From Escherichia coli (lineage in GTDB: Bacteria; Pseudomonadota; Gammaproteobacteria; Enterobacterales; Enterobacteriaceae), in assembly GCF_044324785.1 (NCBI RefSeq), contig NZ_CP172127.1: a stretch of DNA of 64,000 nucleotides; one strand, written 5' to 3'. The notes beneath the pieces are model-generated. The model saw nothing but the letters and a program-made list of their open reading frames with translations, ran no database searches and was not told the origin of the DNA. Made by a program: the position numbers and the translations under genes. This document shows positions 1 to 64,000 of the stretch, piece after piece. Every line of letters begins with the position of its first letter. Within the stretch, counting starts at the first letter, position 1.

Positions 1-1
1 T

Positions 2-457
<456 letters not shown>

Positions 458-545
458 AATTTCATCGGGTCCGAATTTTTGGACCTTTTCTCCGCTTTTC
501 CTTGCTGTCATCTACACTTAGAAAAAAACCAGTAAGGAAACATTT

Positions 546-1079
546 ATGCGCCTGCTCCCTCTCGTTGCCGCAGCGACAGCTGCATTTCTGGTCGTTGCCT
601 GCAGTTCTCCTACGCCGCCCCGTGGCGTGACCGTAGTGAATAATTTCGATGCTAAACGCTATCTCGGTACCTGGTATGAGATTGCCCGTTTTGATCACCG
701 CTTTGAACGTGGACTGGAAAAAGTCACCGCAACATACAGCCTGCGTGATGACGGCGGCCTGAATGTCATTAATAAAGGCTATAACCCTGACAGAGAAATG
801 TGGCAGCAGAGTGAAGGGAAAGCGTACTTTACCGGCGCACCAACTCGCGCTGCGCTGAAAGTGTCATTCTTTGGTCCTTTCTATGGCGGTTATAACGTTA
901 TTGCACTCGATCGGGAATACCGCCATGCGCTGGTTTGCGGTCCGGACCGCGACTACCTGTGGATACTCTCCCGCACGCCAACCATTTCTGACGAAGTGAA
1001 ACAGGAGATGCTGGCAGTTGCGACCCGGGAAGGGTTTGATGTCAGTAAGTTTATTTGGGTACAGCAACCCGGTAGTTAA
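546..1079 (+). CDS. blc: outer membrane lipoprotein Blc (bacterial lipocalin)
   Basis: 177-aa ORF with lipoprotein signal (LVVACSS); K-12 synteny next to ampC. Confidence 0.9.
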
Positions 1080-1393
1080 TGAGTGCTGAGTTTCAGACCA
1101 ATAATCCCCAATACGATTAACGTCAGACTCGCCAGGCGCATCGGGTTAGCGGACTCGCCGAGCAGCACAATGCCGGTGATGGCCGCGCCGACTGCGCCAA
1201 TACCCGTCCACACGGCATAAGCCGTCCCTACCGGTAGCGATTTCATCGCCCAGGCAAGTAGCGCCATACTGACAATCATCGCCGTCACGGTAATAACACT
1301 TGGCGTCAAACGACTAAAGCCGTGGGTATATTTCAGGCCAACGGCCCATACCACTTCCAGCAGACCAGCAATAACTAAGATAATCCAGGACAT
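1076..1393 (-). CDS. gdx: SMR-family guanidinium exporter Gdx/SugE
   Basis: 105-aa product [26 protein letters not shown]...; the ORF-track N-terminal extension to 1456 is probably not translated; start ATG at 1391-1393. Confidence 0.9.
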
Positions 1394-1409
1394 ATCAGGC
1401 TCCGGAGAA

Positions 1410-1456
1410 TTGGGGCCGTCCCCGGTGAAAAGACGCGTTTGCAGGTCGTCCTGCAA
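1410..1456 (-). ncRNA. guanidine-II (mini-ykkC) riboswitch-like element in the sugE leader
   Basis: two short hairpins each with an ACGR loop (GGGGACGGCCCC and GCAGGACGACCTGC on the minus strand) immediately upstream of the gdx start. Confidence 0.55.
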
Positions 1457-1567
1457 AGCTGATGGTTGAACGGATATTTTGCCAGGTGGCAGAGGAATTT
1501 CAACTATTACCTTTGTGACTATCGCAAAAAAACAAACGGCACGACACAGCTGCCGTACCGTTATTGC

Positions 1568-1714
1568 TTATTGCTGCGCTTTCGTTGCTGCGCCAGAAAT
1601 CGCGTTACCGCCATCAGAAATGTCTTCACCAACGCCACGCGTGGTGTTGCAGGCAGTTAATACTGTTGAAAGCACCAGAACAGAAAAGATCGCTGCAATT
1701 GTCTTCTTCACCAT
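1568..1714 (-). CDS. ecnB: entericidin B lipoprotein
   Basis: 48-aa product [48 protein letters not shown]; below the 60-aa cutoff of the ORF track. Confidence 0.9.
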
Positions 1715-1824
1715 AACGTCTTCCTTTTAGGTAATGTTATTTATGTTTGCCTATAGCAAATTAATAATAGACAACATCGCCAAAAATGATGGAAATCTGA
1801 TGATTTTTCGGAAGAGAAGAAAAA

Positions 1825-1950
1825 TTAGCTGGCAGCGCGGGAGATGGAGTTGCCGAGGTGTTTGATATCTTCGCCGAAACCGCGAGCGGTGTTACAGCCC
1901 GTAAGCAGCGTGCTGGCAAGCAAAACAAGAACGATAAGGCGTTTCATCAT
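1825..1950 (-). CDS. ecnA: entericidin A lipoprotein
   Basis: 41-aa product MMKRLIVLVLLASTLLTGCNTARGFGEDIKHLGNSISRAAS; below the ORF-track cutoff. Confidence 0.9.
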   Translation of the reverse strand: MMKRLIVLVLLASTLLTGCNTARGFGEDIKHLGNSISRAAS

Positions 1951-2001
1951 CTCTAACCTGAATAAGTGATGGTGCAGCCTGCAGGCCGCACCACAACCGC
2001 A

Positions 2002-2568
2002 TTACTTCACGCGAGAGACGTATTCACCAGAGCGGGTATCCACTTTGATGACTTCGCCGATTTGTACAAACAGCGGAACTTTAACCACAGCGCCAGTAGA
2101 CAGGGTAGCCGGTTTGCCGCCAGTACCTGCGGTATCACCTTTCAGGCCCGGATCGGTATCCACGATTTCCAGTTCAACGAAGTTCGGTGGAGTAACGGAG
2201 ATCGGCTGACCATTCCACAGAGTTACGATACACTCTGCCTGATCCAGCAACCATTTGGCGTTGTCGCCAATTGCTTTTGCATCAGCAGACAGCTGCTCGA
2301 AAGTTTCGTTGTTCATGAAGTGCCAGAACTCACCGTCGTTGTACAGGTAAGTCAGGTTCATATCGACAACATCAGCGCCTTCAGCGGAATCAGTAGATTT
2401 GAAGGTTTTTTCTACGCGAGTACCGGTCAGCAGACGACGCAGTTTAACGCGAGCAAATGCCTGGCCTTTACCCGGTTTTACGAATTCACTCGCTTCAACC
2501 GCGTAAGGTTCGCCGTCTAACATGATTTTAAGACCAGCACGAAAATCGTTGCTATAGTACGTTGCCAT
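2002..2568 (-). CDS. efp: elongation factor P
   Basis: 188-aa [25 protein letters not shown]...; K-12 synteny. Confidence 0.95.
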
Positions 2569-2609
2569 AAGGCCCTCTGAAATTTGTTAATTGGTAGCTA
2601 AGCCACAAA

Positions 2610-3638
2610 ATGGCGCATATTGTAACCCTAAATACCCCATCCAGAGAAGATTGGTTAACGCAACTTGCCGATGTTGTGACCGATCCTGATGAACTTCTGC
2701 GTCTTTTGAATATAGACGCGGACGAAAAACTGTTGGCCGGACGCAGCGCCAAAAAGCTTTTTGCCCTGCGTGTGCCCCGCTCATTTATCGATCGCATGGA
2801 GAAAGGCAATCCGAACGATCCGCTTTTGCGTCAGGTAATTACCTCGCAAGATGAGTTTGTCGTCGCGCCCGGATTCTCCACCGACCCGCTGGAAGAACAG
2901 CACAGCGTAGTGCCAGGTTTGTTGCATAAATACCACAACCGGGCGCTTTTGCTGGTCAAAGGCGGCTGCGCGGTAAATTGCCGCTATTGCTTCCGTCGCC
3001 ACTTCCCCTATGCCGAAAATCAGGGCAACAAGCGTAACTGGCAGACTGCACTTGAGTATGTTGCTGCGCATCCGGAACTGGACGAGATGATTTTCTCCGG
3101 CGGCGATCCGCTGATGGCGAAAGATCACGAGCTGGACTGGTTGCTCACACAACTGGAAGCCATCCCGCATATCAAACGTCTGCGGATTCACAGCCGTCTG
3201 CCGATTGTGATCCCGGCACGCATCACAAATGCGCTGGTTGAACGCTTTTCACATTCTACGCTGCAAATCTTGCTGGTGAATCACATCAACCATGCCAATG
3301 AGATAGATGAAACATTCCGTCAGGCGATGGCTAAGTTGCGCCGGGTAGGCGTTACTTTGCTGAACCAGAGCGTTCTGTTACGTGGCGTGAACGATAACGC
3401 GCAAACGCTGGCAAACCTGAGTAATGCGTTGTTCGATGCGGGCGTGATGCCGTATTACCTGCATGTGCTCGATAAAGTTCAGGGCGCGGCGCATTTTATG
3501 GTGAGTGATGACGAAGCACGGCAGATTATGCGTGAGTTGCTGACACTGGTGTCGGGATATCTGGTGCCTAAACTGGCGCGAGAAATTGGCGGCGAACCCA
3601 GCAAAACGCCGTTGGATCTCCAGCTACGCCAGCAGTAA
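2610..3638 (+). CDS. epmB: EF-P beta-lysylation enzyme EpmB (lysine 2,3-aminomutase-like radical SAM)
   Basis: 342-aa ORF with CxxxCxxC radical-SAM motif (CAVNCRYCFRRHF); divergent from efp. Confidence 0.9.
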   Translation: MAHIVTLNTPSREDWLTQLADVVTDPDELLRLLNIDADEKLLAGRSAKKLFALRVPRSFIDRMEKGNPNDPLLRQVITSQDEFVVAPGFSTDPLEEQHSVVPGLLHKYHNRALLLVKGGCAVNCRYCFRRHFPYAENQGNKRNWQTALEYVAAHPELDEMIFSGGDPLMAKDHELDWLLTQLEAIPHIKRLRIHSRLPIVIPARITNALVERFSHSTLQILLVNHINHANEIDETFRQAMAKLRRVGVTLLNQSVLLRGVNDNAQTLANLSNALFDAGVMPYYLHVLDKVQGAAHFMVSDDEARQIMRELLTLVSGYLVPKLAREIGGEPSKTPLDLQLRQQ

Positions 3639-3872
3639 CTGATTAAACAGGGAAGTTTAATCTTTGCACGTTGCATAACCTTTAATTATTCATATACATT
3701 GCTGTTATTACTTTTTATATAACCAACACCAATAATTAACCTTTCTTTTCTGTTTATATAGAGTGAGCACGGCTATTTATGTTATTTTAACAACTATTAC
3801 TACCAAGCCCATTTATCTGGCTTATAAATTAAAATTAATTATTTAATTGAGAAATGGTTAGGGAGAACCTAC

Positions 3873-4742
3873 ATGGCCATAAGCATCAAGGGTGTTAATA
3901 CCGGTGTTATTCGCAAGAGCAATAATTTCATTGCACTGGCGCTGAAAATTAAAGAGCCTCGCAATAAAGAATCGTTGTTCTTTCTGTCTGTCATGGAACT
4001 GCGCGACCTTCTGATTGCGCTGGAAAGCCGTCTGCATCAAAAGCATAAACTGGATGCTGCTGCACGCCTTCAGTATGAGCAAGCTCGCGATAAAGTCATT
4101 AAGAAAATGGCAGAAAATATCCCAGAAATTCTGGTTGATGAGCTTAAAAATGCCGATATTAATCGTCGGGTTAACACGCTGGAACTTACCGATAATCAGG
4201 GTGAAAATCTTACCTTCGTATTAACGCTACATGACGGTAGCAAATGTGAGTTAGTCATCAATGAATTGCAGATTGAAATGCTGGCGCGAGCAATCATTCA
4301 TGCAATTAATAATGCGGAAATGCGTGAACTGGCATTACGTATTACCTCACTGTTAGATTTCCTGCCGTTATACGACGTTGACTGCCAGGACAATGGCAAT
4401 CTGGAATATGACACCTATTCCCAACCGGAATGGAAACATAACTTGTTCAACCATTATCTGGCGGTGCTTTACCGCTTTAAAGATGAAAGTGGCAAAGAAC
4501 AATTTAGCGGCGCAGTGGTGAAAACGCGTGAAGCAACGCCGGGTAAAGAAGTGGAGGCGATCACTCGCCGAATGCTTGATTTCAGCCCACGACTGAAAAA
4601 ACTCGCGGGTGTACCATGTCAGGTCTATGTTCGCACCGTAGCGGCAAATAACGCCCAACTGCTAACCCAGGATCAATGCTTACGCGCGCTACATCACTTA
4701 CGTGTTCAATCCACCAGCAAAACTGCACCACAGGCGAAATAA
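3873..4742 (+). CDS. yjeJ: uncharacterised protein YjeJ
   Basis: 289-aa ORF in the K-12 position between epmB and yjeI/groL. Confidence 0.75.
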   Translation: MAISIKGVNTGVIRKSNNFIALALKIKEPRNKESLFFLSVMELRDLLIALESRLHQKHKLDAAARLQYEQARDKVIKKMAENIPEILVDELKNADINRRVNTLELTDNQGENLTFVLTLHDGSKCELVINELQIEMLARAIIHAINNAEMRELALRITSLLDFLPLYDVDCQDNGNLEYDTYSQPEWKHNLFNHYLAVLYRFKDESGKEQFSGAVVKTREATPGKEVEAITRRMLDFSPRLKKLAGVPCQVYVRTVAANNAQLLTQDQCLRALHHLRVQSTSKTAPQAK

Positions 4743-4791
4743 TCCCATCTGTTTTACTACGAGGCTGGAAGTATCCAGCCTCTGGATCCCA

Positions 4792-5145
4792 TCAGTTCGG
4801 GCACTTATATACCTGGCCGATAATCTGGCTATCCGTCGGGACAAAACTGGACAACATCCCCTGCGACGGGCTGCTGATGCCATAAATCACGTTACCGCCC
4901 ATTGCAGCCGCCTGGTTGCGCAGATCGTTTGCTGCGCCGCGCATAGAACCGCCCTCTTCACCGTGTTGCCCGGAAAGCCAGTTGCTTTGCTTACCTGTCG
5001 CAGTACCAATCAGCTGGCACTCTGCGCCTGGCTGCTCGTCCACAATGCGTACACTCTGACCGGCAGCACTCAATTCGTTGCTGGAGCTACAACCCGCCAT
5101 CAGTAGCGCGGCACCGACAATCCCTGCTAAGTATTTTACGTGCAT
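4792..5145 (-). CDS. yjeI: putative lipoprotein YjeI
   Basis: 117-aa product MHVKYLAGIVGAALLMAGCSS... with lipobox; ORF-track N-terminal extension discarded. Confidence 0.8.
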   Translation of the reverse strand: MHVKYLAGIVGAALLMAGCSSSNELSAAGQSVRIVDEQPGAECQLIGTATGKQSNWLSGQHGEEGGSMRGAANDLRNQAAAMGGNVIYGISSPSQGMLSSFVPTDSQIIGQVYKCPN

Positions 5146-5225
5146 GTTATTCCCCATAATCAATGAGCTGGACGCCACTCGCGTCGTCCGTGTCTGAATC
5201 TTATACTAGAAAGATGACCAAAAGA

Positions 5226-5262
5226 AAAACCCCCAGACATTTCTGCCCGGGGGTTTGTTTAT
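5226..5262. terminator. bidirectional rho-independent terminator between groL and yjeI
   Basis: AAAAACCCCCagacatttctgcccGGGGGTTTgtttattt: GC stem flanked by A-run and T-run. Confidence 0.6.
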
Positions 5263-5282
5263 TTCTGCGAGGTGCAGGGCAA

Positions 5283-6941
<1,659 letters not shown>

Positions 6942-6972
6942 TTAAATTCGTATGTTCAGTGTCGTGCGCGGA

Positions 6973-7317
<345 letters not shown>

Positions 7318-7344
7318 TTACGTGGTTTCCCGGCTGGTGACCAG

Positions 7345-7376
7345 AGAAATGGGGATGAGGCTTCGCCCCTTCAAGG
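7345..7376 (-). promoter_or_regulatory. sigma-32 heat-shock promoter of groSL
   Basis: minus strand reads CCCCCTTGAAggggcgaagcctcatCCCCATTTc, matching the sigma-32 -35 CTTGAA and -10 CCCCATnT consensus, about 80-110 bp upstream of groS. Confidence 0.7.
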
Positions 7377-7541
7377 GGGGAAAAGAAAAAAAATTCTGAT
7401 CAGCACAAAATCGGGTGAAAACCCTGATTCACCTCACATTTCATCGCAATTTCTTCATCACCGTCATAAGCGAATCTGATTGTGCTACCATCGAAAATCT
7501 ACGCAGTTGCCCATAATTTGGGCGCAATCGGACATCAACCC

Positions 7542-8798
7542 ATGAGTGGACTCAAACAAGAACTGGGGCTGGCCCAGGGCATTGGCCTGCTATCGACGTC
7601 ATTATTAGGCACTGGCGTGTTTGCCGTTCCTGCGTTAGCTGCGCTGGTAGCGGGCAATAACAGCCTGTGGGCGTGGCCCGTTTTGATTATCTTAGTGTTC
7701 CCGATTGCGATTGTGTTTGCGATTCTGGGTCGCCACTATCCCAGCGCAGGCGGTGTCGCGCACTTCGTCGGTATGGCGTTTGGTTCGCGGCTTGAGCGAG
7801 TCACCGGCTGGTTGTTTTTATCGGTCATTCCCGTGGGTTTGCCTGCCGCGTTACAAATTGCTGCCGGGTTCGGCCAGGCAATGTTTGGCTGGCATAGCTG
7901 GCAACTGTTGTTGGCAGAACTCGGTACGCTGGCGCTGGTGTGGTATATCGGTACTCGCGGTGCCAGTTCCAGTGCTAATCTACAAACAGTTATTGCCGGA
8001 CTTATCGTCGCGCTGATTGTCGCTATCTGGTGGGCGGGCGATATCAAACCTGCGAATATCCCCTTCCCTGCACCTGGTAATATCGAACTTACCGGGTTAT
8101 TTGCTGCGTTATCAGTGATGTTCTGGTGCTTTGTCGGTCTGGAAGCATTTGCCCATCTTGCCTCGGAATTTAAAAATCCAGAGCGTGATTTTCCTCGTGC
8201 TTTGATGATTGGTCTGCTGCTGGCAGGATTAGTCTACTGGGGCTGTACGGTAGTCGTCTTACACTTCGACGCCTATGGTGAACAAATGGCGGCAGCAGCA
8301 TCGCTTCCAAAAATTGTAGTGCAACTGTTCGGTGTAGGAGCGTTATGGATTGCCTGCGTGATTGGCTATCTGGCCTGCTTTGCCAGTCTCAACATTTATA
8401 TACAGAGCTTCGCCCGCCTGGTCTGGTCGCAGGCACAACATAATCCTGACCACTACCTGGCACGCCTCTCTGCTCGTCATATCCCGAATAATGCCCTCAA
8501 TGCGGTGCTCGGCTGCTGCGTGGTGAGCACGTTGGTGATTCATGCTTTAGAGATCAATCTGGACGCTCTTATTATTTATGCCAATGGCATCTTTATTATG
8601 ATTTATCTGTTATGCATGCTGGCAGGTTGTAAATTATTGCAAGGACGTTATCGACTACTGGCGGTGGTTGGCGGGCTGTTATGCGTTCTGTTACTGGCAA
8701 TGGTCGGCTGGAAAAGTCTCTATGCGCTGATCATGCTGGCGGGGTTATGGCTGTTTCTGCCAAAACGAAAAACGCCGGAAAATGGCATAACCACATAA
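7542..8798 (+). CDS. yjeH: APC-family amino acid exporter YjeH
   Basis: 418-aa polytopic membrane protein from MSGLKQELGLAQGIGLL...; the ORF-track 20-aa N-terminal extension is probably not translated. Confidence 0.85.
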   Translation: MSGLKQELGLAQGIGLLSTSLLGTGVFAVPALAALVAGNNSLWAWPVLIILVFPIAIVFAILGRHYPSAGGVAHFVGMAFGSRLERVTGWLFLSVIPVGLPAALQIAAGFGQAMFGWHSWQLLLAELGTLALVWYIGTRGASSSANLQTVIAGLIVALIVAIWWAGDIKPANIPFPAPGNIELTGLFAALSVMFWCFVGLEAFAHLASEFKNPERDFPRALMIGLLLAGLVYWGCTVVVLHFDAYGEQMAAAASLPKIVVQLFGVGALWIACVIGYLACFASLNIYIQSFARLVWSQAQHNPDHYLARLSARHIPNNALNAVLGCCVVSTLVIHALEINLDALIIYANGIFIMIYLLCMLAGCKLLQGRYRLLAVVGGLLCVLLLAMVGWKSLYALIMLAGLWLFLPKRKTPENGITT

Positions 8799-8813
8799 TC
8801 CGGCGTTTCGGCA

Positions 8814-9290
8814 TTAATCCTGGCGATCGTCTTTATGATCAAGGCGGTCGCGGTCATCATCCTTTCGCTGGTACTCACCATCAAAAGTATTACCGCCACC
8901 GGTCCCGGCGCTAAAACCGCCGCCTGGCATGCGAGAAAAGCGCAAATGCGGCATCAACTTCACAGTCAGATGCTTTTGCACCGGCGGTAATAAAAGCAGA
9001 AGACCGAGGAAGTCGGTGAAAAAGCCCGGTAATAAAAGCAGCAAACCGGCAATGATCAGCGAAACACTTTTAATCATCTCCGCCGCTGGGTTTTCACCTG
9101 CTGCCATTTTTTGCTGCATCAGCACGAAATTCTTAAAGCCCTGGTTACGTACCAGTGACATACCGATAACTGACGTGAATATAACCAGCACGAGGGTCAG
9201 CAATACCCCCAATACATGGGCAACCTGAATAAAGATTGAAATCTCAATATAGACATAAAGGAAAATGGCAATAAAAGGTAACCAGCGCAA
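8814..9290 (-). CDS. fxsA: inner membrane protein FxsA
   Basis: 158-aa ORF with N-terminal transmembrane segments and acidic C-terminus; K-12 synteny. Confidence 0.85.
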   Translation of the reverse strand: MRWLPFIAIFLYVYIEISIFIQVAHVLGVLLTLVLVIFTSVIGMSLVRNQGFKNFVLMQQKMAAGENPAAEMIKSVSLIIAGLLLLLPGFFTDFLGLLLLLPPVQKHLTVKLMPHLRFSRMPGGGFSAGTGGGNTFDGEYQRKDDDRDRLDHKDDRQD

Positions 9291-9626
9291 AGGTTTCTCC
9301 TGTAATAGCAGCCGGTTAAACCCGGCTACCTGAATGGGTTGCGAATCGCGTTCAGCTTATATTGTGGTCATTAGCAAAATTTCAAGATGTTTGCGCAACT
9401 ATTTTTGGTAGTAATCCCAAAGCGGTGATCTATTTCACAAATTAATAATTAAGGGGTAAAAACCGACACTTAAAGTGATCCAGATTACGGTAGAAATCCT
9501 CAAGCAGCATATGATCTCGGGTATTCGGTCGATGCAGGGGATAATCGTCGGTCGAAAAACATTCGAAACCACATATATTCTGTGTGTTTAAAGCAAATCA
9601 TTGGCAGCTTGAAAAAGAAGGTTCAC

Positions 9627-11063
9627 ATGTCAAACAACATTCGTATCGAAGAAGATCTGTTGGGTACCAGGGAAGTTCCAGCTGATGCCTACTATGGTGT
9701 TCACACTCTGAGAGCGATTGAAAACTTCTATATCAGCAACAACAAAATCAGTGATATTCCTGAATTTGTTCGCGGTATGGTAATGGTTAAAAAAGCCGCA
9801 GCTATGGCAAACAAAGAGCTGCAAACCATTCCTAAAAGTGTAGCGAATGCCATCATTGCCGCATGTGATGAAGTCCTGAACAACGGAAAATGCATGGATC
9901 AGTTCCCGGTAGACGTCTACCAGGGCGGCGCAGGTACTTCCGTAAACATGAACACCAACGAAGTGCTGGCCAATATCGGTCTGGAACTGATGGGTCACCA
10001 GAAAGGTGAATATCAGTACCTGAACCCGAACGACCATGTTAACAAATGTCAGTCCACTAACGACGCCTACCCGACCGGTTTCCGTATCGCTGTTTACTCT
10101 TCCCTGATTAAGCTGGTAGATGCGATTAACCAACTGCGTGAAGGCTTTGAACGTAAAGCTGTCGAATTCCAGGACATCCTGAAAATGGGTCGTACCCAGC
10201 TGCAGGACGCAGTACCGATGACCCTCGGTCAGGAATTCCGCGCTTTCAGCATCCTGCTGAAAGAAGAAGTGAAAAACATCCAACGTACCGCTGAACTGCT
10301 GCTGGAAGTTAACCTTGGCGCAACAGCAATCGGTACTGGTCTCAACACGCCGAAAGAGTACTCTCCGCTGGCAGTGAAAAAACTGGCTGAAGTCACTGGC
10401 TTCCCATGTGTACCGGCTGAAGACCTGATCGAAGCGACCTCTGACTGCGGCGCTTATGTAATGGTTCACGGCGCGCTGAAACGCCTGGCTGTGAAGATGT
10501 CCAAAATCTGTAACGACCTGCGCTTGCTCTCTTCTGGCCCACGTGCCGGCCTGAACGAGATCAACCTGCCGGAACTGCAGGCGGGCTCTTCCATCATGCC
10601 AGCTAAAGTAAACCCGGTTGTTCCGGAAGTGGTTAACCAGGTATGCTTCAAAGTCATCGGTAACGACACCACTGTTACCATGGCAGCAGAAGCAGGTCAG
10701 CTGCAGTTGAACGTTATGGAGCCGGTCATTGGCCAGGCTATGTTCGAATCCGTTCACATTCTGACCAACGCTTGCTACAACCTGCTGGAAAAATGCATTA
10801 ACGGCATCACTGCTAACAAAGAAGTGTGCGAAGGTTACGTTTACAACTCTATCGGTATCGTTACTTACTTGAACCCGTTCATCGGTCACCACAACGGTGA
10901 CATCGTGGGTAAAATCTGTGCCGAAACCGGTAAGAGTGTACGTGAAGTCGTTCTGGAACGCGGTCTGTTGACTGAAGCGGAACTTGACGATATTTTCTCC
11001 GTACAGAATCTGATGCACCCGGCTTACAAAGCAAAACGCTATACTGATGAAAGCGAACAGTAA
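9627..11063 (+). CDS. aspA: aspartate ammonia-lyase
   Basis: 478-aa product [34 protein letters not shown]..., fumarase/aspartase family. Confidence 0.95.
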
Positions 11064-11085
11064 TCGTACAGGGTAGTACAAATAA

Positions 11086-11115
11086 AGAAGGCACGTCAGA
11101 TGACGTGCCTTTTTT
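11086..11115 (+). terminator. rho-independent terminator after aspA
   Basis: GGCACGTCAgatGACGTGCC hairpin followed by TTTTTTCTT. Confidence 0.65.
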
Positions 11116-11180
11116 CTTGTGAGCAGTAACTTAAAAATAACAATCTAATATCAACTTGTTAAAAAACAAGGAAGGCTAAT

Positions 11181-12482
11181 ATGCTAGTTGTAGAACTCAT
11201 CATAGTTTTGCTGGCGATCTTCTTGGGCGCCAGATTGGGGGGAATAGGTATTGGTTTTGCAGGCGGATTGGGGGTGCTGGTTCTTGCCGCTATTGGCGTT
11301 AAACCCGGTAACATCCCGTTCGATGTCATTTCCATTATCATGGCGGTTATCGCCGCTATTTCTGCCATGCAGGTTGCTGGCGGTCTGGACTATCTGGTTC
11401 ATCAGACAGAAAAGCTGCTGCGCCGTAACCCGAAATACATCACGATCCTCGCGCCGATCGTGACCTATTTCCTGACAATCTTTGCTGGTACTGGCAACAT
11501 CTCTCTGGCGACACTGCCAGTTATCGCTGAAGTTGCGAAGGAACAAGGCGTTAAACCTTGCCGTCCGCTGTCTACTGCAGTGGTATCCGCGCAGATTGCG
11601 ATCACCGCATCGCCAATCTCAGCGGCAGTGGTTTACATGTCTTCCGTGATGGAAGGTCATGGCATCAGCTACCTCCATCTGCTCTCCGTGGTCATCCCGT
11701 CCACCCTGCTGGCGGTTCTGGTGATGTCCTTCCTGGTCACTATGCTGTTCAACTCCAAACTCTCTGACGATCCGATTTATCGCAAGCGTCTGGAAGAAGG
11801 CCTGGTTGAACTGCGCGGTGAAAAGCAGATTGAAATCAAATCCGGTGCAAAAACGTCCGTCTGGCTGTTCCTGCTGGGCGTAGTTGGCGTGGTTATCTAT
11901 GCAATCATCAACAGCCCAAGCATGGGTCTGGTTGAAAAACCGCTGATGAACACCACCAACGCAATCCTGATCATCATGCTCAGCGTTGCAACTCTGACCA
12001 CCGTTATCTGTAAAGTCGATACTGACAACATCCTCAACTCCAGCACCTTCAAAGCAGGTATGAGCGCCTGTATTTGTATCCTGGGTGTTGCGTGGCTGGG
12101 CGATACTTTCGTTTCCAACAATATCGACTGGATCAAAGATACCGCTGGTGAAGTGATTCAGGGTCATCCGTGGCTGCTGGCCGTCATCTTCTTCTTTGCT
12201 TCTGCTCTGCTGTACTCTCAGGCTGCAACCGCAAAAGCACTGATGCCGATGGCTCTGGCACTGAACGTTTCTCCTCTGACCGCTGTTGCTTCTTTCGCTG
12301 CGGTGTCTGGTCTGTTCATTCTGCCGACCTACCCGACGCTGGTTGCTGCGGTACAGATGGATGACACGGGTACTACCCGTATCGGTAAATTCGTCTTCAA
12401 CCATCCGTTCTTCATCCCGGGTACTCTGGGTGTTGCCCTGGCCGTTTGCTTCGGCTTCGTGCTGGGTAGCTTCATGCTGTAA
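11181..12482 (+). CDS. dcuA: anaerobic C4-dicarboxylate transporter DcuA
   Basis: 433-aa polytopic membrane protein; K-12 aspA-dcuA arrangement. Confidence 0.93.
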   Translation: MLVVELIIVLLAIFLGARLGGIGIGFAGGLGVLVLAAIGVKPGNIPFDVISIIMAVIAAISAMQVAGGLDYLVHQTEKLLRRNPKYITILAPIVTYFLTIFAGTGNISLATLPVIAEVAKEQGVKPCRPLSTAVVSAQIAITASPISAAVVYMSSVMEGHGISYLHLLSVVIPSTLLAVLVMSFLVTMLFNSKLSDDPIYRKRLEEGLVELRGEKQIEIKSGAKTSVWLFLLGVVGVVIYAIINSPSMGLVEKPLMNTTNAILIIMLSVATLTTVICKVDTDNILNSSTFKAGMSACICILGVAWLGDTFVSNNIDWIKDTAGEVIQGHPWLLAVIFFFASALLYSQAATAKALMPMALALNVSPLTAVASFAAVSGLFILPTYPTLVAAVQMDDTGTTRIGKFVFNHPFFIPGTLGVALAVCFGFVLGSFML

Positions 12483-12487
12483 TGACC

Positions 12488-12512
12488 AATCGCGGGGCGT
12501 TCACGCCCCGCT
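12488..12512 (+). terminator. rho-independent terminator after dcuA
   Basis: GCGGGGCGttcaCGCCCCGC hairpin followed by TTTCTTT. Confidence 0.6.
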
Positions 12513-12597
12513 TTCTTTCCCGCCGACTAACATCCTTCCCCCGTCCGTTGTATAGTGACCTCTCTCTTGCGGTTCCATCTGTTCTTGCGAGGTGTTT

Positions 12598-12936
12598 ATG
12601 CTTGATGAAAAAAGTTCGAATACCGCGTCTGTCGTGGTGCTATGTACGGCACCGGATGAAGCGACAGCCCAGGATTTAGCCGCCAAAGTGCTGGCGGAAA
12701 AACTGGCGGCCTGCGCGACCTTGATCCCCGGCGCTACCTCTCTCTATTACTGGGAAGGTAAGCTGGAGCAAGAATACGAAGTGCAGATGATTTTAAAAAC
12801 TACCGTATCTCACCAGCAGGCACTGCTGGAATGCCTGAAGTCTCATCATCCATACCAAACCCCGGAACTTCTGGTTTTACCTGTTACACACGGAGACACA
12901 GATTACCTCTCATGGCTCAACGCATCTTTACGCTGA
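12598..12936 (+). CDS. cutA: divalent-cation tolerance protein CutA
   Basis: 112-aa product [32 protein letters not shown]... Confidence 0.9.
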
Positions 12937-14609
12937 TCCTGCTACTTTGCAGCACTTCCGTTTTTGCCGGATTATTCGACGCGCCGGGACGTTCACAATT
13001 TGTCCCCGCGGATCAAGCCTTTGCTTTTGATTTTCAGCAAAACCAACATGACCTGAATCTGACCTGGCAGATCAAAGACGGTTACTACCTCTACCGTAAA
13101 CAGGTCCGCATTACGCCGGAACACGCGAAAATTGCCGACGTGCAGCTGCCGCAAGGCGTCTGGCATGAAGATGAGTTTTACGGCAAAAGCGAGATTTACC
13201 GCGATCGGCTGACGCTTCCCATAACCATCAACCAGGCGAGTGCGGGAGCGACGTTAACTGTCACCTACCAGGGCTGTGCTGATGCCGGTTTCTGTTATCC
13301 GCCAGAAACCAAAACCGTTCCGTTAAGCGAAGTGGTCGCCAACAACGCAGCGTCACAGCCTGTGTCTGTTCCGCAGCAAGAGCAGCCCTCCGCGCAATTG
13401 CCCTTTTCCGCGCTCTGGGCGTTGTTGATCGGTATTGGTATCGCCTTTACGCCATGCGTGCTGCCAATGTACCCACTGATTTCTGGCATCGTGCTGGGCG
13501 GTAAACAGCGGCTTTCCACTGCCAGAGCATTGTTGCTGACCTTTATTTATGTGCAGGGGATGGCGCTGACTTACACGGCACTGGGTCTGGTGGTTGCTGC
13601 CGCAGGGTTACAGTTCCAGGCGGCGCTACAGCACCCATACGTGCTCATTGGCCTCGCTATCGTCTTTACCTTGCTGGCGATGTCAATGTTTGGCTTGTTT
13701 ACTCTGCAACTCCCCTCTTCGCTGCAAACACGTCTCACGCTGATGAGCAATCGCCAACAGGGCGGCTCACCTGGCGGTGTGTTTGTTATGGGGGCGATTG
13801 CCGGACTGATCTGTTCACCATGCACCACCGCACCGCTTAGCGCGATTCTGCTGTATATCGCCCAAAGCGGGAACATGTGGCTGGGCGGCGGCACGCTTTA
13901 TCTCTATGCGTTGGGCATGGGCCTGCCGCTGATGCTAATAACCGTCTTTGGTAACCGCCTGCTGCCGAAAAGCGGCCCGTGGATGGAACAAGTCAAAACC
14001 GCGTTTGGTTTTGTGATCCTCGCATTGCCGGTCTTCCTGCTGGAGCGAGTGATTGGTGATATATGGGGATTACGCTTGTGGTCGGCGCTTGGTGTCGCAT
14101 TCTTTGGCTGGGCCTTTATCACCAGCCTACAGGCCAAACGCGACTGGATGCGCGTGGTGCAAATAATCCTGCTGGCAGCGGCATTGGTTAGCGTGCGCCC
14201 ACTTCAGGATTGGGCATTTGGTGCGACGCATACCGCGCAAACTCAGACGCATCTCAACTTTACACAAATCAAAACGGTAGATGAGTTAAATCAGGCGCTC
14301 GTTGAAGCCAAAGGCAAACCAGTGATGTTAGATCTCTATGCCGACTGGTGCGTCGCCTGTAAAGAGTTTGAGAAATACACCTTCAGCGACCCGCAGGTGC
14401 AAAAAGCGTTAGCAGACACGGTATTACTTCAGGCCAACGTCACTGCCAACGACGCACAAGATGTGGCGCTGTTAAAGCATCTTAATGTCCTTGGCCTACC
14501 GACAATTCTCTTTTTTGACGGACAAGGCCAGGAGCATCCACAAGCACGCGTCACGGGCTTTATGGATGCTGAAACCTTCAGCGCACATTTGCGCGATCGC
14601 CAACCGTGA
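12912..14609 (+). CDS. dsbD: thiol:disulfide interchange protein DsbD
   Basis: 565-aa product from [19 protein letters not shown]..., with central membrane domain and C-terminal thioredoxin-like CVAC motif; overlaps the cutA 3' end as in K-12. Confidence 0.92.
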
Positions 14610-14645
14610 ACGACACTTGCAGTGGGAAAGACGGAGGAAAATAGC

Positions 14646-15221
14646 GTGCAACGTGAAGATGTACTGGGAGAAGCCCTGAAATTATTAGAATTACAAGGGA
14701 TTGCCAACACCACGCTGGAGATGGTTGCTGAACGTGTGGATTATCCACTGGACGAGCTACGCCGCTTCTGGCCAGACAAAGAGGCAATCCTCTACGATGC
14801 GCTGCGTTATCTTAGCCAACAGATAGATGTCTGGCGTCGTCAGCTGATGCTGGACGAAACGCAAACCGCCGAACAAAAGCTGCTGGCACGTTATCAGGCG
14901 TTATCGGAGTGCGTTAAAAACAACCGCTATCCGGGCTGTCTGTTTATCGCTGCCTGTACGTTTTATCCCGATCCTGGCCACCCTATTCATCAACTGGCCG
15001 ATCAGCAAAAAAGCGCGGCCTACGATTTCACCCACGAACTGTTAACCACACTGGAAGTTGACGATCCGGCGATGGTAGCAAAGCAGATGGAACTGGTGCT
15101 GGAAGGCTGTTTAAGCCGAATGCTGGTGAATCGTAGCCAGGCGGATGTCGACACCGCACATCGGCTGGCAGAAGATATCCTGCGCTTCGCCCGCTGCCGC
15201 CAGGGTGGCGCACTGACCTGA
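14646..15221 (+). CDS. yjdC: TetR-family transcriptional regulator YjdC
   Basis: 191-aa product from a GTG start ([31 protein letters not shown]...), HTH N-terminus. Confidence 0.8.
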
Positions 15222-15327
15222 CAGAAACACAGAAAAGAAGCGATTTGCCGCAATCTTAAGCAGTTGAATCGCTTTTACTGAAATTAGGTTGACGAGATGT
15301 GCATATTACGGTTTAATGCGCCCCGTT

Positions 15328-15403
15328 GCCCGGATAGCTCAGTCGGTAGAGCAGGGGATTGAAAATCCCCGTGTCCTTGGTTCGATTCCGAGTCCGGGCA
15401 CCA
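15328..15403 (+). tRNA. pheU: tRNA-Phe (GAA anticodon)
   Basis: exact 76-nt match to the E. coli tRNA-Phe sequence GCCCGGATAGCTCAGTCGGTAGAGCAGGGGATTGAAAATCCCC...GGGCACCA; K-12 position next to yjdC. Confidence 0.97.
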
Positions 15404-15579
15404 CTTTCACTTCCAGATTCATCTCCCGAACTCCACGAAACTCAAGTATAATCACATCGTTACAAGCAATCTGAACATCCTGAACTCCACCGAACTCTAC
15501 TGAACTCTCTCTCAATCAAGCGTTCATTGGGGGCACCGGTGGGGGCTCATTGTGTTCAGTCAGTTTCAGGAGCCCCCAT

Positions 15580-16764
15580 ATGGCACTTACAGCCAGACAG
15601 GTCGAAACAGCCAGACCTAAAGAAAAAGACTATAAACTCTCTGACGAACGTGGTTTATATCTGCTGGTAAAAACCACGGGTGCCCGCTACTGGCGGCTTA
15701 AATACCGGATAGCAGGAAAAGAGAAAAAACTGGCCCTCGGCGTCTATCCCGACGTCTCCCTTGCTGAAGCCAGAATCAAACGCGACGATGCCCGAAAAAT
15801 TATCTCCGAAGGTGGCGACCCGGGCGAAAAGAAGCGAAAGGAAAAACTCACTCAGAAAATCTCTGCCACCAATACGTTCCATGCCCTTGCTACGGAATGG
15901 CATCAGCATAAATCTTTGTCATGGTCTGAAAGTTACGCCAGAAGCGTACTGGAGGCTCTGGATAAAGATATTTTCCCGTATCTGGGCAAACGAAGCGTTA
16001 CTGATATCCTCCCGCTGGAAATGCTGGAAATTCTGCGCCGCATAGAAAAACGTGGCTCGCTGGAAAAACTTCGTAAGGTGCGTCAATACTGTAATCAGAT
16101 TTTTCGTTATGCCATCGCCACCGGACGAGCCACTGTCAATCCGGCATCTGAACTGACCAGTACGCTGGCGGCGCCAAAAGCTGCACATTTCCCCCACCTG
16201 AGAGCAGATGAGCTCCCTGTTTTTCTCCGGAAGCTCGCTGAATATCATGGCAGTCCTGTTACCCGCATGGCGACAAATCTGCTGCTTCTGACAGGCCTCA
16301 GAACGATTGAACTACGGTCCGCTGAATGGTCAGAAATTGATTTTGATAATGCCCTGTGGACAATCCCTGAAAGCCGCATGAAAATGCGACGTAAACATGT
16401 CGTACCACTGTCACGACAGGCCACTGACATTCTGCTGCAGCTCAAAACTTTCTCCGGACAATACCGGCTGGTTTTCCCGGGACGTTGTGATATCAACAAG
16501 CCAATGAGCGAAGCCAGCATCAATATGGTGCTCAAACGTATCGGTTACGATGGCAGGGCAACCGGTCATGGTTTTCGTCACACCATGAGTACCATTCTGC
16601 ACGAACAGGGCTTTAATTCTGCCTGGATTGAAATGCAGTTAGCTCATGTGGATAAAAATTCCATCAGGGGTACCTATAATCATGCCCTGTATCTCGATGG
16701 TCGCCGTGAAATGATGCAATGGTACGCTGACTACATTGATTCACTTTCCATCCAGGAGAGTTAA
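15580..16764 (+). CDS. P4-type tyrosine integrase of a pheU-inserted genomic island
   Basis: about 394 aa, MALTARQVETARPKEKDYKLSDERGLYLLVKTTGARYWRLKYRIAGKEKKLALGVYP..., with C-terminal catalytic region (HGFRHT...Y); located 177 bp after the tRNA 3' end. Confidence 0.88.
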   Translation: MALTARQVETARPKEKDYKLSDERGLYLLVKTTGARYWRLKYRIAGKEKKLALGVYPDVSLAEARIKRDDARKIISEGGDPGEKKRKEKLTQKISATNTFHALATEWHQHKSLSWSESYARSVLEALDKDIFPYLGKRSVTDILPLEMLEILRRIEKRGSLEKLRKVRQYCNQIFRYAIATGRATVNPASELTSTLAAPKAAHFPHLRADELPVFLRKLAEYHGSPVTRMATNLLLLTGLRTIELRSAEWSEIDFDNALWTIPESRMKMRRKHVVPLSRQATDILLQLKTFSGQYRLVFPGRCDINKPMSEASINMVLKRIGYDGRATGHGFRHTMSTILHEQGFNSAWIEMQLAHVDKNSIRGTYNHALYLDGRREMMQWYADYIDSLSIQES

Positions 16765-16849
16765 TTACACTTTGTCCTGAAATTATTCTCACAATCAATA
16801 ACCTTTCCCTCTGATCTTACAGATCAGAGGGATTCCGTTAACTTACAAT

Positions 16850-16889
16850 AAGTGATATTGGTTGTCTGGAGATTTAGGGGGACGGTCTA
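16850..16889. repeat. solo IS2 terminal inverted repeat (about 40 bp remnant)
   Basis: AAGTGATATTGGTTGTCTGGAGATTTAGGGGGACGGTCTA is near-identical to the IS2 end at 26363-26402, same orientation. Confidence 0.7.
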
Positions 16890-16913
16890 CTATAATAATT
16901 AGCAGGAGATAAT

Positions 16914-17924
16914 ATGTCACTTAAGGCGATTGCCACTGCACTCGGAGTTTCTGTCACCACTGTCAGTCGGGCTCTTGGAGGCTATGCAGATGTGTCAGCT
17001 TCCACCCGTGCACGGGTGGAAGCTGAAGCTCGTCGACGCGGTTACCGTCCTAATACTCAGGCAAGAAGACTCAAAACCGGTAAAACCGATGCTGTCGGTC
17101 TGGTTTATCCTGGACGTGATGTGCCATTTAACAGTGGTGTTTTTATGGATATGGTCAGTTGCATCAGCCGGGAACTTGCTCACCATGATATTGACTTACT
17201 ACTGATAGCTGATGATGAGCATGCCGATTGCCACAGCTATATGCGGCTTGTTGAAAGTCGCAGGGTTGATGCTCTCATCATTGCACACACTCTGGATGAC
17301 GATCCCCGTATCACACACCTTCATAAAGCAGGTATTCCATTTCTGGCTCTTGGTCGGGTACCATCTGGTCTGCCCTGTGCGTGGTTTGACTTTGATAATC
17401 ATGCCGGGACTGGACAGGCAACCCAGAAACTGATTGCTTTGGGACATAAACGTATTGCATTGTTGAGTGAAGACACTTCACATAGCTATGTTGTTGCAAG
17501 ACGTCAGGGATGGCTTGATGCACTGAATGAGCATGAACTGGAAGATACATGGCTGCGGCTGGTTTCTCCCACACGGCGAGCAGGATATCAGGCCGTGATG
17601 GAGTTAATGTCACTACCGATACCACCAACAGCTATTATTACTGACAATGACCTGAGTGGAGATGGTGCTGCCATGGCACTGCAGTTGAGCGGTCGTCTTT
17701 CAGGAAAAGATGCGGTATCTCTGGTTGTATATGATGGTTTGCCACAGGACAGTATTATTGAGCTGGATGTGGCTGCAGTTATTCAGTCAACACGAAGCCT
17801 CGTTGGTCGCCAGATTTCCGAGATGATATATCAGATAATTACTGATTCATCATCAAAACCACTACAGGTTGTCTGGAACCCGGTATTTTATCCGGGAAAG
17901 ACGATTCATCCTCCTTGCTCCTGA
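16914..17924 (+). CDS. rafR: LacI/GalR-family repressor of the raffinose operon
   Basis: 336-aa ORF with N-terminal HTH (LKAIATALGVSVTTVSRAL) and sugar-binding core; followed by operator palindromes and rafA. Confidence 0.8.
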   Translation: MSLKAIATALGVSVTTVSRALGGYADVSASTRARVEAEARRRGYRPNTQARRLKTGKTDAVGLVYPGRDVPFNSGVFMDMVSCISRELAHHDIDLLLIADDEHADCHSYMRLVESRRVDALIIAHTLDDDPRITHLHKAGIPFLALGRVPSGLPCAWFDFDNHAGTGQATQKLIALGHKRIALLSEDTSHSYVVARRQGWLDALNEHELEDTWLRLVSPTRRAGYQAVMELMSLPIPPTAIITDNDLSGDGAAMALQLSGRLSGKDAVSLVVYDGLPQDSIIELDVAAVIQSTRSLVGRQISEMIYQIITDSSSKPLQVVWNPVFYPGKTIHPPCS

Positions 17925-17944
17925 TTTTTTTATCCAGCTCACAT

Positions 17945-17983
17945 ATCCGAAACGTTTTGGTTGATACCCGAAACGTTTCGGAT
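17945..17983. promoter_or_regulatory. paired palindromic operators (RafR-type) in the rafA promoter
   Basis: two near-identical palindromes CCGAAACGTTTTGG (17947-17960) and CCGAAACGTTTCGG (17968-17981) between rafR and rafA. Confidence 0.7.
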
Positions 17984-18019
17984 CAACAGTAAGGCATCCC
18001 TGAGAAAGGAGAATGTCTT

Positions 18020-20146
18020 ATGGTTTCAAAGTACTGCAGACTGAGCAGTCCTCGCTCTGATTTAATTATTAAAACCCGTCCACATGCAGAAATTATCTGG
18101 TGGGGCTCTGCACTGAAACATTTCTCACCGGATGACTGTGCCAGCCTGGAAAGACCGGTTGCGAATGGTCGTCTGGATATTGATACGCCACTAACACTGA
18201 TGGCTGAAAATGCCCTGGGACTTTTTAGCTCTCCGGGACTGGAAGGACACAGGAATGGGCTGGATGCATCTCCTGTTTTTTATACAGTTGACGTGGAACA
18301 TACCGAAAACACTCTGAGACTTACCAGTGAAGATTCGGTAGCCGGCCTGCGTCTGGTCAGCGAGCTGGTGATGACGCCATCAGGAATTCTGAAAGTTCGT
18401 CATGCACTGACCAACCTCAGAGAGGGGGACTGGCAGATAAATCGTTTCGCCATCACTTTACCTTTAGCGGAACGTGCGGAAGAAGTCATGGCTTTTCACG
18501 GACGCTGGACTCGTGAATTTCAGCCGCACAGGGTACGTCTCACTCATGATGCTTTTGTTCTGGAAAATCGCAGAGGGCGGACATCTCATGAGCATTTTCC
18601 GGCGCTGATTGTCGGCACGCCAGGCTTCTCGGAACAACAGGGAGAGGTGTGGGCTGTGCATCTGGGGTGGAGTGGAAATCACCGCATGAGATGTGAGGCA
18701 AAAACTGACGGCAGGCGTTACGTTCAGGCTGAGGCTCTGTGGATGCCGGGTGAGAAGGCTCTCAGGAAGAATGAAACCCTGTACACCCCGTGGCTATATG
18801 CCTGCCACTCTGCGGATGGCCTGAATGGAATGAGTCAGCAATACCATCGTTTTTTGCGTGATGAAATTATCCGTTTCCCTGAGCAAAAACCCCGCCCTGT
18901 ACATCTCAATACCTGGGAAGGTATTTATTTCAATCACAATCCTGATTACATCATGCAGATGGCTGAGCGTGCAGCAGCACTGGGCGTTGAACGTTTCATT
19001 ATTGATGATGGCTGGTTTAAAGGACGTAACGATGACCGCGCGGCTCTGGGCGACTGGTATACCGATGAACAGAAATACCCGAACGGGCTGATGCCGGTTA
19101 TTAAACATGTGAAATCTCTCGGTATGGAATTTGGCATATGGGTTGAGCCGGAAATGATTAACCCGGATTCTGACCTGTTTCGTCTTCATCCTGACTGGGT
19201 ATTGTCAATGCCTGGATATTCCCAGCCAACCGGAAGATATCAGTATGTTCTTAACCTGAATATTCCAGAGGCCTTTGCTTACATTTATGAACGTTTCTTA
19301 TGGTTACTGGGAGAACATCCGGTTGATTATGTGAAATGGGACATGAATCGTGAGCTTGTACAGGCAGGGCATGAAGGCCGTGCGGCAGCAGATGCACAGA
19401 CCCGTCAGTTCTATCGATTGCTTGATCTCCTCCGTGAACGTTTTCCACATGTTGAGTTTGAGTCCTGTGCTTCCGGTGGGGGGCGTATTGACTTCGAAGT
19501 CCTGAAACGCACACACCGGTTCTGGGCATCTGACAATAATGATGCCCTGGAGCGCTGCACCATACAACGTGGCATGAGTTACTTTTTCCCTCCTGAGGTG
19601 ATGGGGGCGCATATTGGCCATCGCCGCTGCCATGCAACTTTCCGGCAGCACAGCATCGCTTTTCGTGGGCTGACGGCATTGTTCGGCCATATGGGGCTGG
19701 AGCTGGATCCGGTGGCCGCAGATGCGAAGGAATCTGACGGTTATCGCCGGTATGCCTTGCTCTATAAAGAATGGCGACAACTGATTCATACAGGAGTTCT
19801 CTGGCGTGTGGATATGCCAGATCCTTCGATACAGGTTCAGGGAGTCGTCAGCCCTGATCAGTCTCAGGCACTTTTTATGATCAGCCAGCTTGCAATGCCG
19901 GATTACACCTTACCAGGCATACTTCGTTTTCCCGGTCTGGCGGCGGAAGTGCGTTACCGGCTTCGGGTTATTGATCACCCGGACCTCCAGGTGGTTGGTG
20001 AAGGCGGTCATACCATGCGCAAATTACCTGTCTGGATGAATCAGAGCCTTGAGGCCAGTGGTGAATGGCTGGCACAGGGAGGGATTCAGCTCCCCGTACT
20101 GGATCCGGAGAGTGCGATTTTGATAGCACTTGAAAGAGCTGTGTGA
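18020..20146 (+). CDS. rafA: alpha-galactosidase (GH36), raffinose operon
   Basis: 708-aa ORF; gene order with a LacY-like permease and a GH32 invertase downstream. Confidence 0.85.
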   Translation: MVSKYCRLSSPRSDLIIKTRPHAEIIWWGSALKHFSPDDCASLERPVANGRLDIDTPLTLMAENALGLFSSPGLEGHRNGLDASPVFYTVDVEHTENTLRLTSEDSVAGLRLVSELVMTPSGILKVRHALTNLREGDWQINRFAITLPLAERAEEVMAFHGRWTREFQPHRVRLTHDAFVLENRRGRTSHEHFPALIVGTPGFSEQQGEVWAVHLGWSGNHRMRCEAKTDGRRYVQAEALWMPGEKALRKNETLYTPWLYACHSADGLNGMSQQYHRFLRDEIIRFPEQKPRPVHLNTWEGIYFNHNPDYIMQMAERAAALGVERFIIDDGWFKGRNDDRAALGDWYTDEQKYPNGLMPVIKHVKSLGMEFGIWVEPEMINPDSDLFRLHPDWVLSMPGYSQPTGRYQYVLNLNIPEAFAYIYERFLWLLGEHPVDYVKWDMNRELVQAGHEGRAAADAQTRQFYRLLDLLRERFPHVEFESCASGGGRIDFEVLKRTHRFWASDNNDALERCTIQRGMSYFFPPEVMGAHIGHRRCHATFRQHSIAFRGLTALFGHMGLELDPVAADAKESDGYRRYALLYKEWRQLIHTGVLWRVDMPDPSIQVQGVVSPDQSQALFMISQLAMPDYTLPGILRFPGLAAEVRYRLRVIDHPDLQVVGEGGHTMRKLPVWMNQSLEASGEWLAQGGIQLPVLDPESAILIALERAV

Positions 20147-20208
20147 AGAGAGGTACGGAGCCTCAGCTCCGTCCTGTTTCTCAATATTATCCCGTGAGGG
20201 TAAGAATA

Positions 20209-21486
20209 ATGAATTCTGCAAGTACGCATAAAAATCCCGATTTCTGGATTTTCGGTCTGTTCTTCTTTCTCTACTTTTTCATCATGGCAACCTGTTTTCC
20301 GTTTTTGCCTGTATGGCTGTCCGATGTGGTCGGACTGAGTAAAACGGATACAGGTATAGTCTTTTCATGTCTTTCTCTGTTTGCCATCAGTTTCCAGCCA
20401 TTGCTTGGGGTCATATCAGATCGCCTGGGACTGAAAAAAAACCTGATCTGGAGTATCAGCCTGTTACTTGTATTTTTCGCCCCCTTTTTTTTATATGTAT
20501 TTGCGCCCCTGCTGCGCTTCAATATCTGGGCAGGCGCACTGACTGGCGGTGTCTTTATTGGTTTTGTGTTTTCTGCAGGTGCCGGAGCTATTGAAGCTTA
20601 TATAGAGCGGGTCAGTCGCAGTCGTGGATTTGAATACGGTAAAGCGAGGATGTTCGGGTGTCTGGGCTGGGCGTTATGTGCGGCTATGGCTGGAATGCTT
20701 TTTAATGTCGATCCTTCTCTGGTTTTCTGGATGGGGTCAGTAAGCGCATTATTGTTGCTTCTTCTGTTGTTTCTGGCGCGCCCCAGTACCAGCCAGACGG
20801 CAATGGTTATGAATACACTGGGTGCCAATTCTTCCCTGATTTCGACCAGAATGGTCTTCAGCCTGTTTCGCATGCGTCAGATGTGGATGTTTGTTCTCTA
20901 CACGATTGGTGTGGCCTGTGTCTATGATGTATTTGATCAGCAGTTTGCCACATTTTTTCGTTCATTCTTTGACACTCCTCAGGCAGGAATAAAAGCATTC
21001 GGATTTGCTACCACTGCGGGGGAGATTTGTAATGCCATTATCATGTTCTGTACACCATGGATAATTCATCGCATTGGTGCCAAAAATACCCTGCTTGTTG
21101 CGGGGGGAATTATGACCATCCGCATTACCGGTTCTGCTTTTGCCACCACCGCGACAGAAGTGGTGATTCTGAAAATGCTTCACGCTCTTGAAGTTCCATT
21201 TTTGCTGGTTGGGGCGTTCAAATATATTACGGCAGTGTTTGACACCCGACTGTCAGCGACCGTTTATTTAATAGGTTTTCAGTTTTCCAAACAACTTGCT
21301 GCAATACTTCTCTCTACCTTTGCCGGCCACCTGTATGATCGTATGGGATTCCAGAATACGTATTTTGTGCTCGGGATGATTGCTCTGACTGTTACCGTGA
21401 TATCAGTTTTCACGCTGAGTTCTTCCCGCGGGAGCGTACACCCTTCTGTAGAAAAAGCCCCTGCAGCGCATTCGGAGATTAACTGA
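20209..21486 (+). CDS. rafB: raffinose permease (LacY-family MFS symporter)
   Basis: 425-aa product from MNSASTHKNPDFWIFGLFFFLYFFIMATCFPF...; RBS GAGGG upstream; overlaps the rafD start. Confidence 0.85.
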   Translation: MNSASTHKNPDFWIFGLFFFLYFFIMATCFPFLPVWLSDVVGLSKTDTGIVFSCLSLFAISFQPLLGVISDRLGLKKNLIWSISLLLVFFAPFFLYVFAPLLRFNIWAGALTGGVFIGFVFSAGAGAIEAYIERVSRSRGFEYGKARMFGCLGWALCAAMAGMLFNVDPSLVFWMGSVSALLLLLLLFLARPSTSQTAMVMNTLGANSSLISTRMVFSLFRMRQMWMFVLYTIGVACVYDVFDQQFATFFRSFFDTPQAGIKAFGFATTAGEICNAIIMFCTPWIIHRIGAKNTLLVAGGIMTIRITGSAFATTATEVVILKMLHALEVPFLLVGAFKYITAVFDTRLSATVYLIGFQFSKQLAAILLSTFAGHLYDRMGFQNTYFVLGMIALTVTVISVFTLSSSRGSVHPSVEKAPAAHSEIN

Positions 21487-22916
21487 TGAAACAGCGTCTT
21501 GCTTTGGCACAGTCTGCCCTTGAAAAACTTTGCGCACGTCGTGGTAATGCCTGGTACCCGATTTTTCATCTGGCTCCACCTGCCGGCTGGATGAATGATC
21601 CAAATGGCCTTATTTACTTCAATGGGCGTTACCATGCGTTCTTCCAGCATCATCCTGCAAGCGCATATCAGGGGCCAATGCACTGGGGGCATGCCACCAG
21701 TACCGACATGTTGCACTGGCAACACGAACCTGTCGCGCTGGCACCCGGAGATAAATATGATCGTGATGGCTGTTTTTCAGGGAGTGCCGTGGATGATGAT
21801 GGCGTGCTATCACTTATTTATACTGGTCATATTTGTCTCGATGATCGTGGTAATGACAGCATTATCCGTGAAGTACAGTGTCTGGCTACAAGTCATGATG
21901 GTATTCACTTTGAGAAGCAGGGCTGTGTGCTGACACCTCCGGAAGGTATAATGCATTTCCGTGATCCCAAAGTCTGGCACGAAGACGGCTCCTGGTGGAT
22001 GGTCATTGGTGCCCGGGACGCTTCTGACAATGGGCAAGTTCTGTTGTATCGCGGGACATCTTTGCGGGACTGGCATCTGGAGCATGTTCTTGCTCATTCC
22101 GCAGCCGGAAAAAGTTATATGTGGGAATGCCCCGATTTCTTCAGGTGTGGTAATTTTCACTGGCTGATGTTCTCACCACAGGGGATGCCCCCTTCCGGTT
22201 ATCGGTTCCGTAACCTTTTTCAGAGCGGTGTGTTGGCAGGGAGCTGGAAGCCTGGTTCTGTCTTTGCGCTGAAAGGGGGATTTGAAGAGCTGGATTATGG
22301 TCATGACTTTTATGCTCCACAGTCCATGCTGGCTGAGGACGGCAGGCGTATCATTATGGCATGGATGAATATGTGGGATTCACCCGTGCCCACCCGCAGT
22401 GAAGCCTGGGCAGGATGTCTGACGCTGCCCAGAGAGGTTTTTGAGCGCGATGGCCGGCTGTGCCAGCGACCTGTGCGTGAAGTCGAATCTCTGCGCAAAA
22501 AATGCCAGCCATTATCCCCTGTAAGGTTACAGGGTTTGCAATTACTGACCGAAAATGTACAGGCCGCAGAATTATTGGTGACGTGGCATACGGTTGACAG
22601 TCATGCGGAGCACTATGGCGTCCGCCTTGGAGACGGTCTGCGACTTTATGTGGATAATCAGGCCGGGCGACTGGTACTGTGGCGCTATTACCCTGAGGAA
22701 GGGTTGGATGGTTACCGCAGTGTTGAACTTCCTGATACAGAATATCTGACTCTTCGTATTTTCTTGGATCGTTCATCTGTTGAAGTGTTTGTTAACGATG
22801 GTGAGGCAACCTTATCAAGTCGTATTTATCCGCAAGCGGACTCGAGACAATTATCGTTATATGCCGCTCATGGCGATGCGATATTAACTGATGGCACTTT
22901 ATGGATGCTGACCTGA
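21486..22916 (+). CDS. rafD: raffinose invertase / sucrose-6-phosphate hydrolase-like (GH32)
   Basis: 476-aa ORF with GH32 motifs (WMNDPNGL, FRDPKV, WECPD). Confidence 0.85.
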   Translation: MKQRLALAQSALEKLCARRGNAWYPIFHLAPPAGWMNDPNGLIYFNGRYHAFFQHHPASAYQGPMHWGHATSTDMLHWQHEPVALAPGDKYDRDGCFSGSAVDDDGVLSLIYTGHICLDDRGNDSIIREVQCLATSHDGIHFEKQGCVLTPPEGIMHFRDPKVWHEDGSWWMVIGARDASDNGQVLLYRGTSLRDWHLEHVLAHSAAGKSYMWECPDFFRCGNFHWLMFSPQGMPPSGYRFRNLFQSGVLAGSWKPGSVFALKGGFEELDYGHDFYAPQSMLAEDGRRIIMAWMNMWDSPVPTRSEAWAGCLTLPREVFERDGRLCQRPVREVESLRKKCQPLSPVRLQGLQLLTENVQAAELLVTWHTVDSHAEHYGVRLGDGLRLYVDNQAGRLVLWRYYPEEGLDGYRSVELPDTEYLTLRIFLDRSSVEVFVNDGEATLSSRIYPQADSRQLSLYAAHGDAILTDGTLWMLT

Positions 22917-23110
22917 GACATATCGATATCAGTATTTTTTCTGACATTATCTGTCATTACTTTGCCAGTACACATTAATTATCTTTGCTGTGTGCTTTTG
23001 GTAATGTGTTGCGATTATATATACCAGTCTGGTGAAGAATATGAATGGTATTTTGTGTTGATACAGAGAATATAAGAGTACCCACATTTGTTTTTATTTA
23101 AGGGGGTAAA

Positions 23111-24505
23111 ATGAATAAGTTACTTTTGGGTTTATCTCTTTTTTTATTACTGGAATACAATGCGTGTGCAGCAAAAACAGGGGGGCTAACGCTTGAACAA
23201 AGAATGGCATTGCTGGAAGAACGCCTGGAAGCTGCAGAAAAAAGGGCGGAAAAAGCAGAAAGAATGTTAAAGAGTTTTGATATAGAACAACATTCTGAAA
23301 TACGTCAAATTAGTTCAGAGCAGAATAAAAAAGATGCTAACAGCTATGCAGTAGTTGAGTCAACAAAAGAAAAAACATCTTCTCCAGGTTTTCTGCTCTC
23401 TGGTTACAATGATTTGAAGTTTTATGGTGATGTGGAGTTTAATATAGATGCTGCCAGTAAACCCGGTCAGTTAGTAATGATAAGTTCCGGGGCGAACAGT
23501 GAGTCAGTGAATGAACGGTGGGACCTTAATGGCCGTATTCTATTAGGTTTTGACGGTACCCGTAAGCTTGATAATGGTTATTTCGCTGGATTTTCAGCAC
23601 AACCACTGGCGGATATGCACGGTTCAGTGAATATTGATGATGCATTATTCTTTTTTGGAAAAGATGACGAGTGGAAAGTGAAAGTCGGTCGTTTTGAAGC
23701 TTACGATATGTTCCCTCTAAATCAGGATACTTTCATTGAGTATTCCGGTAATACAGCTAATGATATTTATGCTGATGGCCGTGGTTATATCTATATGATG
23801 AAAGAGGGACGCGGTCGTTCTGACGCTGGTGGTAATTTCCTCATCAGTAAACAACTCGATAACTGGTATTTTGAGTTAAACACGTTACTTGAAGACGGAA
23901 CATCTTTATATAATAACGGTAATTATCATGGACGATATATGGAGCAGCAGAAAAATGTCGCTTATCTGCGCCCGGTAATTGCCTGGTCGCCAACGGAAGA
24001 ATTCACAGTCTCCGCAGCGATGGAAGCGAACGTGGTAAAAAATGCTTATGGCTATACCGATAATAAGGGGAATTTTGTCGATCAGTCCAATCGTTCCGGT
24101 TATGGTATTAGCATGACATGGAACGGTCTGAAAACAGATCCGGAAAATGGCATCGTGGTTACTCTTAATACCGCCTATTTGGATGCCAGTAATGAGAAAG
24201 ATTTCACTGCCAGTATTAATGCTCTGTGGAAACGTTTCGAACTGGGTTATATCTACGCACATAATAAGATTGATGAATTTAGTGGTGTCGTGTGTAATAA
24301 TGGTTGCTGGATTGATGGTGAAGGAATATACAACATTCACACCATTCATGCATCTTATCAGTTTGCTAATGTGATGGATATGGAGAACTTTAATATTTAC
24401 CTCGGGGCTTATTACTCAATTCTGGATAGTAACTGTAGATATAGTAATTGTGACATTACCGATGATCGTTACGGTGCCCGATTACGTTTCAAATACTTTT
24501 TTTGA
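23111..24505 (+). CDS. rafY: raffinose glycoporin (outer membrane)
   Basis: 464-aa ORF with signal peptide and aromatic-rich C-terminus ending in F, typical of outer-membrane beta-barrels; position after rafD. Confidence 0.7.
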   Translation: MNKLLLGLSLFLLLEYNACAAKTGGLTLEQRMALLEERLEAAEKRAEKAERMLKSFDIEQHSEIRQISSEQNKKDANSYAVVESTKEKTSSPGFLLSGYNDLKFYGDVEFNIDAASKPGQLVMISSGANSESVNERWDLNGRILLGFDGTRKLDNGYFAGFSAQPLADMHGSVNIDDALFFFGKDDEWKVKVGRFEAYDMFPLNQDTFIEYSGNTANDIYADGRGYIYMMKEGRGRSDAGGNFLISKQLDNWYFELNTLLEDGTSLYNNGNYHGRYMEQQKNVAYLRPVIAWSPTEEFTVSAAMEANVVKNAYGYTDNKGNFVDQSNRSGYGISMTWNGLKTDPENGIVVTLNTAYLDASNEKDFTASINALWKRFELGYIYAHNKIDEFSGVVCNNGCWIDGEGIYNIHTIHASYQFANVMDMENFNIYLGAYYSILDSNCRYSNCDITDDRYGARLRFKYFF

Positions 24506-25005
24506 TGCATAGTAACAAAGTATTGTTCCACACTTACATTAACGCGTTTTTCGGGCGCGTCATCAGCGATGCATACGAATGATCGCAGTCTGCCAATGGT
24601 CGATTTATCTTGGTTGCGCAGGGGCGAGCACCGGGCAGGTACCGGCGGCTGACTCTGAAGCTCTGAGTCGGGTAATTGCGTCAGGTCACGAAGGACTGAC
24701 ACGGGTATTGGTGGCAGGTGATGAAGTACTGAGTGTGGTAATTTCGGGGATGCAATGCAGGAGCTGAGTCAGGTTTGCACTGAGCTGAGGACCCGTAGCG
24801 AGCGGGTTCCTGCTATTTTTCGGTGTCAGGGGCGCAAGTCCCGACGTCGGGACTTGCCGGGAGATTGTCAGGTCATTGACCGGGTGTGAGCGGCTCGACG
24901 TAAGCGGTAGATATGCCCAATTCCCCCCGATAAATTCATTACCAAACACATTATTCAATTTGTTTTTATTTTTCCGCTTTCAGTCATTATCGCTATCGCT
25001 TCGTC

Positions 25006-25071
25006 GGTAATGACTCCAACTTATTGATAGTGTTTTATGTTCAGATAATGCCCGATGACTTTGTCATGCAG
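25006..25071. mobile_element. IS1 terminal fragment (66 bp) truncated by IS2
   Basis: GGTAATGACTCCAACTTATTGATAGTGTTTTATGTTCAGATAATGCCCGATGACTTTGTCATGCAG is identical to the start of the complete IS1 at 27354. Confidence 0.85.
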
Positions 25072-25082
25072 TGGATTTGCCC

Positions 25083-25988
25083 CTATATTTCCAGACACCT
25101 GTTATCACTTAACCCATTACTGGTCCGCTGCCGCAGATATTCCCGTGGCGAGCGATAACCCAGCGCACTATGCGGATGCCATTCGTTATAATGCTCGAAC
25201 GCCTCTGCAAGGTTCTTTGCTGCCGTTAACCCGTCTGGTTTGGGCATGATACTGATGTAGTCACGCTTTATCGTTTTCACGAAGCTCTCTGCTATTCCGT
25301 TACTCTCCGGACTCCGCACCGCCGTGTTCTTCGGTTCAAGTCCCAACATCCGGGCGAACTGGCGTGTTTCATTAGCCCGGTAGCATGAACCATTATCCGT
25401 CAGCCACTCCACTGGAGACGACGGAAGATCGTTGCCGAAGCGGCGTTCCACCGCTCCTGGCATGACGTCCTGTACTGTTTCACTGTTGAAGCCGCCGGTA
25501 GTGACCGCCCAGTGCAGTGCCTCACGATCACAGCAGTCCAGCGCGAACGTGACACGCAGTCTCTCTCCGTTATCACAGCAGAACTCGAACCCGTCAGAGC
25601 ACCATCGCTGATTGCTTTCTTTCACGGCCACTCTGCCAGTATGTGCCCGTTTCGATGGCGGTACAGCGGTTTTTCGCTCAAGCAACAGCGCATTCTGGCG
25701 CATGATCCGGTAAACACGTTTGGCATTGATCGCAGGCATACCATCAAGTTCGGCCTGTCTGCGAAGCAGCGCCCATACCCGACGATAACCATACGTGGGC
25801 AGCTCTCCGATAACATGGTGTATACGGAGAAGCACATCCGTATCATCTGAGTGACGGCTGCGGCGACCATCTTTCCAGTCATCGGTTCGTCTGAGAATTA
25901 CGTGCAACTGCGCACGCGACACCCGGAGACAACGGCTGACTAAGCTTACTCCCCATCCCCGGGCAATAAGGGCGCGTGCGCTATCCAC
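25083..25988 (-). CDS. insD: IS2 transposase InsD (OrfB)
   Basis: 301-aa ORF with DDE integrase-core features, overlapping insC. Confidence 0.9.
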
Positions 25989-26311
25989 TTTTTTGCACGC
26001 CCGTATTCAACGGCTTCTTTAAGGAGTTCATTTTCCATCGTTTTTTTGCCGAGCAGGCGCTGGAGTTCTTTAATCTGCTTCATGGCAGCAGCAAGTTCAG
26101 AGGCAGGAACGACCTGCTCTCCTGCGGCCACAGCAGTAAGACTTCCCTCCTGGTATTGCTTGCGCCAGAGAAATAACTGGCTGGCTGCCACACCGTGTTG
26201 CCGGGCAACAAGGGAGACCGTCATTCCCGGTTCAAAACTCTGCTGAACAATAGCGATCTTTTCCTGTGTAGTACGCCGTCTGCGTTTCTCCGGTCCTAAG
26301 ACATCAATCAT
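25946..26311 (-). CDS. insC: IS2 transposase InsC (OrfA)
   Basis: [56 protein letters not shown]...; the ORF-track start at 26356 is an extension. Confidence 0.9.
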
Positions 26312-26562
26312 CTGCTCTCCAATGACTAGTCTAAAAACTAGTATTAAGACTATCACTTATTTAAGTGATATTGGTTGTCTGGAGATTCATGGGGCCAGTC
26401 TAGCAGATTATGGTGCGCAGTTATACAACAGCAGTAATGAGGAGTCTACTATTTCTCTTGTTATGCCAGATGCAATTGAATGGAACGGAAAGAATACGCC
26501 AAGACGGCAATACATGATAAAATATATTGCCGTATTTAAATATTAAAATTTATTTTTGTAGA

Positions 26563-26970
26563 TCATCTGAATTTTCGGTGACCTTCAAGTTTTATATCGT
26601 TCATTTTATCCAGAGACTCACGTAATGATTCTATATTCCCGTCCTCAACTTTCTTTTTTGCAATATTGATTTCATGTTGTAGTTTTTTTAACTCTTCCTT
26701 ATAACTATCTACAGAAACTTTATCATTAACATCTATCTTTTCAGGAATAATATTCATAGAAGAATCTACAGATTTATCCATCATTTCAAGAGCATTTAAT
26801 AGTGATGATTTATCATTGGAAGATTGTAGAATACTCATACTTTTGGCAAGAGACTGCATGTTTTTATCCAGGCCGGAAGCCAAAGATACGTTGCTGAGAG
26901 ATAAAAAAATAGCTAGTACAGCACCTGAGAAAAATACCTTTTGTTTTTTCATTAATATATTCCTGTTCAA
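26563..26970 (-). CDS. cytochrome b562-family periplasmic protein (putative)
   Basis: 135-aa AT-rich ORF with signal peptide; pattern LDKNMQSL...GHRKFR parallels cytochrome b562 (LEDNMETL...YHQKYR) including candidate Met and His haem ligands. Confidence 0.45.
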   Translation of the reverse strand: MNRNILMKKQKVFFSGAVLAIFLSLSNVSLASGLDKNMQSLAKSMSILQSSNDKSSLLNALEMMDKSVDSSMNIIPEKIDVNDKVSVDSYKEELKKLQHEINIAKKKVEDGNIESLRESLDKMNDIKLEGHRKFR

Positions 26971-27368
26971 AGTTGATTATAGTTATGTCAATTTAAGTTT
27001 ATTATTATGATTTTTTATTTTTGTACTATGAATCTCCTGTATGCTTATATGTGCAGAAAATCTCATTTTATCAAGAAGAATATCAAATTTTCTCCGATAC
27101 TTCTACATACTCCATCATTCATGCTCCTTTTATCCGTGCACCGTAAAACCCCGTCCTTCAGCGGGGGATATAAGGCGCTGTTTTCCACCTAACCAGGTGT
27201 CTGCTGCTATTCAATGTATTGGCGGATGACGGATGCCGCCCGTTGAAGCAGGACCCCTCGTCCTTAGGGCGTGGAGGATGTCAAAATGAAAACTTGTGGT
27301 ATGAATCAATCCATTCATCATCCTTTCGGATCATTGCATTCAGTATAACGCTGGGTAATGACTCCAAC

Positions 27369-27872
27369 TTATTGATAGTGTTTTATGTTCAGATAATGCC
27401 CGATGACTTTGTCATGCAGCTCCACCGATTTTGAGAACGACAGCGACTTCCGTCCCAGCCGTGCCAGGTGCTGCCTCAGATTCAGGTTATGCCGCTCAAT
27501 TCGCTGCGTATATCGCTTGCTGATTACGTGCAGCTTTCCCTTCAGGCGGGATTCATACAGCGGCCAGCCATCCGTCATCCATATCACCACGTCAAAGGGT
27601 GACAGCAGGCTCATAAGACGCCCCAGCGTCGCCATAGTGCGTTCACCGAATACGTGCGCAACAACCGTCTTCCGGAGACTGTCATACGCGTAAAACAGCC
27701 AGCGCTGGCGCGATTTAGCCCCGACATAGCCCCACTGTTCGTCCATTTCCGCGCAGACGATGACGTCACTGCCCGGCTGTATGCGCGAGGTTACCGACTG
27801 CGGCCTGAGTTTTTTAAGTGACGTAAAATCGTGTTGAGGCCAACGCCCATAATGCGTGCACTGGCACGACAT
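27369..27872 (-). CDS. insB: IS1 transposase InsB
   Basis: 167-aa ORF inside IS1. Confidence 0.9.
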
Positions 27873-28066
27873 CCGACGCCATTCATGGCCATATCAATGA
27901 TTTTCTGGTGCGTACCGGGTTGAGAGGCGGTGTAAGTGAACTGTAGTTGCCATGTTTTACGGCAATGAGAGCAGAGATAGCGCTGATGTCCGGCAGTGCT
28001 TTTGCCGTTACGCACCACGCCTTCAGGAGCGGAGCAGGAAGGACATCTGATGGAAATGGAAGCCAC
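27791..28066 (-). CDS. insA: IS1 protein InsA
   Basis: 91-aa [46 protein letters not shown]... with zinc-finger cysteines. Confidence 0.9.
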
Positions 28067-28329
28067 GCAAGCACCTTAAAATCACCATCATACACTAAAT
28101 CAGTAAGTTGGCACCATTACCTGACCAAGCTTCCTCTATTGCGGCACCTGATTGCATCAATATCGAAAGTGATAAGATCCTCTCACTAGCAGGGCATGAC
28201 AAGTGTAACTGCTGATTTGTTAGCCTGTTTTAAGTTTTTTAAGATCAATTATTTCTCATTTTTTGACTTTATTGCTAGCCGTGAAAATGCAAAGCCTATA
28301 GGATACAAAAATTACAATTTGTAGGTTTT

Positions 28330-28836
28330 GTGAGTCATATGAAGGCAACCAATATAGACCCTCAACTGCTTGAAAAAGCCACGAGTATCTTTGCTGAGTT
28401 GGGCTTACCTATTGAGCAGGCTATTAACGTCTTTTTAGCTAAATCCGTTCAAGCCAAAGGTTTTCCGTTTTCTGTTGCTCTTGAAAATGAAGTAGAGACA
28501 CGGGAAGTTGCACAAACGCAACACAATATCAGCAATGCAGAGATAACCGAAGCTATCCAAGACTTGGTTGAACATGCTCTACCACTGAGTGAAATAGAAA
28601 ACCTCACGCAGCTAACCTATTGTCGCAACATTTTTGGGTTGTCATTCCCCGTGCTCAAACTGGCTAAATCATCACGGCCAGAAGACATTCGCAGTGCAGC
28701 CAAAGATGCCAAAGAGCGAAACCGCTACTCCACCACTAAAGTGGCCCAGCGAGATGAAAAAACCTATGTTATTTGCACCCAATGGACCGACAGACATCGT
28801 TCTGCATTTTGCCGTTGGCAAGCCATCTTTAGCTAG
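28330..28836 (+). CDS. RelB/DinJ-like antitoxin-domain protein with C-terminal extension
   Basis: 168-aa ORF; N-terminal 50 aa resemble the DinJ/RelB ribbon-helix-helix (ATSIFAELGLPIEQAINVFLAKSVQAKGFPF); no toxin ORF adjacent. Confidence 0.5.
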   Translation: MSHMKATNIDPQLLEKATSIFAELGLPIEQAINVFLAKSVQAKGFPFSVALENEVETREVAQTQHNISNAEITEAIQDLVEHALPLSEIENLTQLTYCRNIFGLSFPVLKLAKSSRPEDIRSAAKDAKERNRYSTTKVAQRDEKTYVICTQWTDRHRSAFCRWQAIFS

Positions 28837-28902
28837 AACGCAAAATAATAACCAAACAATACACTGATTTTTTAACGATTTAACTTCATTTAGGTAGTAT
28901 CA

Positions 28903-30882
28903 ATGAACTTACAAGACAAAGAACAAAGCGCCAAACTCTCCAGTGCTATTTGGCGTATGGCAGATGATTTATGGGGTGATTTCAAACACACCGATTTTGC
29001 GCGGATTATCCTGCCATTTTTGCTACTGCGTCGTATTGAATGCGTGTTAGAACCCACCCGTGAGGAAGTTCGTAAGTTCTATCTGGCCGAAAAACAATCC
29101 GGCATAGACCTTGGTTTAGTGTTGCCAGAAATTGCGGGATTCGCCTTTTACAACACCAGTGAATATAGCCTAGAAACCTTAGGCGCGTCAGACACCGGCG
29201 ACAACCTAGAACACTACATCAGCCAGTTCAGCAAAAACGTTCGTACCATCTTTGATGAGTTTAAATTTGGTCAAACCATAGAAGATCTGGAAAAAGCCAA
29301 GTTGCTGTATCGCATGGTAAACCATTTTGCCAACCTCGACTTGCATCCTGATGTAGTGTCTGACCGCGTATTATCAGATGCTTATGAAGAGCTGATTCTA
29401 AAGTTCGCCAGTTCGGTTAATGAAAAGGCCGGGGAATTTATGACCCCGCGTGATGCCGTGCGTCTTGCCACCAAACTGGTGCTGGCGGCGGATGAAGATA
29501 TCTTTAGTGAAAAGGGTGTGATCCGCACCATCTATGACCCAACCTGTGGCACGGGCGGTTTCCTTTCCGATGCCATTAGCCAAATTGAAGAAATGGGCAG
29601 CAGCGCTAAAGTCGTGCCTTTTGGTCAAGAGCTCGACCCCGCGACCCATGCCATGGCGCTGACCAATATGATGATCCGCGGTTTTGATGCCAATAACATC
29701 AAGCAAGGCAACACCTTATCAGACGATCAGTTACGTGCCGACAAGTTTCACTACGGCCTTGCCAACCCGCCATTTGGCATTAAGTGGGAAAAAGCCAAGA
29801 AAGAAGTAGAACGTGAGCACAAACAGCTCAAATACGCCGGACGCTTTGGGCCAGGCCTGCCGAGTATTTCTGATGGTTCAATGCTGTTTTTACTGCACTT
29901 GGTATCAAAAATGGAAACGCCGGAAAATGGTGGTGGCCGAGTGGGTATAGTCCTTTCTGGCTCGCCACTGTTTAATGGCGATGCAGGCTCAGGCCCATCA
30001 GAAATCCGCCGTTGGCTGCTAGAACAAGACTTAGTCGAAGCGATTGTTGCCCTGCCAACCGATATGTTCTTCAACACCGGCATTGGCACCTACATCTGGA
30101 TTTTGACTAACCATAAAGAGCCAAGACGCAAGAATCAGGTGCAACTGATTAACTTGGCAGATATTTGGACTCCCATGCGTAAATCGCAAGGCGATAAGCG
30201 CAAGTACCTGAGTGATGAACAGATTGACGATATTGTCCGTGCGTACGATGGCTTTGAAGCCAGTGACAACTGTAAGATCTTCCAGACTACTGATTTTGCC
30301 TACCGTAAAGTCACCATTCAGCGTCCACTGCGTGCCAAACTAGATATTACCGCTGCGGGCATTGCTGCATTTGTGCAGCAAGATACGTTTAAAAAACTCA
30401 AACCAGAGCAACAAGCGGCATGGGTACAATACCTCACCGATAACCTTGGCCTTCAGCCTTATGAATGGGCACGTTTGGCGGTTAAGAAGAATAACAATAA
30501 GGGTGACTTTGGTAAGTGCTCAAAAGCACTGGCTACGGCCTTAACTGCGCACTTTGTAAAAATTGATCCGCAATTTGAGCCTGCACTGGATGAAAAAGGC
30601 CAAGTGATCGCCGACCCTAAACTCAAAGACACCGAAAGCATTCCTTTTGACCGCGACGTTGAAGATTACTTCGCACAAGAGGTGCTGCCACATGTACCGG
30701 ATGCCTTTATTGATCACTCAGTGCGTGATGAAAAAGACGGCGAAGTGGGCATTGTCGGTTATGAAATTAACTTTAACCGCTATTTCTACCAATACGTGCC
30801 ACCACGCGAGTTGAGTGTGATTGATCGTGAGCTAAAAGCATGTGAAGCGCGCATTCAGGCTCTGCTGAATGAGGTGGCGTAA
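28903..30882 (+). CDS. hsdM: type I restriction-modification system, DNA methyltransferase subunit
   Basis: 659-aa ORF with AdoMet motif DPTCGTGGFL and catalytic NPPFG; TAATG overlap with hsdS. Confidence 0.9.
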   Translation: MNLQDKEQSAKLSSAIWRMADDLWGDFKHTDFARIILPFLLLRRIECVLEPTREEVRKFYLAEKQSGIDLGLVLPEIAGFAFYNTSEYSLETLGASDTGDNLEHYISQFSKNVRTIFDEFKFGQTIEDLEKAKLLYRMVNHFANLDLHPDVVSDRVLSDAYEELILKFASSVNEKAGEFMTPRDAVRLATKLVLAADEDIFSEKGVIRTIYDPTCGTGGFLSDAISQIEEMGSSAKVVPFGQELDPATHAMALTNMMIRGFDANNIKQGNTLSDDQLRADKFHYGLANPPFGIKWEKAKKEVEREHKQLKYAGRFGPGLPSISDGSMLFLLHLVSKMETPENGGGRVGIVLSGSPLFNGDAGSGPSEIRRWLLEQDLVEAIVALPTDMFFNTGIGTYIWILTNHKEPRRKNQVQLINLADIWTPMRKSQGDKRKYLSDEQIDDIVRAYDGFEASDNCKIFQTTDFAYRKVTIQRPLRAKLDITAAGIAAFVQQDTFKKLKPEQQAAWVQYLTDNLGLQPYEWARLAVKKNNNKGDFGKCSKALATALTAHFVKIDPQFEPALDEKGQVIADPKLKDTESIPFDRDVEDYFAQEVLPHVPDAFIDHSVRDEKDGEVGIVGYEINFNRYFYQYVPPRELSVIDRELKACEARIQALLNEVA

Positions 30883-32168
30883 TGAATGCTGGCAACATAG
30901 TAGATGCTTTCGTATCTGACTCGAAATGGAACTCAGTACCAGCTAAACGTTTATTTACGAGTAGCAAAGAAATCAATCAAGGAATGAAAGAATCTAATCG
31001 TCTTGCACTAACAATGAAAGGTGTCATAAACCGCTCGTTAGACGATTTACAAGGACTTCAATCTTCTGATTACTCTGTTTATCAGATTTTTGAAAAAGAT
31101 GACTTAGTTTTTAAGCTCATAGATCTTGAAAATATAAAGACTAGCCGAGTGGGGATTGTGCATGAACGAGGAATAATGAGCCCTGCATACATCCGTGTTT
31201 CAGCGAGTTCAAATAGCATCTACCCAAGGTTCTATTACTGGTACTTTTTTGCTCTATACCTAACCAATATTTATAACAAACTGGGTGGAGGAGTTCGTCA
31301 GAACCTAACAGCTGGTGATCTTTTAGAAATACCTGTTCCACTGATTGATATTTCATTACAGAAGCAGGTTAGCACATTCCTTGATCGCGAAACCCAGCGC
31401 ATCGACAGTCTGATCGAGGAAAAGCAGACCTTTATTAAGCTGCTCAAAGAAAAACGCCAAGCACTGATCAGCCATGTGGTCACAAAGGGGCTCTATCCCA
31501 ATGTGGAGATGCAGGACTCTGGCATCGAGTGGATTGGGCAAGTGCCGAAGCATTGGGAAGTCAAAAAGATAAAGCATATTTGCTCCAACTTTATGTATGG
31601 AACCTCTCAAGACTGTAACCAGTCTGATGTTGGCTATCCTGTTCTCAGGATACCAAACATCAAGAGTACCAATGTTGATTTTGAAGATCTCAAATATGCA
31701 AATATCAGTGATGTTGATGCTTTAACTTATCTTTTATCAAGAGGCGACATTTTAGTCATCAGAACTAACGGTAACCCTAATCTGGTCGGCCAAAGCGCGC
31801 TTTTTGATTCAAATGGGCAGTATTTATTTGCGTCGTACCTAATAAAGTTAACACCAAAGCAAGGAGTGGATACTAGCTTCTTAGTGGAAGCGATGAACTC
31901 ACTATCTGTTCGTCAAGCATTAACATTTCAGTCAAGAACATCGGTAGGTAACTACAACCTGAGCATTCCTTCACTAGCTAATACAAGTATTGCTATCCCA
32001 CCAATTGATGAGCAAAAGACAATAACGAATTACTTGAGTGCAGCAACGATAAACATTGATTTACTGATTCAAGAGACTGATAAATCGATTGATCTTCTAA
32101 AAGAACACCGCACATCGCTGATCAACGCGGCTGTCACAGGAAAAATAGACGTCAGGGAGGCGGTGTAA
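30882..32168 (+). CDS. hsdS: type I restriction-modification system, specificity subunit
   Basis: 428-aa ORF with two-TRD architecture and conserved central and C-terminal repeats (SLIEEKQTFIKLLKEKRQALISHVVTKG / LLKEHRTSLINAAVTGKIDV). Confidence 0.88.
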   Translation: MNAGNIVDAFVSDSKWNSVPAKRLFTSSKEINQGMKESNRLALTMKGVINRSLDDLQGLQSSDYSVYQIFEKDDLVFKLIDLENIKTSRVGIVHERGIMSPAYIRVSASSNSIYPRFYYWYFFALYLTNIYNKLGGGVRQNLTAGDLLEIPVPLIDISLQKQVSTFLDRETQRIDSLIEEKQTFIKLLKEKRQALISHVVTKGLYPNVEMQDSGIEWIGQVPKHWEVKKIKHICSNFMYGTSQDCNQSDVGYPVLRIPNIKSTNVDFEDLKYANISDVDALTYLLSRGDILVIRTNGNPNLVGQSALFDSNGQYLFASYLIKLTPKQGVDTSFLVEAMNSLSVRQALTFQSRTSVGNYNLSIPSLANTSIAIPPIDEQKTITNYLSAATINIDLLIQETDKSIDLLKEHRTSLINAAVTGKIDVREAV

Positions 32169-35100
32169 TGGCTGCACATCATGAAGTGCATTTTGAACAA
32201 TATATTACCGAGCAGTTGGTGAACAATGGCTGGAAAGAAGGCCATTCCTGCCACTATGACCAGCAACGCGCCCTTTACCCGCAAGATGTCATGGATTGGG
32301 TAAAGGCCACCCAGCCAGATGCCTGGCACAAACTGAATAAACTGCATGGTGTGAATGCCGAGCAGGTGCTGTTGGAGCGTTTGGAAAAAGCCCTCTCTTC
32401 CCACAAAGCTGGCAGTAAAACAGGTGGCACCATTAATGTGCTGCGTAAAGGCTTTACCATTGCAGGTTGCGGCACGATTGCCATGGGCCAACGCAAACCC
32501 GAAGATGCGCGCAATGAAGAGCGTATAGCCCGTTATGAGCACAACATTTTGCGCGTGGTGCGCCAACTGAAATATTGCCCGACTCGCGAGTGGGAAATTG
32601 ACTTGGTGTTCTTTATCAACGGTCTACCCGTTGCCACCGCCGAGCTAAAAACCGATTTTACCCAGTCGCTAGAATCGGCGATTGCGCAGTACAAAGAGGA
32701 TCGTCTGCCCGTTGACCCAAAAACCAAGCGTAAAGAGCCGCTGTTAACCTTTAAACGCGGTGCAGTGGTACATTTTGCCATGTCTGATACAGAAATCGCC
32801 ATGGCGACCAAACTGGCGGGAGAAAATACCTATTTTCTGCCCTTCAATAAAGGCCATGATGGTTCTACCTCTGATTTGCCCGTACACATCAACTTGCCGG
32901 GTGAAGATGGAGAGTATCCGGTCAGCTATTTTTGGCAAGAAATTGCCCAAAAAGATAATTGGCTACGCATTTTCTACAGCTTTGTGTATGTCGAAACCAA
33001 AGAGGTTGCCGATAGCAATGGCAAGGTTGAGCGTAAGGAAACACAGATTTTTCCGCGTTATCATCAGTTAGCCGCAGTCAACAAGATGATTGATGATGCC
33101 CGCCAGAACGGCGCAGGCATGCAGTATCTTTGTGAGCACAGCGCCGGTTCGGGAAAAACCTCTACCATAGCCTGGACGGCCCATGATTTGATTCGTTTAC
33201 GCAGCACCGATGGTAAAGCGGTCTTTAAATCAGTGATCATTGTGACCGACCGCACCGTGCTGGATTCGCAGTTGCAAGATGCGGTGCAACAGCTGGATCA
33301 TCAATATGGGGTGATTAAGGTGATTGATCGCGAAAAGAGCAGCGAGTCGAAATCAAAACAGCTGACTGAAGCGCTATTGACTGGCACGCCGATCATTGTA
33401 GTGACGATTCAAACCTTCCCATATGCGTTAGAAGCGATTCTGACCAATCAATCTTTGGCACAAAGTAACTTTGCGGTGATCATCGATGAAGCACACACCT
33501 CGCAAACAGGCTCTACAGCCAAAGGGTTACGCGCAGCGCTTACTCTAAACCTTAGCCCTCAAGAGTTGGAGCAAATGAGCATTGAGGACATTCTTACTAA
33601 GGTGCAAGAAGCGCGCGCCATGCCCAAGAACGTTTCGCACTTTGCTTTTACGGCAACACCCAAGCACAGCACCAAGATGTTGTTTGGCCGCCCGAAAGAC
33701 CCTAACCAACCAGTGTCAGATGACAATCTTCCTGAATCGTTCCACCTCTACACCCAACGTCAGGCCATTGATGAGGGTTTTATTCTTGATGTGCTGGAGA
33801 ATTACACCCACTACGATACAGCCTACAAAATTGGTGAGAACAATCTGGATGAGAAGCGCGTAGACAGCAAACAAGCTCGCCGCGCGTTGGCGCGCTGGAT
33901 GTCACTGCACCCAACCACGGTCAGCCAAAAAGTCGAATTTATTATTAAGCACTTCAAGGCCAATATCGCTCACCTACTGGAAGGTGAAGCCAAAGCCATG
34001 GTGGTCACATCGGGCAGGCCACAGGCGGTGAAATACAAGCTTGCTTTTGATAAATACATTAAAAAGCATGGTATTGAAGGTATCCAAGCCTTGGTTGCCT
34101 TCTCGGGCAAAGTCCCCGGCAAAGATTTGGGTGATGAAGACAGCCAAGACCCGCTAGAAATTGATTTCGATAAAGAGTACACCGAGTACAACTTAAACCC
34201 AGACACGCACGGGGCTGACCTGCGCCATGAGTTTGAGAAAACCGAATATCGCGTCATGTTAGTCGCCAACAAGTTCCAAACGGGCTTTAATCAACCAAAA
34301 CTGGTTGCCATGTATTTGGATAAGAAAATATCCGATGTAGAAGCGGTGCAAACGCTGTCTCGCCTAAACCGCACCTATCCAGGCAAAGACACAACCTTCG
34401 TGATTGATTTTGTTAACGATCCACAAACCATTCTCAATGCGTTCAAAAAGTACGACAAAGGCGCGCAGCTTAATGAAGTGCAAGATGTGAACGTCATCTA
34501 TGACATCAAAGATATTTTGGATGAACAGAACATATACAACCATCAAGATTTAGAGTTGTTTAAGCAAGCGCGTGGTAAATCGATTCTCGGCCAATCACCT
34601 GACAAAAAGTCACACGCGCACAAGAAACTGCTAGCTGCCACACAACGCCCTACCGATGTGTTCAACGTTAAGCTCAAAGAGCTGGTTGATGCTGCAAACC
34701 ATTGGGATCAGCAATACAACAAAGCGCACCTTGCGGGTGATGAAAAAGCGGCGAACTACGCAGAATCTCAGCGCAGTGATTTCACCAAGCAGCGCGAAGC
34801 ACTAATGCGTTTTAAGTCAGATTTAGCTCGATTTGTGAAGCACTATAGCTATATGGCGCAATTGATTGAGTTTGGTGATCCTGAACTGGAAAACTTTGCC
34901 GCGTTTGCTCATTTGCTATCACGTCGATTGAAAGGGGTAACACCAGAAAACATCGATCTCAGTGCACTGGTACTAGAAAAATTCAAAATCAAATACGACA
35001 AAGAGCCGCTTCCAGAAGCGTTTAATCAGGTACTTGAACCTATCCGCCCCAACTATAACGACCCTGCGGATCGTGAACAGGCATTTCTTGCCGATATCAT

Positions 35101-35404
35101 TCGCCGCCTAAACGAACTGTTTGGCGATGTCGGCGACGAACCCGGTCGCCGAAACTTTGCCAACGGTACTATTACGCGTGTCACCCAAAATCCAATTGTG
35201 GTTGAGCAGATAGAAAAGCACGACAAGTCGATTGCCCTCAAAGGCGACTTGCCGCAAGCGGTGAAGCAAGCCGTTGTGCAGGCTCTGCTGAAAGAAGGTG
35301 ATATAGCCCGAACGCTACTCAAAGACCCACAAGTTATGGCAAGTTATGTTGAGTTGATTTTTGACATGATGAAGCAAGGTGCAGAACAGGCGGCGGTGAA
35401 ATAA
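32168..35404 (+). CDS. hsdR: type I restriction-modification system, restriction endonuclease/helicase subunit
   Basis: 1078-aa ORF with Walker A (SAGSGKT), DEAH-like VIIDEAH and helicase motifs; TAATG overlaps on both sides. Confidence 0.9.
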   Translation: MAAHHEVHFEQYITEQLVNNGWKEGHSCHYDQQRALYPQDVMDWVKATQPDAWHKLNKLHGVNAEQVLLERLEKALSSHKAGSKTGGTINVLRKGFTIAGCGTIAMGQRKPEDARNEERIARYEHNILRVVRQLKYCPTREWEIDLVFFINGLPVATAELKTDFTQSLESAIAQYKEDRLPVDPKTKRKEPLLTFKRGAVVHFAMSDTEIAMATKLAGENTYFLPFNKGHDGSTSDLPVHINLPGEDGEYPVSYFWQEIAQKDNWLRIFYSFVYVETKEVADSNGKVERKETQIFPRYHQLAAVNKMIDDARQNGAGMQYLCEHSAGSGKTSTIAWTAHDLIRLRSTDGKAVFKSVIIVTDRTVLDSQLQDAVQQLDHQYGVIKVIDREKSSESKSKQLTEALLTGTPIIVVTIQTFPYALEAILTNQSLAQSNFAVIIDEAHTSQTGSTAKGLRAALTLNLSPQELEQMSIEDILTKVQEARAMPKNVSHFAFTATPKHSTKMLFGRPKDPNQPVSDDNLPESFHLYTQRQAIDEGFILDVLENYTHYDTAYKIGENNLDEKRVDSKQARRALARWMSLHPTTVSQKVEFIIKHFKANIAHLLEGEAKAMVVTSGRPQAVKYKLAFDKYIKKHGIEGIQALVAFSGKVPGKDLGDEDSQDPLEIDFDKEYTEYNLNPDTHGADLRHEFEKTEYRVMLVANKFQTGFNQPKLVAMYLDKKISDVEAVQTLSRLNRTYPGKDTTFVIDFVNDPQTILNAFKKYDKGAQLNEVQDVNVIYDIKDILDEQNIYNHQDLELFKQARGKSILGQSPDKKSHAHKKLLAATQRPTDVFNVKLKELVDAANHWDQQYNKAHLAGDEKAANYAESQRSDFTKQREALMRFKSDLARFVKHYSYMAQLIEFGDPELENFAAFAHLLSRRLKGVTPENIDLSALVLEKFKIKYDKEPLPEAFNQVLEPIRPNYNDPADREQAFLADIIRRLNELFGDVGDEPGRRNFANGTITRVTQNPIVVEQIEKHDKSIALKGDLPQAVKQAVVQALLKEGDIARTLLKDPQVMASYVELIFDMMKQGAEQAAVK

Positions 35405-35958
35405 TGAATACTGCGTTTCGGGTTTTACTTACGTTCAATGCAACATCACTACTAGTGATTATCTTTGCGGTACAAAAAGGGTACTCACTCGGATATTTCT
35501 TTGGTGGTTTCGCTTGCTTCGATTGGATAGCAGCACTTCCGAACGCAGTATCATATTTACTCTATTTTCTTATCCCTGTTTTATCGACTGGATTGAGTAT
35601 TTGGCTGAGTAAGTATTTGGGTAAAGACGATTTTAAGGCGGGTGAAGTAGCGAGTATTGAGCATGCCAATAACAGCTTCCTACCAAGTTATTTGGGTTAC
35701 TTTTTCGTGGCGTTGAGCATTGGTAACTGGGAGACATTGTGGTTTGTTTATGGCGTTTTGTTTGTTTTTACTCTCTTATCGCAAGCACTCTACTTTAACC
35801 CATTGTTTTTACTGTTTGGTTATGAGTTTTATAACATTACAACCAAAAACGGAACGGCCATTTTCCTTATTAGCCGAGAGCGCTACAAGAAGCCAGATGA
35901 CATCGAAATATCATTGGCTTATCGAATCAATAATTACACATTTATCGAGCGAGGATAA
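35404..35958 (+). CDS. uncharacterised predicted membrane protein (about 4 TM), candidate defence-system component
   Basis: 184-aa ORF with four hydrophobic segments; start codon overlaps the hsdR stop (TAATG) and its own stop overlaps the next gene. Confidence 0.6.
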   Translation: MNTAFRVLLTFNATSLLVIIFAVQKGYSLGYFFGGFACFDWIAALPNAVSYLLYFLIPVLSTGLSIWLSKYLGKDDFKAGEVASIEHANNSFLPSYLGYFFVALSIGNWETLWFVYGVLFVFTLLSQALYFNPLFLLFGYEFYNITTKNGTAIFLISRERYKKPDDIEISLAYRINNYTFIERG

Positions 35959-36800
35959 TGATGGACCATGTACTGGCACATATAAAAACTAGAGCAAAAA
36001 AACGCATTTTCAAATTGGTTTCTGATCAATCTCTTTTTGATACCGTCACAATCGACTTAAATGCCTGTATTCCATACAATCCAGACCATAACCTTGACGA
36101 AGACTCATGGTTTAAAATTGAAGACTTTAGTCAAAAAGAGTTTTGTATTGAACTGCTAAAAAAAGACTATGATTCAAAAGACTACGATGACTTAACCAAA
36201 GATAACTTCGCCAAGATCGCCTACTTATTTGCAATTCAAGGTAATGATTTTTACTTTCAAAAAATCACTCCAAGCCTATTCGTAAAACGCAAAACGCTTG
36301 TTTTTGGTGAAGCCGCAGAAATTGAGAAGAGCCAAACACGTTTAGTAATAAACGCCTTACCTGATGCAGTGTACTTCAAAGTGGCCGATACCTTGATATT
36401 CAAAAATCTGGCAACGATCTCGAGCATTTTTAAAGGTATCGATGAGTTGTACAAGGAAGCAACAAAAGAAGAAGTTGAGCAGTTTTTAGATGCACAGTTT
36501 ATAGAGTTGGGTAATGACTACAACGTAGATAGCGTCTCAAAACCTAATAGAAAACGTATTGGCCTTGCTATGGCAACACTTGATGCGATGTCTGCTGACG
36601 ATAAAGCTAACATGCTTGATTATATCGACGGTTACTGCGGTGAACAGAAGCTGAAATTCGATAAAGAAAATCAGAAGTTTGAAATATCTAATGACGATGA
36701 GTTGAAGTTACTGCTTTATGGCATTGAACAACGCTTCTATACGACCCCGTTTGGCAAAGAAAAAAGGCTCGCTAACTCTGTAACCGCTATGGATAAATAA
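35958..36800 (+). CDS. uncharacterised 280-aa soluble protein, candidate defence-system component
   Basis: translationally coupled to the upstream membrane-protein gene (TAATG); AT-rich; no motif recognised by eye. Confidence 0.6.
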   Translation: MMDHVLAHIKTRAKKRIFKLVSDQSLFDTVTIDLNACIPYNPDHNLDEDSWFKIEDFSQKEFCIELLKKDYDSKDYDDLTKDNFAKIAYLFAIQGNDFYFQKITPSLFVKRKTLVFGEAAEIEKSQTRLVINALPDAVYFKVADTLIFKNLATISSIFKGIDELYKEATKEEVEQFLDAQFIELGNDYNVDSVSKPNRKRIGLAMATLDAMSADDKANMLDYIDGYCGEQKLKFDKENQKFEISNDDELKLLLYGIEQRFYTTPFGKEKRLANSVTAMDK

Positions 36801-36820
36801 TAGCCCATTATCAGTAACAT

Positions 36821-37870
36821 ATGAAGGTTGATTCAATGGCCGATAACATCCCACAAGCTCCTCAAGGTGAGTTTGTTCTTTTCACCAGTGCTGATGGTCA
36901 AACCCGCGTTGAGTGTCGTTTTGAGTCTGACACCTTGTGGCTTTCTCAGGCTGCAATGGCAGAGCTTTATCAAGTTAGCTCTCAAGCAATCACCCAACAC
37001 GTAAAAGCTGTCTATTCTGAAGAAGAGCTTGAGCAAATTTCAACTTGTAAGGATTACTTACAAGTTCAACTGGAAGGTGGCAGAGAAGTAAAGCGAAGCA
37101 TTCGTCACTACAGTCTTCCGGTTATTCTTGCAGTAGGATACCGAGTTCGCTCAACACGTGGCACCCAGTTCCGCCAATGGGCAACCAGAATGTTGCAAGA
37201 ATACCTAATCAAAGGATTCGTCATGGATGACGAGCGCCTGAAAAATCCGCCCATTGGCCATTCTGCTGTGCCAGATTACTTTGATGAAATGCTGGAACGC
37301 ATTCGTGATATCCGAGCTAGTGAGCGTCGCGTTTATCTGCGAGTCAAAGAAATCTTTACCATGGCTGCTGATTACGAGCCATCTAACCAAGAGACCAACC
37401 GCTTCTTCCAAACCATTCAGAATAAGCTGCATTATGCTTGTACGCATATGACGGCTGCTGAGCTTATCGCCAGCCGTGTGGATGCCAGTAAGCCGGATAT
37501 GGGCTTAACCAGCTATAAAGGCGATGAAGTGCGCAAGACAGACGTTACTGTTGCCAAGAACTATTTGCGTGAAGACGAAATCAAAGAGCTTAATCGCATC
37601 GTCAATATGTGGCTCGACTTTGCTGAAGACCAAGCACTGCGTCGCAAGCAGGTATTTTTACAGGACTGGGCCGATAAGCTTGACCAGTTCTTGAGTTTTA
37701 ACGATAGAGATGTATTAAACGGTGCAGGAAAAATCTCCAAGAAAGACGCTGATGACAAAGCGAAATTGGAGTTTGACCGCTTTGCCCAGCAGCGCCGTCG
37801 TTTAAAAGAAGCCGAAGGCGCACGGGCCAATATCGCAGCCCTCAAGGCCATACTAAAAAAAGATAAATAG
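36821..37870 (+). CDS. RhuM-family virulence/defence-island protein
   Basis: 349-aa ORF; N-terminal region (FTSADGQTRVECRFESDTLWLSQAAMAELYQVSSQAITQHVKAVY...VAYRVRSTRGTQFRQWATRMLQEYLIKGF) is typical of the RhuM family. Confidence 0.7.
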   Translation: MKVDSMADNIPQAPQGEFVLFTSADGQTRVECRFESDTLWLSQAAMAELYQVSSQAITQHVKAVYSEEELEQISTCKDYLQVQLEGGREVKRSIRHYSLPVILAVGYRVRSTRGTQFRQWATRMLQEYLIKGFVMDDERLKNPPIGHSAVPDYFDEMLERIRDIRASERRVYLRVKEIFTMAADYEPSNQETNRFFQTIQNKLHYACTHMTAAELIASRVDASKPDMGLTSYKGDEVRKTDVTVAKNYLREDEIKELNRIVNMWLDFAEDQALRRKQVFLQDWADKLDQFLSFNDRDVLNGAGKISKKDADDKAKLEFDRFAQQRRRLKEAEGARANIAALKAILKKDK

Positions 37871-37927
37871 CCGATATAGTACAGCCCTGATCTCTAATGA
37901 GTTGAGGGCTGTGTTGTAAGATCATAA

Positions 37928-38314
37928 CTATAAAGGATTATCCATCTTAAAATCGTCGATATCGCCTGTCATTTTGAATAGATTGGTGTCATTCCAACGG
38001 CACAGTTGTCTAACCCGCATTAGATTTGAGTTGGCTCTGCGGATTATTGAGAAAGCATCTTCAACAGCAGTAATCACCGATTTTTCCCAATCTTGTGCTC
38101 GGGTAAAGGTGCTTTGTGAATAGCGATAATTGCCCTCACGGGGGAGGTAATGGCTGATCACCTGGTATTTGTCAGAATTCTTTTTAGGTTTAAACTCGTT
38201 GTAAACCCAGAAAATTTCGAGTTTTTTGTTTCTTTGCCTTACACGACAACCAAAATGACCTGGGTAGCCTTCAGAGTTTTTACCTCTATGTGCAACGTTG
38301 TTCAGCCAGAACAA
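37928..38314 (-). CDS. hypothetical protein (start uncertain)
   Basis: 128-aa AT-rich ORF between the RhuM gene and an IS3-family element. Confidence 0.35.
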   Translation of the reverse strand: MFWLNNVAHRGKNSEGYPGHFGCRVRQRNKKLEIFWVYNEFKPKKNSDKYQVISHYLPREGNYRYSQSTFTRAQDWEKSVITAVEDAFSIIRRANSNLMRVRQLCRWNDTNLFKMTGDIDDFKMDNPL

Positions 38315-38403
38315 GTCTGCAATTTTTTGTGCTATGTAGAAGTAGCGGAGCTGTTCTATTTCGGTTGATTTATGGGTGTAGTGTAGATATTGCTCTGATA
38401 TGG

Positions 38404-38604
38404 TTAAGGAAAAAGCATTGCGTCGTCTTGATTAACATTTGTGCTATTGACAATAAAGGTTTCCCAAATATTAATTTGTGTTTCTAGTCCTTTAAATGAT
38501 TTTGAGAAGGCTTCTATGTACTCAGATTGCGGTTGATTTCCCCCATTTAGTGCTGCACCAAATGTAGCTATCTGTTGTTCTAAAAATGAATGATTTTTGG
38601 TCAT
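38404..38604 (-). CDS. hypothetical small protein
   Basis: 67-aa ORF from MTKNHSFLEQQ...; the longer ORF-track version runs into the IS terminal repeat. Confidence 0.3.
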   Translation of the reverse strand: MTKNHSFLEQQIATFGAALNGGNQPQSEYIEAFSKSFKGLETQINIWETFIVNSTNVNQDDAMLFP

Positions 38605-38682
38605 TACATAATCCTCTGTGTGGTTGATACTGCGTATTTTCATGAAAGGAGATCACTCAATAACCCCCCTGTGTCAGCATAG

Positions 38683-39225
38683 TTGTCGCCTCAATTTTTT
38701 AAGGAGATAACAATGCCAGGACAACCAATACCAAATGAGCTCAAAGAAAAAGGACTGATATGGCTTTTGCCACCATACTGTTGGTCACACCGTCAGATAG
38801 CCCGGAAGCTGAAGATCAGTGCCTCAGTTGTATCAAAATGGAGATGTGAGTTAGTGGAGCAAGGACTTTTACCTGAAAATGAAAAGATTACCTCCGTTGA
38901 TGTTGAAGACTGGACACCGGAGCGTCGATTCTCAGTTGTTCTTGAGACGGCTACGCTGTCAGAAATGGAACTTGCTGATTATTGCCGACGCATGGGATTG
39001 TTTGTTGAACAGGTTAAAGAATGGCGGGCTATCTCAATTCAGGCGCATGAAAAGAAATTGACGGAAAATATCCGAACAGACAGGGCATTGCGTGACGCAA
39101 AAAATAAGTTACGAGAACTGGAGAAAGAGCTTAAGCGCAAAGATAAAGCTCTGGCGGAAGCAGCTGCCCTGCTTATATTAAGGGAAAAGTTCAATGCCCT
39201 CTGGGACAACAGCGAGGAAGACTGA
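38683..39225 (+). CDS. IS3-family transposase OrfA (HTH, leucine-zipper-like C-terminus)
   Basis: 180-aa ORF with HTH and coiled-coil (LRELEKELKRKDKALAEAAALLILREKF). Confidence 0.7.
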   Translation: MSPQFFKEITMPGQPIPNELKEKGLIWLLPPYCWSHRQIARKLKISASVVSKWRCELVEQGLLPENEKITSVDVEDWTPERRFSVVLETATLSEMELADYCRRMGLFVEQVKEWRAISIQAHEKKLTENIRTDRALRDAKNKLRELEKELKRKDKALAEAAALLILREKFNALWDNSEED

Positions 39226-40252
39226 CCCCTCTCCTGGAGCGGCATAAAATTATTTCTCTTGTCCGTGAGGCCGTCGCCAACGGCGCCCGGAAAGGTCAGG
39301 CTTGTAGGTGTATCGGTATTTCTATTCGGACACTTCAGCGCTGGACTAATGGCAACATCATCACCACGGACCGAAGATCCGATACTGTAAACAGCTCTCC
39401 CCGAAATAAGCTGTCAGAAGCGGAAAGATTGCGAATACTGGAGTTGTGCAACTCTCCAGAGTTTGCATCCTTGCCTCCAAATGTGATCGTACCAACTCTG
39501 GCAGACAGAGGTATTTATATTGCTTCTGAATCAAGTTTTTATCGTGTACTGAAATCAGCCAAGCAGTTGAAGAAACGATCCCGTGAATGCCAGTATAAAC
39601 TGGCCTGATGTACTCAGGGCCGTTGCACCGAATCAAGTCTGGAGTTGGGACATCAGCTATTTGCCGTCCTGGGTCAGAGGCCAGCATTTTTACCTCTATA
39701 TGATCGTCGATATTTACAGTCGCAAAATTATTGCTGCTGAGGTATTTGCCAGCGAATCTGGAAAACATGCAGCAGAACTACTCCAGCGTGCAGTATGGAA
39801 TGAAAAATGTTCATCCAACAATCTGGTACTCCATTCTGATAACGGTGGTCCCATGCGCAGTGACACGTTGTTGGCGAAAATGTATGCGCTTGGTGTGCTA
39901 AGTTCTTATTCCCGGCCAAGAGTCAGTAATGATAATCCTTACTCAGAATCTTTGTTCCGGACTCTCAAATATTGTCCCTGGTGGCCTGAGAACGGTTTTC
40001 GCACTATTGATGATGCCAGAGTATGGGTAAACCAGTTTTGTAAACTGGTACAACTTTGAACATAAGCACAGCGGGATCAAATACGTCACGCCAGCCGAGC
40101 GTCATCAAGGTAATGATATGAAAATACTGGCGGCCAGAAAAGCAGTATACCAGCTGGCACGCGAACAGCATCCTGAACGTTGGGGAAAGCATCTACGTAA
40201 CTGGGACTACATATCAGAAGTCTACCTGAATCCAGAAAAAGAGGCTGCATAA
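39226..40252 (+). pseudogene. IS3-family transposase OrfB (DDE integrase core), at least two frameshifts
   Basis: pieces in three frames: ...RTLQRWTNG.../...PNQVWSWDISYLPSW...HSDNGGPM...YSRPRVSNDNPYSESLFRTLK.../...NFEHKHSGIKYVTPAERHQ... Confidence 0.75.
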
Positions 40253-40328
40253 CGTAATTTTATTACAAAAGGCGACAACTACCTTGAAAAACGCCGTTAT
40301 TGAGTGATCTCCTTTCATGAAAATACGC

Positions 40329-40870
40329 ACCATGACCATACCCTCTGCAACCTGACCATCGTAGTCACGCAGCGTCAGTGAACCTCCGAACAACTGTTTT
40401 ACCCGGTACATCGCTGTTTCCGCTATCGAACGACGGTTATAATCTGTTGTCCATTTACACCGGGCATTACTTCCGGTCAGCCGCTGATTAGCCACTGCAC
40501 GGTTACGGTCTTCGTATTCACCGGGCTAGTAACCCGCACCTTTTCGGGAAGGGGTAAGCGCGCTGATTTTCTTACGCCTCAGTTCATCGTGACAGAGTCG
40601 GGGGTCGTAAGCCCCGTCTACCGCTGCAGCCATGATTTTTCTGTGAGTCTGTTGGAGAAGCCCCGGGAAGGCTTCTGAGTCCGTGACGTTGTTCAGCGAC
40701 AGGTCTGCACAGACAATTTCATGTGTGTTGCCATCAACAGACAGATGCGACGCCCCTCTTTGCCGTGCTTTTTGGCTTTCCTTTCGCCTTCCCCAAAGAC
40801 TTTTAGCCCGTTGGAATCAATCACGAGGTGTATGATTTCACCCCGGGTGGGGATTTATGTATAAGAAACA
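40329..40870 (-). pseudogene. IS5-family (IS903-like) transposase fragment, truncated by the IS3-family element
   Basis: minus-strand translation contains ...NRAVANQRLTGSNARCKWTTDYNRRSIAETAMYRVKQLFGGSLTLRDYDGQVAEGMVM and upstream frameshifted pieces; ends exactly at the IS3-family element boundary. Confidence 0.6.
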
Positions 40871-40959
40871 GCGTATTCGTGAGGGGTGAGCCATGAATAA
40901 AATCCCTTTTGAAGTATTAATCCACTCTGAAAATGCATTAATCTGCGCAAAGGAAATGG

Positions 40960-41305
40960 ACGCGTTATTAATTAAGTTAATTGATATTCCGGAAAGTGGC
41001 GATAAAACATATTCGATGACGGACAGGCGACAATGTGGTTATCTGTGCTGGCGTTTGGCAGACAGGCCGAAGCACTGGCCAGACACCAGAAAGGCGAACT
41101 GGTAAGCGTGGCAGGTAACATGCAGGTCAGCCAGTGGACAGGGCAGAACGGGAAAACGCGGCAGGGACGGCAGGTTATCGCAGACAGCGTAATCAATACT
41201 CAAACGGTGCGGCCAGGAGGAAGCAGACGCGAAACCACAGGTACACAGGGTAATCAGCCACCAACGGGAGGCGACGCCACTTACGGAGATGATATACCCT
41301 TATGA
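40960..41305 (+). pseudogene. single-stranded DNA-binding protein (plasmid/island-type ssb) remnant, frameshifted
   Basis: SSB-like C-terminal part ...AFGRQAEALARHQKGELVSVAGNMQVSQWTGQNGKTRQGRQVIADSVINTQ... ending in acidic tail GDDIPL; N-terminal part out of frame. Confidence 0.55.
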
Positions 41306-41322
41306 ATTAAGCGGGGCGCAAC

Positions 41323-41643
41323 ATGAACAACAGCACACTGAAGAGCCGGACAATAAGCGACGCGACAGCGGAAGAACTCGAGAGCAGGGGACTGTGGCGA
41401 CGTGCTGCCAGAAGGTGGCAGGATGTGATGATTACTCTTGAGAAAGACAGTCACAGACAGCTTGCAGTAATGAGAGCAAGGGAATGTATCAGGAAGGCAA
41501 AACGCCCGATACCTGAAAGCCGTATTGATATTCATACAGTCAGAAAGGCCGCAGACAGGACAATACAAAAAATGGGGCTACCGTCGCTTACTGATGAAAT
41601 ATGGCGCGATTACCCTGATAGCGTTAACGATGACGGTTATTAA
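41323..41643 (+). CDS. small island-encoded regulator-like protein (possibly PerC family)
   Basis: 106-aa ORF with motif ELESRGLWRRAARRWQDVM; family assignment is from memory only. Confidence 0.35.
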   Translation: MNNSTLKSRTISDATAEELESRGLWRRAARRWQDVMITLEKDSHRQLAVMRARECIRKAKRPIPESRIDIHTVRKAADRTIQKMGLPSLTDEIWRDYPDSVNDDGY

Positions 41644-41926
41644 CTGGCGGGGGAAACACGATACCAGCGGGCGTGACTCGGGAGAATATATACCGCTGGT
41701 GGAACATTACCGGCCCTGATGGCTGGTGGCGTGCGTTACGACCTGAAAGACCATCCATGCGGGAAGGTGACACAGGAGCACCTGGCGAACGCGGGGAAGC
41801 GACTGGATGAGATTAAGAAAAAACAGCAGGAGCGCAGAAAAAGTAACCGTCTCATTAAAACGTCTTTCGCCTCCCTTTCCTGTTTCCTATGCTAATGTCC
41901 ATTTTCGCAGTAAAAGGACATTTACG

Positions 41927-42175
41927 ATGAATGCACGAAAGGCGGTACTGGCAGATAATCCGGAATTGATCCTGCGTTTGCTACAACTGAAATTTGACGA
42001 GACACTGTCGTACCCGCGCATTTCTGCACAGACCGGTGTCAGCAAAACCGCTATTTTTTCTCTGGTGAGGCGATTTCATCAGGTATTCACTGACGGGCAT
42101 CTTTCTGGTGAATATTCCTGCGTGCAACTGACCGGGCTCTTTTCCCGGGGCGATAATATTCAGCCCCGACAGTGA
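41927..42175 (+). CDS. hypothetical HTH-like protein
   Basis: 82-aa ORF from internal ATG with RBS-like AAAGGACA upstream. Confidence 0.3.
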   Translation: MNARKAVLADNPELILRLLQLKFDETLSYPRISAQTGVSKTAIFSLVRRFHQVFTDGHLSGEYSCVQLTGLFSRGDNIQPRQ

Positions 42176-42184
42176 CTCAGCCTG

Positions 42185-42440
42185 TAAAAACAGAGAAAAC
42201 CCGTCGGAACCGATTTTCACCAGAGTAAAAATGGAGACTTGTTCAGCAAACTCTTTTACCCGGAGCCTGTGTGGCCCAGATTGCACGAGAGTCTGGCATC
42301 AATGATAATGTTATTTTCAAATGGCTCAGACTCTGGCAAAACGAAGGGCGTGTTTCGCGGCGTCTTCCGGTAACAACCACTTCTGACGCAGGCGTTGAAT
42401 TATTACCTATGGAGATAACGCCGGATGAGCAGAAAGATCC
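42185..42440 (+). pseudogene. IS3-family transposase OrfA remnant (frameshifted, 3' deleted)
   Basis: pieces ...KTRRNRFSPE... and VAQIARESGINDNVIFKWLRLWQNEGR resemble IS3-family OrfA HTH regions; followed by unrelated sequence. Confidence 0.45.
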
Positions 42441-42978
42441 GATGATTCCCCTACCGCCAGCTTTTCGCCTGCGCCGGTATACGTTTCTTTATCTTTGCCC
42501 TGCATCACCCACAGGCTGGCTCCGCCGATAATGGCGTTTTGTGGTGCATCTTTCGCGTCAGCGTCGTAAGGCATCATGCCTACGCCGTAGTTGAATTTGG
42601 CGTACTCGCGAATGTTGGCAAGAGAACCGGAAGAGGCGGTGGTCATCGCGCAATCACCTCTATAGAACTTCTCGGTGGATTCATCCTTACGCCCGACGTA
42701 GATGAAGTCGCCCTTCTTGTTCATCTCCTCGAGCATGACGATGTGTTTCACCTGCTCCGGCTTGTTGAACTCCAGCACCGCGTCCGTGGCGTCAAAACCG
42801 TTGTTTTTGCTGGCAAACGGCAGACCGTTCCTGGCGCTAAAGTTTTCCAGTTGTATCCACCTCTTTGCCCATTTCCCCTTCCATAGAGTTCCAAAACGGA
42901 ATGGTCGTCACTGCCTGTGCATTGCCCATTAACGCCAGTCCGAGCACCAGTGATGAAGCTGTATAATGTAACGGTTTC
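42440..42978 (-). pseudogene. ugpB-like glycerol-3-phosphate ABC transporter substrate-binding protein remnant
   Basis: minus strand encodes [42 protein letters not shown] then frameshift joined to ...[49 protein letters not shown]...[18 protein letters not shown]; central part deleted and C-terminus truncated. Confidence 0.7.
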
Positions 42979-43735
42979 ATCGTTTATCTCTCTTGCTTGT
43001 TGTACCTGATGTGCAAATTCACTCGTTTTATGCTCGCGGGATTACATATCATGCCCGAATTGCAGAAAAATAACTTTTTATTACATGTGTAAGACAGTAA
43101 AACCTCAGAAAGATGACAGTGTGGTGCCGGCGCGGGTGAGGAAAAATGGAAGATGGGGAATGTATAAGCGGGAAAATAGGAGGGCCTGTGGATTGTAGAT
43201 AATGTGCTCATCGTTTTCATGCCGGATGAGACATAAACACTTTTATCTGAGCATTTCTATGTATTCGGACAGTTGTTCTTGGCATCCAATGGTGCAGGTT
43301 CTGTAGTGTGTGGTGGTAGCAATAGCCTCAGCTTCATTACAATATTTATTATCTCAAACATTCAAATGTCCTTGGCCCACTTTGATAGTCACTTTGTCGT
43401 GGTTATTATGTCTTTCCTTTTCCTAAAGCCCCATTATCTGTGCTGCAGCTTTCCCTCCATCAACGAACCAACAACCAGCAATGCCTGTCCCCCATAACAG
43501 CCCGGAAAATGGCACATTCTCAGATGATTTATCCCGCGAGCTATCCCGCCTACAGCTAATCGACCTGTTTAATACATCTTGACAGTCTGCTGGCAAGGTT
43601 ACCCTTCCCAATATTGTCCGTTTTTAACATATCTAATACGAGCCCCCATCAAATATGCTTCGTGTTCACTGTAAGTGACTAAAAGTGCTGTCTGCCCTGC
43701 CTCATGCAAAATATCACGAACTTCACGGCTCAGTC

Positions 43736-44237
43736 CTACCCTTGTTTTTTATCCAAGCTGGAAAATGGTTCATCTAGCAACAGGATATCTGGATTTGGAA
43801 CCAGTGACCTTGCAAGGGCAATACGTTGCTGCTGACCTCCTGAAAGTTCATGAGGATAGCTGTCTGAATAGTGGAATAAATCCACCATTTTCAACAGTTC
43901 TGTAACTCTGGTTCGCTGTACATCTCTCGGCAGTCTTCTCAGACCAAAGCCACGTTTTGTGAAACTGTAAGGTGGGGAAAGAGCGCATATTCCTGAAAGA
44001 CTATACCGACATGACATTTCTCCGGCGGAAAATGCATATCTGCGCTGGCCACACAATGCTGTGATACAAAAATTTCCCCTTGTTCAGGCGCTCAAAACCA
44101 GCTACAGCACGTAGTACTGTTGTTTTTCCACAACCTGATGTACCAAGCAGACATGCCAGTTCACCTTTACAGACTGACATACCCCCCGCCCCGCAATACA
44201 GGATATGGGCTATTGGGATAAACAACATGGACATCAT
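43736..44237 (-). pseudogene. ABC transporter ATP-binding protein remnant (frameshifted)
   Basis: Walker A GTSGCGKTT in one frame, signature LSGGQQQR and Walker B ILLLDEP in another. Confidence 0.7.
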
Positions 44238-44267
44238 TAATACATAAAGCTGTTTCTTCAGACATAA

Positions 44268-44868
44268 TCAATCCTCTGATTTCAGTCTTTCAGCTGGAAC
44301 AAACAAAATAACCGGAAATGTCCCTGCAAGAACAATCATTAAAGCAGAGATGGCCCCTTCTTCAAAAGTTCCACGGGCTGCTTCAGCATAAAGAAGTGTT
44401 ACTGGCAGTTCTTTCATCGCATCAGTGAAAACCAGCAGGGCACTGCTCACCAGAGCAACACAGGAAAGTGAACCCGAACAAAAGTTCCTGTACCATTTTC
44501 TCCCAGCAGACGTGAGGCTTGTTCCAGTGACTCTGGTATACGTCCCAGCCGGACATCAAGTGCGCCGATGGCTATTGCCTGAAATCGCATCGTACAGCAA
44601 ATCACCAACAGGACACCGACAGACATTAAAGGTAACCCCCTGTAATCCAGTAGTTCCGCCAGCCAGCGGTCATTTAGGGAGTCAGAAAACCAATCGCCAG
44701 AATCGTGCCTGGAAAGGCATAACCCAGCGACGCCACTCTCATCACACCGCGCCTGAACAGTGGCATAGCGTTGAGGAATTCCGGGCATTCCAGACTACGA
44801 GCAGACTGACAAAAATTACGACAAAGCGTTGAAGGAAGCCAGCGCGCGGACTGACAGGACTTTACCAT
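44268..44868 (-). pseudogene. ABC transporter permease remnant (frameshifted)
   Basis: three consecutive ORF pieces with permease-like hydrophobic segments split across frames. Confidence 0.55.
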
Positions 44869-44918
44869 AAAAACACAGGCTAACCGCGCCTGCGTTTTTA
44901 ATGACGGATGAAACAGAA

Positions 44919-46499
44919 TCAGGTGCCGATTATGCCGCCGTCGGCTTTTACGATAACGACAGTTGAGGAGCGCGGACGACCAGCCTTATCGCCGTCAGGC
45001 CAGCTTGATACTGCCGTCGGATGCTGCGGATCGCTAAGCCCTTCGCTTGGCTCGCCAGGGTGCTGGATGTTAATAAACAGCGTCCGGTTATCCGGAGTGA
45101 ACGCGATGCCGGTGATTTCGCAGCCGCGCGGGCCGGTCAGGAAGCGGCGGAACTCATTGGTACCGGGGATCGTCGCCACCATCTGGTTGTTGCCCATGCC
45201 TTTGTAATCTTTAATATTTATGGTTGATGACGACACGTCGGTCTGGATCCATAGCACGCCGCGGTGATCAAAGCTCAGGCCATCGGCGCTGCCGAATTCC
45301 GCACCCTTCATGCTGCCTTTGGTTTCCAGTTTGTCTGTATCGGTGCGACCGCCCATCACAAGAATATCCCAGGCAAACTGCAGCGCGGTCGGGTCACCGT
45401 TATGCTCCAACCAGTGAATGATGTGGCCGTAAACGTTTTTGGCGCGCGGGTTGGCCGCATCCACTGGCGCTTTTCCTTCCTTACCGCGATCGCTGTTGTT
45501 GGTGAGCGTGCAGTAAACGCTGCCGGCGTGATATGGATCGACCGCAATCCACTCCGGGCGGTCCATTTTAGTGGCCCCCACGGCGTCTGCCGCCAGACGG
45601 GTTTTAATCAACAGGTCGCCCTGGTTTTCAAACCCTTTACTGGCGTCGAGCCCATTTTGTCCGAACACCAGCGGTAGCCACTCGCCTTTGCCGTCGTCGT
45701 TAAATTTCGCCACGTACAGAGTGCCTTTTTCCAGCAGGTGCATGTTGGCTTTGCGATCCTGCGGGTTGAATTTTCCTTCCGAGACAAATTTATATATGTA
45801 TTCGAATTTCTGGTCATCGCCCATATAGACCACAACGCGGTTATCCGGGGCAATTGTCACCGCTGCGCCTTCGTGTTTGATGCGACCAAGCGCGGTGTGC
45901 TTGCGCGGCACTGAATGCGGATCGTATGGATCGATTTCCACCACCCAGCCGAAGCGGTTCGGCTCGTTCGGCGTGGCGTCGACGCTGAACCTTTTATCCA
46001 CTTCGTTCCAGCGGTAAGAGTCGTCGCTCCCGCTGATACCGTAACGTTTTTCCAGCGGGTTCATCTCTGCTTTTTTTACGAAAATATCGGACCAGTTCTC
46101 TTCACACGTCAGATAGGTGCCCCACGGCGTAAATCCGTTGGCACAGTTCTGCATGGTGCCGAGAATGATTTCGCCTTTCGGATCGTCAACTGTTTGCATC
46201 AGTGGGTTATGCAGCGCCGGACCGGTGATTTTCATCGGCGTGTTAACGGTGATGCGGCGTGCGAACGATGACGGGCGCACCACTTCCCAGCCCAGGGGCA
46301 CTTTTTTTACTTCAATGACCGACACGCCCATCGCGTTCTGGCCTTTAAGAGCTTTATCGGCGCTCCAGTTGGCATCGCCATCTTTAAACAGTAGACCGTT
46401 ATCGATGTATTCATGGTTTATGGCAAGCAGGCCGTGATCGGAGCTGTTCCCTGATGCGCCGCGCGATAAATGCACTCTATCTTGTGCGATAAATGGCAT
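44919..46499 (-). pseudogene. PhoX-like (DUF839) phosphatase, N-terminally truncated at the prophage junction
   Basis: 526-aa ORF lacking a signal peptide and N-terminal region; homology starts near ...GLLAINHEY...; upstream end abuts the invertase end of the prophage. Confidence 0.5.
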
Positions 46500-46529
46500 C
46501 CACGCGGCGTTTCATTATTTGAAAAAGAA

Positions 46530-47102
46530 TTACATTTCAGGTTGCGTTATGACAGTCCCAACAGGGTGGTAGCGGTAGATCGTTGACAGTCCAATATCAT
46601 AGATAATTGCCAGCCGCTTTCTGTCATACCCTTTCTGGAGCAATCTTGCGATCTGCTCATGCTGCTCCTTCGTCAGTTTCGGGCGACGTCCTCCAACTCT
46701 TCCTTGTGCTCGCGCAGCAGCCAGTCCTGCCAGCGTGCGCTCAACTATCAGTTCACGCTCCATTTCTGCCAGTGCACCCATCATATGAAAAAAGAACCTT
46801 CCCATCGGAGTGCTGGTATCGATTGAATCCGTCAGACTGCGAAAATTGACACCTTTTGCGCGTAGCTCTTCTGTGAGAGCAATGAGGTGTTTCATTCTTC
46901 TACCCAACCGATCCAGCTTCCAGACCACCAATGTATCCCCTCTTTTAAGGCACTTTAAAGCGCGTTTCAGGCCTGGTCGTTCCGACTTGGTTCCGCTCAT
47001 TTTGTCCTCAAAAATCTGTTCACATCCTGCGCACATTAATGCATTGCGTTGCAAATCTGTGTTTTGGTCATTTGTTGACACACGTATGTAGCCAATCAGC
47101 AT
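46530..47102 (-). CDS. site-specific DNA invertase (serine recombinase, Gin/Pin/Cin/Hin family)
   Basis: 190-aa product MLIGYIRVSTNDQNTDLQ... with catalytic Ser in YIRVST and C-terminal HTH; adjacent to inverted tail-fibre cassettes. Confidence 0.9.
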   Translation of the reverse strand: MLIGYIRVSTNDQNTDLQRNALMCAGCEQIFEDKMSGTKSERPGLKRALKCLKRGDTLVVWKLDRLGRRMKHLIALTEELRAKGVNFRSLTDSIDTSTPMGRFFFHMMGALAEMERELIVERTLAGLAAARAQGRVGGRRPKLTKEQHEQIARLLQKGYDRKRLAIIYDIGLSTIYRYHPVGTVITQPEM

Positions 47103-47156
47103 TAAAAATACTCCCTTTTGAGTGGTTAAAGTACTGAGATAATGTGGGGAGGATTT

Positions 47157-47182
47157 GAGAGATAAACGTTGGTTTAGGAGAA
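47157..47182. promoter_or_regulatory. candidate gix/cix-like crossover site 1
   Basis: GAGAGATAAACG-TT-GGTTTAGGAGAA; right half matches the gix half-site GGTTTTGGATAA at 10 of 12 positions; lies at the start of cassette C. Confidence 0.5.
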
Positions 47183-47686
47183 GGCTCGGCGCTACCCGTT
47201 GGTGTGCCTGTTCCGTGGCCCACCGCCACACCGCCAGCAGGCTGGTTAAAGTGCGACGGGCGCGCCTTTACAAAAGAACAATATCCTGTTCTGGCCAGAG
47301 TCTACCCGACCCTCCGTCTTCCCGATTTACGCGGTGAGTTTATCCGTGGATGGGACGACGGGCGCAAAGTTGATACAGGACGTAAGTTGCTGTCCGCACA
47401 AGGGGCAACGCTGTTAAGAACAGCAATGCTGGATTATTATAACCAGGACACTACGGGAACCTCGGGGATAGTCGGCATGGGATTCAACAATGAAGATTCC
47501 ATTACAGACCTTCGTGAGGGCAGCTTTAAAATGCCGGACGGGACAACATTCAGCGATCCTGTCGTGGCAATGTCAGACAATGGTATGCAGGCTACTATTC
47601 TGACCTCTATCAGAAGCGGGTATGCGAAGGGTATCACTGTCAGACCCCGTAGCATTGCACTTAATTACATTGTGAGGGCAGTTTAA
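47162..47686 (+). CDS. tail-fibre C-terminal (receptor-binding) cassette C, promoterless, inverted relative to the tail-fibre gene
   Basis: reading frame open from 47159 (no ATG) encoding NVGLGEGSALPVGVPVPWPTATPPAGW...RGWDDGRK...NYIVRAV, homologous to the C-terminus of the 642-aa tail fibre. Confidence 0.7.
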   Translation: MNVGLGEGSALPVGVPVPWPTATPPAGWLKCDGRAFTKEQYPVLARVYPTLRLPDLRGEFIRGWDDGRKVDTGRKLLSAQGATLLRTAMLDYYNQDTTGTSGIVGMGFNNEDSITDLREGSFKMPDGTTFSDPVVAMSDNGMQATILTSIRSGYAKGITVRPRSIALNYIVRAV

Positions 47687-48300
47687 TGAGTAACACTGCA
47701 GTTCTGGATGAAAACGGTATCGCCACTGTAGCGGGCGAGATCACTGTATATCACTATGACGAGGAAACCCGGGAATACACCTCATCCTCTGTGGAGTATC
47801 TCGCCCTTGGGGTGGGTACTCCGGCACATTCGTGCGCCGATGCACCGCCGGAGGCAATTTCGGGTTACGTGGTTTGCCGGACTGCCACGCTGAACGGGTG
47901 GGAGCATGTGCCTGATCACCGCGGCGAGACGGTATACAGCACGGAGAACGGTAACCCCGTTCTGATTACCCAACCGGGTGATTACCCGGCGGACACCACC
48001 ACAAAACAGCCGGCCACGCCATGGGATACCTGGAACGGTGAGGCGTGGGTAACCGATACTGAACGGCAGCGAGCCGCAGAACTGGAGGTTGCCAGACAGC
48101 AACGCCAGCAACGGGTGAAACAGGCGATGGCGTCCGTCGATCTTATCAACCTCAAACTGCGTGCTGGTCGCAGTCTGACACCAGAAGAAACGGCAAAACT
48201 GAACGCCGTGCTGGATTATATCGACGAGCTGAACGCACTGGATATCAGCACGGCACCTGAAATCAGCTGGCCGGAAGCGCCACTGGCACTTGCCAGCTGA
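47686..48300 (+). CDS. tail-fibre assembly protein (Tfa/U-type chaperone)
   Basis: 204-aa ORF overlapping the end of cassette C (ATGA), in the usual position of a tail-fibre chaperone. Confidence 0.7.
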   Translation: MSNTAVLDENGIATVAGEITVYHYDEETREYTSSSVEYLALGVGTPAHSCADAPPEAISGYVVCRTATLNGWEHVPDHRGETVYSTENGNPVLITQPGDYPADTTTKQPATPWDTWNGEAWVTDTERQRAAELEVARQQRQQRVKQAMASVDLINLKLRAGRSLTPEETAKLNAVLDYIDELNALDISTAPEISWPEAPLALAS

Positions 48301-48306
48301 ACGGTA

Positions 48307-48780
48307 TCACGCCGCCCTCACGATATAGTTAAACGCGATATTGCGGGGGCGGGTTATGTTAAAGAATGCTCCGTTTAATTCGGCTTTTGCGCGACTGTTT
48401 GTTCCACCCAGAATTGCGTACCACAAATAATCGCTACGGTAATTCCCCGCAAACACCTTATCGCCGCCATAGTCAATATTATTTCCGTTACTCATGTACG
48501 AGATATCCAGCGAAGAATCGTTATCGTCATGACCGCCGACCAGTGTACCTTTCTGCCATGAAAGCAACTTACGCCCCTCGTCAATCTTGCGCCCGTCGTC
48601 CCATCCACGGATAAACTCACCGCGTAAATCGGGAAGACGGAGGGTCGGGTAGACTCTGGCCAGAACAGGATATTGTTCTTTGGTGAACGTAGCTCCGTTG
48701 CACTGTAACCAGCCTGCTGGCGGTGTGGCGGTGGGCCACGGAACAGGCACACCAACAGGCAATGCAGAGCCTTCCCCCAA
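48307..48780 (-). CDS. tail-fibre C-terminal cassette B (alternative receptor-binding domain)
   Basis: 157-aa ORF (TTG start) GEGSALPVGVPVPWPTATPPAGWLQCNGATF...NYIVRAA; frame open upstream through crossover site 2. Confidence 0.65.
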   Translation of the reverse strand: MGEGSALPVGVPVPWPTATPPAGWLQCNGATFTKEQYPVLARVYPTLRLPDLRGEFIRGWDDGRKIDEGRKLLSWQKGTLVGGHDDNDSSLDISYMSNGNNIDYGGDKVFAGNYRSDYLWYAILGGTNSRAKAELNGAFFNITRPRNIAFNYIVRAA

Positions 48781-48795
48781 ACCAACGTTTTTATG
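48770..48795. promoter_or_regulatory. candidate gix/cix-like crossover site 2
   Basis: reverse complement CATAAAAACG-TT-GGTTTGGGGGAAGG, inverted relative to site 1; lies between the tail-fibre stop and cassette B. Confidence 0.5.
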
Positions 48796-50719
48796 CGGCC
48801 CTTACGATGTAATTAAACGCAACATTGCGGGGGCGCATTGATATCCATGCCCCGGTAAAATTATCCTCCGCTGTCCTTTGAATACCCGTTATAGAGTTAT
48901 CTGCTGATGCAGGAACATAATCGCTATTATTTCCTGCTTTAGGATTAGCTGGGTTTCCAACGGTTATAACAGAATCAGCAGTAGCAAAAGCGATACCTAC
49001 TTTGACATTAGTATTCAGATCGTAACCGTAATAATCCTGCAAAGCTGTACGAATAAATGTTGCAGCCTGACCACTTAGCAATGAACGCCCCGTATCAACT
49101 TTGCGCCCGTCGTCCCATCCACGGATAAACTCACCGCGCAAATCGGGAAGACGGAGGGTCGGGTAGACTCTGGCCAGAACAGGATATTGTTCTTTTGTAA
49201 AGGCGCGCCCGTCACACTTTAACCAGCCTGCTGGCGGTGTGGCGGTGGGCCATGGAACAGGCACACCAACAGGCAGTGCAGAGCCTTCCCCCAAACCAAG
49301 GTAATTGAGGACATCTTTTATACTGCCCTTAGCGATAATAGCGCGACCAATAGCTGTAAGGGTTGCCAGCGCTGCGCGGTCTGCTCCGGTAAAATAAGGC
49401 AACCGATCTGCTGCAGTGGCAAGTCCTGCCAGAGCAGTGAGCGTGGCATCTGCCGGTTGTTTTCCGTTTGCCAGATCGTATGCAGCCTTGACCGCTTTCG
49501 GTGTGGCGGCCAGTATTTCAGACGTGCTGTTGATGGCACTGCTCAATTGTATGGTGCCTTTTGCCGTCAGCGAGGCAGCAGGCACTCCCGTTATCTGACT
49601 CCACGGGTGAGTGTGGCTGACGGGCGCCTTGCCGGCTGCAAGGTCGTATGCAGCCTTGACCGCCTTCGGCGTGGCAGCCTCAGTTTCTGATTGACTGTCC
49701 GTGGCGCTGCTCAGTTGTACGGTGCCTTTTGCCGTCAGCGAGGCAGCAGGCACTCCCGTTATCTGACTCCACGGGTGAGTGTGGCTGACGGGGGCCTTGC
49801 CGGCAGCCAGGTCATATGCAGCCTTGACGGCCTTTGGTGTGGCGGCCAGCGTTTCAGAGGTGCTGTTGGTGGCACTGCTCAGTTGTACGATCCCTTTACG
49901 GGTCGTTGTTGCATCCTGGGCTGTGTATTTTCCCCGGGCCAGATCATACGCGATTTTCACAGCCTTCGGCGTGGCAGCCTCAGTTTCTGATTGACTGTCC
50001 GTGGCGCTGCTCAGTTGTACGGTGCCTTTTGCCGTCAGCGAGGCAGCAGGCACTCCCGTTATCTGACTCCACGGGTGAGTGTGGCTGACGGGGGCCTTGC
50101 CGGCAGCTAGGTCATATGCAGCCTTGACGGCCTTTGGTGTGGCGGCCAGCGTTTCAGAGGTGCTGTTGGTGGCACTGCTCAGTTGTACGATCCCTTTACG
50201 GGTCGTTGTTGCATCCTGGGCTGTGTATTTTCCCCGGGCCAGATCATACGCGATTTTCACAGCCTTCGGCGTGGCAGCCTCAGTTTCTGATTGACTGTCC
50301 GTGGCACTGCTCAGCTGTACGGTGCCTTTTGCCGTCAGCGAGGCAGCAGGCACTCCCGTTATCTGACTCCACGGGTGAGTGTGACTGACGGGTGCCTTGC
50401 CGGCTGCAAGGTCGTATGCAGCCTTGACGGCTTTTGGTGTGGCGGCCAGCGTTTCAGAGGTGCTGTTGGTGGCACTGCTCAGTTGGGTGAACCCCTTAGC
50501 TGTCAGTGTCGCGTCCGGGTGGTTACGGGAACGTACGTGTTCAGCCAGTGACTGTGCGGCTTCCTCCGTTTTTTTCTTCAGCCATTTCGTCCTGTTTGCC
50601 AGTTGCCGGGGGGCTCGATTTGATATCCCGTCAGCACCACCCAGAACCGGATCTGATGTCTCCAGTTGATAGATTTTTTCTTCCCACTTTTCTGTTTCAT
50701 TCAGGTTTCCCATAATCAA
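48791..50719 (-). CDS. phage tail fibre protein with repeat-containing shaft and C-terminal domain A
   Basis: 642-aa ORF; central about 100-aa tandem repeats (SETLAATPKAVKAAYDLAAGK...); C-terminus GLGEGSALPVGVPVPWPT...NYIVRAA. Confidence 0.85.
   Translation of the reverse strand: MIMGNLNETEKWEEKIYQLETSDPVLGGADGISNRAPRQLANRTKWLKKKTEEAAQSLAEHVRSRNHPDATLTAKGFTQLSSATNSTSETLAATPKAVKAAYDLAAGKAPVSHTHPWSQITGVPAASLTAKGTVQLSSATDSQSETEAATPKAVKIAYDLARGKYTAQDATTTRKGIVQLSSATNSTSETLAATPKAVKAAYDLAAGKAPVSHTHPWSQITGVPAASLTAKGTVQLSSATDSQSETEAATPKAVKIAYDLARGKYTAQDATTTRKGIVQLSSATNSTSETLAATPKAVKAAYDLAAGKAPVSHTHPWSQITGVPAASLTAKGTVQLSSATDSQSETEAATPKAVKAAYDLAAGKAPVSHTHPWSQITGVPAASLTAKGTIQLSSAINSTSEILAATPKAVKAAYDLANGKQPADATLTALAGLATAADRLPYFTGADRAALATLTAIGRAIIAKGSIKDVLNYLGLGEGSALPVGVPVPWPTATPPAGWLKCDGRAFTKEQYPVLARVYPTLRLPDLRGEFIRGWDDGRKVDTGRSLLSGQAATFIRTALQDYYGYDLNTNVKVGIAFATADSVITVGNPANPKAGNNSDYVPASADNSITGIQRTAEDNFTGAWISMRPRNVAFNYIVRAA
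49284..49309. promoter_or_regulatory. candidate crossover site 3 inside the tail-fibre gene
   Basis: reverse complement CTCAATTACC-TT-GGTTTGGGGGAAGG encoding NYLGLGEG at the constant/variable junction; same orientation as site 2. Confidence 0.4.
49390..50520. repeat. 300-bp tandem repeats (about 3.5 copies) inside the tail-fibre gene
   Basis: identical 71-aa and 84-aa antisense ORFs recur 300 bp apart (49779/50079 and 49834/50134); protein shows repeated ...SSATNSTSETLAATPKAVKAAYDLAAGKAPVSHTHPWSQITGVPAASLTAKGTVQLSSATDSQSETEAATPKAVK... Confidence 0.85.
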
Positions 50720-51306
50720 CTGCTCCCGTGGTTATAACTGCCATCATGGATGGCGGTATTGTTATAGCGAATGGCCACAGACTGATACTCCAGGCTGGCC
50801 AGATGGCAGCGGGCCGGTGCAAATGCAGCGAGCGTCTGACGCAGCATCGCGGCCTGATCGTTAGTAATGGGCTGTTTCAGAATAACGCGATAAACCGCCC
50901 AGGCGGCTGCATCTCCATGAACAAACAGTCCGTTATAGCTGCGATTGCCGTCGTAACTGAGACGACCTGTGCCTTCAATCAGATCCACTTCACCAAAGCC
51001 AAAACGGCGGATAACTTCCCGGATTGACCACGGCGTCCCTTTATACCGGTGTAGTTCGATGGCTGCTTTTATAAGCATGCGGCGAACATCGTCCGATTCC
51101 GCCAGCTCCCAGCCATCGCCAGACAGTGAGAACTGCTCGCCCAGCCATGGCAGCGCAGAACTGTCGACGATATCGACGAGAAAGACCATCAGTACGCTCA
51201 GGTCGATGTTATCCAGCCGCCCTGCCAGTCTTCCCAGCGTCCTGAGACTGATATCACCCTCAAGCGGTGGCGGGAGTTGTAATGGCTCAGTCATCAGACA
51301 CTCCAC
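50716..51306 (-). CDS. phage baseplate/tail protein (P2 gpI-like)
   Basis: 196-aa ORF directly upstream of the tail fibre, overlapping the J-like gene. Confidence 0.6.
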   Translation of the reverse strand: MECLMTEPLQLPPPLEGDISLRTLGRLAGRLDNIDLSVLMVFLVDIVDSSALPWLGEQFSLSGDGWELAESDDVRRMLIKAAIELHRYKGTPWSIREVIRRFGFGEVDLIEGTGRLSYDGNRSYNGLFVHGDAAAWAVYRVILKQPITNDQAAMLRQTLAAFAPARCHLASLEYQSVAIRYNNTAIHDGSYNHGSS

Positions 51307-52390
51307 TCATGTTAAGTGTGATCGCCGTACAGTTTGCCCATTCGTTTTCTGCCACCACCCTCAGTGCCGGTGTCACCAGTTCAACCTGGTACACCCCGGA
51401 AACGGACAATGCACTGATAATCTGGCTGGGGACAATATCACGCCCCAGCGTGGCGGCACGTGATGCCACCCAGTTCTGTATGGCGCTGTTAGCGGCATCT
51501 TTTACAGACCTGGCATCCTGATCACGATAGATCGTAATCCTGGCTTCAATGGTGTAATCCACCTTCACTGGTGTTTTAGCCCGCACTGTATCAGTGAGTG
51601 GCCTGACTTTCTCATCAGAGCAGAAACTCTCTACCAGCGTGAGAACACCGCCGTCCGGCAGACCGGTACTGAGCAGCGGATACAGATCTACGGTCCCGGG
51701 AACCGGGGAAAGCACAGCAACATCGACAATGTTGGGATGGGCCTGCATGGCATGAAAGCGGTATGCGCCACGGCTTCCGGCATTGGTGAATGACTCCGGG
51801 GCCAGCCTGATACGCTCCCGGAGCCTGTCATCGTCTTCCTGTTCTGAACCGCCGGAACTGGCCGTCAGATTGCTCACCAGCAGGTCGACGTTATCAATCT
51901 CATCGAGTAACTGACTGACCTGCGCAGGTTGCCAGCCGTTACCAGCGGTACCGGGTTCGGTACAGGTGGACGTGACATTGACCAGCAGCAATCCGGCCTT
52001 CAGTACCACATCTGTATCGGTGGCAAAAATAACGCTGTCGGAAGCGCTGACGCGGGTGCCTGCCGGGATCAGCACATCAATGGTCAGTGCCTCATCCACA
52101 GAGAACTGAAGTGTGGTGGTGGCAGGCTGCGCGGCAAGGCGGTATACACCAACCAGTTCTCCGAGGTAATCAATCATCGGCTCTCGTGAAAAGGCGACCA
52201 GATTCTGCTTTGCTGCCTCCTGTACCGCAACCCTGACCAGCATTTCGCGATAGGCCCACAGATCAATCAGCAGACGTTCTGCCTGTGCCGGGTACAGCGT
52301 TTTGCCGGTATCCGCTTCATACTTCGCAATCATTTCTGCCGTGATTTTGTCGGCATCGCGTTCAATAAAATCGGGTTCTGTCAGCGCCAT
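51287..52390 (-). CDS. phage baseplate J-like protein
   Basis: 367-aa ORF in the conserved V-W-J-I-H order. Confidence 0.7.
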   Translation of the reverse strand: MALTEPDFIERDADKITAEMIAKYEADTGKTLYPAQAERLLIDLWAYREMLVRVAVQEAAKQNLVAFSREPMIDYLGELVGVYRLAAQPATTTLQFSVDEALTIDVLIPAGTRVSASDSVIFATDTDVVLKAGLLLVNVTSTCTEPGTAGNGWQPAQVSQLLDEIDNVDLLVSNLTASSGGSEQEDDDRLRERIRLAPESFTNAGSRGAYRFHAMQAHPNIVDVAVLSPVPGTVDLYPLLSTGLPDGGVLTLVESFCSDEKVRPLTDTVRAKTPVKVDYTIEARITIYRDQDARSVKDAANSAIQNWVASRAATLGRDIVPSQIISALSVSGVYQVELVTPALRVVAENEWANCTAITLNMSGVSDD

Positions 52391-52728
52391 AGCAACTCCT
52401 GAGTCCGGGTCTGTCCGTCTGAGCCTTTCCAGCTCACCCGGAGCGTAAGATGTTCGCCGTCGACGGCGGGTTTAACTGACATAAGCTGGCAGCGGGGCTC
52501 CCAGCGTCGGATGGCATCGACGGATTCGCGCACCACATGCGGAATGGCCCGGTCTACAGGCCAGTCGATATAAAGATGCAGATTGCTGCCGAACTCCGGG
52601 CGATGCGGGTCGCTGCCGCGGGGAGTCCGCAGGATAATTTGAATCGCCTGCCGGATATCATCCAGCCCCCGGACAATTTCGCCGGGAGCCTGCAGGGTCG
52701 GTTGCCAGAATACTGAGGTTGTTTTCAT
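52381..52728 (-). CDS. phage baseplate wedge protein (GPW/gp25 family)
   Basis: 115-aa ORF overlapping the J-like gene. Confidence 0.7.
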   Translation of the reverse strand: MKTTSVFWQPTLQAPGEIVRGLDDIRQAIQIILRTPRGSDPHRPEFGSNLHLYIDWPVDRAIPHVVRESVDAIRRWEPRCQLMSVKPAVDGEHLTLRVSWKGSDGQTRTQELLWR

Positions 52729-52782
52729 GGGGGCAGTATTGCCCCCGTGCGGGAACGCTGATATTAAAGGCGTTTAAAAAGC

Positions 52783-53379
52783 TCAGTGGGAGTGGTGGCT
52801 GGAGTTTTCGCCATCAGACAACATACTGCCCGTGGCATGGGCATTCCCTTTAATCTCGATATTGCCATGGATGGTCGCGGTAACACCTTCACCACCAGAA
52901 CCCGCCATGCCTCCTTCGTAAATCAGCTTACCCCTGACACGCAGATCTCCGGTAAGTTCGGTTTCCGGTGCGTCAATCGTGGCTTTCTGTGTTTTCAATA
53001 CCACATCAGCACCACACTCAATGACAATATGCTCAATGCCGCCCCGGATGATCAGAGTGTGCGTCTTCCGGTTGTAGCTGTACTCTGCACCATCAGCAAA
53101 CCGGGTTCCCCGGATATTTTTGTCACTGAACGGTGGTTTATCGACGTCTGAATACACCGCGCCCAGAATAACACCATCCTCGCCGTTGGCATCGAGCAGC
53201 ACCTCAACCTGCTCCCCCACGTCAGGGAGCCAGTAATCTTTGTTATCCTGGGTATTGCGCTGCAGCACGTTAAGCCAGTTTGTGCGCAGGTTATCGCATT
53301 CAGGCAGACGAACGCGGGCCTGAACCCTGTCGGCATCAACGGCACTGACCGTACCGACCTGACGAGTGACACCAGTCAT
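52783..53379 (-). CDS. phage baseplate assembly protein V (spike)
   Basis: 198-aa ORF with OB-fold-like N-terminus and glycine-rich C-terminus. Confidence 0.65.
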   Translation of the reverse strand: MTGVTRQVGTVSAVDADRVQARVRLPECDNLRTNWLNVLQRNTQDNKDYWLPDVGEQVEVLLDANGEDGVILGAVYSDVDKPPFSDKNIRGTRFADGAEYSYNRKTHTLIIRGGIEHIVIECGADVVLKTQKATIDAPETELTGDLRVRGKLIYEGGMAGSGGEGVTATIHGNIEIKGNAHATGSMLSDGENSSHHSH

Positions 53380-54548
53380 TTTTTCTTCTCTCTTATTACT
53401 GTGGACGTGCTGCCGTCCGGTTTATAGATGGTCAGCATCCGGGTTTTGCCGATTTTTTTACCTTTCTTCGCCTTGCCCTGTGTGATCGGCCCCCGTGCCA
53501 CTTCCAGCTCTGTGGTGTAGCCGCTGTTACGGTCAAACGCATGGCGGGCAGTGGTTATGAGCCATGGCCCGGATAACTGCCCAAAACCCACCAGTTCAAT
53601 TTTGTTGCCTGCTGTCAGTTGAGGTGTTCCCGTCAGCGTCAGGGAGCCGTTCTGCTGGTATTCGTTATGTCTGGCCAGTGCTGAATCCGCTTTAATCCGG
53701 GCACTGTCCGGGTCGCTGACGCGGCTGTTAACTTTAAGTGAGTCAGCGCTGGTAACCTTACCACCTTTGAGCTTTTTGTCGCTTTCACGGGTACCACCAT
53801 CAGCTTCGTAGACGATCAGTTTTTTACTGCTGCTTTTCTGGTGTTTTACCTTTGCAGATTTATAGACCCGGTTGATGGTGTCACGCAGGGAAAAGCGGGC
53901 CACATCCTGCGGTTTTAACTGCCTGACCGGCTCCTGACTGCGCAGTGTGGCCAGATGAGAAAAAATCAGCTGGTCACTGACCACTTTCACTGCATAACCA
54001 TACTCGCTGGCCAGCCGGCGCAGAAAACCCACGTCGGTTTCAGCATACTGGGTCACCCGGTCGATTCTGATGGACTCAATGCTGCCCACCAGTTTCAGCC
54101 GGTGCTTTCTGGCAATCCGCCCCGCAACAGCTGCCAGCGTGGTGTTCTCAAAACCACGACTGGTTTTAGTCCGCAGGGCACTGTTAACCGAGGTGGCCAC
54201 CCCACGGATAGAAACAACGGAAGCGGGCGAACTCACTTCGATCTCGTCTATAGAGAACGTACCGCAGGACAGCAGCTTCTCGTCCTGATAGCCCATTTTC
54301 AGCGTCAGCGTGTCACCCTTGCCCGGATACCACTTATCCAGCCAGCGGCCATCGGTGTCGTCCAGCTCCACCTCAATGGTATCGGACTCATTTTTGATGT
54401 TATCGCTCCAGGTCACACGGGTGACATAAGGCGCGATATCAGAGGTGATGTTTTTCTGCAGATACCACAGAGTGAACACCGGTGTCAGCACATCGCTGAC
54501 GCCGGTTAACGCTGATGTGACTTGCGCAGTGCTGTTTATCTCAGCCAT
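53376..54548 (-). CDS. phage tail protein (P2 gpD / Mu P-like, late control D family)
   Basis: 390-aa ORF between the X/U-like and V-like genes. Confidence 0.65.
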   Translation of the reverse strand: MAEINSTAQVTSALTGVSDVLTPVFTLWYLQKNITSDIAPYVTRVTWSDNIKNESDTIEVELDDTDGRWLDKWYPGKGDTLTLKMGYQDEKLLSCGTFSIDEIEVSSPASVVSIRGVATSVNSALRTKTSRGFENTTLAAVAGRIARKHRLKLVGSIESIRIDRVTQYAETDVGFLRRLASEYGYAVKVVSDQLIFSHLATLRSQEPVRQLKPQDVARFSLRDTINRVYKSAKVKHQKSSSKKLIVYEADGGTRESDKKLKGGKVTSADSLKVNSRVSDPDSARIKADSALARHNEYQQNGSLTLTGTPQLTAGNKIELVGFGQLSGPWLITTARHAFDRNSGYTTELEVARGPITQGKAKKGKKIGKTRMLTIYKPDGSTSTVIREKKK

Positions 54549-54751
54549 GGGGCAATATCCTCTTCTGTACGGGCTTCTTCAGCCTCAATCACCGGGATCA
54601 GTAACAACAGCCCGGAGGGCAGCACCGGCGTGATGGCCACGTGCGGATTGGCGGCAATAATCCGGGGATAGCCCAGCGGGTCACCGTAGTACTGCCATGC
54701 CAGCGAATCCCAGCGCTCTCCGTCACGGGTAACATGTTCAAGAAACATCAC
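54536..54751 (-). CDS. phage tail protein X-like (small LysM-like tail protein)
   Basis: 71-aa ORF overlapping neighbours in the tail operon. Confidence 0.55.
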   Translation of the reverse strand: MMFLEHVTRDGERWDSLAWQYYGDPLGYPRIIAANPHVAITPVLPSGLLLLIPVIEAEEARTEEDIAPWLR

Positions 54752-55632
54752 ACACTCCTCGTCAGTATTCTGGCGGCCATTGCACTTAATCCCGGAGACA
54801 TGCGGTTGAATGCTGTTCCGACGGCGTTAAGCTGCCCGGAAACGGTATCCAGAGCACCTGCAATATTTCTTTTGTCCACACCACTCAGCGCAGACTGTGC
54901 CTGCTGTACATACGTGGCTGCTTCGCTGGCTGTTCTGGCCAGACTGATGGCATCGGGCATGGATTCAGAGAGTGCGTTAAACGCCGGAACACTTTTCCCC
55001 AGAGCCCCGGAGATATTACCCAGTCCGCTCATCAGCCCCGGCACACGGGTCAGTGCGACAACGGGGTTATCCTTCATTTTCTGTGTCACCCGAACGGCGC
55101 TGATAGTGGTCTGGAGTACAGACTGCGCCTGTTTCGCATAGTTGACGCCGTTGCGGATGAACTGCGCCACCCCGGAAGGTGAAGGAATGGCACCGGAGAC
55201 CGCCCCGACACCCGGGAGCTTCGTGCGTATTGCCGGTGGTTGCAGAGGATTTTTCGGGTCACCGGTGTATTCCCGGAGAGACACGGTGGCACTGACAGCC
55301 AGCACGTTGCCGGTACTGTCAGTCTGCTCGCTGGTTGCAGTCACATCGGTAATCACGAACCAGCCGCGATAGTCACCGTTGCCGAAGACCAGCGCCAGTG
55401 CCTGATGGGCTTTCATGGCTGTTCGCAGTCTCGCCAGCTCCACATCGGGTACACAATAATGCTGATGGAAAACCAGAGTTATCTGGATTTCGTCCAGCCT
55501 GTCGCCGACGAACTGCAGGCCAGGCTTACCCCCGATGCGGGCATGCTCCGCATAATCGACGCCGAACGTGGCCTCGAAGCCGTCCCAGTAGGTAATCAGC
55601 TCAAACTCAATATCACCCAGTACGGCAAACAT
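54748..55632 (-). CDS. phage tail protein (gpU-like N-terminal domain with C-terminal extension)
   Basis: 294-aa ORF immediately after the tape measure gene; ...GDYRGWFVITDV... resembles gpU. Confidence 0.55.
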   Translation of the reverse strand: MFAVLGDIEFELITYWDGFEATFGVDYAEHARIGGKPGLQFVGDRLDEIQITLVFHQHYCVPDVELARLRTAMKAHQALALVFGNGDYRGWFVITDVTATSEQTDSTGNVLAVSATVSLREYTGDPKNPLQPPAIRTKLPGVGAVSGAIPSPSGVAQFIRNGVNYAKQAQSVLQTTISAVRVTQKMKDNPVVALTRVPGLMSGLGNISGALGKSVPAFNALSESMPDAISLARTASEAATYVQQAQSALSGVDKRNIAGALDTVSGQLNAVGTAFNRMSPGLSAMAARILTRSV

Positions 55633-58600
55633 CAGCGGTACTCCTTACGTTGTTTCTGAGCCAGCAGACGCTCCAGCATTTTTTCCAGCTCATGCAGACT
55701 CATATTCAGGGCACCAGTCAGTCCTGCAGGCGCTGTGGTTTCCCTGCCATTGAGGAAAAACTGAGGATTAAAGCTGACCTGGATACCACCAGACGTTCCA
55801 CCGCCGGTTGCAGCTGCACCACGGCCTGAATATCCGGCAGCCAGGATTTCAGGCGAGGGGATACGGGGAACATCCGGTGTCATCTCATTTGCCAGACGTT
55901 GCCCTGGTAAAATCGATGCCCGGGTGGAGAGCGGAATAACGGGCATGGAAGACAAACTATTGATTACGGCTCCGATCGCATTTTTAGCAGACGACATAAA
56001 CCCATTGATATCGGGCAACGGCATACTGAAGCGAACACCTGAAGTGTTATCCCGTATTTCTGGCCCCTGAATGCTCACGGGCATTCTGGGGAGCAGTTCA
56101 CTGGCCATTCGCTGCCCGGCCAGAGCTGCAAGCGGAGTGGTCCGCTGCAGGCCAATGGCGGCCCCCTGCGCGATATTGTCACCAAAGCCCATAAACACGC
56201 GGCTCGGCGAATGAATGCCCAGCTTTTCGCTGAACCAGCCACTGATGCTGTCACCCATTCCGGTTACACTGGATTTGAGCGACTCCCATTTGTTTTTGAT
56301 ACCGTTAATCAGACCGTCGACAAGATGGCCACCGAAGTCGGTGAACTTTGCCGGCAGATCAACACCAAGATATTTCAGCGCAGCTGCAAAGGCTTTATAG
56401 AGCAGACCTGCCGGCGACCAGTTAATCAGCAGCTTACCAGTTCCCGCGATACCGCCGTTAAAGGCTTCCTGAATGTCAGCCCAGCACTGTTTAAACCAGC
56501 TACTGATGCTGTCACCCATTCCGGTTACACTGGATTTGAGCGACCCCCATTTGTTTTTGATACCGTTAATCAGACCGTCGATAAGATGGCCACCGAAGTC
56601 GGTGAACTTTGCCGGCAGAGCAACGCCGAAATATTTCAGCGCAGCCGCAAAGGCTTTATAGAGCAGGCCTGCCGGCGACCAGTTAATCAGCAACTTACCA
56701 ATTCCCACAATGCCGCCGTTAAAGGCTTCCTGAATGTCAGCCCAGCGCTGTTTAAACCAGCTACTGATGCTGTCACCCATTCCGGTTACACTGGATTTGA
56801 GCGACCCCCATTTGCTTTTGATACCGTTAATCAGACCGTCGATAAGATGGCCACCGAAGTCGGTGAACTTTGCCGGCAGAGCAACGCCGAAATATTTCAG
56901 CGCAGCCGCAAAGGCTTTATAGAGCAGGCCTGCCGGCGACCAGTTAATCAGCAACTTACCAATTCCCACAATGCCGCCGTTAAAGGCTTCCTGAATGTCA
57001 GCCCAGCGCTGTTTAAACCAACCACTGACAGCCCCCCAGTTGCGGTAGATAAGGTAAGCTGCTGTCGCGACAGCGGTGATAACGAGACCGATGGGATTCA
57101 TCATCAGCGCTCGCCCAATCCAGAGAACGGCACGTGCAGCGCTCATAAAACCGCGAACGAGGCTGCCCGCCAGAACTTTGCTGAGTTTCAGTCCTCCGCT
57201 GGTCAGTCGGCTGAATCCAGTGACAAGCCAGCGTAATTTGCCACCTTCTCCGAGTGCGGTAGTCAGTCGATGCCAGTTGGTCCGGAGTAAAACAGTAGTT
57301 TTCCAGACGTTCACAAAGGGGGAAATAAGGAGATTCAGCCCCAGTTTGAGACCAATAGTCGCTATCTTAATCGCAAGGAGCGCACTGATGAGCTTAAAAG
57401 CCCCACTGACAAATTGCGGGTGAGTCGCTACCCAGTGTTTTGTCCCCTGAATGAGTGGGAGCAGTTCCTGAGTCAGAGAAATAAAAGATGGAGCTAATTG
57501 ATCGCCCAGCGTAATTGCCAGATCGCGACTGCTGACCATAAGTGTTTTAGTGGCTTCAAGGGGAGATTTCAGCCGCTGATCATAAGCACTGGCAAGCAAA
57601 TCGTTATCCGCAGCCCTGAGAGCACCGGCACGGATCTCTCGATATCTGTCCATGTTGGCCAGCATCGGGCGGATAAATGCCATGACCTGCATATCCGCGA
57701 ACATATCGCCCAGACCAAAGTTTTTCGCCAGAGCCTGAAGTGCCTCATCTCTTGCCGTATCATTCTTTATTTTCATGGCTGATTTGAAGCCGGCCAGCGC
57801 TTCGGGGCTTTTGGCATTGAGGTAACGTTCTATAACACTCAACATCCCTTCAATCGGAGAGATCCCCGCAGCTTTATAACTCGCAATAGATCCCTGCAAA
57901 TCAATACCCAGATCAGCAAACTGTTTCTGAGTATCGCGGGCAAAAATTTTGGTAAGAAAGTTTTTAAAATTATTGGCTGCTTCGTCGGTGGAACCTGCAC
58001 CGATTTTTGCTATCTGGAGACTGGCCCCGATTTCAGCAACAGCCTCTTTTCCACTGGCAAGACCCGCCATCATTGGGGCCAGGGACTGCATCCACTTGAC
58101 CTGATCCGGGATTTCAAATGACCCCTGGTCACCGGCATAAGCCATAATATTCTGAACGGCACCAAAATCTCTGGCCGCACCTTTCAGGGAGTTTTGCCAG
58201 ACTGCGGCCACTTTTGCCCAGTCCTGAGCAGACGTGCGTGTTGCCGTTGCCGCGCGGGCAATATCCGGCATCAGAAAACCGATATCTGACACATTATCAA
58301 TATTGTCGCTGATGAGTGAACCCACCGCCTCCTGCAGCTCATCCTGATACTGATTGTATTTAAGCGCCCAGCCTTTTATCTGTCCGGCAAGTGCATCCCG
58401 CGTTTTATTGTCATATTTTGCGGTGATCGACATATCAATCATTTTGTCCTGAAAAGACATGGACTGCTGAACGGCAGGGGAAACCGTATGATAAACAGTC
58501 TGTGCCATGCCATACGCTTCAATCCCCTGACCATACAGCGCCATGCGGTTAGCTTTCAGCGCATCACTGGTAGCGGATGCCGCTGACAGACGGCGCTGCT

Positions 58601-58844
58601 GGCGCTCAATTTGCTCCATGGTGCGGCTTACCCGCAGCAGCTCGCTGTTGAGATGCTGCATCCGGGAAGAACCCAGTTGACCATAACGTTCTGTTGCACG
58701 GGTTAAAGCGTTCTGACGTTCCTGCAGGCGGCGTGAGGTATCGCTCAGGGAATCAAGCGCACGGCGGGTACCGCTCATTGCAGAACGGAATGTGCTGCCA
58801 ATCATCCCGCCGATAACAACGCCGACTGAAAACTGTCCCGACAT
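55632..58844 (-). CDS. phage tail tape measure protein
   Basis: 1070-aa ORF with coiled-coil N-terminus, hydrophobic segments and internal tandem repeats, downstream of the chaperone pair. Confidence 0.85.
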   Translation of the reverse strand: MSGQFSVGVVIGGMIGSTFRSAMSGTRRALDSLSDTSRRLQERQNALTRATERYGQLGSSRMQHLNSELLRVSRTMEQIERQQRRLSAASATSDALKANRMALYGQGIEAYGMAQTVYHTVSPAVQQSMSFQDKMIDMSITAKYDNKTRDALAGQIKGWALKYNQYQDELQEAVGSLISDNIDNVSDIGFLMPDIARAATATRTSAQDWAKVAAVWQNSLKGAARDFGAVQNIMAYAGDQGSFEIPDQVKWMQSLAPMMAGLASGKEAVAEIGASLQIAKIGAGSTDEAANNFKNFLTKIFARDTQKQFADLGIDLQGSIASYKAAGISPIEGMLSVIERYLNAKSPEALAGFKSAMKIKNDTARDEALQALAKNFGLGDMFADMQVMAFIRPMLANMDRYREIRAGALRAADNDLLASAYDQRLKSPLEATKTLMVSSRDLAITLGDQLAPSFISLTQELLPLIQGTKHWVATHPQFVSGAFKLISALLAIKIATIGLKLGLNLLISPFVNVWKTTVLLRTNWHRLTTALGEGGKLRWLVTGFSRLTSGGLKLSKVLAGSLVRGFMSAARAVLWIGRALMMNPIGLVITAVATAAYLIYRNWGAVSGWFKQRWADIQEAFNGGIVGIGKLLINWSPAGLLYKAFAAALKYFGVALPAKFTDFGGHLIDGLINGIKSKWGSLKSSVTGMGDSISSWFKQRWADIQEAFNGGIVGIGKLLINWSPAGLLYKAFAAALKYFGVALPAKFTDFGGHLIDGLINGIKNKWGSLKSSVTGMGDSISSWFKQCWADIQEAFNGGIAGTGKLLINWSPAGLLYKAFAAALKYLGVDLPAKFTDFGGHLVDGLINGIKNKWESLKSSVTGMGDSISGWFSEKLGIHSPSRVFMGFGDNIAQGAAIGLQRTTPLAALAGQRMASELLPRMPVSIQGPEIRDNTSGVRFSMPLPDINGFMSSAKNAIGAVINSLSSMPVIPLSTRASILPGQRLANEMTPDVPRIPSPEILAAGYSGRGAAATGGGTSGGIQVSFNPQFFLNGRETTAPAGLTGALNMSLHELEKMLERLLAQKQRKEYR
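56200..57010. repeat. 261-bp tandem repeats (3 copies) inside the tape measure gene
   Basis: near-identical 87-aa units SSWFKQRWADIQEAFNGGIVGIGKLLINWSPAGLLYKAFAAALKYFGVALPAKFTDFGGHLIDGLINGIK; antisense ORFs at 56215, 56473, 56734. Confidence 0.85.
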
Positions 58845-58919
58845 AGTGGTTAACCTCCGGGGAAGGTGAAAAGACGTGAGGGGATAACGCAGAACAGCCG
58901 CTACTGGCGGCTGTCTGTA

Positions 58920-59177
58920 CTATGATTTGTCGCCGTACTCGCTTTTGATTTGCTCTTCAGCCTGCTCCAGCCACATCTCCAGATCGTCAGTATCGAGGGC
59001 ATCAATCTCCCCCGGCTGAAACCGGAACCATCTCGCCAGCAGCCCCTGCGCCTGCGTCAGCGCCCTGGTTGCTCTCACCCATCCCCGTGATGAGCTGAAA
59101 TCGTTTCTGTAACTGCAGGTAATCAGCCAGATCCATATTGTCGAGATCTTCCGGGAGAAGACCAGTACTGCGGGCAA
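58920..59177 (-). CDS. tail assembly chaperone frameshift extension (GT/E'-like), probable programmed frameshift product
   Basis: 85-aa ORF overlapping the 3' part of the 111-aa chaperone ORF in another frame. Confidence 0.4.
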   Translation of the reverse strand: MPAVLVFSRKISTIWIWLITCSYRNDFSSSRGWVRATRALTQAQGLLARWFRFQPGEIDALDTDDLEMWLEQAEEQIKSEYGDKS

Positions 59178-59337
59178 TCAGCGGTTCGTCCCAGTCTGCC
59201 GGGTTTTTGCTGATTTTGCGCACCTGCTTCAGGTCTTTTACCGTCAGGCGTTTCAGTTCAACCAGCTCAATTCTGGTGCCTGCAGCAGTGGTGAAGGGAT
59301 AAGACAATTTAAAAGTATCGGATGGGGTCTGTGACAT
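59002..59337 (-). CDS. tail assembly chaperone (G/E-like)
   Basis: 111-aa acidic ORF immediately upstream of the tape measure gene. Confidence 0.55.
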   Translation of the reverse strand: MSQTPSDTFKLSYPFTTAAGTRIELVELKRLTVKDLKQVRKISKNPADWDEPLIARSTGLLPEDLDNMDLADYLQLQKRFQLITGMGESNQGADAGAGAAGEMVPVSAGGD

Positions 59338-59434
59338 GATTGTGCTCCTGTGTAAGTTCAGGGCAGTATGTCGGGAGAAGCGCGTGACGGATATTAAAGG
59401 AGATTAAGAAGAAGGGGCCGGAGCCCCTGTGATG

Positions 59435-59716
59435 TCAGCAAGTGCGAAACCCCTTGCAGTTACGCAGGAAAGCGATGAGAAGCGTCTTTCCCTCAGATTT
59501 GCCGATGCCGGAGAACCAGTGGTCGGGAGGCTCCCATGCTTCAATCAAATCCGCCAGTTTGCGGGCCTTTGAACGTGTGCAGTCAATCGGGTCATTGGTT
59601 TTACGGGTATTAAAAAGGGTTTCCACCCCCGGAATATCAAGGAGGGTAAACCACGTACCATTTGACATGCCCAGTGCCGCACATCGTCCTCCTTTATCCG
59701 TCAGTTCAACACTCAC
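59435..59716 (-). CDS. hypothetical phage tail-module protein
   Basis: 93-aa ORF between the tube gene and the chaperone genes. Confidence 0.4.
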   Translation of the reverse strand: MSVELTDKGGRCAALGMSNGTWFTLLDIPGVETLFNTRKTNDPIDCTRSKARKLADLIEAWEPPDHWFSGIGKSEGKTLLIAFLRNCKGFRTC

Positions 59717-59718
59717 CG

Positions 59719-60240
59719 TCAGCCCCCGATATTGATACGGTAGTCAGTCAGTTGATCAACACCGCCGACCCGGAAGATGTTGGCCAGATAGTCCAGTTGC
59801 AGCAGCTCTTCACCATCCAGTACCTGTCTGATATACGTGCAGGTGAAGCTACTGGAGAACTCGGCGTTCTCGTGCTGTTTGAACGTCCCCAGCGGGTTCT
59901 TCTTGAACATAATCGTCAGGAAGGTGACCAGCGGGATTTCGTCAATCAGCCCCTGCGAGCTGTAGCGCTGGACGCTGGAACGACACTGCAGTGCCAGCGA
60001 CCTGTACGGGTTCGCGGCAGACAGCATCGCATCGCGGTAAAAGCTGTTCCATTTGATTTCGCCTTCCAGCTTGTCAAAACCAGCCGGGAGTTCCACCTTA
60101 CCCACCATCCCCAGCGCCTTGTGTTCCTGCATAATCATGGAGACATCGGGGAGTTTGACTTCCTCAGCCCGTCCCAGCAGGTTAGTACCATCCAGATAGA
60201 TGTTGGCATTCGTGATGCGGTTTATCTCAATCTTTGACAT
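59719..60240 (-). CDS. phage tail tube protein
   Basis: 173-aa ORF directly downstream of the sheath gene. Confidence 0.75.
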   Translation of the reverse strand: MSKIEINRITNANIYLDGTNLLGRAEEVKLPDVSMIMQEHKALGMVGKVELPAGFDKLEGEIKWNSFYRDAMLSAANPYRSLALQCRSSVQRYSSQGLIDEIPLVTFLTIMFKKNPLGTFKQHENAEFSSSFTCTYIRQVLDGEELLQLDYLANIFRVGGVDQLTDYRINIGG

Positions 60241-61667
60241 CAGTTGCCCCCTTTCAGGGTTAACAGGTATTCCGAGGTGATCTCAGTCTCAAACGTCAGT
60301 CGCTCCAGCGGCGGTGGTGGCGTATATTTGTAGCTCAGCAACAGGTGCCCGGCGGCCAGCTCCGTCTCCGGATTGCGGGCCGGATCAAACCAGCAACGGA
60401 AGCCCAGTACCGCACCATCACCAGTCATTTTGCGACCGTAGGCGTTGACCGACTCCGTCAGTGCATCAATCAGCGCCTGAGTAATCGGCATGTCGATGTA
60501 CTGCTGGCTGAAATAACGAATGGACTCGTTGATCACATCACCGGTGCGGCGAACGTTCTCAAAGTTACGCATATGGGTGACCGTTGGCCATGCTGCCGTC
60601 CGGTTACCCCACAGACGAAGGCCGCTGCCGTAACTGCTGAATACCGTGGTGATCCCCTGTTCGTTAAGCAGGTTCACCTCACTCTGCGGGTCATCAATCA
60701 TCGCGGACAGCTGGCGCTCCACGCCGGTGATCCCCAGAATCTCCTGATTGGAGGATGACCACCAGTAGCCCTTGTCCAGATCGACTCTGGCACGCAGACC
60801 TGCTGCACGCTGGCTGAGCGGCTCCAGACGCTCTGTGTTTGTCACCGGGTCATATACCTTCACATGCGGATAGCACAGACGGACGCGGTCGGAGCTGGTA
60901 TTGAAGTTGATGGTGCCTTCCGGGCCACGACCTGCCAGAGCCTGTGCAAAGGTGGTACCGACAGGCGCATCAATGTAGGTTACCGCGCCCAGCTTCTCTG
61001 CCATGGCGATAAGCTCAACTGCGACACTCTTCTGGGTGCAGAACACCGGCGCAATCAGAATTTTGGCGAAATAGCCGTACAGGTTGAAGCTGTCGTTAAG
61101 CAGCTTCATGCCGGTTCGGTTTCCGGCGCTGTTCACCCCGCCGATGATGTCCGCCGCAGTCACCTTCGACGGGTCCGCGTACTCATAGCTCACCTTCACG
61201 CTGCCACCGGCCTCAATAGCCTTGCCCAGGTTCGTGAGCACACCCGCCTGCGCATCAACACGGTAGTCCGTGTTCGCCGTGTGGGTGGTGCTGCCTTCAC
61301 TGTTTTTCACCACCACATTAGCGACAACCGGATGCGCCAGTCTGGCCTGCCCTGTCGATTTGTCAAAGGTAACCACCTCATCCTCGATCGCCGTTTTATG
61401 TTTCGCCGGGTCGAGGACGTTAATGACCAGAACGGTGCCTGCACCATGGTCATAAATCGCATCCAGCGCCTGCGGAATGGTAAAGCCGGTGAACTGGCTG
61501 CCAAATGCCGCTGCGTCTTTCTCAGACAGGCACTGTACCAGCGTATTGACATCCCCCATCGGGGCGGTACCAATCAGGCCAATAACGGCAGATTTCACCG
61601 TTTTAACCGGGCGGGCACCGTTTTCCACCTCAATGGTTTCGGGACCATGCAGATAGTTAGCTGCCAT
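60240..61667 (-). CDS. phage contractile tail sheath protein
   Basis: 475-aa ORF MAANYLHGPETIEVENGARPVKTVKSAVIGLIGTAP..., followed by the tube gene. Confidence 0.85.
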   Translation of the reverse strand: MAANYLHGPETIEVENGARPVKTVKSAVIGLIGTAPMGDVNTLVQCLSEKDAAAFGSQFTGFTIPQALDAIYDHGAGTVLVINVLDPAKHKTAIEDEVVTFDKSTGQARLAHPVVANVVVKNSEGSTTHTANTDYRVDAQAGVLTNLGKAIEAGGSVKVSYEYADPSKVTAADIIGGVNSAGNRTGMKLLNDSFNLYGYFAKILIAPVFCTQKSVAVELIAMAEKLGAVTYIDAPVGTTFAQALAGRGPEGTINFNTSSDRVRLCYPHVKVYDPVTNTERLEPLSQRAAGLRARVDLDKGYWWSSSNQEILGITGVERQLSAMIDDPQSEVNLLNEQGITTVFSSYGSGLRLWGNRTAAWPTVTHMRNFENVRRTGDVINESIRYFSQQYIDMPITQALIDALTESVNAYGRKMTGDGAVLGFRCWFDPARNPETELAAGHLLLSYKYTPPPPLERLTFETEITSEYLLTLKGGN

Positions 61668-61911
61668 GGGTGTCCTCCGTTTTCACTTCGCTGTCACTGC
61701 TGCTTCTGCGCTTTGGTGACTGCACAGCCGGTGTGCCGGCGGGTTTAGTCTCTTCAGGTACCGGCGTCAGATGTTTCAGCGCCACCAGTACCTTCACGTA
61801 GTCATGCTCCTCCGGCAGGGAAACCGTCTTCCCCGGCCAGAGCAGGATTTCGGTTCCGTCCGACAGCGTGACGCCGCTGGCCGGGCCGGAATAGCGGTAT
61901 TCTTTCATCAC
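61657..61911 (-). CDS. hypothetical phage protein (Mu gp38-like position)
   Basis: 84-aa ORF overlapping the sheath gene start. Confidence 0.4.
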   Translation of the reverse strand: MMKEYRYSGPASGVTLSDGTEILLWPGKTVSLPEEHDYVKVLVALKHLTPVPEETKPAGTPAVQSPKRRSSSDSEVKTEDTHGS

Positions 61912-62372
61912 TCGCTTTCCTCATAGTTCACTTCGGTTAACAGCGGGCCGGACGGTAAATCGCTGTCTTCGATAAAGACGCTTTCAGTCGCGAAGTCGAG
62001 GGCGTACTGCCACAGCCCCCTGACTTCACCGATAAACACCTCGCGGGTCAGCCAGATACGGCGGCGGCAGCCGGGCGGGGTGTGGCCACCGAGAATGCGG
62101 CGGACAGCATCCAGGACATTAATCGCCCCTTTTTTACCGTTGAGCTGGCGGAAGACCACCGTGACGCAGAGCTGGATAGTCTGAGACTGGATCACCGCAC
62201 CGGTATCATCCGGCCTGTCAAAGCGCGAACCGGCATAGCTCAACAGCAACGCGCCAACCGGATGGTTCAGGCGATATTCAGCCGGTTTCTCCGGGAAGTA
62301 CTCCACCTGCAGTTGCGGCAGCTTCTCGCGTAACCGGGCCAGTACCGCATCAAGGACGGGCAGAACGTTCAT
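61908..62372 (-). CDS. phage head-tail joining protein (Mu gp37-like, DUF1834-like)
   Basis: 154-aa ORF, overlapping neighbours. Confidence 0.45.
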   Translation of the reverse strand: MNVLPVLDAVLARLREKLPQLQVEYFPEKPAEYRLNHPVGALLLSYAGSRFDRPDDTGAVIQSQTIQLCVTVVFRQLNGKKGAINVLDAVRRILGGHTPPGCRRRIWLTREVFIGEVRGLWQYALDFATESVFIEDSDLPSGPLLTEVNYEESE

Positions 62373-62818
62373 CAGTATTTCTCCAGTAAACCGTCACGAC
62401 CGCCGAAAGTAGCCGGGCGACTGCGTACACGAAACTCGCCAGGCTCAGGCACATCTTTCTGAGTGGACGGCAGCCCCAGCGTGAGCCTGTTATCACGTAA
62501 CTCCCTGAGTTGCCGCAGCGCTTCTTTGTGGTCATCCTTCACCGTATCCGGGAGGTCACCTTCCGGGCGGCGGGCGTAGAGCCGGTAACGGACCAGCGTG
62601 ATGGCAATGTCCCGCAGAACAGTCGGTATCTCTGCCAGTGGCAGGATATAGCGTCCGCGCAGATGGGCATCAATCAGCTCGTCGGCATAGCGGATACAGC
62701 TGTCCACCACACGGGTATTCACTGTTGCAGGTGAGTCGAAGTCCATCTCTTCACTGGTGAGCTCGATAAGCGTCCGCTCCGGCACCTGCGCAAGCAAATC
62801 CTCCAGGGTGCAGTACAT
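62372..62818 (-). CDS. phage head-tail joining protein (Mu gp36-like, DUF1320-like)
   Basis: 148-aa product from internal ATG (MYCTLEDLLAQ...) overlapping the upstream stop (ATGTCA); the ORF-track start at 62980 is an extension. Confidence 0.45.
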   Translation of the reverse strand: MYCTLEDLLAQVPERTLIELTSEEMDFDSPATVNTRVVDSCIRYADELIDAHLRGRYILPLAEIPTVLRDIAITLVRYRLYARRPEGDLPDTVKDDHKEALRQLRELRDNRLTLGLPSTQKDVPEPGEFRVRSRPATFGGRDGLLEKY

Positions 62819-62819
62819 G

Positions 62820-63158
62820 TCACACCCCGCGCAGGATACGAATGACGTCGCCTTCACCCCCGGCTTCATCAAGTGCAATACCACAGGATTTACCGTCGCC
62901 GGACTGCGGCACGGCTCTGGCCTGAGCATCTGACTGAACAGCCACACCACGGCTGACAGCGGCCCCGGCCTCGACAGCAATAATGCCCAGAACGCTCACC
63001 GGCGTGCTGTCGCCGGTAACAGCATCCACTTCGGCAACCCCGAGCGCTGCGGCACCGGCTTTACAGGGGGTATTATTTGCCCCGACAAAACGCTGCTGTG
63101 CCAGTGCTGCCCCTGCCGTTACGGTTGTGATCAGAATGACCTGCTGAGTGGTTCCCAT
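62820..63158 (-). CDS. hypothetical phage head-associated protein
   Basis: 112-aa Ala/Gly/Val-rich ORF between the capsid gene and head-tail joining genes. Confidence 0.4.
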   Translation of the reverse strand: MGTTQQVILITTVTAGAALAQQRFVGANNTPCKAGAAALGVAEVDAVTGDSTPVSVLGIIAVEAGAAVSRGVAVQSDAQARAVPQSGDGKSCGIALDEAGGEGDVIRILRGV

Positions 63159-63167
63159 AACGCCTCC

Positions 63168-63995
63168 TTATTTACTGATACCGGTAATGAGATACCCGGC
63201 ATCGCCACCAACCACGGCGACTTTGTAGATATCGGTATAACGGCAGTACTTCACCTTGCCACCGGCTCCGTCGTATTTGTCGGCAACAGGCATCCCCTTA
63301 CGACGCAGGGTGTAGCCGAAGGACGGCTCGTTCTCGTCCGCGCTGTCCGCCCCCGGCTGCGGTTTGCCGACATAGTGCAGCATCAGATTGTCTCCCCAGA
63401 TATCCGCCGGCACGCTGTTCTTATCCATTGCCGCTTTCATGGACGGCAGGGAGACTGGGGCACCGATGACGATCTCTTCGATCTGAAAGAGGTCCTGCAG
63501 GATTTCTGTGGTGATGCGCTTGCGTTCGTTGGCTCCGATGGCGGCCTGAATCGCCGGGTGGAACTTCAGCAGCGCCATCACGCCGGCCCCCATGGTCATC
63601 AGGTTAGGACGCAGCCCCGTGGCCGTACGGACCGCTTCCATACCGGCTTCAATCACCCCGATGGGGTCCCCCTTACCACCGGCCCAGCGATCACTGGCTG
63701 TCAGTTTTTTGACGTGCCCGGTACGGTAGACCTTTTCATCCTGAGCCAGACGGGCAGCGATAAGTTCACGGCGCAGGTTCACGCCATTCGTGGCGCGACG
63801 GATGGCCTTGCTCTCTTCGTTAAACATGGACTCCGCCTGCTCGCGATAGTCCACCGGCGCAGCCAGATCGTGTTCACCCAGCACCAGGTCCAGCGTGCCT
63901 GTTTTTTCACGGACCAGAACATTGCTGTCCGCCCCGACGGCACGCTCGGTGTCATATTCCACAAAGGCGGTTTTCCCGAAGGTCGGTACACGCAC
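63168..63995 (-). CDS. phage major head (capsid) protein, probable (Mu gpT-like); 5' end at or beyond window edge
   Basis: 275-aa or longer ORF immediately upstream of head-tail joining genes. Confidence 0.45.
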   Translation of the reverse strand: MRVPTFGKTAFVEYDTERAVGADSNVLVREKTGTLDLVLGEHDLAAPVDYREQAESMFNEESKAIRRATNGVNLRRELIAARLAQDEKVYRTGHVKKLTASDRWAGGKGDPIGVIEAGMEAVRTATGLRPNLMTMGAGVMALLKFHPAIQAAIGANERKRITTEILQDLFQIEEIVIGAPVSLPSMKAAMDKNSVPADIWGDNLMLHYVGKPQPGADSADENEPSFGYTLRRKGMPVADKYDGAGGKVKYCRYTDIYKVAVVGGDAGYLITGISK

Positions 63996-64000
63996 GCCTT

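Follow-up and report, generated by a model that had tools for sequence, protein, structure and literature searches.

A probable relic of a phage-inducible chromosomal island, with an intact perC-family gene, in the pheV pathogenicity island of Escherichia coli

A damaged gene for a single-stranded DNA-binding protein (ssb), followed by a small open gene resembling a regulator and flanked by insertion sequence (IS) debris, raises two questions: from what kind of element does the pair descend, and is the surviving gene kept as a regulator? The locus lies in a pheV pathogenicity island of E. coli (tRNA-Phe at 15328), which was analyzed as a stretch of 64,000 nucleotides (the window, to which coordinates refer unless another locus is named). 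The segment from about 40872 to 41840 is very probably a relic, ~1 kb in length, of a phage satellite of the type called phage-inducible chromosomal island (PICI); its perC-family gene is most likely a passenger and not a maintained regulator. The relic and its flanks consist of the following features:

40277..40851, minus strand: left flank, an internally truncated remnant of an IS903B-like (IS5 family) transposase
40872..41019, plus strand: fragment of a PICI early operon, with the end of an Icd-like gene and the first ~37-42 codons of a small ORF that precedes DUF4222
41015..41019, no strand: deletion junction 1, with GATGA microhomology
41015..41305, plus strand: 3' fragment of a PICI-type ssb gene, codons 41-136 of 136
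41323..41643, plus strand: intact perC-family gene, 106 aa, PchE-like (Pfam PF06069)
41644..41706, plus strand: DNA leading from perC to proQ/finO, up to deletion junction 2 at 41706
41706..41840, plus strand: internal proQ/finO fragment, approximately codons 123-163 of 194
41843..42470, plus strand: right flank, a decayed IS66-family element whose left inverted repeat (GTAACCGTCTC...) lies inside proQ/finO

PICI-like chromosomal elements in many E. coli match the ssb part together with the upstream piece 40893-41002 at lower identity. The gene order in the intact relatives is int-alpA-icd-DUF4222-primase-hyp-ssb-perC-proQ/finO, followed by terS or by capsid genes, and the variants among them carry a primase or a DUF927/RepA helicase, PerC and/or ProQ/FinO, and a terS or a capsid module. 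This order is the published architecture of Gram-negative PICIs and of their capsid-forming variants. In intact E. coli PICIs, the hyp-ssb-perC-proQ/finO module sits between the replication and packaging modules, and the relic is collinear with this module at 82-93% nucleotide identity (loci L006, L012 and L016). The parent element is, on this sequence comparison, a PICI that once sat in, or recombined into, the pheV pathogenicity island. An earlier note on this DNA had seen here the remains of an older integrative element embedded in the island, and to that extent it was right.

The closest intact relatives are of two kinds. L016 (strain Br_112_kylling, NZ_CP182371) is an intact PICI located between cspD/yljB and clpS, with the order int-alpA(HTH)-Icd-hyp-DUF4222-primase-hyp-ssb-PerC(106 aa)-ProQ/FinO(194 aa)-terS. 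L012 (IMG/VR UViG 2579778622_000006) reads int...DUF4222-AAA_25-hyp-ssb-PerC-ProQ-capsid E-decoration D. Both have the ssb-perC(106 aa)-proQ/finO order in common with the window, at 88-93% nucleotide identity and 87% identity of the PerC protein. They differ in being complete (int, alpA, Icd, DUF4222, primase or helicase, and terS or capsid genes), whereas the window retains about 1 kb with two deletions and IS flanks. Three further loci (L006, L014 and L015) are OI-51-type and capsid-forming PICIs in which ssb is followed by PerC; L014 and L015 represent O-island 51 / CP-933C of O157:H7, between roxA and phoQ. Among the nine intact satellites inspected, seven have perC directly after ssb or after proQ. 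An intrinsic terminator follows pchE in L014 and proQ in L016, and these positions are consistent with a hyp-ssb-perC(-proQ) transcription unit in the intact relatives. As a separate observation, a full-length ProQ/FinO-domain protein (178-226 aa) is encoded beside perC in L016 (11413-11997), L012 (10305-10985) and L005 (10340-10876), and the PICI proQ/finO genes stand just upstream of terS or capsid genes; no paper was found that treats a PICI-borne FinO-domain RNA chaperone.

The relic bears four lesions: two internal deletions, the insertion of an IS66-family element, and the loss of its left side at an IS903-like junction. Its leftmost DNA, 40872-41019, is 82% identical to L006 6039-6187 and 85% identical to L004 8001-8110. 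The protein (MNKIPFEVLIHSENALI...) encoded by the small ORF within it can be aligned with its homologues in L006 and L004 as far as residue ~40 (79% over 42 aa by tblastn). Junction 1 was placed from two alignments to L006, of which the first runs to 6187 and the second begins at 9001; in window coordinates they share 5 nt. The ~2.8 kb of PICI DNA lost there comprises the rest of the small ORF, DUF4222, the primase gene, the primase-hyp intergenic region, the hyp gene and ssb codons 1-40. A microhomology deletion of ~2.8 kb joined the start of the small early-operon ORF to ssb codon 41. That ORF starts at 40893, crosses the junction into ssb out of frame and stops at 41105, so that an unrelated upstream ORF reading over the junction creates the appearance of a frameshift. 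The frameshift in ssb that had been described earlier is therefore not real; the gene instead lacks its first 40 codons.

The surviving part of ssb is 86% identical in nucleotide sequence to L006 ssb and 88% identical to the L016 and L012 genes. In the 90-aa ORF 41033..41305 (plus strand), the match to Pfam SSB PF00436 is restricted to profile positions 49-101 of 104 (E 5e-9), and the TIGR00621 score of the fragment (43.8) is below the cutoff of 53.95. Compared to the 136-aa relatives, the N-terminal part (residues 1-40) is missing and a complete OB fold is not present. The acidic C-terminal tip reads DDIPL, ending in L where 6 of 6 intact PICI relatives have a terminal F, and an R occupies a position at which five of the six have W and one has Y. 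These changes at conserved positions fit relaxed constraint. PGAP calls the fragment an intact CDS of 98 aa (WP_050554504.1), starting at 41009 with a non-canonical ATA start, but it is really truncated.

To the right of junction 1, window positions 41015-41706 correspond to L016 10705-11395 at 88% identity, an interval that covers ssb codons 41-136 and the whole of perC. The alignment then resumes at L016 11768-11903 for window positions 41706-41840 (93% nucleotide identity to both L016 and L012), so 372 bp is gone from inside proQ/finO at 41706, which takes away the greater part of that gene. The remaining proQ/finO fragment matches only positions 70-108 of 109 of the Pfam ProQ profile PF04352 (E 2e-6; tblastn 88% over 41 aa). 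The intact L012 and L016 proteins, by comparison, match over the whole domain: that of L012 spans ProQ profile positions 8-107 of 109, and that of L016 is recognized by the ProQ and FinO models of NCBIfam. With the 372-bp internal deletion and the 3' cut by IS66, a complete FinO domain is not present in the window. The 58-aa ProQ/FinO CDS that PGAP calls intact (41719..41895, WP_000907124.1), an ORF that the earlier note had passed over, is a truncated remnant whose 3' end is IS66 sequence.

The order of two of the lesions can be read from a metagenome contig, L021 (ENA ERZ1756011 NODE_18387, 1-1670), which is 98.9% identical to window 41086-41840. It has the identical 372-bp proQ/finO deletion, no IS66, and terS downstream. 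Because the deletion occurs in this IS66-free, terS-bearing DNA, it must be older than the IS66 insertion. The contig also suggests a PICI lineage that is possibly still mobile and in which the FinO-domain gene is naturally truncated.

IS debris borders the relic on both sides, as the earlier note had stated in describing the element as interrupted by IS insertions, and the description applies fully to the right side only. There, PICI homology stops at 41840 and the left inverted repeat of the IS66-family element (GTAACCGTC...) starts at 41843; hundreds of plasmid and chromosomal IS66 copies align from query positions 974-984, that is, window 41833-41843. This is a true insertion, although the element has itself decayed, with a frameshifted tnpA (a PGAP pseudogene) and a cut-off downstream end. 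On the left, blastn similarity to IS903B/IS5-family copies, which are found on thousands of plasmids, ends at window 40851. In this IS903B-like remnant, the transposase has lost its N-terminal part and the inverted repeat that should face the relic is gone; the PGAP annotation is of an IS5-family pseudogene, frameshifted and without N-terminus. Because the element is internally truncated at 40851, the left boundary arose by deletion or recombination instead of by insertion of an IS.

Nothing else of the parent element could be located. When all PICI proteins were used as tblastn queries, no further PICI gene was found in the 64-kb window. The integrase and AlpA searches recovered only the unrelated pheV island integrase, at 23-26% identity, and no alpA; the primase gave no match, its replication module having gone with the ~2.8-kb deletion; and no PICI-attributable terS, capsid, portal or terL was matched. 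Since its own integrase and AlpA are missing, the feature is a relic and not a PICI. With no int, alpA, primase, ori, terS or capsid genes left in the window, it can neither be induced nor replicate nor be packaged. An Rfam scan of 38000-44000 at E <= 1 gave no RNA family.

The relic is neither unique to this genome nor unannotated. The 1341 bp from 40860 to 42200 recur at 99.9-100% identity in 49 of 5,426 complete E. coli genomes, mostly chicken and human isolates, where PGAP labels the genes single-stranded DNA-binding protein, PerC family transcriptional regulator, ProQ/FINO family protein and IS66 TnpA. Strains that bear the relic include 702/18 (NZ_CP074701), SFE8 (NZ_CP051219) and APEC PK8275. 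The perC allele is found in 51 complete E. coli genomes, in 49 of them within the relic and in the other two, one of which is L016, at 90% identity. A one-genome-per-species contig scan with the PerC protein returned no match, and the homologues collected in the PerC protein search were mostly fragments and mis-assembled copies of the relic locus. On a larger scale, a decayed 6.1-kb block, 40296-46451, is 99.97% identical to L001 19437-25592 and contains the IS903 remnant, the PICI relic, the IS66 remnant, ABC-transporter pseudogenes and phoX. It occurs in two contexts, the pheV island (the window and L007) and an integrase-bearing island adjoining ynjA (L001), both of which carry iha and the ICE remnants TIGR03756/TIGR03757.

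The only complete gene in the relic is the perC-family gene, whose product is closest to PchE. The 106-aa protein matches Pfam PerC PF06069 with an E value of 5.9e-28 (97.4 bits against a cutoff of 22.6), over protein residues 11-99 and profile positions 2-89 of 90, and phrog_994 with an E value of 3.6e-28. It contains GLWRRAARRW, which corresponds to the family core G-(L/F)-(W/Y)-R-R-A-A-x-R-W. Four residues (R26, R27, A28 and W32) are invariant in 67 family representatives and six more (A16, L19, E20, G23, C55 and G85) are conserved in at least 90% of them; the window protein keeps every one. The AlphaFold model (mean pLDDT 84.9) is all-helical, with four helices, and the protein is accordingly predicted to have the family's character: small (~80-105 aa class), helical, and with no canonical HTH domain. 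Amino acid identity is 87% to L016/L012 PerC, 50% to PchE of OI-51 and 37% to PchD. The gene differs from the L016 allele by 25 nt and 14 aa, with a dN/dS of 0.38. The suggestion that the ORF is intact and PerC-like was thus confirmed, and the similarity to Pch proteins was found as well.

PerC homologues are common accessory genes of PICIs (PMC6092414, PMC11773190), and the nearest described system is OI-51 of O157:H7. This element carries a single-stranded DNA-binding protein and PchE; it was once described as P4-like (PMC3378721) and was later named PICI EcCIEDL933 (PMC6092414). PchE from OI-51/CP-933C, a group 3 PerC homologue by the grouping of later papers that cite Porter et al. 2005, is 50% identical over 90 residues to the window protein and has in common with it PF06069, the length class and a C-terminal ...DEIWR(D/N)YPD motif. 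The pchE gene is directly downstream of a 136-aa PICI-type ssb (PMC3378721), and the window perC likewise follows ssb. On the other hand, the N terminus of the window protein is extended by 9 residues and its acidic tail is longer, and OI-51 has no proQ/finO after pchE, whereas the intact relatives of the window allele have proQ/finO after perC. The window element also differs from OI-51 as a relic does, without int, alpA, primase and packaging genes and with the promoter region of the hyp-ssb-pchE type deleted. The literature already describes PerC homologues among the accessory genes of PICIs, and it also describes the ssb-pchE order of OI-51.

Other members of the family are more remote. 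EPEC PerC (from the pEAF plasmid) and EHEC PchA/B/C (group 1), which activate LEE1/ler, resemble the window protein in PF06069, in the conserved G(L/F)(W/Y)RRAA-RW core and in being small and helical. Their kinship with it is presumably distant, and other plasmid-borne members of the family reach about 30-38% identity to it. EcCIMP1_025 of PICI EcCIMP1 is a PerC-like product of a PICI accessory gene, as in the parent type of the window element (PMC11773190). It is reported to repress LEE1-lux in Citrobacter rodentium and has been proposed to be ANR-like, and it resides in an inducible, mobilisable PICI, not a relic (PMC11773190). A kinship with pchD of the iha/tellurite island SpLE1 was considered and dropped, given the ibrA-ibrB neighbour of pchD and the identity of just 37%. 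In O157:H7 Sakai, pchD (L019 24878-25147) comes right after ibrA-ibrB and before a 214-aa ORF, near a partial IS1203 and IS66, and, unlike pchE and the window perC, it has no ssb neighbour. The ORF downstream of pchD, ECs1389, gave no blastp match to the L016 ProQ/FinO protein.

The activities reported for this family vary. Group 1 Pch activates LEE1 by relieving silencing by H-NS/StpA/Hha/YdgT, a process in which the nucleoprotein complex is altered (PMC4764244). LEE is not activated by PchD or PchE, and over-expression of PchE represses csgD and curli and induces flagella (PMC6265319, PMC7369912). Expression of flhDC and of adhesins also changes when PchE is over-expressed. Group 2/3 proteins and the PICI homologues from EDL933 and CFT073 did not activate LEE1 (PMC11773190, citing Porter 2005; PMC6265319), and regulatory activity differs among the PerC/Pch groups (PMC6265319, PMC7369912, PMC11773190). 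PerC/Pch proteins appear to be small helical regulators lacking any classical fold for DNA binding. If it is made, the relic PerC, itself small and helical, would presumably modulate silencing complexes of the H-NS type and so act on horizontally acquired genes that H-NS silences; the anti-H-NS mechanism was demonstrated for group 1 Pch and not for PchE-like proteins.

Is the relic gene expressed? The pchE transcript of O157:H7 is polycistronic, and its start has been placed 10 nt ahead of ECs1586, the hyp gene preceding ssb (PMC7369912). The region homologous to this mapped promoter falls within the ~2.8-kb deletion of the relic, and the AlpA-dependent early promoter is likewise missing. With the promoter region for a transcript of the hyp-ssb-pchE type deleted, the relic perC is most likely silent or expressed only through read-through. 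An IS3-family element upstream (38.7-40.3 kb, plus strand) could be the source of read-through transcription into perC. The GGAG-like Shine-Dalgarno sequence of L016 reads GGCG in the relic. A scan of 40500-42000 for sigma-70-like promoters found no site, but in L014 (8200-10250) the scanner likewise reported nothing at the promoter region mapped for pchE (PMC7369912); its negatives on satellite operons are hence not proof that a promoter is absent.

Against descent from a satellite stands the proposal of the earlier note that the ssb is of a plasmid or island type, the latter read here as ICE-type, and that the two genes were carried as cargo by an integrative element resembling CP4-57, which is very improbable. 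In its favour, the ICE remnants TIGR03756/TIGR03757 and a mobI gene lie elsewhere in the pheV island, and PICIs and CP4-type elements do have a P4-like int/alpA backbone in common (PMC3378721). However, all collinear relatives are PICIs with primase and terS or capsid genes, and PICI integrases share only 23-26% identity with that of the pheV island (see above). A plasmid source was discarded when megablast of the 1341-bp query against 72,556 plasmids matched the IS66 part only; protein searches of plasmids gave distant PerC homologues, the best of which (H143) is a mis-binned chromosomal OI-51-type PICI. As for CP4-57 of E. coli K-12, a P4-like element with int and alpA and with abpAB, rnlAB and yfjP-Z as cargo, it has no ssb, perC or proQ/finO homologue (tblastn) and no nucleotide similarity to the relic (blastn). 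Its int and alpA are 20% and 37% identical in amino acid sequence to those of L016, and these are genes that the relic lacks. The label CP4-like therefore fits only loosely, in that OI-51 was itself once called P4-like, and the specific likeness to CP4-57 fell away. That the ORFs are chance frames in IS-flanked junk can hardly be entertained: the region is short and surrounded by pseudogenes, which is all that speaks for it, and against it stand the Pfam E values of 6e-28 (PerC), 5e-9 (SSB) and 2e-6 (ProQ) and the 88-93% nucleotide collinearity with intact elements.

A weightier alternative to the passenger gene concerns its present role. The perC gene might be a domesticated, functional regulator of host or island genes, for instance those for adhesins, motility or curli in the manner of PchE, transcribed from an upstream IS-derived or read-through promoter; this is possible, yet on balance unlikely. 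Its ORF is intact while its ssb and proQ neighbours are destroyed, all family-invariant residues are kept, the AlphaFold model is confident, dN/dS against the intact-PICI allele is 0.38, and the gene is identical or nearly so in 49 genomes and at two island locations, a pattern that may be compatible with retained function; PchE-type proteins, moreover, show regulatory effects when expressed (PMC6265319, PMC7369912). Other points speak against it. The 6.1-kb block as a whole is nearly identical between genomes, so conservation of perC carries no signal and has no power to show selection either way, and the dN/dS value mostly mirrors evolution inside functional PICIs. The chance survival of a 321-bp ORF in a 1-kb relic is unremarkable. 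To this must be added the deletion of the region homologous to the mapped pchE promoter, the altered Shine-Dalgarno sequence, and the little effect of a pchE deletion in O157:H7 (PMC7369912). A more elaborate version holds that the ExPEC/APEC pheV and ynjA islands kept perC as a PchE-like regulator, which, expressed by IS read-through, would tune H-NS-silenced adhesin, motility and biofilm genes (for example, those of the nearby iha island), and that PerC and the FinO-domain protein of PICIs may serve the satellite life cycle and not only act as 'virulence' cargo. This we regard as distinctly improbable. If it were true, the two PICI proteins could have a role such as counter-silencing or RNA control of the packaging operon, a hint of which is the recurrent hyp-ssb-perC(-proQ/finO) unit upstream of the packaging genes.

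Taken as a passenger in a PICI relic, the feature is real, explained and ordinary: it is PICI debris of an already described kind that is already annotated in RefSeq. Its interest lies in assigning the fragments to a phage satellite instead of plasmid, ICE or CP4-57 cargo, in recognizing two CDSs called intact by PGAP (the 98-aa SSB and the 58-aa ProQ/FinO) as truncated fragments, and in adding one more case of PICI debris in ExPEC/APEC pathogenicity islands. Were the orphan perC shown to be expressed, it would illustrate, in a modest way, how a satellite's regulator can be domesticated.

The right-hand part of the window has a different history. Identity to related genomes ends at 46451, and at the junction 46451/46452 one end of a Mu-like transposable prophage (window 46452-64000) is inserted into phoX, where the ORF is 526 aa long versus 659. 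The Mu-like DNA opens with TGATGCGCCGCGCGATAAATG and repeated GCGATAAATG motifs, after which come genes for a Gin/Hin-type invertase, tail-fibre assembly, tail-fibre, baseplate J, GPD, tape measure, sheath and Mu Gp36 proteins.

Follow-up and report, generated by a model that had tools for sequence, protein, structure and literature searches.

In Escherichia coli, ugpB codes for the sn-glycerol-3-phosphate binding protein and is part of the Pho-regulated ugpBAECQ operon. Another type of importer, found in Enterobacteriaceae, combines a substrate-binding protein (SBP), a fused permease and a short ATPase, with an architecture resembling that of ThiBPQ, Fbp and PhnS2T2U2. The intact homologues form a three-gene operon, in which the gene for the binding protein (345-349 aa, SBP_bac_6/8/11) lies upstream of that for the 562-aa fused permease, and the gene for the 225-227-aa ATPase is the last one; PGAP names these proteins "iron ABC transporter permease" and "ABC transporter ATP-binding protein". 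The reference operons used in this analysis were from C. freundii (locus L003) and from another E. coli locus (L005).

Pseudogene-rich islands at the tRNA-Phe genes pheV and pheU of E. coli have been described (PMC11537424), and the island considered here is similar to them in its tRNA-Phe site and P4-type integrase, as well as in its mixed cargo with IS and ICE remnants, iha being present in the sister copy; phoX, ugpB and the debris described below are not mentioned in that report on pheV island evolution.

The debris is located at positions 42185-44868 of a window of 64,000 nucleotides, which is the whole stretch of E. coli DNA that was analysed. In the window, a tRNA-Phe gene (15328-15403) is followed by an integrase gene; the genes 5' of the tRNA translate to DsbD and YjdC, and therefore the site is pheU. 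From the tRNA gene to position 46451 the sequence shows about 99.6-100% identity with the island of E. coli 702/18, the copy of which is located at pheV. In the identical 702/18 copy all four described items of the stretch are annotated as pseudogenes by PGAP, and the PGAP coordinates given below are those of the 702/18 annotation transferred to window positions.

The stretch very probably represents a mosaic of unrelated fragments collected in a tRNA-Phe (pheU) island, and not one decaying operon; judging from the state of its reading frames, nothing in it is able to make a working protein. The earlier note had described a run of pseudogenes among remnants of mobile elements, and the run is indeed placed as reported, with homologies far beyond chance: three of its four items (the ugpB-like fragment, the ATPase and the permease) were confirmed, and the fourth, a transposase remnant, is real but had been assigned to the wrong IS family. 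Debris of this sort is ordinary, known in kind and already so annotated in RefSeq, and it has little biological weight, being a textbook case of genomic islands collecting and eroding cargo. Hidden functional elements were also considered and dropped: no Rfam family was matched between 41000 and 47000, no Pfam family was found on the antisense and intergenic ORFs of the debris, and a promoter and terminator scan of the debris was no richer than that of shuffled sequence.

phoX and the end of a prophage

The debris is bordered by phoX, which belongs to the Tat-exported alkaline phosphatase family and occupies 44919-46451 on the minus strand with codons 150-659 (Pfam PF05787, 502 bits). When the intact 659-aa PhoX was used in tblastn, residues 150-659 alone were matched in the window; residues 1-149, including the SRRRLLQAG motif of the intact protein, are missing, and with them the Tat signal. 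In 702/18 the gene is intact (659 aa, 44919-46898 in window coordinates), and homology to that strain ends at 46451. From the position of this break, the 5' 447 bp of phoX are split off by a prophage inserted at 46451/46452, and phoX is thus likewise inactivated in the window strain, by a transposable element. The prophage end, covering 46452-64000, is BcepMu-like (Bcepmuvirus) and shares 98.7% identity with Escherichia phage PhiKM, a member of Bcepmuvirus whose genome contains a transposase gene and genes resembling those of Mu; the terminal sequence of the prophage is TGATGCGCCGCGCGATAAATGCAC... The same phage end adjoins gspL in the ST131 strain DA33135, which fits insertion by transposition. 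The junction between phoX and the prophage was absent from the complete E. coli genomes of the collection.

On the other side, the phoX 3' untranslated region (44823-44918, minus strand), defined by comparison with plasmids and by a hairpin scan, contains a terminator-like hairpin at 44876-44892 and meets the permease remnant at 44822/44823. The stretch as first delimited, ending at 44868, overshoots the permease by about 45 bp into this region. The approximately 100 bp after the phoX stop codon are also found on E. coli plasmids, where they come after a different phoX. Furthermore, a scan of 100,044 species genomes for PhoX retrieved 80 loci from other species (60-81% aa identity), and none of them has an orthologue of the permease or of the ATPase beside PhoX. 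These two findings indicate that the junction between phoX and the permease is secondary, and an ancestral linkage of phoX with the ABC genes was ruled out by the 80 loci. phoX is a separate module, intact in other strains.

In an alternative reading, the debris derives from a horizontally mobile phosphorus cargo that was once coherent and comprised PhoX, an ABC importer of organophosphates and a Pho-controlled UgpB. PhoX, UgpB with its promoter region and a transporter with a weak match to 2-aminoethylphosphonate importers are all related to phosphorus, and another, plasmid-borne phoX adjoins a phytase-like esterase. However, this transporter occurs near none of the 80 PhoX loci, its NCBIfam scores are far below the cut-offs (251 versus 457 bits), so that no substrate is assigned, and the pieces differ widely in their divergence from known sequences; a common phosphorus cargo is therefore unlikely. 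A more elaborate version, slightly more doubtful still, is that a mobile phosphorus module (PhoX, an importer of organophosphate or phosphonate type and a Pho-controlled UgpB) once moved between Enterobacteriaceae, phoX alone being kept intact by selection in about 90 or more complete E. coli genomes. If this were true, phosphate starvation might still act on the ugpB promoter region that has been kept.

The ugpB remnant and the IS66 fragments

One piece of the mosaic is the ugpB remnant. It lies on the minus strand and DNA alignment resolved it into three parts: the upstream (promoter) region that came with the gene (42981-43231), the start codon with codons 1-40, which include the signal peptide (42860-42980), and a distal part corresponding to codons ~195-325 of 438 (42472-42859). 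In tblastn, residues 1-43 of E. coli UgpB match 42980-42852 in frame -3 (E 8.5e-20) and residues 188-328 match 42895-42458 in frame -1 (E 8e-79); the distal part is also recognized by Pfam SBP_bac_8 (E 1.6e-8). The two frames agree with the earlier description of an N-terminus and a C-terminal half fused out of frame. The fragment retains the ATG at 42980, with the same start codon and signal peptide as E. coli ugpB, while codons 41-194 are lost through a 461-bp deletion, which is out of frame (461 mod 3 = 2). The deletion junction (42855-42860) falls inside a TGGAT direct repeat, and TGGAT is found at both borders in the intact gene. The 3' end carries an additional lesion, absent from the earlier note: the gene is cut at ~42472 (codon ~325 of 438), with the loss of the last ~113 codons, and the break adjoins the IS66 tnpA remnant described below.

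Thus, a full-length 438-codon UgpB ORF is absent in spite of the clear homology; ugpA, ugpE and ugpC do not follow the fragment, and tblastn revealed no UgpA homologue in the window. RefSeq annotates in 702/18 a partial "extracellular solute-binding protein" pseudogene at 42458-42859 and a 47-aa hypothetical protein, corresponding to the ORF at 42837-42980. The fragment has its own upstream region of about 250 bp, extending to ~43231, which still reads CTGTCATCTTTCTGA; in our reading this resembles the Pho box in the ugp promoter of E. coli. Such a promoter could still drive the 47-codon ORF.

The close resemblance to the chromosomal ugpB that had been remarked on before was borne out, since the distal coding part has 92.8-96.4% nucleotide identity to the chromosomal alleles of about 5,420 complete E. 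coli genomes. The fragment had been called a paralogous copy, a term that is loosely right as to homology, and one may ask whether it is a recent intragenomic duplicate, i.e., a true paralogue of the strain's own ugpB. Codons 195-325 are in fact inside the allelic diversity of E. coli, being 96.1% identical to the E. coli C allele in a four-way comparison, in a region where E. coli alleles mutually differ by 3.4-5.7%. However, none of the ~5,420 chromosomal alleles is more than 96.4% identical to the fragment, and the upstream region shows only ~80% identity to the E. coli alleles, with 49 private differences in 249 bp, compared with 97-99.6% among the alleles themselves; in addition, the fragment travels with the island across different host backgrounds. 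The first two findings argue against a recent duplication of the resident gene as the source of the fragment, an origin that is about as improbable as the mobile phosphorus module. The donor was probably a close relative of E. coli.

The mobile-element remnant that meets the broken end of ugpB is a tnpA (accessory protein) of the IS66 family, located on the plus strand at 41840-42465. NCBIfam model NF038385 recognized it in two ORFs, 41807-42175 (E 4.7e-16) and 42271-42531 (E 8.4e-8), with scores below the curated cut-off, as expected for fragments, and on both pieces the only NCBIfam matches were IS66 TnpA models (NF038385 and NF047595). By blastn, the IS66/ISEc23 tnpA region of plasmid CP057113 matches 41840-42302 at 90.8% and 42258-42440 at 89.6%; by tblastn, residues 11-97 of ISEc23 TnpA match 42205-42465 (E 1.7e-43). 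PGAP places an IS66-like TnpA pseudogene at 41927-42531 in the 702/18 copy. These model matches and the approximately 90% nucleotide identity contradict the previous identification as an IS3-family OrfA remnant; the generic Pfam family HTH_Tnp_1, which IS66 TnpA also matches, gave a weak hit (E 0.018). The remnant begins upstream of the stretch as first delimited, at ~41840. It is frameshifted, has an internal stop and is cut at its 3' end where the ugpB break meets it. Two tnpA-like copies, 41840-42302 and 42258-42440/42465, seem to be combined in it as a hybrid.

A second IS66 piece, on the minus strand at 43405-43525, is probably a scrap of the 3'-end of an ISSfl4-like tnpC. The match is weak and at the nucleotide level, with 72-72.6% identity over ~121-127 nt to IS66 tnpC and ISSfl4 ORF3 (E 7e-6 in one search, E 1e-6 in 160 plasmid records); at the protein level, both tblastn with ISEc8-type TnpC and Pfam were negative. 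A search for a complete IS66 element found no tnpB, intact tnpC or recognizable inverted repeats.

Remnants of an ABC importer

The remaining part of the stretch contains, on the minus strand, the end of a permease gene followed by an ATPase gene. The ATPase pseudogene (43599-44265) was identified by three-frame translation and frameshift-aware alignment, and is labelled "frameshifted" by PGAP. It is full length, with 224 codons versus 225-233 in the intact homologues, but its frame changes four times: near 44187, where there is a G-run, near 44084 and 43950, and near 43750, where there is an A-run. The three PF00005 motifs, Walker A, LSGGQ and Walker B (ILLLDEP), are legible, but the four frameshifts spread them over different frames, and no single reading frame holds all of them. 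Frameshift-aware alignment gave 72% aa identity to the C. freundii homologue. The conceptual translation was also searched among 5.8 billion proteins, where the best intact match had 70% identity: intact relatives from Buttiauxella, Rahnella and Citrobacter are 69-70% identical, and the one at the other E. coli locus 65%. Two candidates for closer relatives were rejected. P0063 (75%) comes from a Logan assembly and corresponds to this very pseudogene locus, read there with 7 single-base indels. EC332, the only full-length copy at 97% in E. coli, was examined as a less decayed variant and has just a 52-nt insertion.

The permease remnant (44268-44822), recognized by tblastn and frameshift-aware alignment, is the C-terminal third of a fused double-domain protein: residues 360-554 of 562 are left, and the first 359 codons, 64% of the permease, are lost. 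PGAP describes it as "frameshifted; missing N-terminus" and names it "iron ABC transporter permease". Frameshifts are present at about 44774, 44676 and 44461, together with a 13-codon in-frame deletion near 44400, and the two in-frame transmembrane domains of intact proteins (2 x BPD_transp_1, ~562 aa) are not found. The remnant has 82.7% aa identity to the C. freundii protein by frameshift-aware alignment. The comparison with intact homologous operons, which the earlier note had proposed, thus mapped four frameshifts in the ATPase and three in the permease, at positions that are approximate (about ±10 nt) because no intact relative closer than ~70% aa identity for the ATPase and ~83% for the permease was found. 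Both descriptions given there hold: the ATPase is split between frames along the whole gene, and the permease is in three main frame pieces, to which one of 16 codons has to be added.

No curated NCBIfam equivalog is reached by the remnants, nor by their intact homologues; the best match is of the 2-aminoethylphosphonate type and far below cut-off. In particular, the ATPase remnant has PhnT2 as its best match, with 203 bits against a cut-off of 457.7, and the intact C. freundii ATPase scores 251.7 bits against the same cut-off; among the curated importer families PhnT/PhnT2, FbpC, ThiQ and PotA, none is reached by the ATPase at cut-off.

The stretch had been interpreted as an old transporter operon, i.e., a single unit with a ugpB-like binding protein, an ATPase and a permease, decaying in place between mobile elements. 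In favour of this view, a 2.4-kb segment has three ABC-importer components in the same orientation, and all three are pseudogenes. However, in the intact operons the ATPase/permease pair is accompanied by a 345-aa SBP_bac_6/11 protein and not by UgpB, and this cognate SBP gave no match by tblastn over the whole window. The ugpB fragment, located 3' of the ATPase, is preceded by ~250 bp of upstream sequence of its own; the gap of ~370 bp between them contains the IS66 tnpC scrap, and UgpA is missing. Moreover, ugpB has 93-96% nucleotide identity to E. coli, whereas the ATPase has ~65-72% aa identity to any known protein, which indicates very different histories. To judge from these arrangements, the ugpB fragment and the ATPase/permease pair are from different transporter systems, and UgpB is not the partner of the latter. 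Thus, the separate upstream region, the different system, the intervening tnpC scrap and the absent SBP are those of a mosaic, and a single operon is very unlikely, well below the readings considered above.

Distribution, origin and comparison with known systems

Of 5,426 complete E. coli genomes, 50 carry the 3-kb stretch as a whole, in most cases with 100% identity, and the carriers come from chickens, humans, swine and kites in several countries; the ABC remnant is found in 54 genomes. About 38 further genomes contain phoX and a 537-bp permease scrap only, as in the leuX island of BEN2908, which has the three permease frameshifts in common with the present locus, in the same frames. The permease lesions are therefore older than the split of the island types.

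That the frameshifts are sequencing or assembly errors in genes that are really intact has a practically negligible probability: two of the seven are near homopolymers (the G-run at ~44187 and the A-run at ~43750) and the alignment with one Logan assembly of the locus contains 7 single-base gaps, but five are outside homopolymers, identity is 100.0% and gapless over 1,689-3,001 bp in dozens of complete genomes from different laboratories and hosts, and the 461-bp ugpB deletion, the 359 lost permease codons and the missing SBP gene are beyond base-calling error. Lesions that recur in over 50 complete genomes, each assembled independently, with identities of 99.6-100%, are not errors, and the intact reading frames that would have overturned the earlier note are effectively excluded.

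From the lesions, homologies, junctions and distribution observed, we infer an order of events and the donor lineages. The debris was very probably assembled from at least three unrelated foreign or captured pieces, via successive deletions and IS66-family activity. One piece is an importer operon of the SBP_bac_6 type, in which the gene for the binding protein is lost along with the first 359 permease codons, and in which seven frameshifts have accumulated in what is left. The ugpB fragment probably derives from a ugpBAECQ glycerol-3-phosphate uptake operon on an Escherichia-like chromosome; a deletion at the TGGAT microhomology removed codons 41-194, and the junction with the IS66 tnpA remnant probably took away the rest of the ugp operon. 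The IS66-family remnants, tnpA and the tnpC scrap, make up the third piece. The debris probably persists by hitch-hiking on a recently spread island.

The practical value of these results is in annotation: the fragment does not count as a further ugpB copy, the two ABC genes are not to be listed as a working transporter for iron or any other substrate, and the IS remnant is to be named IS66 and not IS3. The shared lesions are usable as markers for tracing the island module between the pheV, pheU and leuX sites.

Compared with the known elements ISEc23 and ISSfl4 of the IS66 family, the locus has fragments only, the tnpA remnant having ~90% nucleotide identity and the tnpC scrap ~72% identity to ISSfl4 ORF3. 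The importer remnants share with the intact SBP-fused permease-short ATPase systems of Enterobacteriaceae the order of permease and ATPase, their spacing and the length of the ATPase; unlike them, they lack the gene for the binding protein as well as 64% of the permease, and carry seven frameshifts and the 13-codon deletion. The ugpB fragment is 93-96% identical to E. coli ugpB at the nucleotide level in the retained coding parts and its upstream region is recognizably homologous; it differs from the chromosomal gene in the loss of codons 41-194 (out of frame), of codons ~326-438 and of ugpAECQ, in the 20% divergence of the upstream region, and in its location in a tRNA-Phe island instead of beside livF.

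Divergence of the ugpB fragment

The ugpB fragment of the pseudogene stretch (42472-43231), in which codons 41-194 are deleted, shows highly non-uniform divergence from three E. coli ugpB alleles (loci L096, L097 and L002): the upstream region differs from E. coli by about 20%, codons 1-40 by 6-7% and codons 195-325 by 4%, private differences in this last segment being just 2.6%. Decay that is neutral and uniform would not give such a pattern, which suggests either that the fragment came from a foreign donor or that its distal part was gene-converted.

The island and its cargo

The island of about 31 kb (15328-46451) is present at 99.6-100% identity in E. coli 702/18 (loci L093/L001), where it occupies the pheV site (speC-yqgA-tRNA-Phe), while in the window it is located at pheU (dsbD-yjdC-tRNA-Phe). 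The cargo adjoining the integrase (16914-24505) looks like a sugar-utilisation cluster and, as judged from the annotation of the 702/18 copy, comprises a substrate-binding-domain regulator, an alpha-galactosidase, an MFS transporter, a GH32 hydrolase and a carbohydrate porin. Directly upstream of the pseudogene stretch, the region 28903-37870 encodes a type I restriction-modification system that is complete, with M, S and R subunits, along with a gene of the RhuM family. Next come genes for mobI(A/C), SSB and members of the PerC and ProQ/FinO families, which appear to be left over from a conjugative or mobilisable element.

phoX and the inserted prophage

Some 90 complete E. coli genomes encode an intact PhoX-family phosphatase of 659 aa on pheV, pheU and leuX islands (for instance, at L001 14920-16899, L008 8537-10516 and L090 3104-5083), and a related phoX lies beside a phytase-like esterase gene on E. 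coli plasmids. Outside E. coli, the nearest relatives, from Franconibacter, Siccibacter and Enterobacter, are only 76-81% identical. In the window, phoX (44919-46451, minus strand) is split at 46451/46452 by a BcepMu-like transposable prophage, which extends to at least 64000; codons 150-659 are the sole part of phoX left on this side of the prophage. No genome among 5,426 complete ones of E. coli has this junction between phoX and the prophage; in the ST131 strain DA33135, the same phage end is adjoined by gspL.

The prophage end

From 46452 onward the prophage has 98.7% identity to phage PhiKM. In a 642-aa tail-fibre protein (48791-50719, minus strand), a unit of about 65 residues recurs several times in tandem, the copies being nearly identical (…SETLAATPKAVKAAYDLAAGKAPVSHTHPWSQITGVPAASLTAKGT…). 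Nearer the phoX junction, a gene for a DNA invertase (46530-47231, minus strand) adjoins tail-fibre C-terminal and assembly genes that lie in opposed orientation (47204-48300, plus strand; 48307-48780, minus strand), and the whole region 46530-48780 resembles an invertible host-range segment of the Gin/Cin type, located at the end of the prophage.

Follow-up and report, generated by a model that had tools for sequence, protein, structure and literature searches.

How a PhoX-like gene without its beginning came to lie against the end of a prophage is the question raised by a 64,000-nucleotide stretch of Escherichia coli DNA, analysed here in its whole length and called the window below. A preliminary description of this DNA proposed that a Mu-type phage had transposed into the gene and that the missing N-terminus lay at the other prophage end, beyond the window. 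Our analysis leaves us highly confident of an explanation close to that proposal: a BcepMu-like transposable myovirus of ∼38.3 kb transposed into codons 150-151 of an accessory phoX gene of E. coli. The proposed transposition into phoX is borne out by an intact empty site, by the exact restoration of phoX and by the many insertion sites of the same phage, as set out below; the features on which the argument draws are collected in Table 1.

Table 1. Features of the phoX-prophage border and of the prophage genes in the window
Feature	Position	Strand	Basis
3' part of phoX	44919..46451	minus	100% identity to intact phoX, E. coli XDL 7420..8952; Pfam PF05787
6-bp target-site duplication GTTCCC, right-hand copy	46446..46451		same hexamer beside phage left end, ERR13187251
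attR, right end of transposable prophage	46452..46529		similarity onset in E. coli genomes, many contexts
Spurious 5' extension of PhoX-like ORF	46452..46499	minus	16 codons read from phage end
Putative transposase-binding repeat GCGATAAATGC	46463-46473		in register with left end and both BcepMu ends
Putative transposase-binding repeat GCGATAAATGG	46486-46496		in register with left end and both BcepMu ends
Gin/Cin-type serine DNA invertase, last prophage gene	46530..47102	minus	phrog_125, E = 1.3e-94
Invertible tail-fibre cassette region	47164..49302		inverted and direct repeats
Crossover repeat, inverted copy	47164-47439		
Alternative fibre C-terminus	47204..47686	plus	
Fibre-assembly gene	47686..48300	plus	
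Alternative fibre C-terminus	48307..48780	minus	
Crossover repeats, direct copies	48560-48790, 49029-49302		
Tail fibre gene, current configuration, 642 aa	48791..50719	minus	annotated tail fiber protein in relatives
Baseplate, tape measure, tube, sheath, head-tail and major head genes	50716..64000	minus	PHROG and NCBIfam matches

On the host side, the PhoX-like open reading frame (ORF) encodes 526 aa (44919..46499, minus strand), matches Pfam PF05787 and has as its best database match a Cronobacter PhoX cluster (96% identity across 97% of the ORF), full-length PhoX relatives being 650 to 660 aa long. An NCBIfam search with this fragment returned no family, and its identity as PhoX is drawn from the Pfam match and the homologues. 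The N-terminus is missing, the Tat signal (RRRLLQAGTVAGAAAA) included, just as the preliminary description had read it. In prophage-free E. coli, by contrast, the gene is whole, with 1980 nt coding for 659 aa (WP_000533456.1; strain XDL and one other serve as examples), which answers in the negative whether the gene is truncated in prophage-free relatives too. Positions 43500-46451 of the window are 100% identical to a chromosomal island found in many E. coli (megablast, complete genomes), the matches to complete genomes all ending at 46451, and direct comparison of the window with intact phoX places the break at 46451|46452, where ...GGAGCTGTTCCC|GCCCTGCGG in the host corresponds to ...GGAGCTGTTCCC|TGATGCGCC in the window. 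Codons 152-659 lie solely on the window side of the gene and codons 150-151 are the duplicated target; the 447 nt (149 codons) that are absent, with the Tat signal among them, were not found when the missing 5' part was searched for within the window. Codons 1 to 16 of the ORF derive from the phage end and not from phoX, which makes its ATG at 46499 spurious, and the same 48 nt (46452..46499) adjoin flgA, irp1, rimK and aceK in other genomes. The spacing of about 30 bp reported earlier between the two genes is right when counted from this ATG to the invertase stop at 46530, but the true junction lies 78 bp from that stop. For annotation, the 526-aa "PhoX" ORF is best treated as a fragment of a pseudogene whose start codon is spurious, and 46452 as the boundary of the prophage.

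The phage sequence that starts at this boundary (TGATGCGCC...) has TG as its right terminus (TGATGCG...) and recurs widely. Among 5,426 complete E. coli genomes, 590 (about 11%) carry the 700 bp that begin at 46452 and reach through the invertase, at an identity of at least 99%, and in each of them the similarity sets in at the same base, give or take a chance extension of a few bases. The neighbouring genes vary (gspL, yjjI, irp1, flgA, aceK, rimK, an NRPS gene and others), with more than 15 different genes among the best 40 of the 590 matches. Four loci with the same right end were examined, namely the flgA, irp1 and aceK insertions and one locus in NZ_AP040232.1. A prophage of 38,341 bp splits flgA in strain CU39ES-1, with the 6-bp duplication CCGCAC, and one of the same length splits irp1 in MS20675, with the duplication ACTTGC, while in AHB24 a variant prophage splits aceK, with the duplication CATCGC; in each of the three, the inserted DNA runs from TG to CA. 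Genes for an rve-type transposase, an ExeA/AAA ATPase, Gam, GemA (gp16) and Mor are found in these relatives, and the flgA-inserted prophage is 99.85% identical to window positions 49085-64000. The fourth locus (NZ_AP040232.1, 4605100-4649100) is flanked on the right by a rimK fragment and on the left by ycaL, with no matching duplication. This genome holds two copies of the same prophage, and its mismatched flanks are probably the outcome of recombination between them, which would imply a chromosomal rearrangement.

The terminal sequences of the prophage are organized alike at both ends. Repeats of the form G(C/A)GATAAAT(G/A) stand 23 bp apart at the right end, the left terminus reads ...CTGATCA (a CA end), and G(A/C)GATAAAT repeats occur at nt 12 and 35 from each phage terminus, where they may serve as binding sites for the transposase. 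The junction motif singled out earlier as a Mu-like end repeat, AATGAAACGC (the reverse complement of 46508-46517), does not have this character: it occurs once, 57-66 nt from the phage terminus, is repeated at neither phage end and has no counterpart at the same position in the BcepMu ends compared. It shares an 8-mer with Mu GCGTTTCA, part of the Mu R2 site, a match within chance. The suggestion that the short junction resembles the ends of Mu was correct as to the likeness, which is genuine, but not as to its place, which is 46452-46496.

The left junction lies outside the window and was assessed in the Logan assembly of another read set, ERR13187251. A 6-bp duplication predicts a left-junction product made of PhoX codons 1-151 followed by a phage TGA, and a 5-bp duplication one of 154 aa; the 151-aa protein is on record, on the 29-kb contig ERR13187251_69, and the 154-aa protein is not. 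Downstream of the 151-aa ORF, this contig continues with Mor, GemA, Gam, an AAA ATPase and the rve transposase, so that in this run the missing N-terminus does sit at the other prophage end, as had been surmised. The 526-aa right-junction ORF, too, is on record in ERR13187251 and in no other run, and the right-junction contig of this run equals the window across 4196 bases but for 7 positions, all of them inside the invertible-segment repeat at the contig end. The left junction reads ...CATGTCTGATCA|GTTCCC|GCCCTGCGG, and when the window host side is joined to it, removal of the phage and of one GTTCCC yields intact phoX exactly, whereas removal of 5 bp in place of 6 does not restore the gene. 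The expectation that the flanks would rebuild phoX around a 5-bp duplication was accordingly right in its first part and one base short in its second. No complete RefSeq E. coli genome in the collection searched showed the same phoX junction (no match covering at least 80% of the query). For the genome from which the window comes, we infer the same left junction, ...CATGTCTGATCA followed by GTTCCCGCCCTGCGG, the 5' part of phoX. With a length of ∼38.3 kb counted from 46452, the prophage, which runs past the window, should have its left end near 84.8 kb in window coordinates, where ...CATTTATCTCATGTCTGATCA should be followed by GTTCCCGCCCTGCGGCAGG and 447 nt of phoX.

It could still be that later recombination between prophage copies, or an inversion, has separated the two phoX halves in the window's own genome, as the same prophage with its unmatched flanks (rimK right, ycaL left) and its two copies in NZ_AP040232.1 illustrates, but we regard this as improbable, given that ERR13187251 shows no difference from the window in 4.1 kb around the right junction, the invertible repeat excepted, and has a matching left junction. 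The left-junction contig, moreover, ends where the tape-measure tandem repeat would lie in a prophage of 38,341 bp, a natural assembly break. In the Logan assemblies of four further runs, ERR16042736, SRR31073010, SRR13019365 and ERR11749531, contigs with the 5' part of phoX stop 0-2 nt past the exact insertion point, and any extra bases continue as in intact phoX; PhoX 150-659, as expected from a contig starting at the junction, was looked up and gave no match. There is only a slight chance that the 6-bp site is both filled and empty within single samples. If such a mixture were true, it would mean recurrent insertion at a hot spot or precise loss of the prophage, and to our knowledge Mu-type phages are not expected to lose their prophage precisely.

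Transposition into phoX would have proceeded as in other members of the phage family. The DDE transposase would cut the two phoX strands 6 nt apart and link them to the phage 3' ends (CA), and the repair that follows would duplicate GTTCCC. In the window, the phage right end (TG..., the two GATAAAT repeats and the invertase gene) now adjoins the 3' 1533 nt of phoX, and the left end (...CA) would adjoin the 5' 453 nt, outside the window. The 5' piece would stop at the phage TGA after codon 151, and the 3' piece has neither promoter nor start codon nor Tat export signal. PhoX is presumably lost in the strain that carries the insertion. The prophage itself may still be active.

The island to the left of phoX (window 39500-44900) consists of pseudogenes and IS fragments, among them an ABC transporter ATPase and permease, a solute-binding protein and IS66/IS3 pieces. 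Its IS content varies between strains, IS1203 and ISCro1 of strain XDL being missing from the window. An island so rich in pseudogenes and IS fragments might suggest that phoX was cut by a deletion or by IS activity, with a prophage remnant merely adjacent and no transposition involved. We give this reading hardly any credence: phoX breaks off at precisely the base where the conserved TG terminus of the phage begins, the remaining phoX half adjoins the opposite end of the phage, next to a 6-bp duplication, and restores the gene exactly, and the same decay is seen in strains with intact phoX, which makes it unrelated to the prophage. A further reading, in which the serine recombinase, whose gene comes last and stops 78 bp short of the junction, is an integrase that placed the prophage by site-specific recombination, is next to impossible, because this protein is a 190-aa Gin-type invertase with an invertible segment of its own, because the insertion sites across genomes are many, unrelated and marked by 6-bp duplications, and because genes for a DDE transposase and a MuB-like ATPase are part of the prophage.

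The invertase has no part in integration; it flips tail-fibre cassettes between three repeats. That it adjoins the PhoX-like ORF at the right end of the prophage had been described correctly: it is the last phage gene and Gin-like, with Pfam Resolvase and HTH_7 domains, is represented in relatives by RefSeq WP_000904922.1 and is identical to Mu Gin in 138 of 193 aligned columns. A small serine recombinase beside a segment bounded by inverted repeats is what characterizes invertases of the Gin/Cin/Pin/Hin group, and this arrangement is found here. The crossover repeat is present in three copies of 230-274 nt, and cassette order varies among four related prophages. The tail-fibre region is a multiple-inversion system with at least two spare C-terminal cassettes and not a simple G-segment. 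For E. coli ST131, Bcepmuvirus prophages that carry an invertase together with switching tail-fibre genes have been reported (bioRxiv 10.1101/2022.05.07.487787). Two of the prophage genes also carry tandem repeats. The tail-fibre gene has four tandem 300-nt repeats at window positions 49470-50537, and its length differs between prophages, from 1632 to 1923 nt in annotated genes of relatives versus 1929 nt in the window. The tape-measure gene has 261-nt tandem repeats at window positions 56233-57028; some RefSeq relatives have it annotated as a pseudogene in two pieces, and in the record of Escherichia phage PhiKM a sequencing gap falls at this place.

With the transposase gene lying outside the window, comparisons for the placement of the phage used the flgA-inserted relative (strain CU39ES-1) and contig ERR13187251_69. 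On the latter, the transposase is a 589-aa rve protein; that of the flgA relative is 68.3% identical to the transposase of BcepMu, 69.2% to that of phiE255 and 56.6% to that of B3, and Pfam finds rve only, with no Mu-specific domains. The companion genes are AAA_22, Phage_Mu_Gam, GemA and Mor on ERR13187251_69 and ExeA family, Gam, gp16 and Mor in the flgA relative. The duplication measures 6 bp in four of four insertions (phoX GTTCCC, flgA CCGCAC, irp1 ACTTGC and aceK CATCGC), a length that is the footprint of B3/Tn552-family transposases, versus 5 bp for Mu (PMC8705779), and TG...CA termini are typical of BcepMu-related prophages with a Tn552-related rve transposase (PMC2628397). Transposase, companion genes, TG...CA termini with end repeats, 6-bp duplication and many unrelated insertion sites all agree with the BcepMu-like phages, and the marks of Mu proper, that is, a MuA-type transposase, a 5-bp duplication and com and mom between gin and attR, are absent. 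Judged by these sequence features, the phage is BcepMu-like, its rve transposase is of the Tn552/B3 type, and it does not count as a relative of Mu in the narrow sense. What the preliminary description called a Mu-type phage is thus transposable and gene-splitting, as that name implied, but belongs to another lineage.

The phoX insertion is a well-resolved but ordinary case of a known process, in which a transposable phage inactivates an E. coli gene by inserting into it, and opens no new biological question. Its practical use lies in the 6-bp duplication and the end repeats, with which hundreds of related E. coli prophages can be delimited.

Among known systems, the transposon Tn552, which is not a phage, and Pseudomonas phage B3, whose transposase is 56% identical to that of the flgA relative, belong to a family that makes a 6-bp target duplication as seen here (PMC8705779). 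B3 differs in its flexible, noncontractile tail and its other structural genes, B3-like clusters being listed as 'Flexible' (PMC6776037). Mu has the same mode of integration, transposing into essentially random sites and splitting genes, and carries an invertible tail-fibre segment and a Gin-type invertase near its right end, as here. The TG...CA ends are likewise shared, the two right ends agree at 17 of their first 25 nt, and CGATAAAT stands at nt 35-43 of the right end in both. On the other hand, Mu makes a duplication of 5 bp and not 6, has com and mom between gin and its end where the present phage has only 78 bp and neither gene, and orients its early genes in the opposite direction. Mu, BcepMu and the present phage have in common, in register, a terminal TGA(A/T)GCG..GC.CGA and the CGATAAAT core at nt 35-43, although the transposases of Mu and of this phage are not detectably similar by tblastn; Mu is absent from the 69 tblastn matches of the transposase of the flgA relative, among which the only Escherichia records are two BcepMu-like E. 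coli phages, PhiKM and Phi06_2974 B.

The closest known phages are the Burkholderia phages BcepMu and phiE255, of the genus Bcepmuvirus, and relatives of theirs in E. coli, among them Escherichia phage PhiKM. The GenBank record of PhiKM (PQ738613.1, labelled Bcepmuvirus) is 98.7% identical to window positions 49167-64000 and is without the invertase end. Within the tail-fibre crossover repeat this "partial genome" stops abruptly, and what follows is the early region, reversed; its positions 20098-20233 match the crossover repeat, and a CDS named "Fe2+ ABC transporter permease" (20200-20544) starts therein. We considered whether PhiKM carries host DNA of the phoX island and rejected this, no part of the record matching the host ABC-transporter region of the window. 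BcepMu itself has the same gene order, with Mor and GemA on the left, then ATPase and transposase, repressor, lysis, head and P2-like tail genes, and, as in the E. coli phage, the tail fibre at the right end. Both phages begin with TG and end with CA, and each of their ends has a pair of repeats, at nt 12 and 35 counted from the terminus, so that from each terminus inward one reads TGA and then G(A/C)GATA(A/T)(A/T)T at these two positions. The difference lies in the cargo of the right end, which in BcepMu is an acyltransferase and in the E. coli phage a Gin-type invertase with a multicassette invertible tail-fibre region.

Follow-up and report, generated by a model that had tools for sequence, protein, structure and literature searches.

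In the C segment/Cin system of P1, long repeats carry the crossover site at their outer end. The Min system of p15B, in which a Gin-family invertase reportedly acts on more than two sites, has six crossover sites. R64-type shufflons depend on the tyrosine recombinase Rci, which acts on 19-bp sfx repeats in pilV. A tail-fibre module with three inverted repeats, four variants and three C-termini was shown by PCR in EPEC E2348/69 (Goldberg et al. 2014; PMC4272514). The four variants of that module coexist in single colonies, as confirmed by PCR (PMC4272514). Here we analysed a 64,000-nucleotide stretch of Escherichia coli DNA (the window). The first-pass annotation had proposed a single invertase with three sites, cassettes for three alternative C-termini and more states than two, and all of this was confirmed, with four isomers present in genomes. 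We conclude with high confidence that the locus is an active Pin/Gin-type inversion switch for phage host range, which has three crossover sites instead of two.

The locus adjoins the right end of a prophage (Table 1). Matches in other E. coli genomes all start at window positions 46451-46452, and their flanks vary between genomes. To the left of the prophage end lies host DNA with a truncated PhoX-family gene, into which the prophage is inserted; in other genomes this flank is an intact PhoX-family gene. No named NCBIfam family was obtained for the truncated flank protein, the cassettes or the assembly gene tfa. The prophage genes include a DDE transposase-like integrase, ExeA/MuB-like, Gam, Mor, gp16 and DUF935. 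From this gene content, the varied insertion sites and the taxonomy of a relative, the element is a transposable Bcepmuvirus-like phage. A P2-like origin of the tail module was considered, but was dropped in view of the full prophage annotation and the varied insertion sites. Among the phage genomes searched, there was no complete annotated close relative to reveal the state packaged in virions. ST131 and other clinical lineages commonly carry this prophage, often with several copies per genome.

Table 1. Features of the inversion locus and its flank (positions in the 64,000-nucleotide window)
Feature	Position	Strand	Description
Right end of transposable Bcepmuvirus-like prophage	46452-46529		starts TG; two GCGATAAATG repeats
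Serine DNA invertase, Gin/Pin family	46530-47102	-	190 aa; catalytic Ser9 in YIRVSTNDQ
Crossover site 1, invertase-proximal	47157-47182	+	GAGAGATAAACG TT GGTTTAGGAGAA; faces cassette C in window isomer
Cassette C	47171-47686 (ORF 47204-47686)	+	171 codons; silent in window isomer
Tail-fibre assembly (chaperone) gene tfa, single copy	47686-48300	+	204 aa; PHROG 105 E = 4.3e-88
Cassette B	48307-48783 (ORF 48307-48780)	-	158 codons; silent in window isomer; oriented as tail-fibre gene
Crossover site 2	48772-48797	-	CGCATAAAAACG TT GGTTTGGGGGAA
Cassette A	48791-49297	-	168 codons; fused to Sc, expressed tip in window isomer
Tail-fibre ORF	48791-50719	-	642 aa; constant part + cassette A
Crossover site 3	49286-49311	-	TCCTCAATTACC TT GGTTTGGGGGAA; within tail-fibre gene at ...NYLGLGE...
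Constant N-terminal tail-fibre part (Sc)	49300-50719	-	seven Phage_fiber_2 repeats

On the strand of the invertase (minus), the longest open reading frame spans 46530-47231. Translation almost certainly begins at the ATG at 47102 (MLIGYIRVSTNDQ...), judging from an alignment with Mu Gin that begins at residue 1 and from the RefSeq gene, which has the same length of 573 nt. The protein matched PHROG 125 'DNA invertase' with E = 1.3e-94. Its residues 1-181 aligned with the Mu Gin structures 4m6f and 3uj3 (E ~1e-93) with Ser9 conserved, and the Hin DNA-binding domain 1hcr matched residues 139-184. This is the architecture of the small serine recombinases of the Gin/Hin/Cin/Pin systems, which have ~190 aa, the active-site Ser in a catalytic domain at the N-terminus and a helix-turn-helix at the C-terminus. 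The identity is 76% to Gin, 76% to PinE and 86% to the EPEC P2-like invertase, and the 5' part of the gene shares ~80% DNA identity with Mu gin. By analogy with this family, inversion would depend on Fis, and a cis-acting enhancer bound by Fis would lie within the 5' part of the invertase gene. Across the isomer loci examined, switching strains included, the invertase protein showed no differences (8 of 8 loci).

A search of the 64-kb window for the site motif ACSTTGGTTTRGGRGAAGG, even with up to two mismatches allowed, gave exactly three copies, against an expectation of 0.00 from shuffled sequence. All three copies fit X12-TT-GGTTT(G/A)GG(G/A)GAA, which comprises 26 bp with two 12-bp half-sites and a common TT core. 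The left halves, ending AAACG or TTACC, resemble the right half-site in reverse complement (TTCCCCCAAACC or TTCTCCTAAACC). Sites 2 and 3 are direct repeats, with site 1 in the opposite orientation to both, and the left half of site 2 overlaps the final codons and stop of cassette A. The first-pass annotation had placed site 1 exactly, once centred on the TT core, and sites 2 and 3 off by 2 bp. It had also described the motif as gix-like. Three invertase-type sites are indeed present, and they were set against the Mu gix and e14 pix records. The right half-site agrees with e14 pix at 11 of 12 positions, with a TT core in both, and with Mu gix, whose core is TC, at 9 of 12. On these alignments, the closest relative of the sites is e14 pix rather than gix.

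The gene layout described earlier was confirmed in its main points: a 642-aa tail-fibre gene with C-terminal domain A beside the invertase, cassette B in the same orientation beginning immediately beyond the stop codon of A, and an oppositely oriented cassette C followed by the assembly gene. It was also correct, for the open reading frames as they lie in the window, that no assembly gene runs in the same orientation as A and B. The common junction at the start of all three cassettes is real, but is longer than the roughly 190 bp first given: B and A share 226 nt at 90%, C and A 274 nt at 88%, and C and B 231 nt at 89%. This homology between cassettes starts sharply, exactly at the crossover sites. 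The silent cassettes are all intact open reading frames, in frame from the site; that of C is open from 47171, with an in-frame TGA directly upstream at 47156-47158. Each tip, including that of C, consists of a collar domain, a variable region of 75-95 aa and a conserved RPRNIAFNYIVRAA end. In cassette A, the Pfam Collar domain falls at tail-fibre residues 485-532. Among PDB sequences, the fibre end matched only the T4 gp37 collar region (2xgf) and a short tail fibre. Within the constant part Sc, 300-nt units are repeated in tandem at 49470-50537 (repeat family D1).

Along the minus strand of the window, on which the tail-fibre gene is read, the locus is Sc (site 3) A> (site 2) B> <tfa <C (site 1) invertase>. 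This layout gives exactly four inversion isomers, and no large combinatorial set. State 1, that of the window, is Sc-A, B> <tfa <C; state 2 is Sc-C tfa> <B <A; state 3 is Sc-B, <tfa <C <A; and state 4 is Sc-A, C> tfa> <B. In the proposed mechanism, the invertase would pair site 1 with site 3 for a 2,130-bp inversion, or with site 2 for a 1,616-bp inversion. It would cut at the common TT core, probably with the 2-bp stagger of the Gin/Hin/Cin/Pin family, rotate and religate, and successive inversions interconvert the four isomers. The four isomers together yield one constant shaft ending in tip A, B or C, and from the same family it may be expected that the three tips confer different host ranges.

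All four isomers are present in complete E. coli genomes with 99-100% identity. Synthetic Sc-C and Sc-B joints with the crossover at TT were found full-length, unbroken and at 100% identity in many complete genomes. State 1 occurs in at least 12 genomes and state 3 was seen at L001, L004 and L007. In the collection of 5,426 genomes, at least 40 carry state 2 and at least 7 carry state 4 as one full-length piece, both counts being lower bounds that include only such single-piece matches. The search joins same-strand pieces, which confounds total state counts, and lower bounds were therefore used.

The position of tfa within the invertible DNA bears on which tips can make a working fibre. Its product matched Pfam Caudo_TAP (E = 5.2e-28) and had no match among PDB sequences, and its ATG overlaps the stop of cassette C (TAATG). 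When the fibre ends in tip A in state 1 or in tip B in state 3, two isomers out of four, the gene is antisense to late transcription. A scan of 46400-50900, limited to sigma-70-like promoters as distinct from phage late promoters, gave none reading into tfa from the invertase side; its single weak match lay elsewhere (48838-48867), fewer than in shuffled sequence. It could be supposed that cassette C alone makes a working fibre and that A and B are decaying remnants carried by the switch, since the assembly gene follows only C and opposes late transcription whenever B is expressed, and for A in state 1. Nevertheless, intact copies of A and B, conserved at 99-100%, are present at all loci, whichever state these are in, and state 4 places tfa downstream of A in the same orientation. 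In EPEC, the order of one assembly gene and three cassettes is kept at ~70-77% DNA identity and ~50-57% tip identity. Moreover, all tips retain the conserved C-terminal segment, at which Mu Tfa reportedly binds its fibre. We consider it improbable that C is the only functional tip.

Whether one assembly chaperone serves three fibre tips, despite its gene opposing late transcription in states 1 and 3, is a separate matter, and we offer this only as a tentative and rather doubtful proposal. If it does, the conserved end of all tips would be a common docking site for the chaperone. The one-chaperone arrangement is retained both by the EPEC module, which has diverged, and by the common form with two cassettes, and this suggests that it is workable. 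Should tips A and B work in states 1 and 3, an unrecognised promoter on the side of the invertase may drive tfa whatever its orientation. Alternatively, collar-type tips may fold without a chaperone, or the chaperone may be supplied in trans by the related prophages usual in these genomes. Should A and B fibres fail in those states, the switch would regularly yield fibre-defective virions.

The switch is seen at work in closely related genomes. The genomes p11A (5,295,151 bp; state 1) and p11B (5,295,156 bp; state 2) both carry the prophage beside ydiV and are a 2,134-bp inversion apart at 99.95% identity. Esc30 (state 3) and Esc31 (state 2) both carry it in malE and are a 1,620-bp inversion apart. 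Within each of these sister pairs the insertion matches and the predicted inversion is the sole difference. Furthermore, GN04979 has three copies, two of them in states 4 and 2 and the third with an Sc-B joint. At nine of nine loci, the base 5' of TT remained with the outside flank, and where the repeats were of the window type, the SNPs specific to a cassette travelled with it from +6 on. Exchange at the nine loci was confined to the 7-nt TTGGTTT, core included, at the outer edge of the repeat, a resolution of 7 nt and not of the phosphodiester bond. This favours site-specific over homologous recombination.

The isomers might also be made by RecA, through homologous recombination of the 226-274-bp inverted repeats, with the invertase irrelevant or inactive. 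The repeats are 88-90% identical and of adequate length for some RecA activity, and in p11 genomes B-type SNPs stand in the opening ~40 nt of the C repeat, which suggests that some homologous exchange or gene conversion between repeats occurs as well. However, every locus examined had exchanged at the outer-edge TTGGTTT and never inside the ~230 bp of homology, and the synthetic joints with the crossover at TT have perfect matches in many genomes. In addition, the sites match functional pix sites with a single common core, and the invertase is intact and identical among switching strains, so RecA as the source of the isomers appears very improbable. Assemblies do give one orientation per locus, but it is scarcely credible that the arrangements are assembly artefacts or fixed ancient variants and the locus frozen in the window strain, given two near-identical genome pairs that differ only by the predicted inversion at the same insertion site, the differing copies in GN04979, repeats much shorter than long reads, and the coexisting variants found by PCR in the homologous EPEC module (PMC4272514). 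We therefore retain site-specific inversion by the invertase, and the identical copies in other genomes suggest that switching would extend to the window's own strain.

With this switch, a single gene would offer three receptor-binding tips to a prophage that is widespread in E. coli, and this is relevant to host-range prediction, phage-typing and phage-therapy work. In genome comparison, its isomers can mimic 'translocations' or assembly differences between otherwise identical isolates. The biology repeats a known principle, and its wider interest lies only in how one chaperone gene within invertible DNA serves three tips.

Among the known systems, Mu shares the position of the invertase, which in both phages is the last gene of the late region, downstream of the invertible segment and in the same transcription direction. 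Both phages are transposable, and gix in Mu occupies the matching point of the fibre gene (...NLGLQE..., compared with YLGLGE in the window). However, Mu has two TC-core gix sites within 34-bp repeats, with two alternative Sv-U units of opposite orientation between them, whereas the window has three sites and repeats of 226-274 bp; Mu also provides each cassette with its own chaperone (S-U and S'-U'), whereas here there is one chaperone gene for three cassettes. Unlike Mu, the window has no com/mom genes beyond the invertase. The three cassettes, three sites and single assembly gene rule out membership of the Mu G-segment type. The pix sites of e14 (the P segment/PinE of E. coli K-12), CTCTCGAAAACC TT GGTTTGGGAGAA and TTTTCATAAACG TT GGTTTGGGAGAA, are nearly identical to those of the window, and in both systems the invertase-proximal left half ends ACG and that on the side of the fibre gene ends ACC. 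Unlike the window, e14 combines two sites with two cassettes, and each cassette has an assembly gene to itself (tfaP and tfaE).

With three sites, four isomers, three C-termini and one invertase, the locus is a multiple-inversion tail-fibre module. The first-pass annotation was right to see more than the two-state Mu arrangement; its likening to a shufflon holds only for the logic of multiple inversion, and the R64 type in the strict sense is ruled out by a serine invertase, not Rci, and a phage tail-fibre target. As in Min of p15B, which has many more isomers, a single Gin-family invertase shuffles tail-fibre ends through more than two sites, and as in the P1 C segment, the crossover sites lie at the outer end of long repeats. 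The EPEC E2348/69 module (NC_011601.1, 1891695-1893703) has the gene order Sc-A> B> <tfa <C invertase>, as in the window. It likewise has three TT-core sites with the right half GGTTTGGGGGAA, to which the three sites here are nearly identical, four isomers, three C-termini and one assembly gene, and its nested inversions are ~2.0 and 1.6 kb, compared with 2.13 and 1.62 kb here. The backbones differ, P2-like in EPEC and Bcepmuvirus-like and transposable in the window. Identity is 59% between the assembly proteins and ~50-57% between the tips, indicating that the receptor-binding regions differ. For the EPEC module there is validation by PCR and paired-end reads; for that of the window, support comes from natural isomers only. 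The switch in the window has a precedent, since a homologous module in which the genes follow the same order has already been shown experimentally in EPEC.

Read along the fibre direction, the locus has the order Sc (site 3) A> (site 2) B> <tfa <C (site 1) invertase>, where Sc is the constant N-terminal part of the tail fibre, A, B and C are alternative collar-plus-tip cassettes, and tfa is the tail-fibre assembly (chaperone) gene. The cassette homology has an abrupt onset at ACSTTGGTTTRGGRGAAGG, a motif with three occurrences in the 64-kb window, where 0.00 would be expected. All parts of the three-cassette, three-site layout beside an invertase that the first-pass annotation had described were found in the sequence. 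The junction it reported is also present, although the repeat common to the three fibre ends covers 226-274 nt (88-90% identity) rather than roughly 190 bp. With the borders of the 26-bp sites set by centring on the TT dinucleotide, one of the site positions it had proposed was exact and two were off by 2 bp.

Features of the tail-fibre inversion module in the window
Feature	Coordinates	Strand	Remarks
Tail-fibre ORF, 642 aa	50719-48791	minus	seven Phage_fiber_2 repeats; Collar domain at residues 485-532
Site 3	49311-49286		TCCTCAATTACC-TT-GGTTTGGGGGAA
Site 2	48797-48772		CGCATAAAAACG-TT-GGTTTGGGGGAA
Cassette B, promoterless tail-fibre end	48783-48307	minus	begins six bases past the fibre stop codon
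Assembly gene tfa	47686-48300	plus	PHROG 105, Pfam Caudo_TAP
Cassette C, third fibre end	in frame from 47171, end 47686	plus	
Site 1	47157-47182		GAGAGATAAACG-TT-GGTTTAGGAGAA
Serine invertase	longest ORF start 47231; ATG 47102	minus	ATG 47102 is the start agreeing with Gin and RefSeq gene models

The reference crossover sequences were read directly from the Mu and e14 records: gix of Mu has the sequence TTATCCAAAACC-TC-GGTTTACAGGAA, and the e14 pix pair is CTCTCGAAAACC-TT-GGTTTGGGAGAA and TTTTCATAAACG-TT-GGTTTGGGAGAA. The window sites share the pix core and are identical to pix at 11/12 positions of the right half, which makes them pix-like. The earlier label gix-like was right about invertase-type crossover sites, but the nearer relative is pix of e14, with its TT core, rather than gix, with a TC core. 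In Mu, gix lies in S at NLGLQE, and the intragenic fibre site of the window lies at the equivalent position, YLGLGE. The invertase shares 76% identity with both Gin and PinE, and 86% with the invertase of a P2-like prophage in EPEC E2348/69.

We modelled the layout with recombination permitted between inverted sites only, and exactly four isomers resulted: state 1 (Sc-A, B> <tfa <C, the arrangement of the window), state 2 (Sc-C tfa> <B <A), state 3 (Sc-B, <tfa <C <A) and state 4 (Sc-A, C> tfa> <B). The predicted recombinant joints were then constructed and searched against 5,426 complete E. coli genomes. The Sc-C and Sc-B joints were present in many of them, at 100% identity, full length and unbroken. 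At least 40 full-length matches in a single piece were obtained with a query diagnostic of state 2 (invertase-A-B), and at least 7 with one diagnostic of state 4 (Sc-A-C-tfa); state 1 occurred in at least 12 genomes. Among the annotated copies in other genomes, L001, L004 and L007 were in state 3, L002 in state 4, and L006 and L008 in state 2. All four predicted isomers thus exist in complete E. coli genomes.

RecA-dependent homologous recombination between the repeats might also be proposed as the source of these isomers, and the lineage of the blood isolates p11A and p11B (L005/L006; sites at 4370, 5986 and 6503) has something to offer it: the first ~40 nt of its C repeat carry B-type SNPs. 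Such homogenised B and C repeat starts suggest some gene conversion between repeats over time, beside site-specific exchange. As the origin of the isomers, however, RecA is very improbable. The base 5' of TT stayed with the outside flank in 9/9 loci (C on the Sc side, G on the A-end and invertase sides), and cassette-specific SNPs moved with the cassette, from +6 on, in loci with window-type repeats. Together these confine the exchange to TTGGTTT, at the extreme edge of the repeat, contrary to the RecA prediction; none of the nine loci showed exchange inside the ~230 bp of homology. As read from these alignments, the position of exchange fits a Gin-type cut at the core.

Site-specific inversion was also visible between sister genomes. 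The isolates p11A and p11B, both from Houston, have genomes of 5,295,151 and 5,295,156 bp with the prophage next to ydiV in each; the locus is in state 1 in p11A but in state 2 in p11B, the inverted block of 2,134 bp is 99.95% identical, and the loci are colinear elsewhere. The second pair, Esc30 in state 3 and Esc31 in state 2, has the prophage inserted in malE and differs by an inverted block of 1,620 bp. That the isomers are assembly artefacts or fixed ancient variants of a frozen locus is hardly credible, because each of these pairs shares its insertion site and shows the predicted inversion only, and GN04979 (NZ_CP147551.1) holds copies in different states within one genome (two of its three assigned to states 4 and 2, the third with an Sc-B joint). 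KS21 (NZ_CM194010.1) likewise has two copies, in states 1 and 4. The invertase protein of the window is identical to that of these switching strains. Judged from sequence comparison, site-specific inversion is real, active and well explained here, by the mechanism of the Gin/Pin family; for the window's own strain, switching is what we infer. In multi-copy genomes, it seems likely that the invertases act in trans on one another's sites. Roughly one in four complete E. coli genomes has matches to the module; the median number of places per genome is 4, and 595 places are on plasmids.

When direct sites recombine in the model, A is removed every time. A common two-cassette form without A exists, as in L003 (NZ_CP029747.1, 5252-6868), which reads Sc-C tfa> <B invertase, and its joint between the invertase side and B is exactly the one predicted for deletion between directly repeated sites.

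The module belongs to a transposable prophage of Bcepmuvirus type, about 38.6 kb long, with genes for a DDE-type integrase, an ExeA/MuB-like protein, Gam, Mor, gp16 and a DUF935 portal. Its early and late genes are divergent, and the invertase is the last gene. Within the region 44919-46529, the prophage end lies at window 46452 and begins with TG (TGATGCGCC...); its terminal ~80 bp contain the repeat GCGATAAATG twice. In the window genome the insertion splits a PhoX-family gene, which other E. coli have in intact form. Other genomes have the prophage in flgA, malE, yqhA, yjjI and elsewhere, a variety of insertion sites that would be expected of a Mu/BcepMu-type transposable phage.

In the constant part of the fibre gene, a tandem array (window 49470-50537) contains four copies of a 300-nt (100-codon) unit at 78-100% identity. 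Across genomes, annotated fibre genes measure between 1593 and 2004 nt, and some matches fall short by exactly 300 bp. Such differences suggest a shaft-length polymorphism, in which the array copy number seems to differ between genomes.

The single assembly gene adjoins C only. In the model, tfa points the same way as the late operon in states 2 and 4 but is antisense to it in states 1 and 3, and in none of the four states does it follow B. A promoter scan found no sigma-70-like promoter on the invertase side. In the stretch 47669-47688, the start of tfa overlaps the stop of C (TAATG), and a Shine-Dalgarno-like GAGGG lies within the conserved ...IVRA... codons; the conserved fibre C-terminus is thus predicted to encode the tfa ribosome-binding site as well. 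All tips of the window and EPEC retain the N-terminal 77 aa and the C-terminal RPRNIAFNYIVRAA. Tfa of Mu reportedly docks on the conserved fibre end, and by analogy our data are compatible with one common chaperone docking on the conserved end of each tip. Non-collar cassettes differ in this respect: in e14, in the EPEC Mu prophage and in a second EPEC P2-like remnant, each is accompanied by an assembly gene of its own.

Among known systems, Min of p15B is the classical multi-site relative, and the shufflon recombinase is the tyrosine recombinase Rci. The first-pass annotation had argued for more than two states, as found, and had likened the locus to shufflon or Min-like multiple inversion. 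The multi-site logic and the four isomers agree with that comparison, but the locus is not a shufflon, since its recombinase is a serine invertase. Nor is it a standard Mu G segment, given three sites, three cassettes and a single assembly gene. The remaining two invertible tail-fibre loci of EPEC E2348/69, L011 (NC_011601.1 2749478-2751398) and L016 (2977580-2979467), have pix-like sites but follow the classical plan of two cassettes, each with its own assembly gene; a short invertase fragment, and no intact invertase, is annotated adjacent to the L011 segment, which may therefore rely on an invertase in trans. In a preprint on ST131 'Bone' isolates (10.1101/2022.05.07.487787), the tail-fibre region of an invertase-carrying prophage labelled Burkho_phiE255 is described as having undergone a 'translocation', and Bcepmuvirus is listed among the prophage genera. 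Going by these labels, that prophage is probably the present element in different states. The direct experimental precedent is the EPEC E2348/69 module of Goldberg et al. 2014 (PMC4272514), with two overlapping inversions, four variants, three C-termini and three 215-bp repeats beginning ACCTTGGTTTGGGGGAAGGCTCTGCACTGCC; the four variants were found together in single colonies and confirmed by PCR. Its gene order is identical to that of the window, single assembly gene included, whereas the DNA is about 70-77% and the tips are about 50-57% identical. The principle is thus already known from that module.

Follow-up and report, generated by a model that had tools for sequence, protein, structure and literature searches.

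Recent in-frame triplication of an 87-residue unit in the tape measure gene of an Escherichia coli Mu-like prophage, with copy number probably shifted by out-of-register exchange

The length of the tape measure protein sets how long the tail of a phage is, and the evolution of tape measure genes proceeds through duplications and losses within them. The locus described here raises the question of whether three near-identical units standing in tandem within one such gene are real, how their number came about and what this number does to the tail. It lies in the window, by which we mean the whole stretch of 64,000 nucleotides of Escherichia coli contig NZ_CP172127.1 (assembly GCF_044324785.1) that was analysed. 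From our genomic analyses, we consider it likely that the tape measure gene of a Mu-like prophage has undergone a recent in-frame triplication, that its copy number has been shifted by out-of-register exchange, and that tail length follows.

The gene belongs to the tape measure family. Its product matches PF10145 over residues 159–340 (E 1.3e-20, 74.6 bits against a cut-off of 33.2), TIGR01760 ‘tape_meas_TP901’ (59.8 bits against a cut-off of 28.8), PHROG 28 ‘tail length tape measure protein’ (E 2e-135) and PHROG 5690. With lambda gpH, TP901-1 TMP and T4 gp29 it shares the family signatures (PF10145, TIGR01760), the gene position after the tail chaperone and a largely helical protein, the helicity being that of one 217-residue region around one unit. 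On the minus strand, the genes follow one another in the order sheath, tube, chaperone, tape measure, gpU-like, gpX-like, gpD-like, baseplate genes and tail fibre. The order from sheath to baseplate is also the likeness to Mu gp42 and P2 gpT, a likeness of gene position. The features of the cluster, in the direction of transcription, are the following.

60240–61667, minus strand: contractile tail sheath protein (PF04984 and PF17482).
59719–60240, minus strand: tail tube protein (PF04985, E 2.9e-53).
59002–59337, minus strand: tail assembly chaperone, gpE-like, immediately upstream of the tape measure gene (PF10109, E 5.5e-21).
55632–58844, minus strand: tape measure protein gene, 1070 residues (PF10145, TIGR01760, PHROG 28 / 5690); identical RefSeq copies are annotated ‘phage tail tape measure protein’.
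57825–58370, minus strand: N-terminal PhageMin_Tail domain, residues 159–340 (PF10145).
57045–57098, minus strand: hydrophobic helix NPIGLVITAVATAAYLIY, residues 583–600, just upstream of the array; consensus NPIGLAITAIAAAAYLIY in the alignment of relatives (A2), helical in the AlphaFold model.
54748–55632, minus strand: gpU-like tail protein, immediately downstream of the tape measure gene (PF06995, E 7.4e-39).
53376–54548, minus strand: gpD-like gene of the tail gene cluster.

The initial annotation had noticed three near-identical 261-bp tandem repeats inside this gene, encoding an 87-residue unit, and both repeat searches bear this out. Tandem Repeats Finder reported a single array at window positions 56233–57028 (period 261, 3.0 copies, 96% matches, 0% indels, score 1466), and an independent seed-and-extend search found three copies spaced by 261 and 261 nt, with identities of 95% and 93% to the reference copy. 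The object was thus correctly recognized, while the coordinates first given for it, 56200–57010, are off by about 20–30 nt at each end. The 261-nt stretches adjacent to the array on both sides gave no alignment to the unit, so the copy count is exactly three. A match so long and so identical cannot have arisen by chance. The units sit in frame inside the minus-strand open reading frame 55632–58844, which runs right to left in window coordinates.

56233–57028, no strand assigned: tandem array located irrespective of frame, with a period of 261 and 3.0 copies, from the two repeat searches.
56760–57020, minus strand: unit 1, residues 609–695, first-type (R5, V18, I20, F44, A47, I60, G72, S87), with S69.
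56499–56759, minus strand: unit 2, residues 696–782, first-type; it departs from unit 1 at 1 nt and has the same sequence as unit 1 in the two-unit allele of strain S7.
56238–56498, minus strand: unit 3, residues 783–869, last-type (C5, A18, T20, L44, D47, V60, E72, G87), identical to the last unit of strain S7.
56193–56237, minus strand: conserved motif WFSEKLGIHSPSRVF, residues 870–884, which closes the array; its initial WF repeats the start of the unit.

The DNA identity among the three copies is 94–99.6%. Only one nucleotide separates units 1 and 2, in codon 69 (AGC/AAC, S/N). Between units 2 and 3 there are 15 nt differences, with eight residues changed, and unit 3 is 15–16 nt away from the first two units. 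Units of this gene are of two types, first-type and last-type, about 6% apart. The common two-unit allele consists of a first-type followed by a last-type unit, and the window allele has the order first, first, last.

We give almost no credence to the reading, initially kept as an alternative, that the three copies are an assembly artefact, arising when a gene with one or two real units is mis-assembled. The single-nucleotide difference between units 1 and 2 is beyond the resolution of short reads, and the repeat does break assemblies, as a gap in the record of phage PhiKM and clusters of ‘partial’ proteins attest. Against this, however, 26 records of complete E. coli genomes (a few being duplicates of one assembly) match the full 3213 nt gap-free and at top score, and more than 45 complete genome records match the gene at 99.9% or better. 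Some two dozen complete genomes, from projects independent of one another, hence contain the identical three-unit gene. In addition, the units carry unit-specific diagnostic substitutions, three-unit alleles exist with differing internal mosaics, and the open reading frame is intact in every allele. Judging from these records, the three-unit structure is real and no assembly artefact.

The effect of the repeat on sequence records is visible in several places. In the PhiKM record, a sequencing gap falls exactly at the repeat, and clusters of ‘partial’ tape measure proteins, with 100–900 members, stop at contig edges. The intact three-unit gene of strain AVS0973 is annotated by PGAP as a pair of pseudogene fragments. 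Some one-unit alleles in short-read drafts could be collapsed assemblies. Since the repeat breaks or collapses short-read assemblies and misleads automatic annotation, copy numbers taken from draft genomes are not to be trusted.

The collection surveyed comprised 5426 genomes, 635 of which had a match to the gene and 585 a place covering at least 80% of it. Copy number was read from 60 evenly spaced records out of the 635, the records being dominated by clinical lineages such as ST131. Two units, with a gene span of 2952 nt, were found in 38 of the 60 records (~63%); three units, with a span of 3213 nt, in 14 (~23%); and one unit, with a span of 2691 nt, in two (~3%). The remaining six had a more distant or truncated gene. 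Translation of the alleles gave intact open reading frames with three, two or one units. The comparison with related prophage tape measure proteins that the initial annotation had proposed thus yielded complete genomes with one, two or three units. Close relatives in a large protein database likewise have 1070, 983 or 896 residues, corresponding to three, two or one units, and the largest protein cluster, with 1995 members, has two. None of the 120 top full-length relatives in the protein database had four or more units, and a synthetic five-unit query searched against this database never reached a coverage above about 61%, which equals three units. A singleton of 1084 residues (P0001) carries a different duplication, of 101 residues, overlapping with the hydrophobic segment upstream and with the first part of the unit.

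In two pairs of strains, the alleles are set apart by whole units and are otherwise identical in sequence. In the first pair, the two-unit gene of S7 and the three-unit gene of the window show 0 differences in the 1824 + 606 = 2430 nt outside the array, and the two units of S7 are window units 2 and 3 without any difference. The two prophages occupy different chromosomal sites and are 99.8–99.9% identical across 14 kb. Together with the one nucleotide in 261 that separates units 1 and 2, this pair supports the recent duplication that had been proposed from the window alone. The order of origin within the pair is not fixed by S69/N69, because some two-unit alleles also have S69 in unit 1.

In the second pair, the prophages of strains 2/0 (two units) and AVS0947 (one unit) share a common aroA-serC site, and outside the array 0 of 13,324 and 1 of 12,106 nt differ (about 25,400 nt in total). 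The one unit that AVS0947 has matches unit 1 of 2/0 through nt 92 and unit 2 of 2/0 from nt 14 onwards, which places a crossover between nt 14 and 92; this chimeric unit is thus a crossover product made in place.

A common diverged gene background is found in two further strains, AVS0973 with three units and TUM1857 with one. The middle unit of AVS0973 has a last-type 5' end and a first-type 3' end, and the only unit of TUM1857 has a first-type 5' end and a last-type 3' end; in both, the switch lies between codons 20 and 44. These chimeras are the reciprocal products expected from a first–last allele pairing one unit out of register. The same holds more widely, in that one-unit alleles have 5'-first/3'-last chimeric units and some three-unit alleles the reverse chimera, and that the protein database clusters contain several more three-unit and one-unit mosaics with other switch points. 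The number of different mosaics indicates that expansion and contraction each arose several times independently. A diverged patch at gene nt 1532–1700 is present in some alleles.

The reciprocal chimeric units in expanded and contracted alleles point to recurrent out-of-register homologous exchange. The 261-nt units are long and similar enough for out-of-register pairing, and a homologous exchange between misaligned units would add or remove exactly one unit with the frame kept. Several routes fit the sequence equally well: gene conversion or unequal, RecA-dependent crossing-over, with sister chromosomes or phage genomes as partners, and slippage during replication. The population holds alleles with one, two or three units (896, 983 or 1070 residues), in which the two-unit allele, the commonest, with its first-type and last-type units about 6% apart, is probably the parent of the others.

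Alternatively, the alleles could be old stable lineages with ancient insertions and deletions and no recurrent recent exchange, the chimeras being products of ordinary phage recombination. These phages are mosaic, as the diverged patch in some alleles illustrates, and the distance between the unit types means that the first duplication is not new. We nevertheless regard this account as improbable, since pairs exist that differ by one unit alone, with 0 differences in 2430 nt in one case and, in the other, 1 in about 25,400 nt with both prophages at one common chromosomal site, and since the crossover points vary between one-unit alleles and reciprocal chimeras occur in the same gene background. 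Recurrent out-of-register exchange accordingly stays our preferred reading of the copy-number differences.

The tail gene order, the Mu-type head genes and the many insertion sites identify the carrier of the gene as a Mu-like transposable phage with a contractile tail. Related prophages carry genes for a DUF935 portal, gpF- and gpG-like proteins, Gp37 and gp436, and the Mu-type head genes and many chromosomal insertion sites are common to Mu and this E. coli prophage group. The end of the prophage lies at window position ~46452, and the host gene adjoining it differs in nearly every genome, with yjjI, gspL, flgA, irp1, phnP, yqhA, ybaP, yeiB, emrA, fliZ and others found beside it. In the window, the prophage splits a PhoX-family open reading frame of an accessory region (PhoX/ABC-transporter). 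Collinearity of the whole window with NZ_CP029747.1, a record with a 100% match to the gene and a left flank running from ygcN to barA, was rejected, as the match holds only from 46452 onwards.

The identical three-unit gene is located 8.5–9 kb from prophage ends in strains AR_0081, DA33135, CU39ES-1, MS20675, 3347558, EC11 and CD306, with differing adjoining host genes; next to the ends that lie at this distance from the identical gene are yjjI, gspL, flgA, irp1, phnP, yqhA and ybaP. The position of an identical gene near prophage ends beside different host genes indicates that the three-unit allele spread by independent insertions, and argues that it is part of a working phage. The closest isolated relative is PhiKM, which was isolated as a virus and is filed under Bcepmuvirus in its GenBank record. 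Based on the varied insertion sites and on the isolation of PhiKM, both the three-unit and the two-unit alleles probably come from working phages.

Regarding the nature of the unit, a search of 1.84 billion cluster representatives with the unit alone matched at least 604 proteins at E values up to 0.001. Every match that was inspected was tape measure-like, with the unit within the C-terminal third. Among hits of at least 700 residues, 57 had one copy, 23 two, eight three and three four. The tandem periods among the matches were 76 (the commonest), 83, 87, 105 and 113 residues, with sub-segments at 42–50 residues, and within-protein copies in other lineages were 35–74% identical. The many periods and identities imply that duplications of this region took place independently in many lineages, at different times and in different registers. 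Of these, the E. coli duplication is the youngest. A division of the unit into two halves of about 43 residues, hinted at by periods of 42–44 residues in distant relatives, was rejected at a profile-profile probability of 0.3%; in these distant lineages, it was sub-segments of the unit that became duplicated.

When one-copy relatives are aligned, certain W, G, P and F residues do not vary, and the motif that closes the array, GWFxxKLGIxSPSRVF, is strongly conserved. In alignment A2, the near-invariant columns of WFSEKLGIHSPSRVF are W148, F149, L153, G154, I155, S157, P158, S159, V161 and F162. The ratio dN/dS between first-type and last-type units is 0.32, which shows purifying selection between the two. 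An AlphaFold model of the one-unit region with 30 aligned relatives is almost all helix, with four helices in the unit (mean pLDDT 76, pTM 0.37). The model predicts no compact fold for the unit region; it is a monomer model of moderate confidence and silent on the trimeric state inside the tube. Among solved structures, the only match was a weak one, to 9m8o chain M ‘Gp14’ (E 0.0037), whose alignment falls on the unit region. The conservation of the unit exceeds what a passive spacer would require, and the unit may thus have an additional role besides length, for example in the crossing of the envelope that has been proposed for tape measure proteins.

What the units do to the tail has to be extrapolated from other tape measure proteins, to which we liken this one. 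In lambda, a shorter tape measure gene leads to a proportionally shorter tail (PMC3271669). In TP901-1, removal of 347 residues shortened the tail from 118 to 65 nm, or ~0.15 nm per residue (PMC5099701). In T4, gp29 is the equivalent protein of a contractile tail and the tube polymerises around it; tube rings are 3.85–4.28 nm thick across different phages (PMC8718954). In long-tailed phages, tube and sheath assemble along the tape measure protein and stop once none of it is left bare, and the same would hold in the E. coli phage. From ~0.15 nm per residue and the ring thickness, an 87-residue unit corresponds to ~13 nm or 3.0–3.4 rings, and each extra, largely helical unit should lengthen the tail by that amount, about three tube/sheath rings. 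By analogy, tail length would rise with unit number, and the alleles with one, two and three units should span ~26 nm from the shortest to the longest tail. To our knowledge, the ruler rule has been tested experimentally in lambda, TP901-1 and T4, and not in a Mu-like or P2-like tail.

It is also conceivable, if unlikely, that the polymorphism is real and tail length unaffected, the module folding back or joining the ejected, membrane-inserting part, so that copy number would be neutral or would affect DNA delivery. The unit comes after the hydrophobic helix, its invariant W, G, P and F positions are unlike those of a simple spacer, glycine- and proline-containing breaks between the four model helices could permit hairpins, and tape measure proteins have been proposed to form a membrane pore (PMC8718954). 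However, deletions in the repeat region and in the hydrophobic region of TP901-1 both shortened the tail in proportion (PMC5099701), the pTM of the model speaks against a compact domain, and the many periods with which other lineages duplicated the same region are expected if what varies is length and not a precise fold. We therefore continue to favour a tail length that follows the number of units.

Part of this has precedents. Engineered in-frame deletions and duplications change tail length proportionally in model phages (PMC5099701; PMC3271669; for T4, PMC8718954). The length variants of lambda, TP901-1 and T4 were engineered, whereas those described here are natural alleles with a fixed 87-residue step in a Mu-like prophage with a contractile tail. 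We know of no length experiment for this prophage group. Belcaid et al. (2011) described tape measure repeats of 11 or 11-11-18 residues, marked by aromatic residues and variable in number among related phages by duplication and loss (PMC3271669); short, aromatic-marked tape measure repeats are also attributed to Siponen et al., in the terms in which that paper cites them (PMC3271669), and Mahony et al. (2016) suggested that repeats ease the gain and loss of length (PMC5099701). The E. coli array resembles repeats of this kind in that they are tandem repeats within a tape measure gene whose copy number varies among relatives. The unit, however, has 87 residues here against 11 there, and neither spacing of [FW] fits the E. 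coli protein: neither [FW]-x10 repeated seven times nor the 11-11-18 pattern occurs anywhere in its 1070 residues. Moreover, the E. coli copies are 94–99.6% identical in DNA, so that exchanges can be traced base by base, reciprocal products included. The locus is outside the 11-residue class but works likewise, with a much larger unit.

Outside phages, the alpha C protein of group B streptococci has in-frame long repeats of 246 bp that expand and contract by homologous exchange. The two systems have in common long, near-identical in-frame units, allele differences of whole units and out-of-register homologous pairing. They differ in that the alpha C protein is a bacterial surface antigen under immune pressure, whereas the tape measure is a virion assembly ruler without a known selective agent. 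Our literature searches returned nothing specific on this polymorphism or on tape measure repeats that vary naturally in copy number in E. coli Mu-like prophages, which is not proof of absence. The principle is already known, and the locus is a clean, fresh natural instance of ordinary tape measure evolution.

The locus offers a single 87-residue step with one-, two- and three-step alleles, in prophages that are near-isogenic and reside in E. coli strains already sequenced and available, and both reciprocal products of exchange are visible in it. This series would make it possible to test, directly and without engineering, both the ruler rule and whether tail length affects fitness in a Mu-like contractile phage. 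More speculatively, and with low probability in our estimation, the repeat might serve as a fast ‘length switch’, in which exchange between units keeps generating subpopulations of phages with tails in steps of about three rings, and the thickness of the host envelope, capsule or O-antigen selects among them, or the module might line or cross the cell envelope, with copy number tuning DNA delivery. If either reading were true, the natural near-isogenic series with one, two and three units would be a ready test of what tail length is for in contractile phages.

The tape measure repeat has left marks in both sequencing and annotation. In the record of the related phage PhiKM, which was isolated as a virus (PQ738613.1, 4914-5240), a sequencing gap coincides exactly with the repeat, and public databases contain hundreds of tape measure proteins marked 'partial' that stop at contig edges in the repeat region. 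The three-unit gene of strain AVS0973 (NZ_CP124471.1, 301-3513) is intact, yet PGAP labels it as two pseudogene fragments. Among solved structures, the sole chain with a sequence match is chain M of PDB entry 9m8o ('Gp14', 674 aa; E 0.0037), residues 486-577 of which align with query residues 590-694, covering the hydrophobic helix and the unit region. This chain could reveal the place of the 87-residue module in a tail. The features discussed below, within and outside the tape measure gene, are as follows.

Features of the prophage around the array and towards its end (window coordinates)
57145-57313 (gene nt 1532-1700), diverged mosaic patch of 170 nt, just upstream of the array
56211-57236, + strand, 341-aa ORF opposite the tape measure gene, spanning the whole array
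46530-47231, recombinase-family (Gin-like invertase) ORF at the prophage end
49662-50485, second tandem repeat of the same prophage, in frame in the minus-strand tail-fibre gene 48791-50719
49469-49897, older 168-nt array inside the same tail-fibre gene

Other changes were found in or near the array. The window gene differs from the TUM1857 (one-unit) and AVS0973 alleles at ~70 positions, most of them inside the mosaic patch, a pattern suggestive of recombination with a less closely related tape measure gene. A distinct 101-residue duplication (EGGKLRW...GTGKLL) is present in protein P0001 (1084 aa, one contig); it takes in the hydrophobic segment that precedes the unit together with the unit's first 24 residues, and its junction lies at a short GKL match. 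This duplication either arose anew and independently or results from mis-assembly. The 341-aa ORF stays open because the unit lacks a stop codon in that frame, and is probably not a gene.

The prophage end at ~46452 disrupts a PhoX-family gene (ORF 44919-46499, minus strand); the accessory region to which this gene belongs also carries iron ABC transporter genes. The prophage-host junction of the window was not found in any complete E. coli genome of the collection (best coverage 88%). In other strains, many different genes adjoin the same phage end, and these varied neighbours fit Mu-like transposition.

Adjoining the Gin-like invertase ORF, segment 47169-48790 is 100% identical to that of strain 2016C-3878 in the opposite orientation; relative to the two-unit strain S7, it is inverted over window 47164-48351. 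This is an invertible tail-fibre host-range segment, of a kind that Mu likewise has. The second tandem repeat consists of 2.7 near-identical copies with a period of 300 nt (100 aa) and 98% matches (score 1585), and this array and the 168-nt array overlap each other. Since related prophages differ in the tail-fibre repeat region, fibre length, too, may be variable between relatives.
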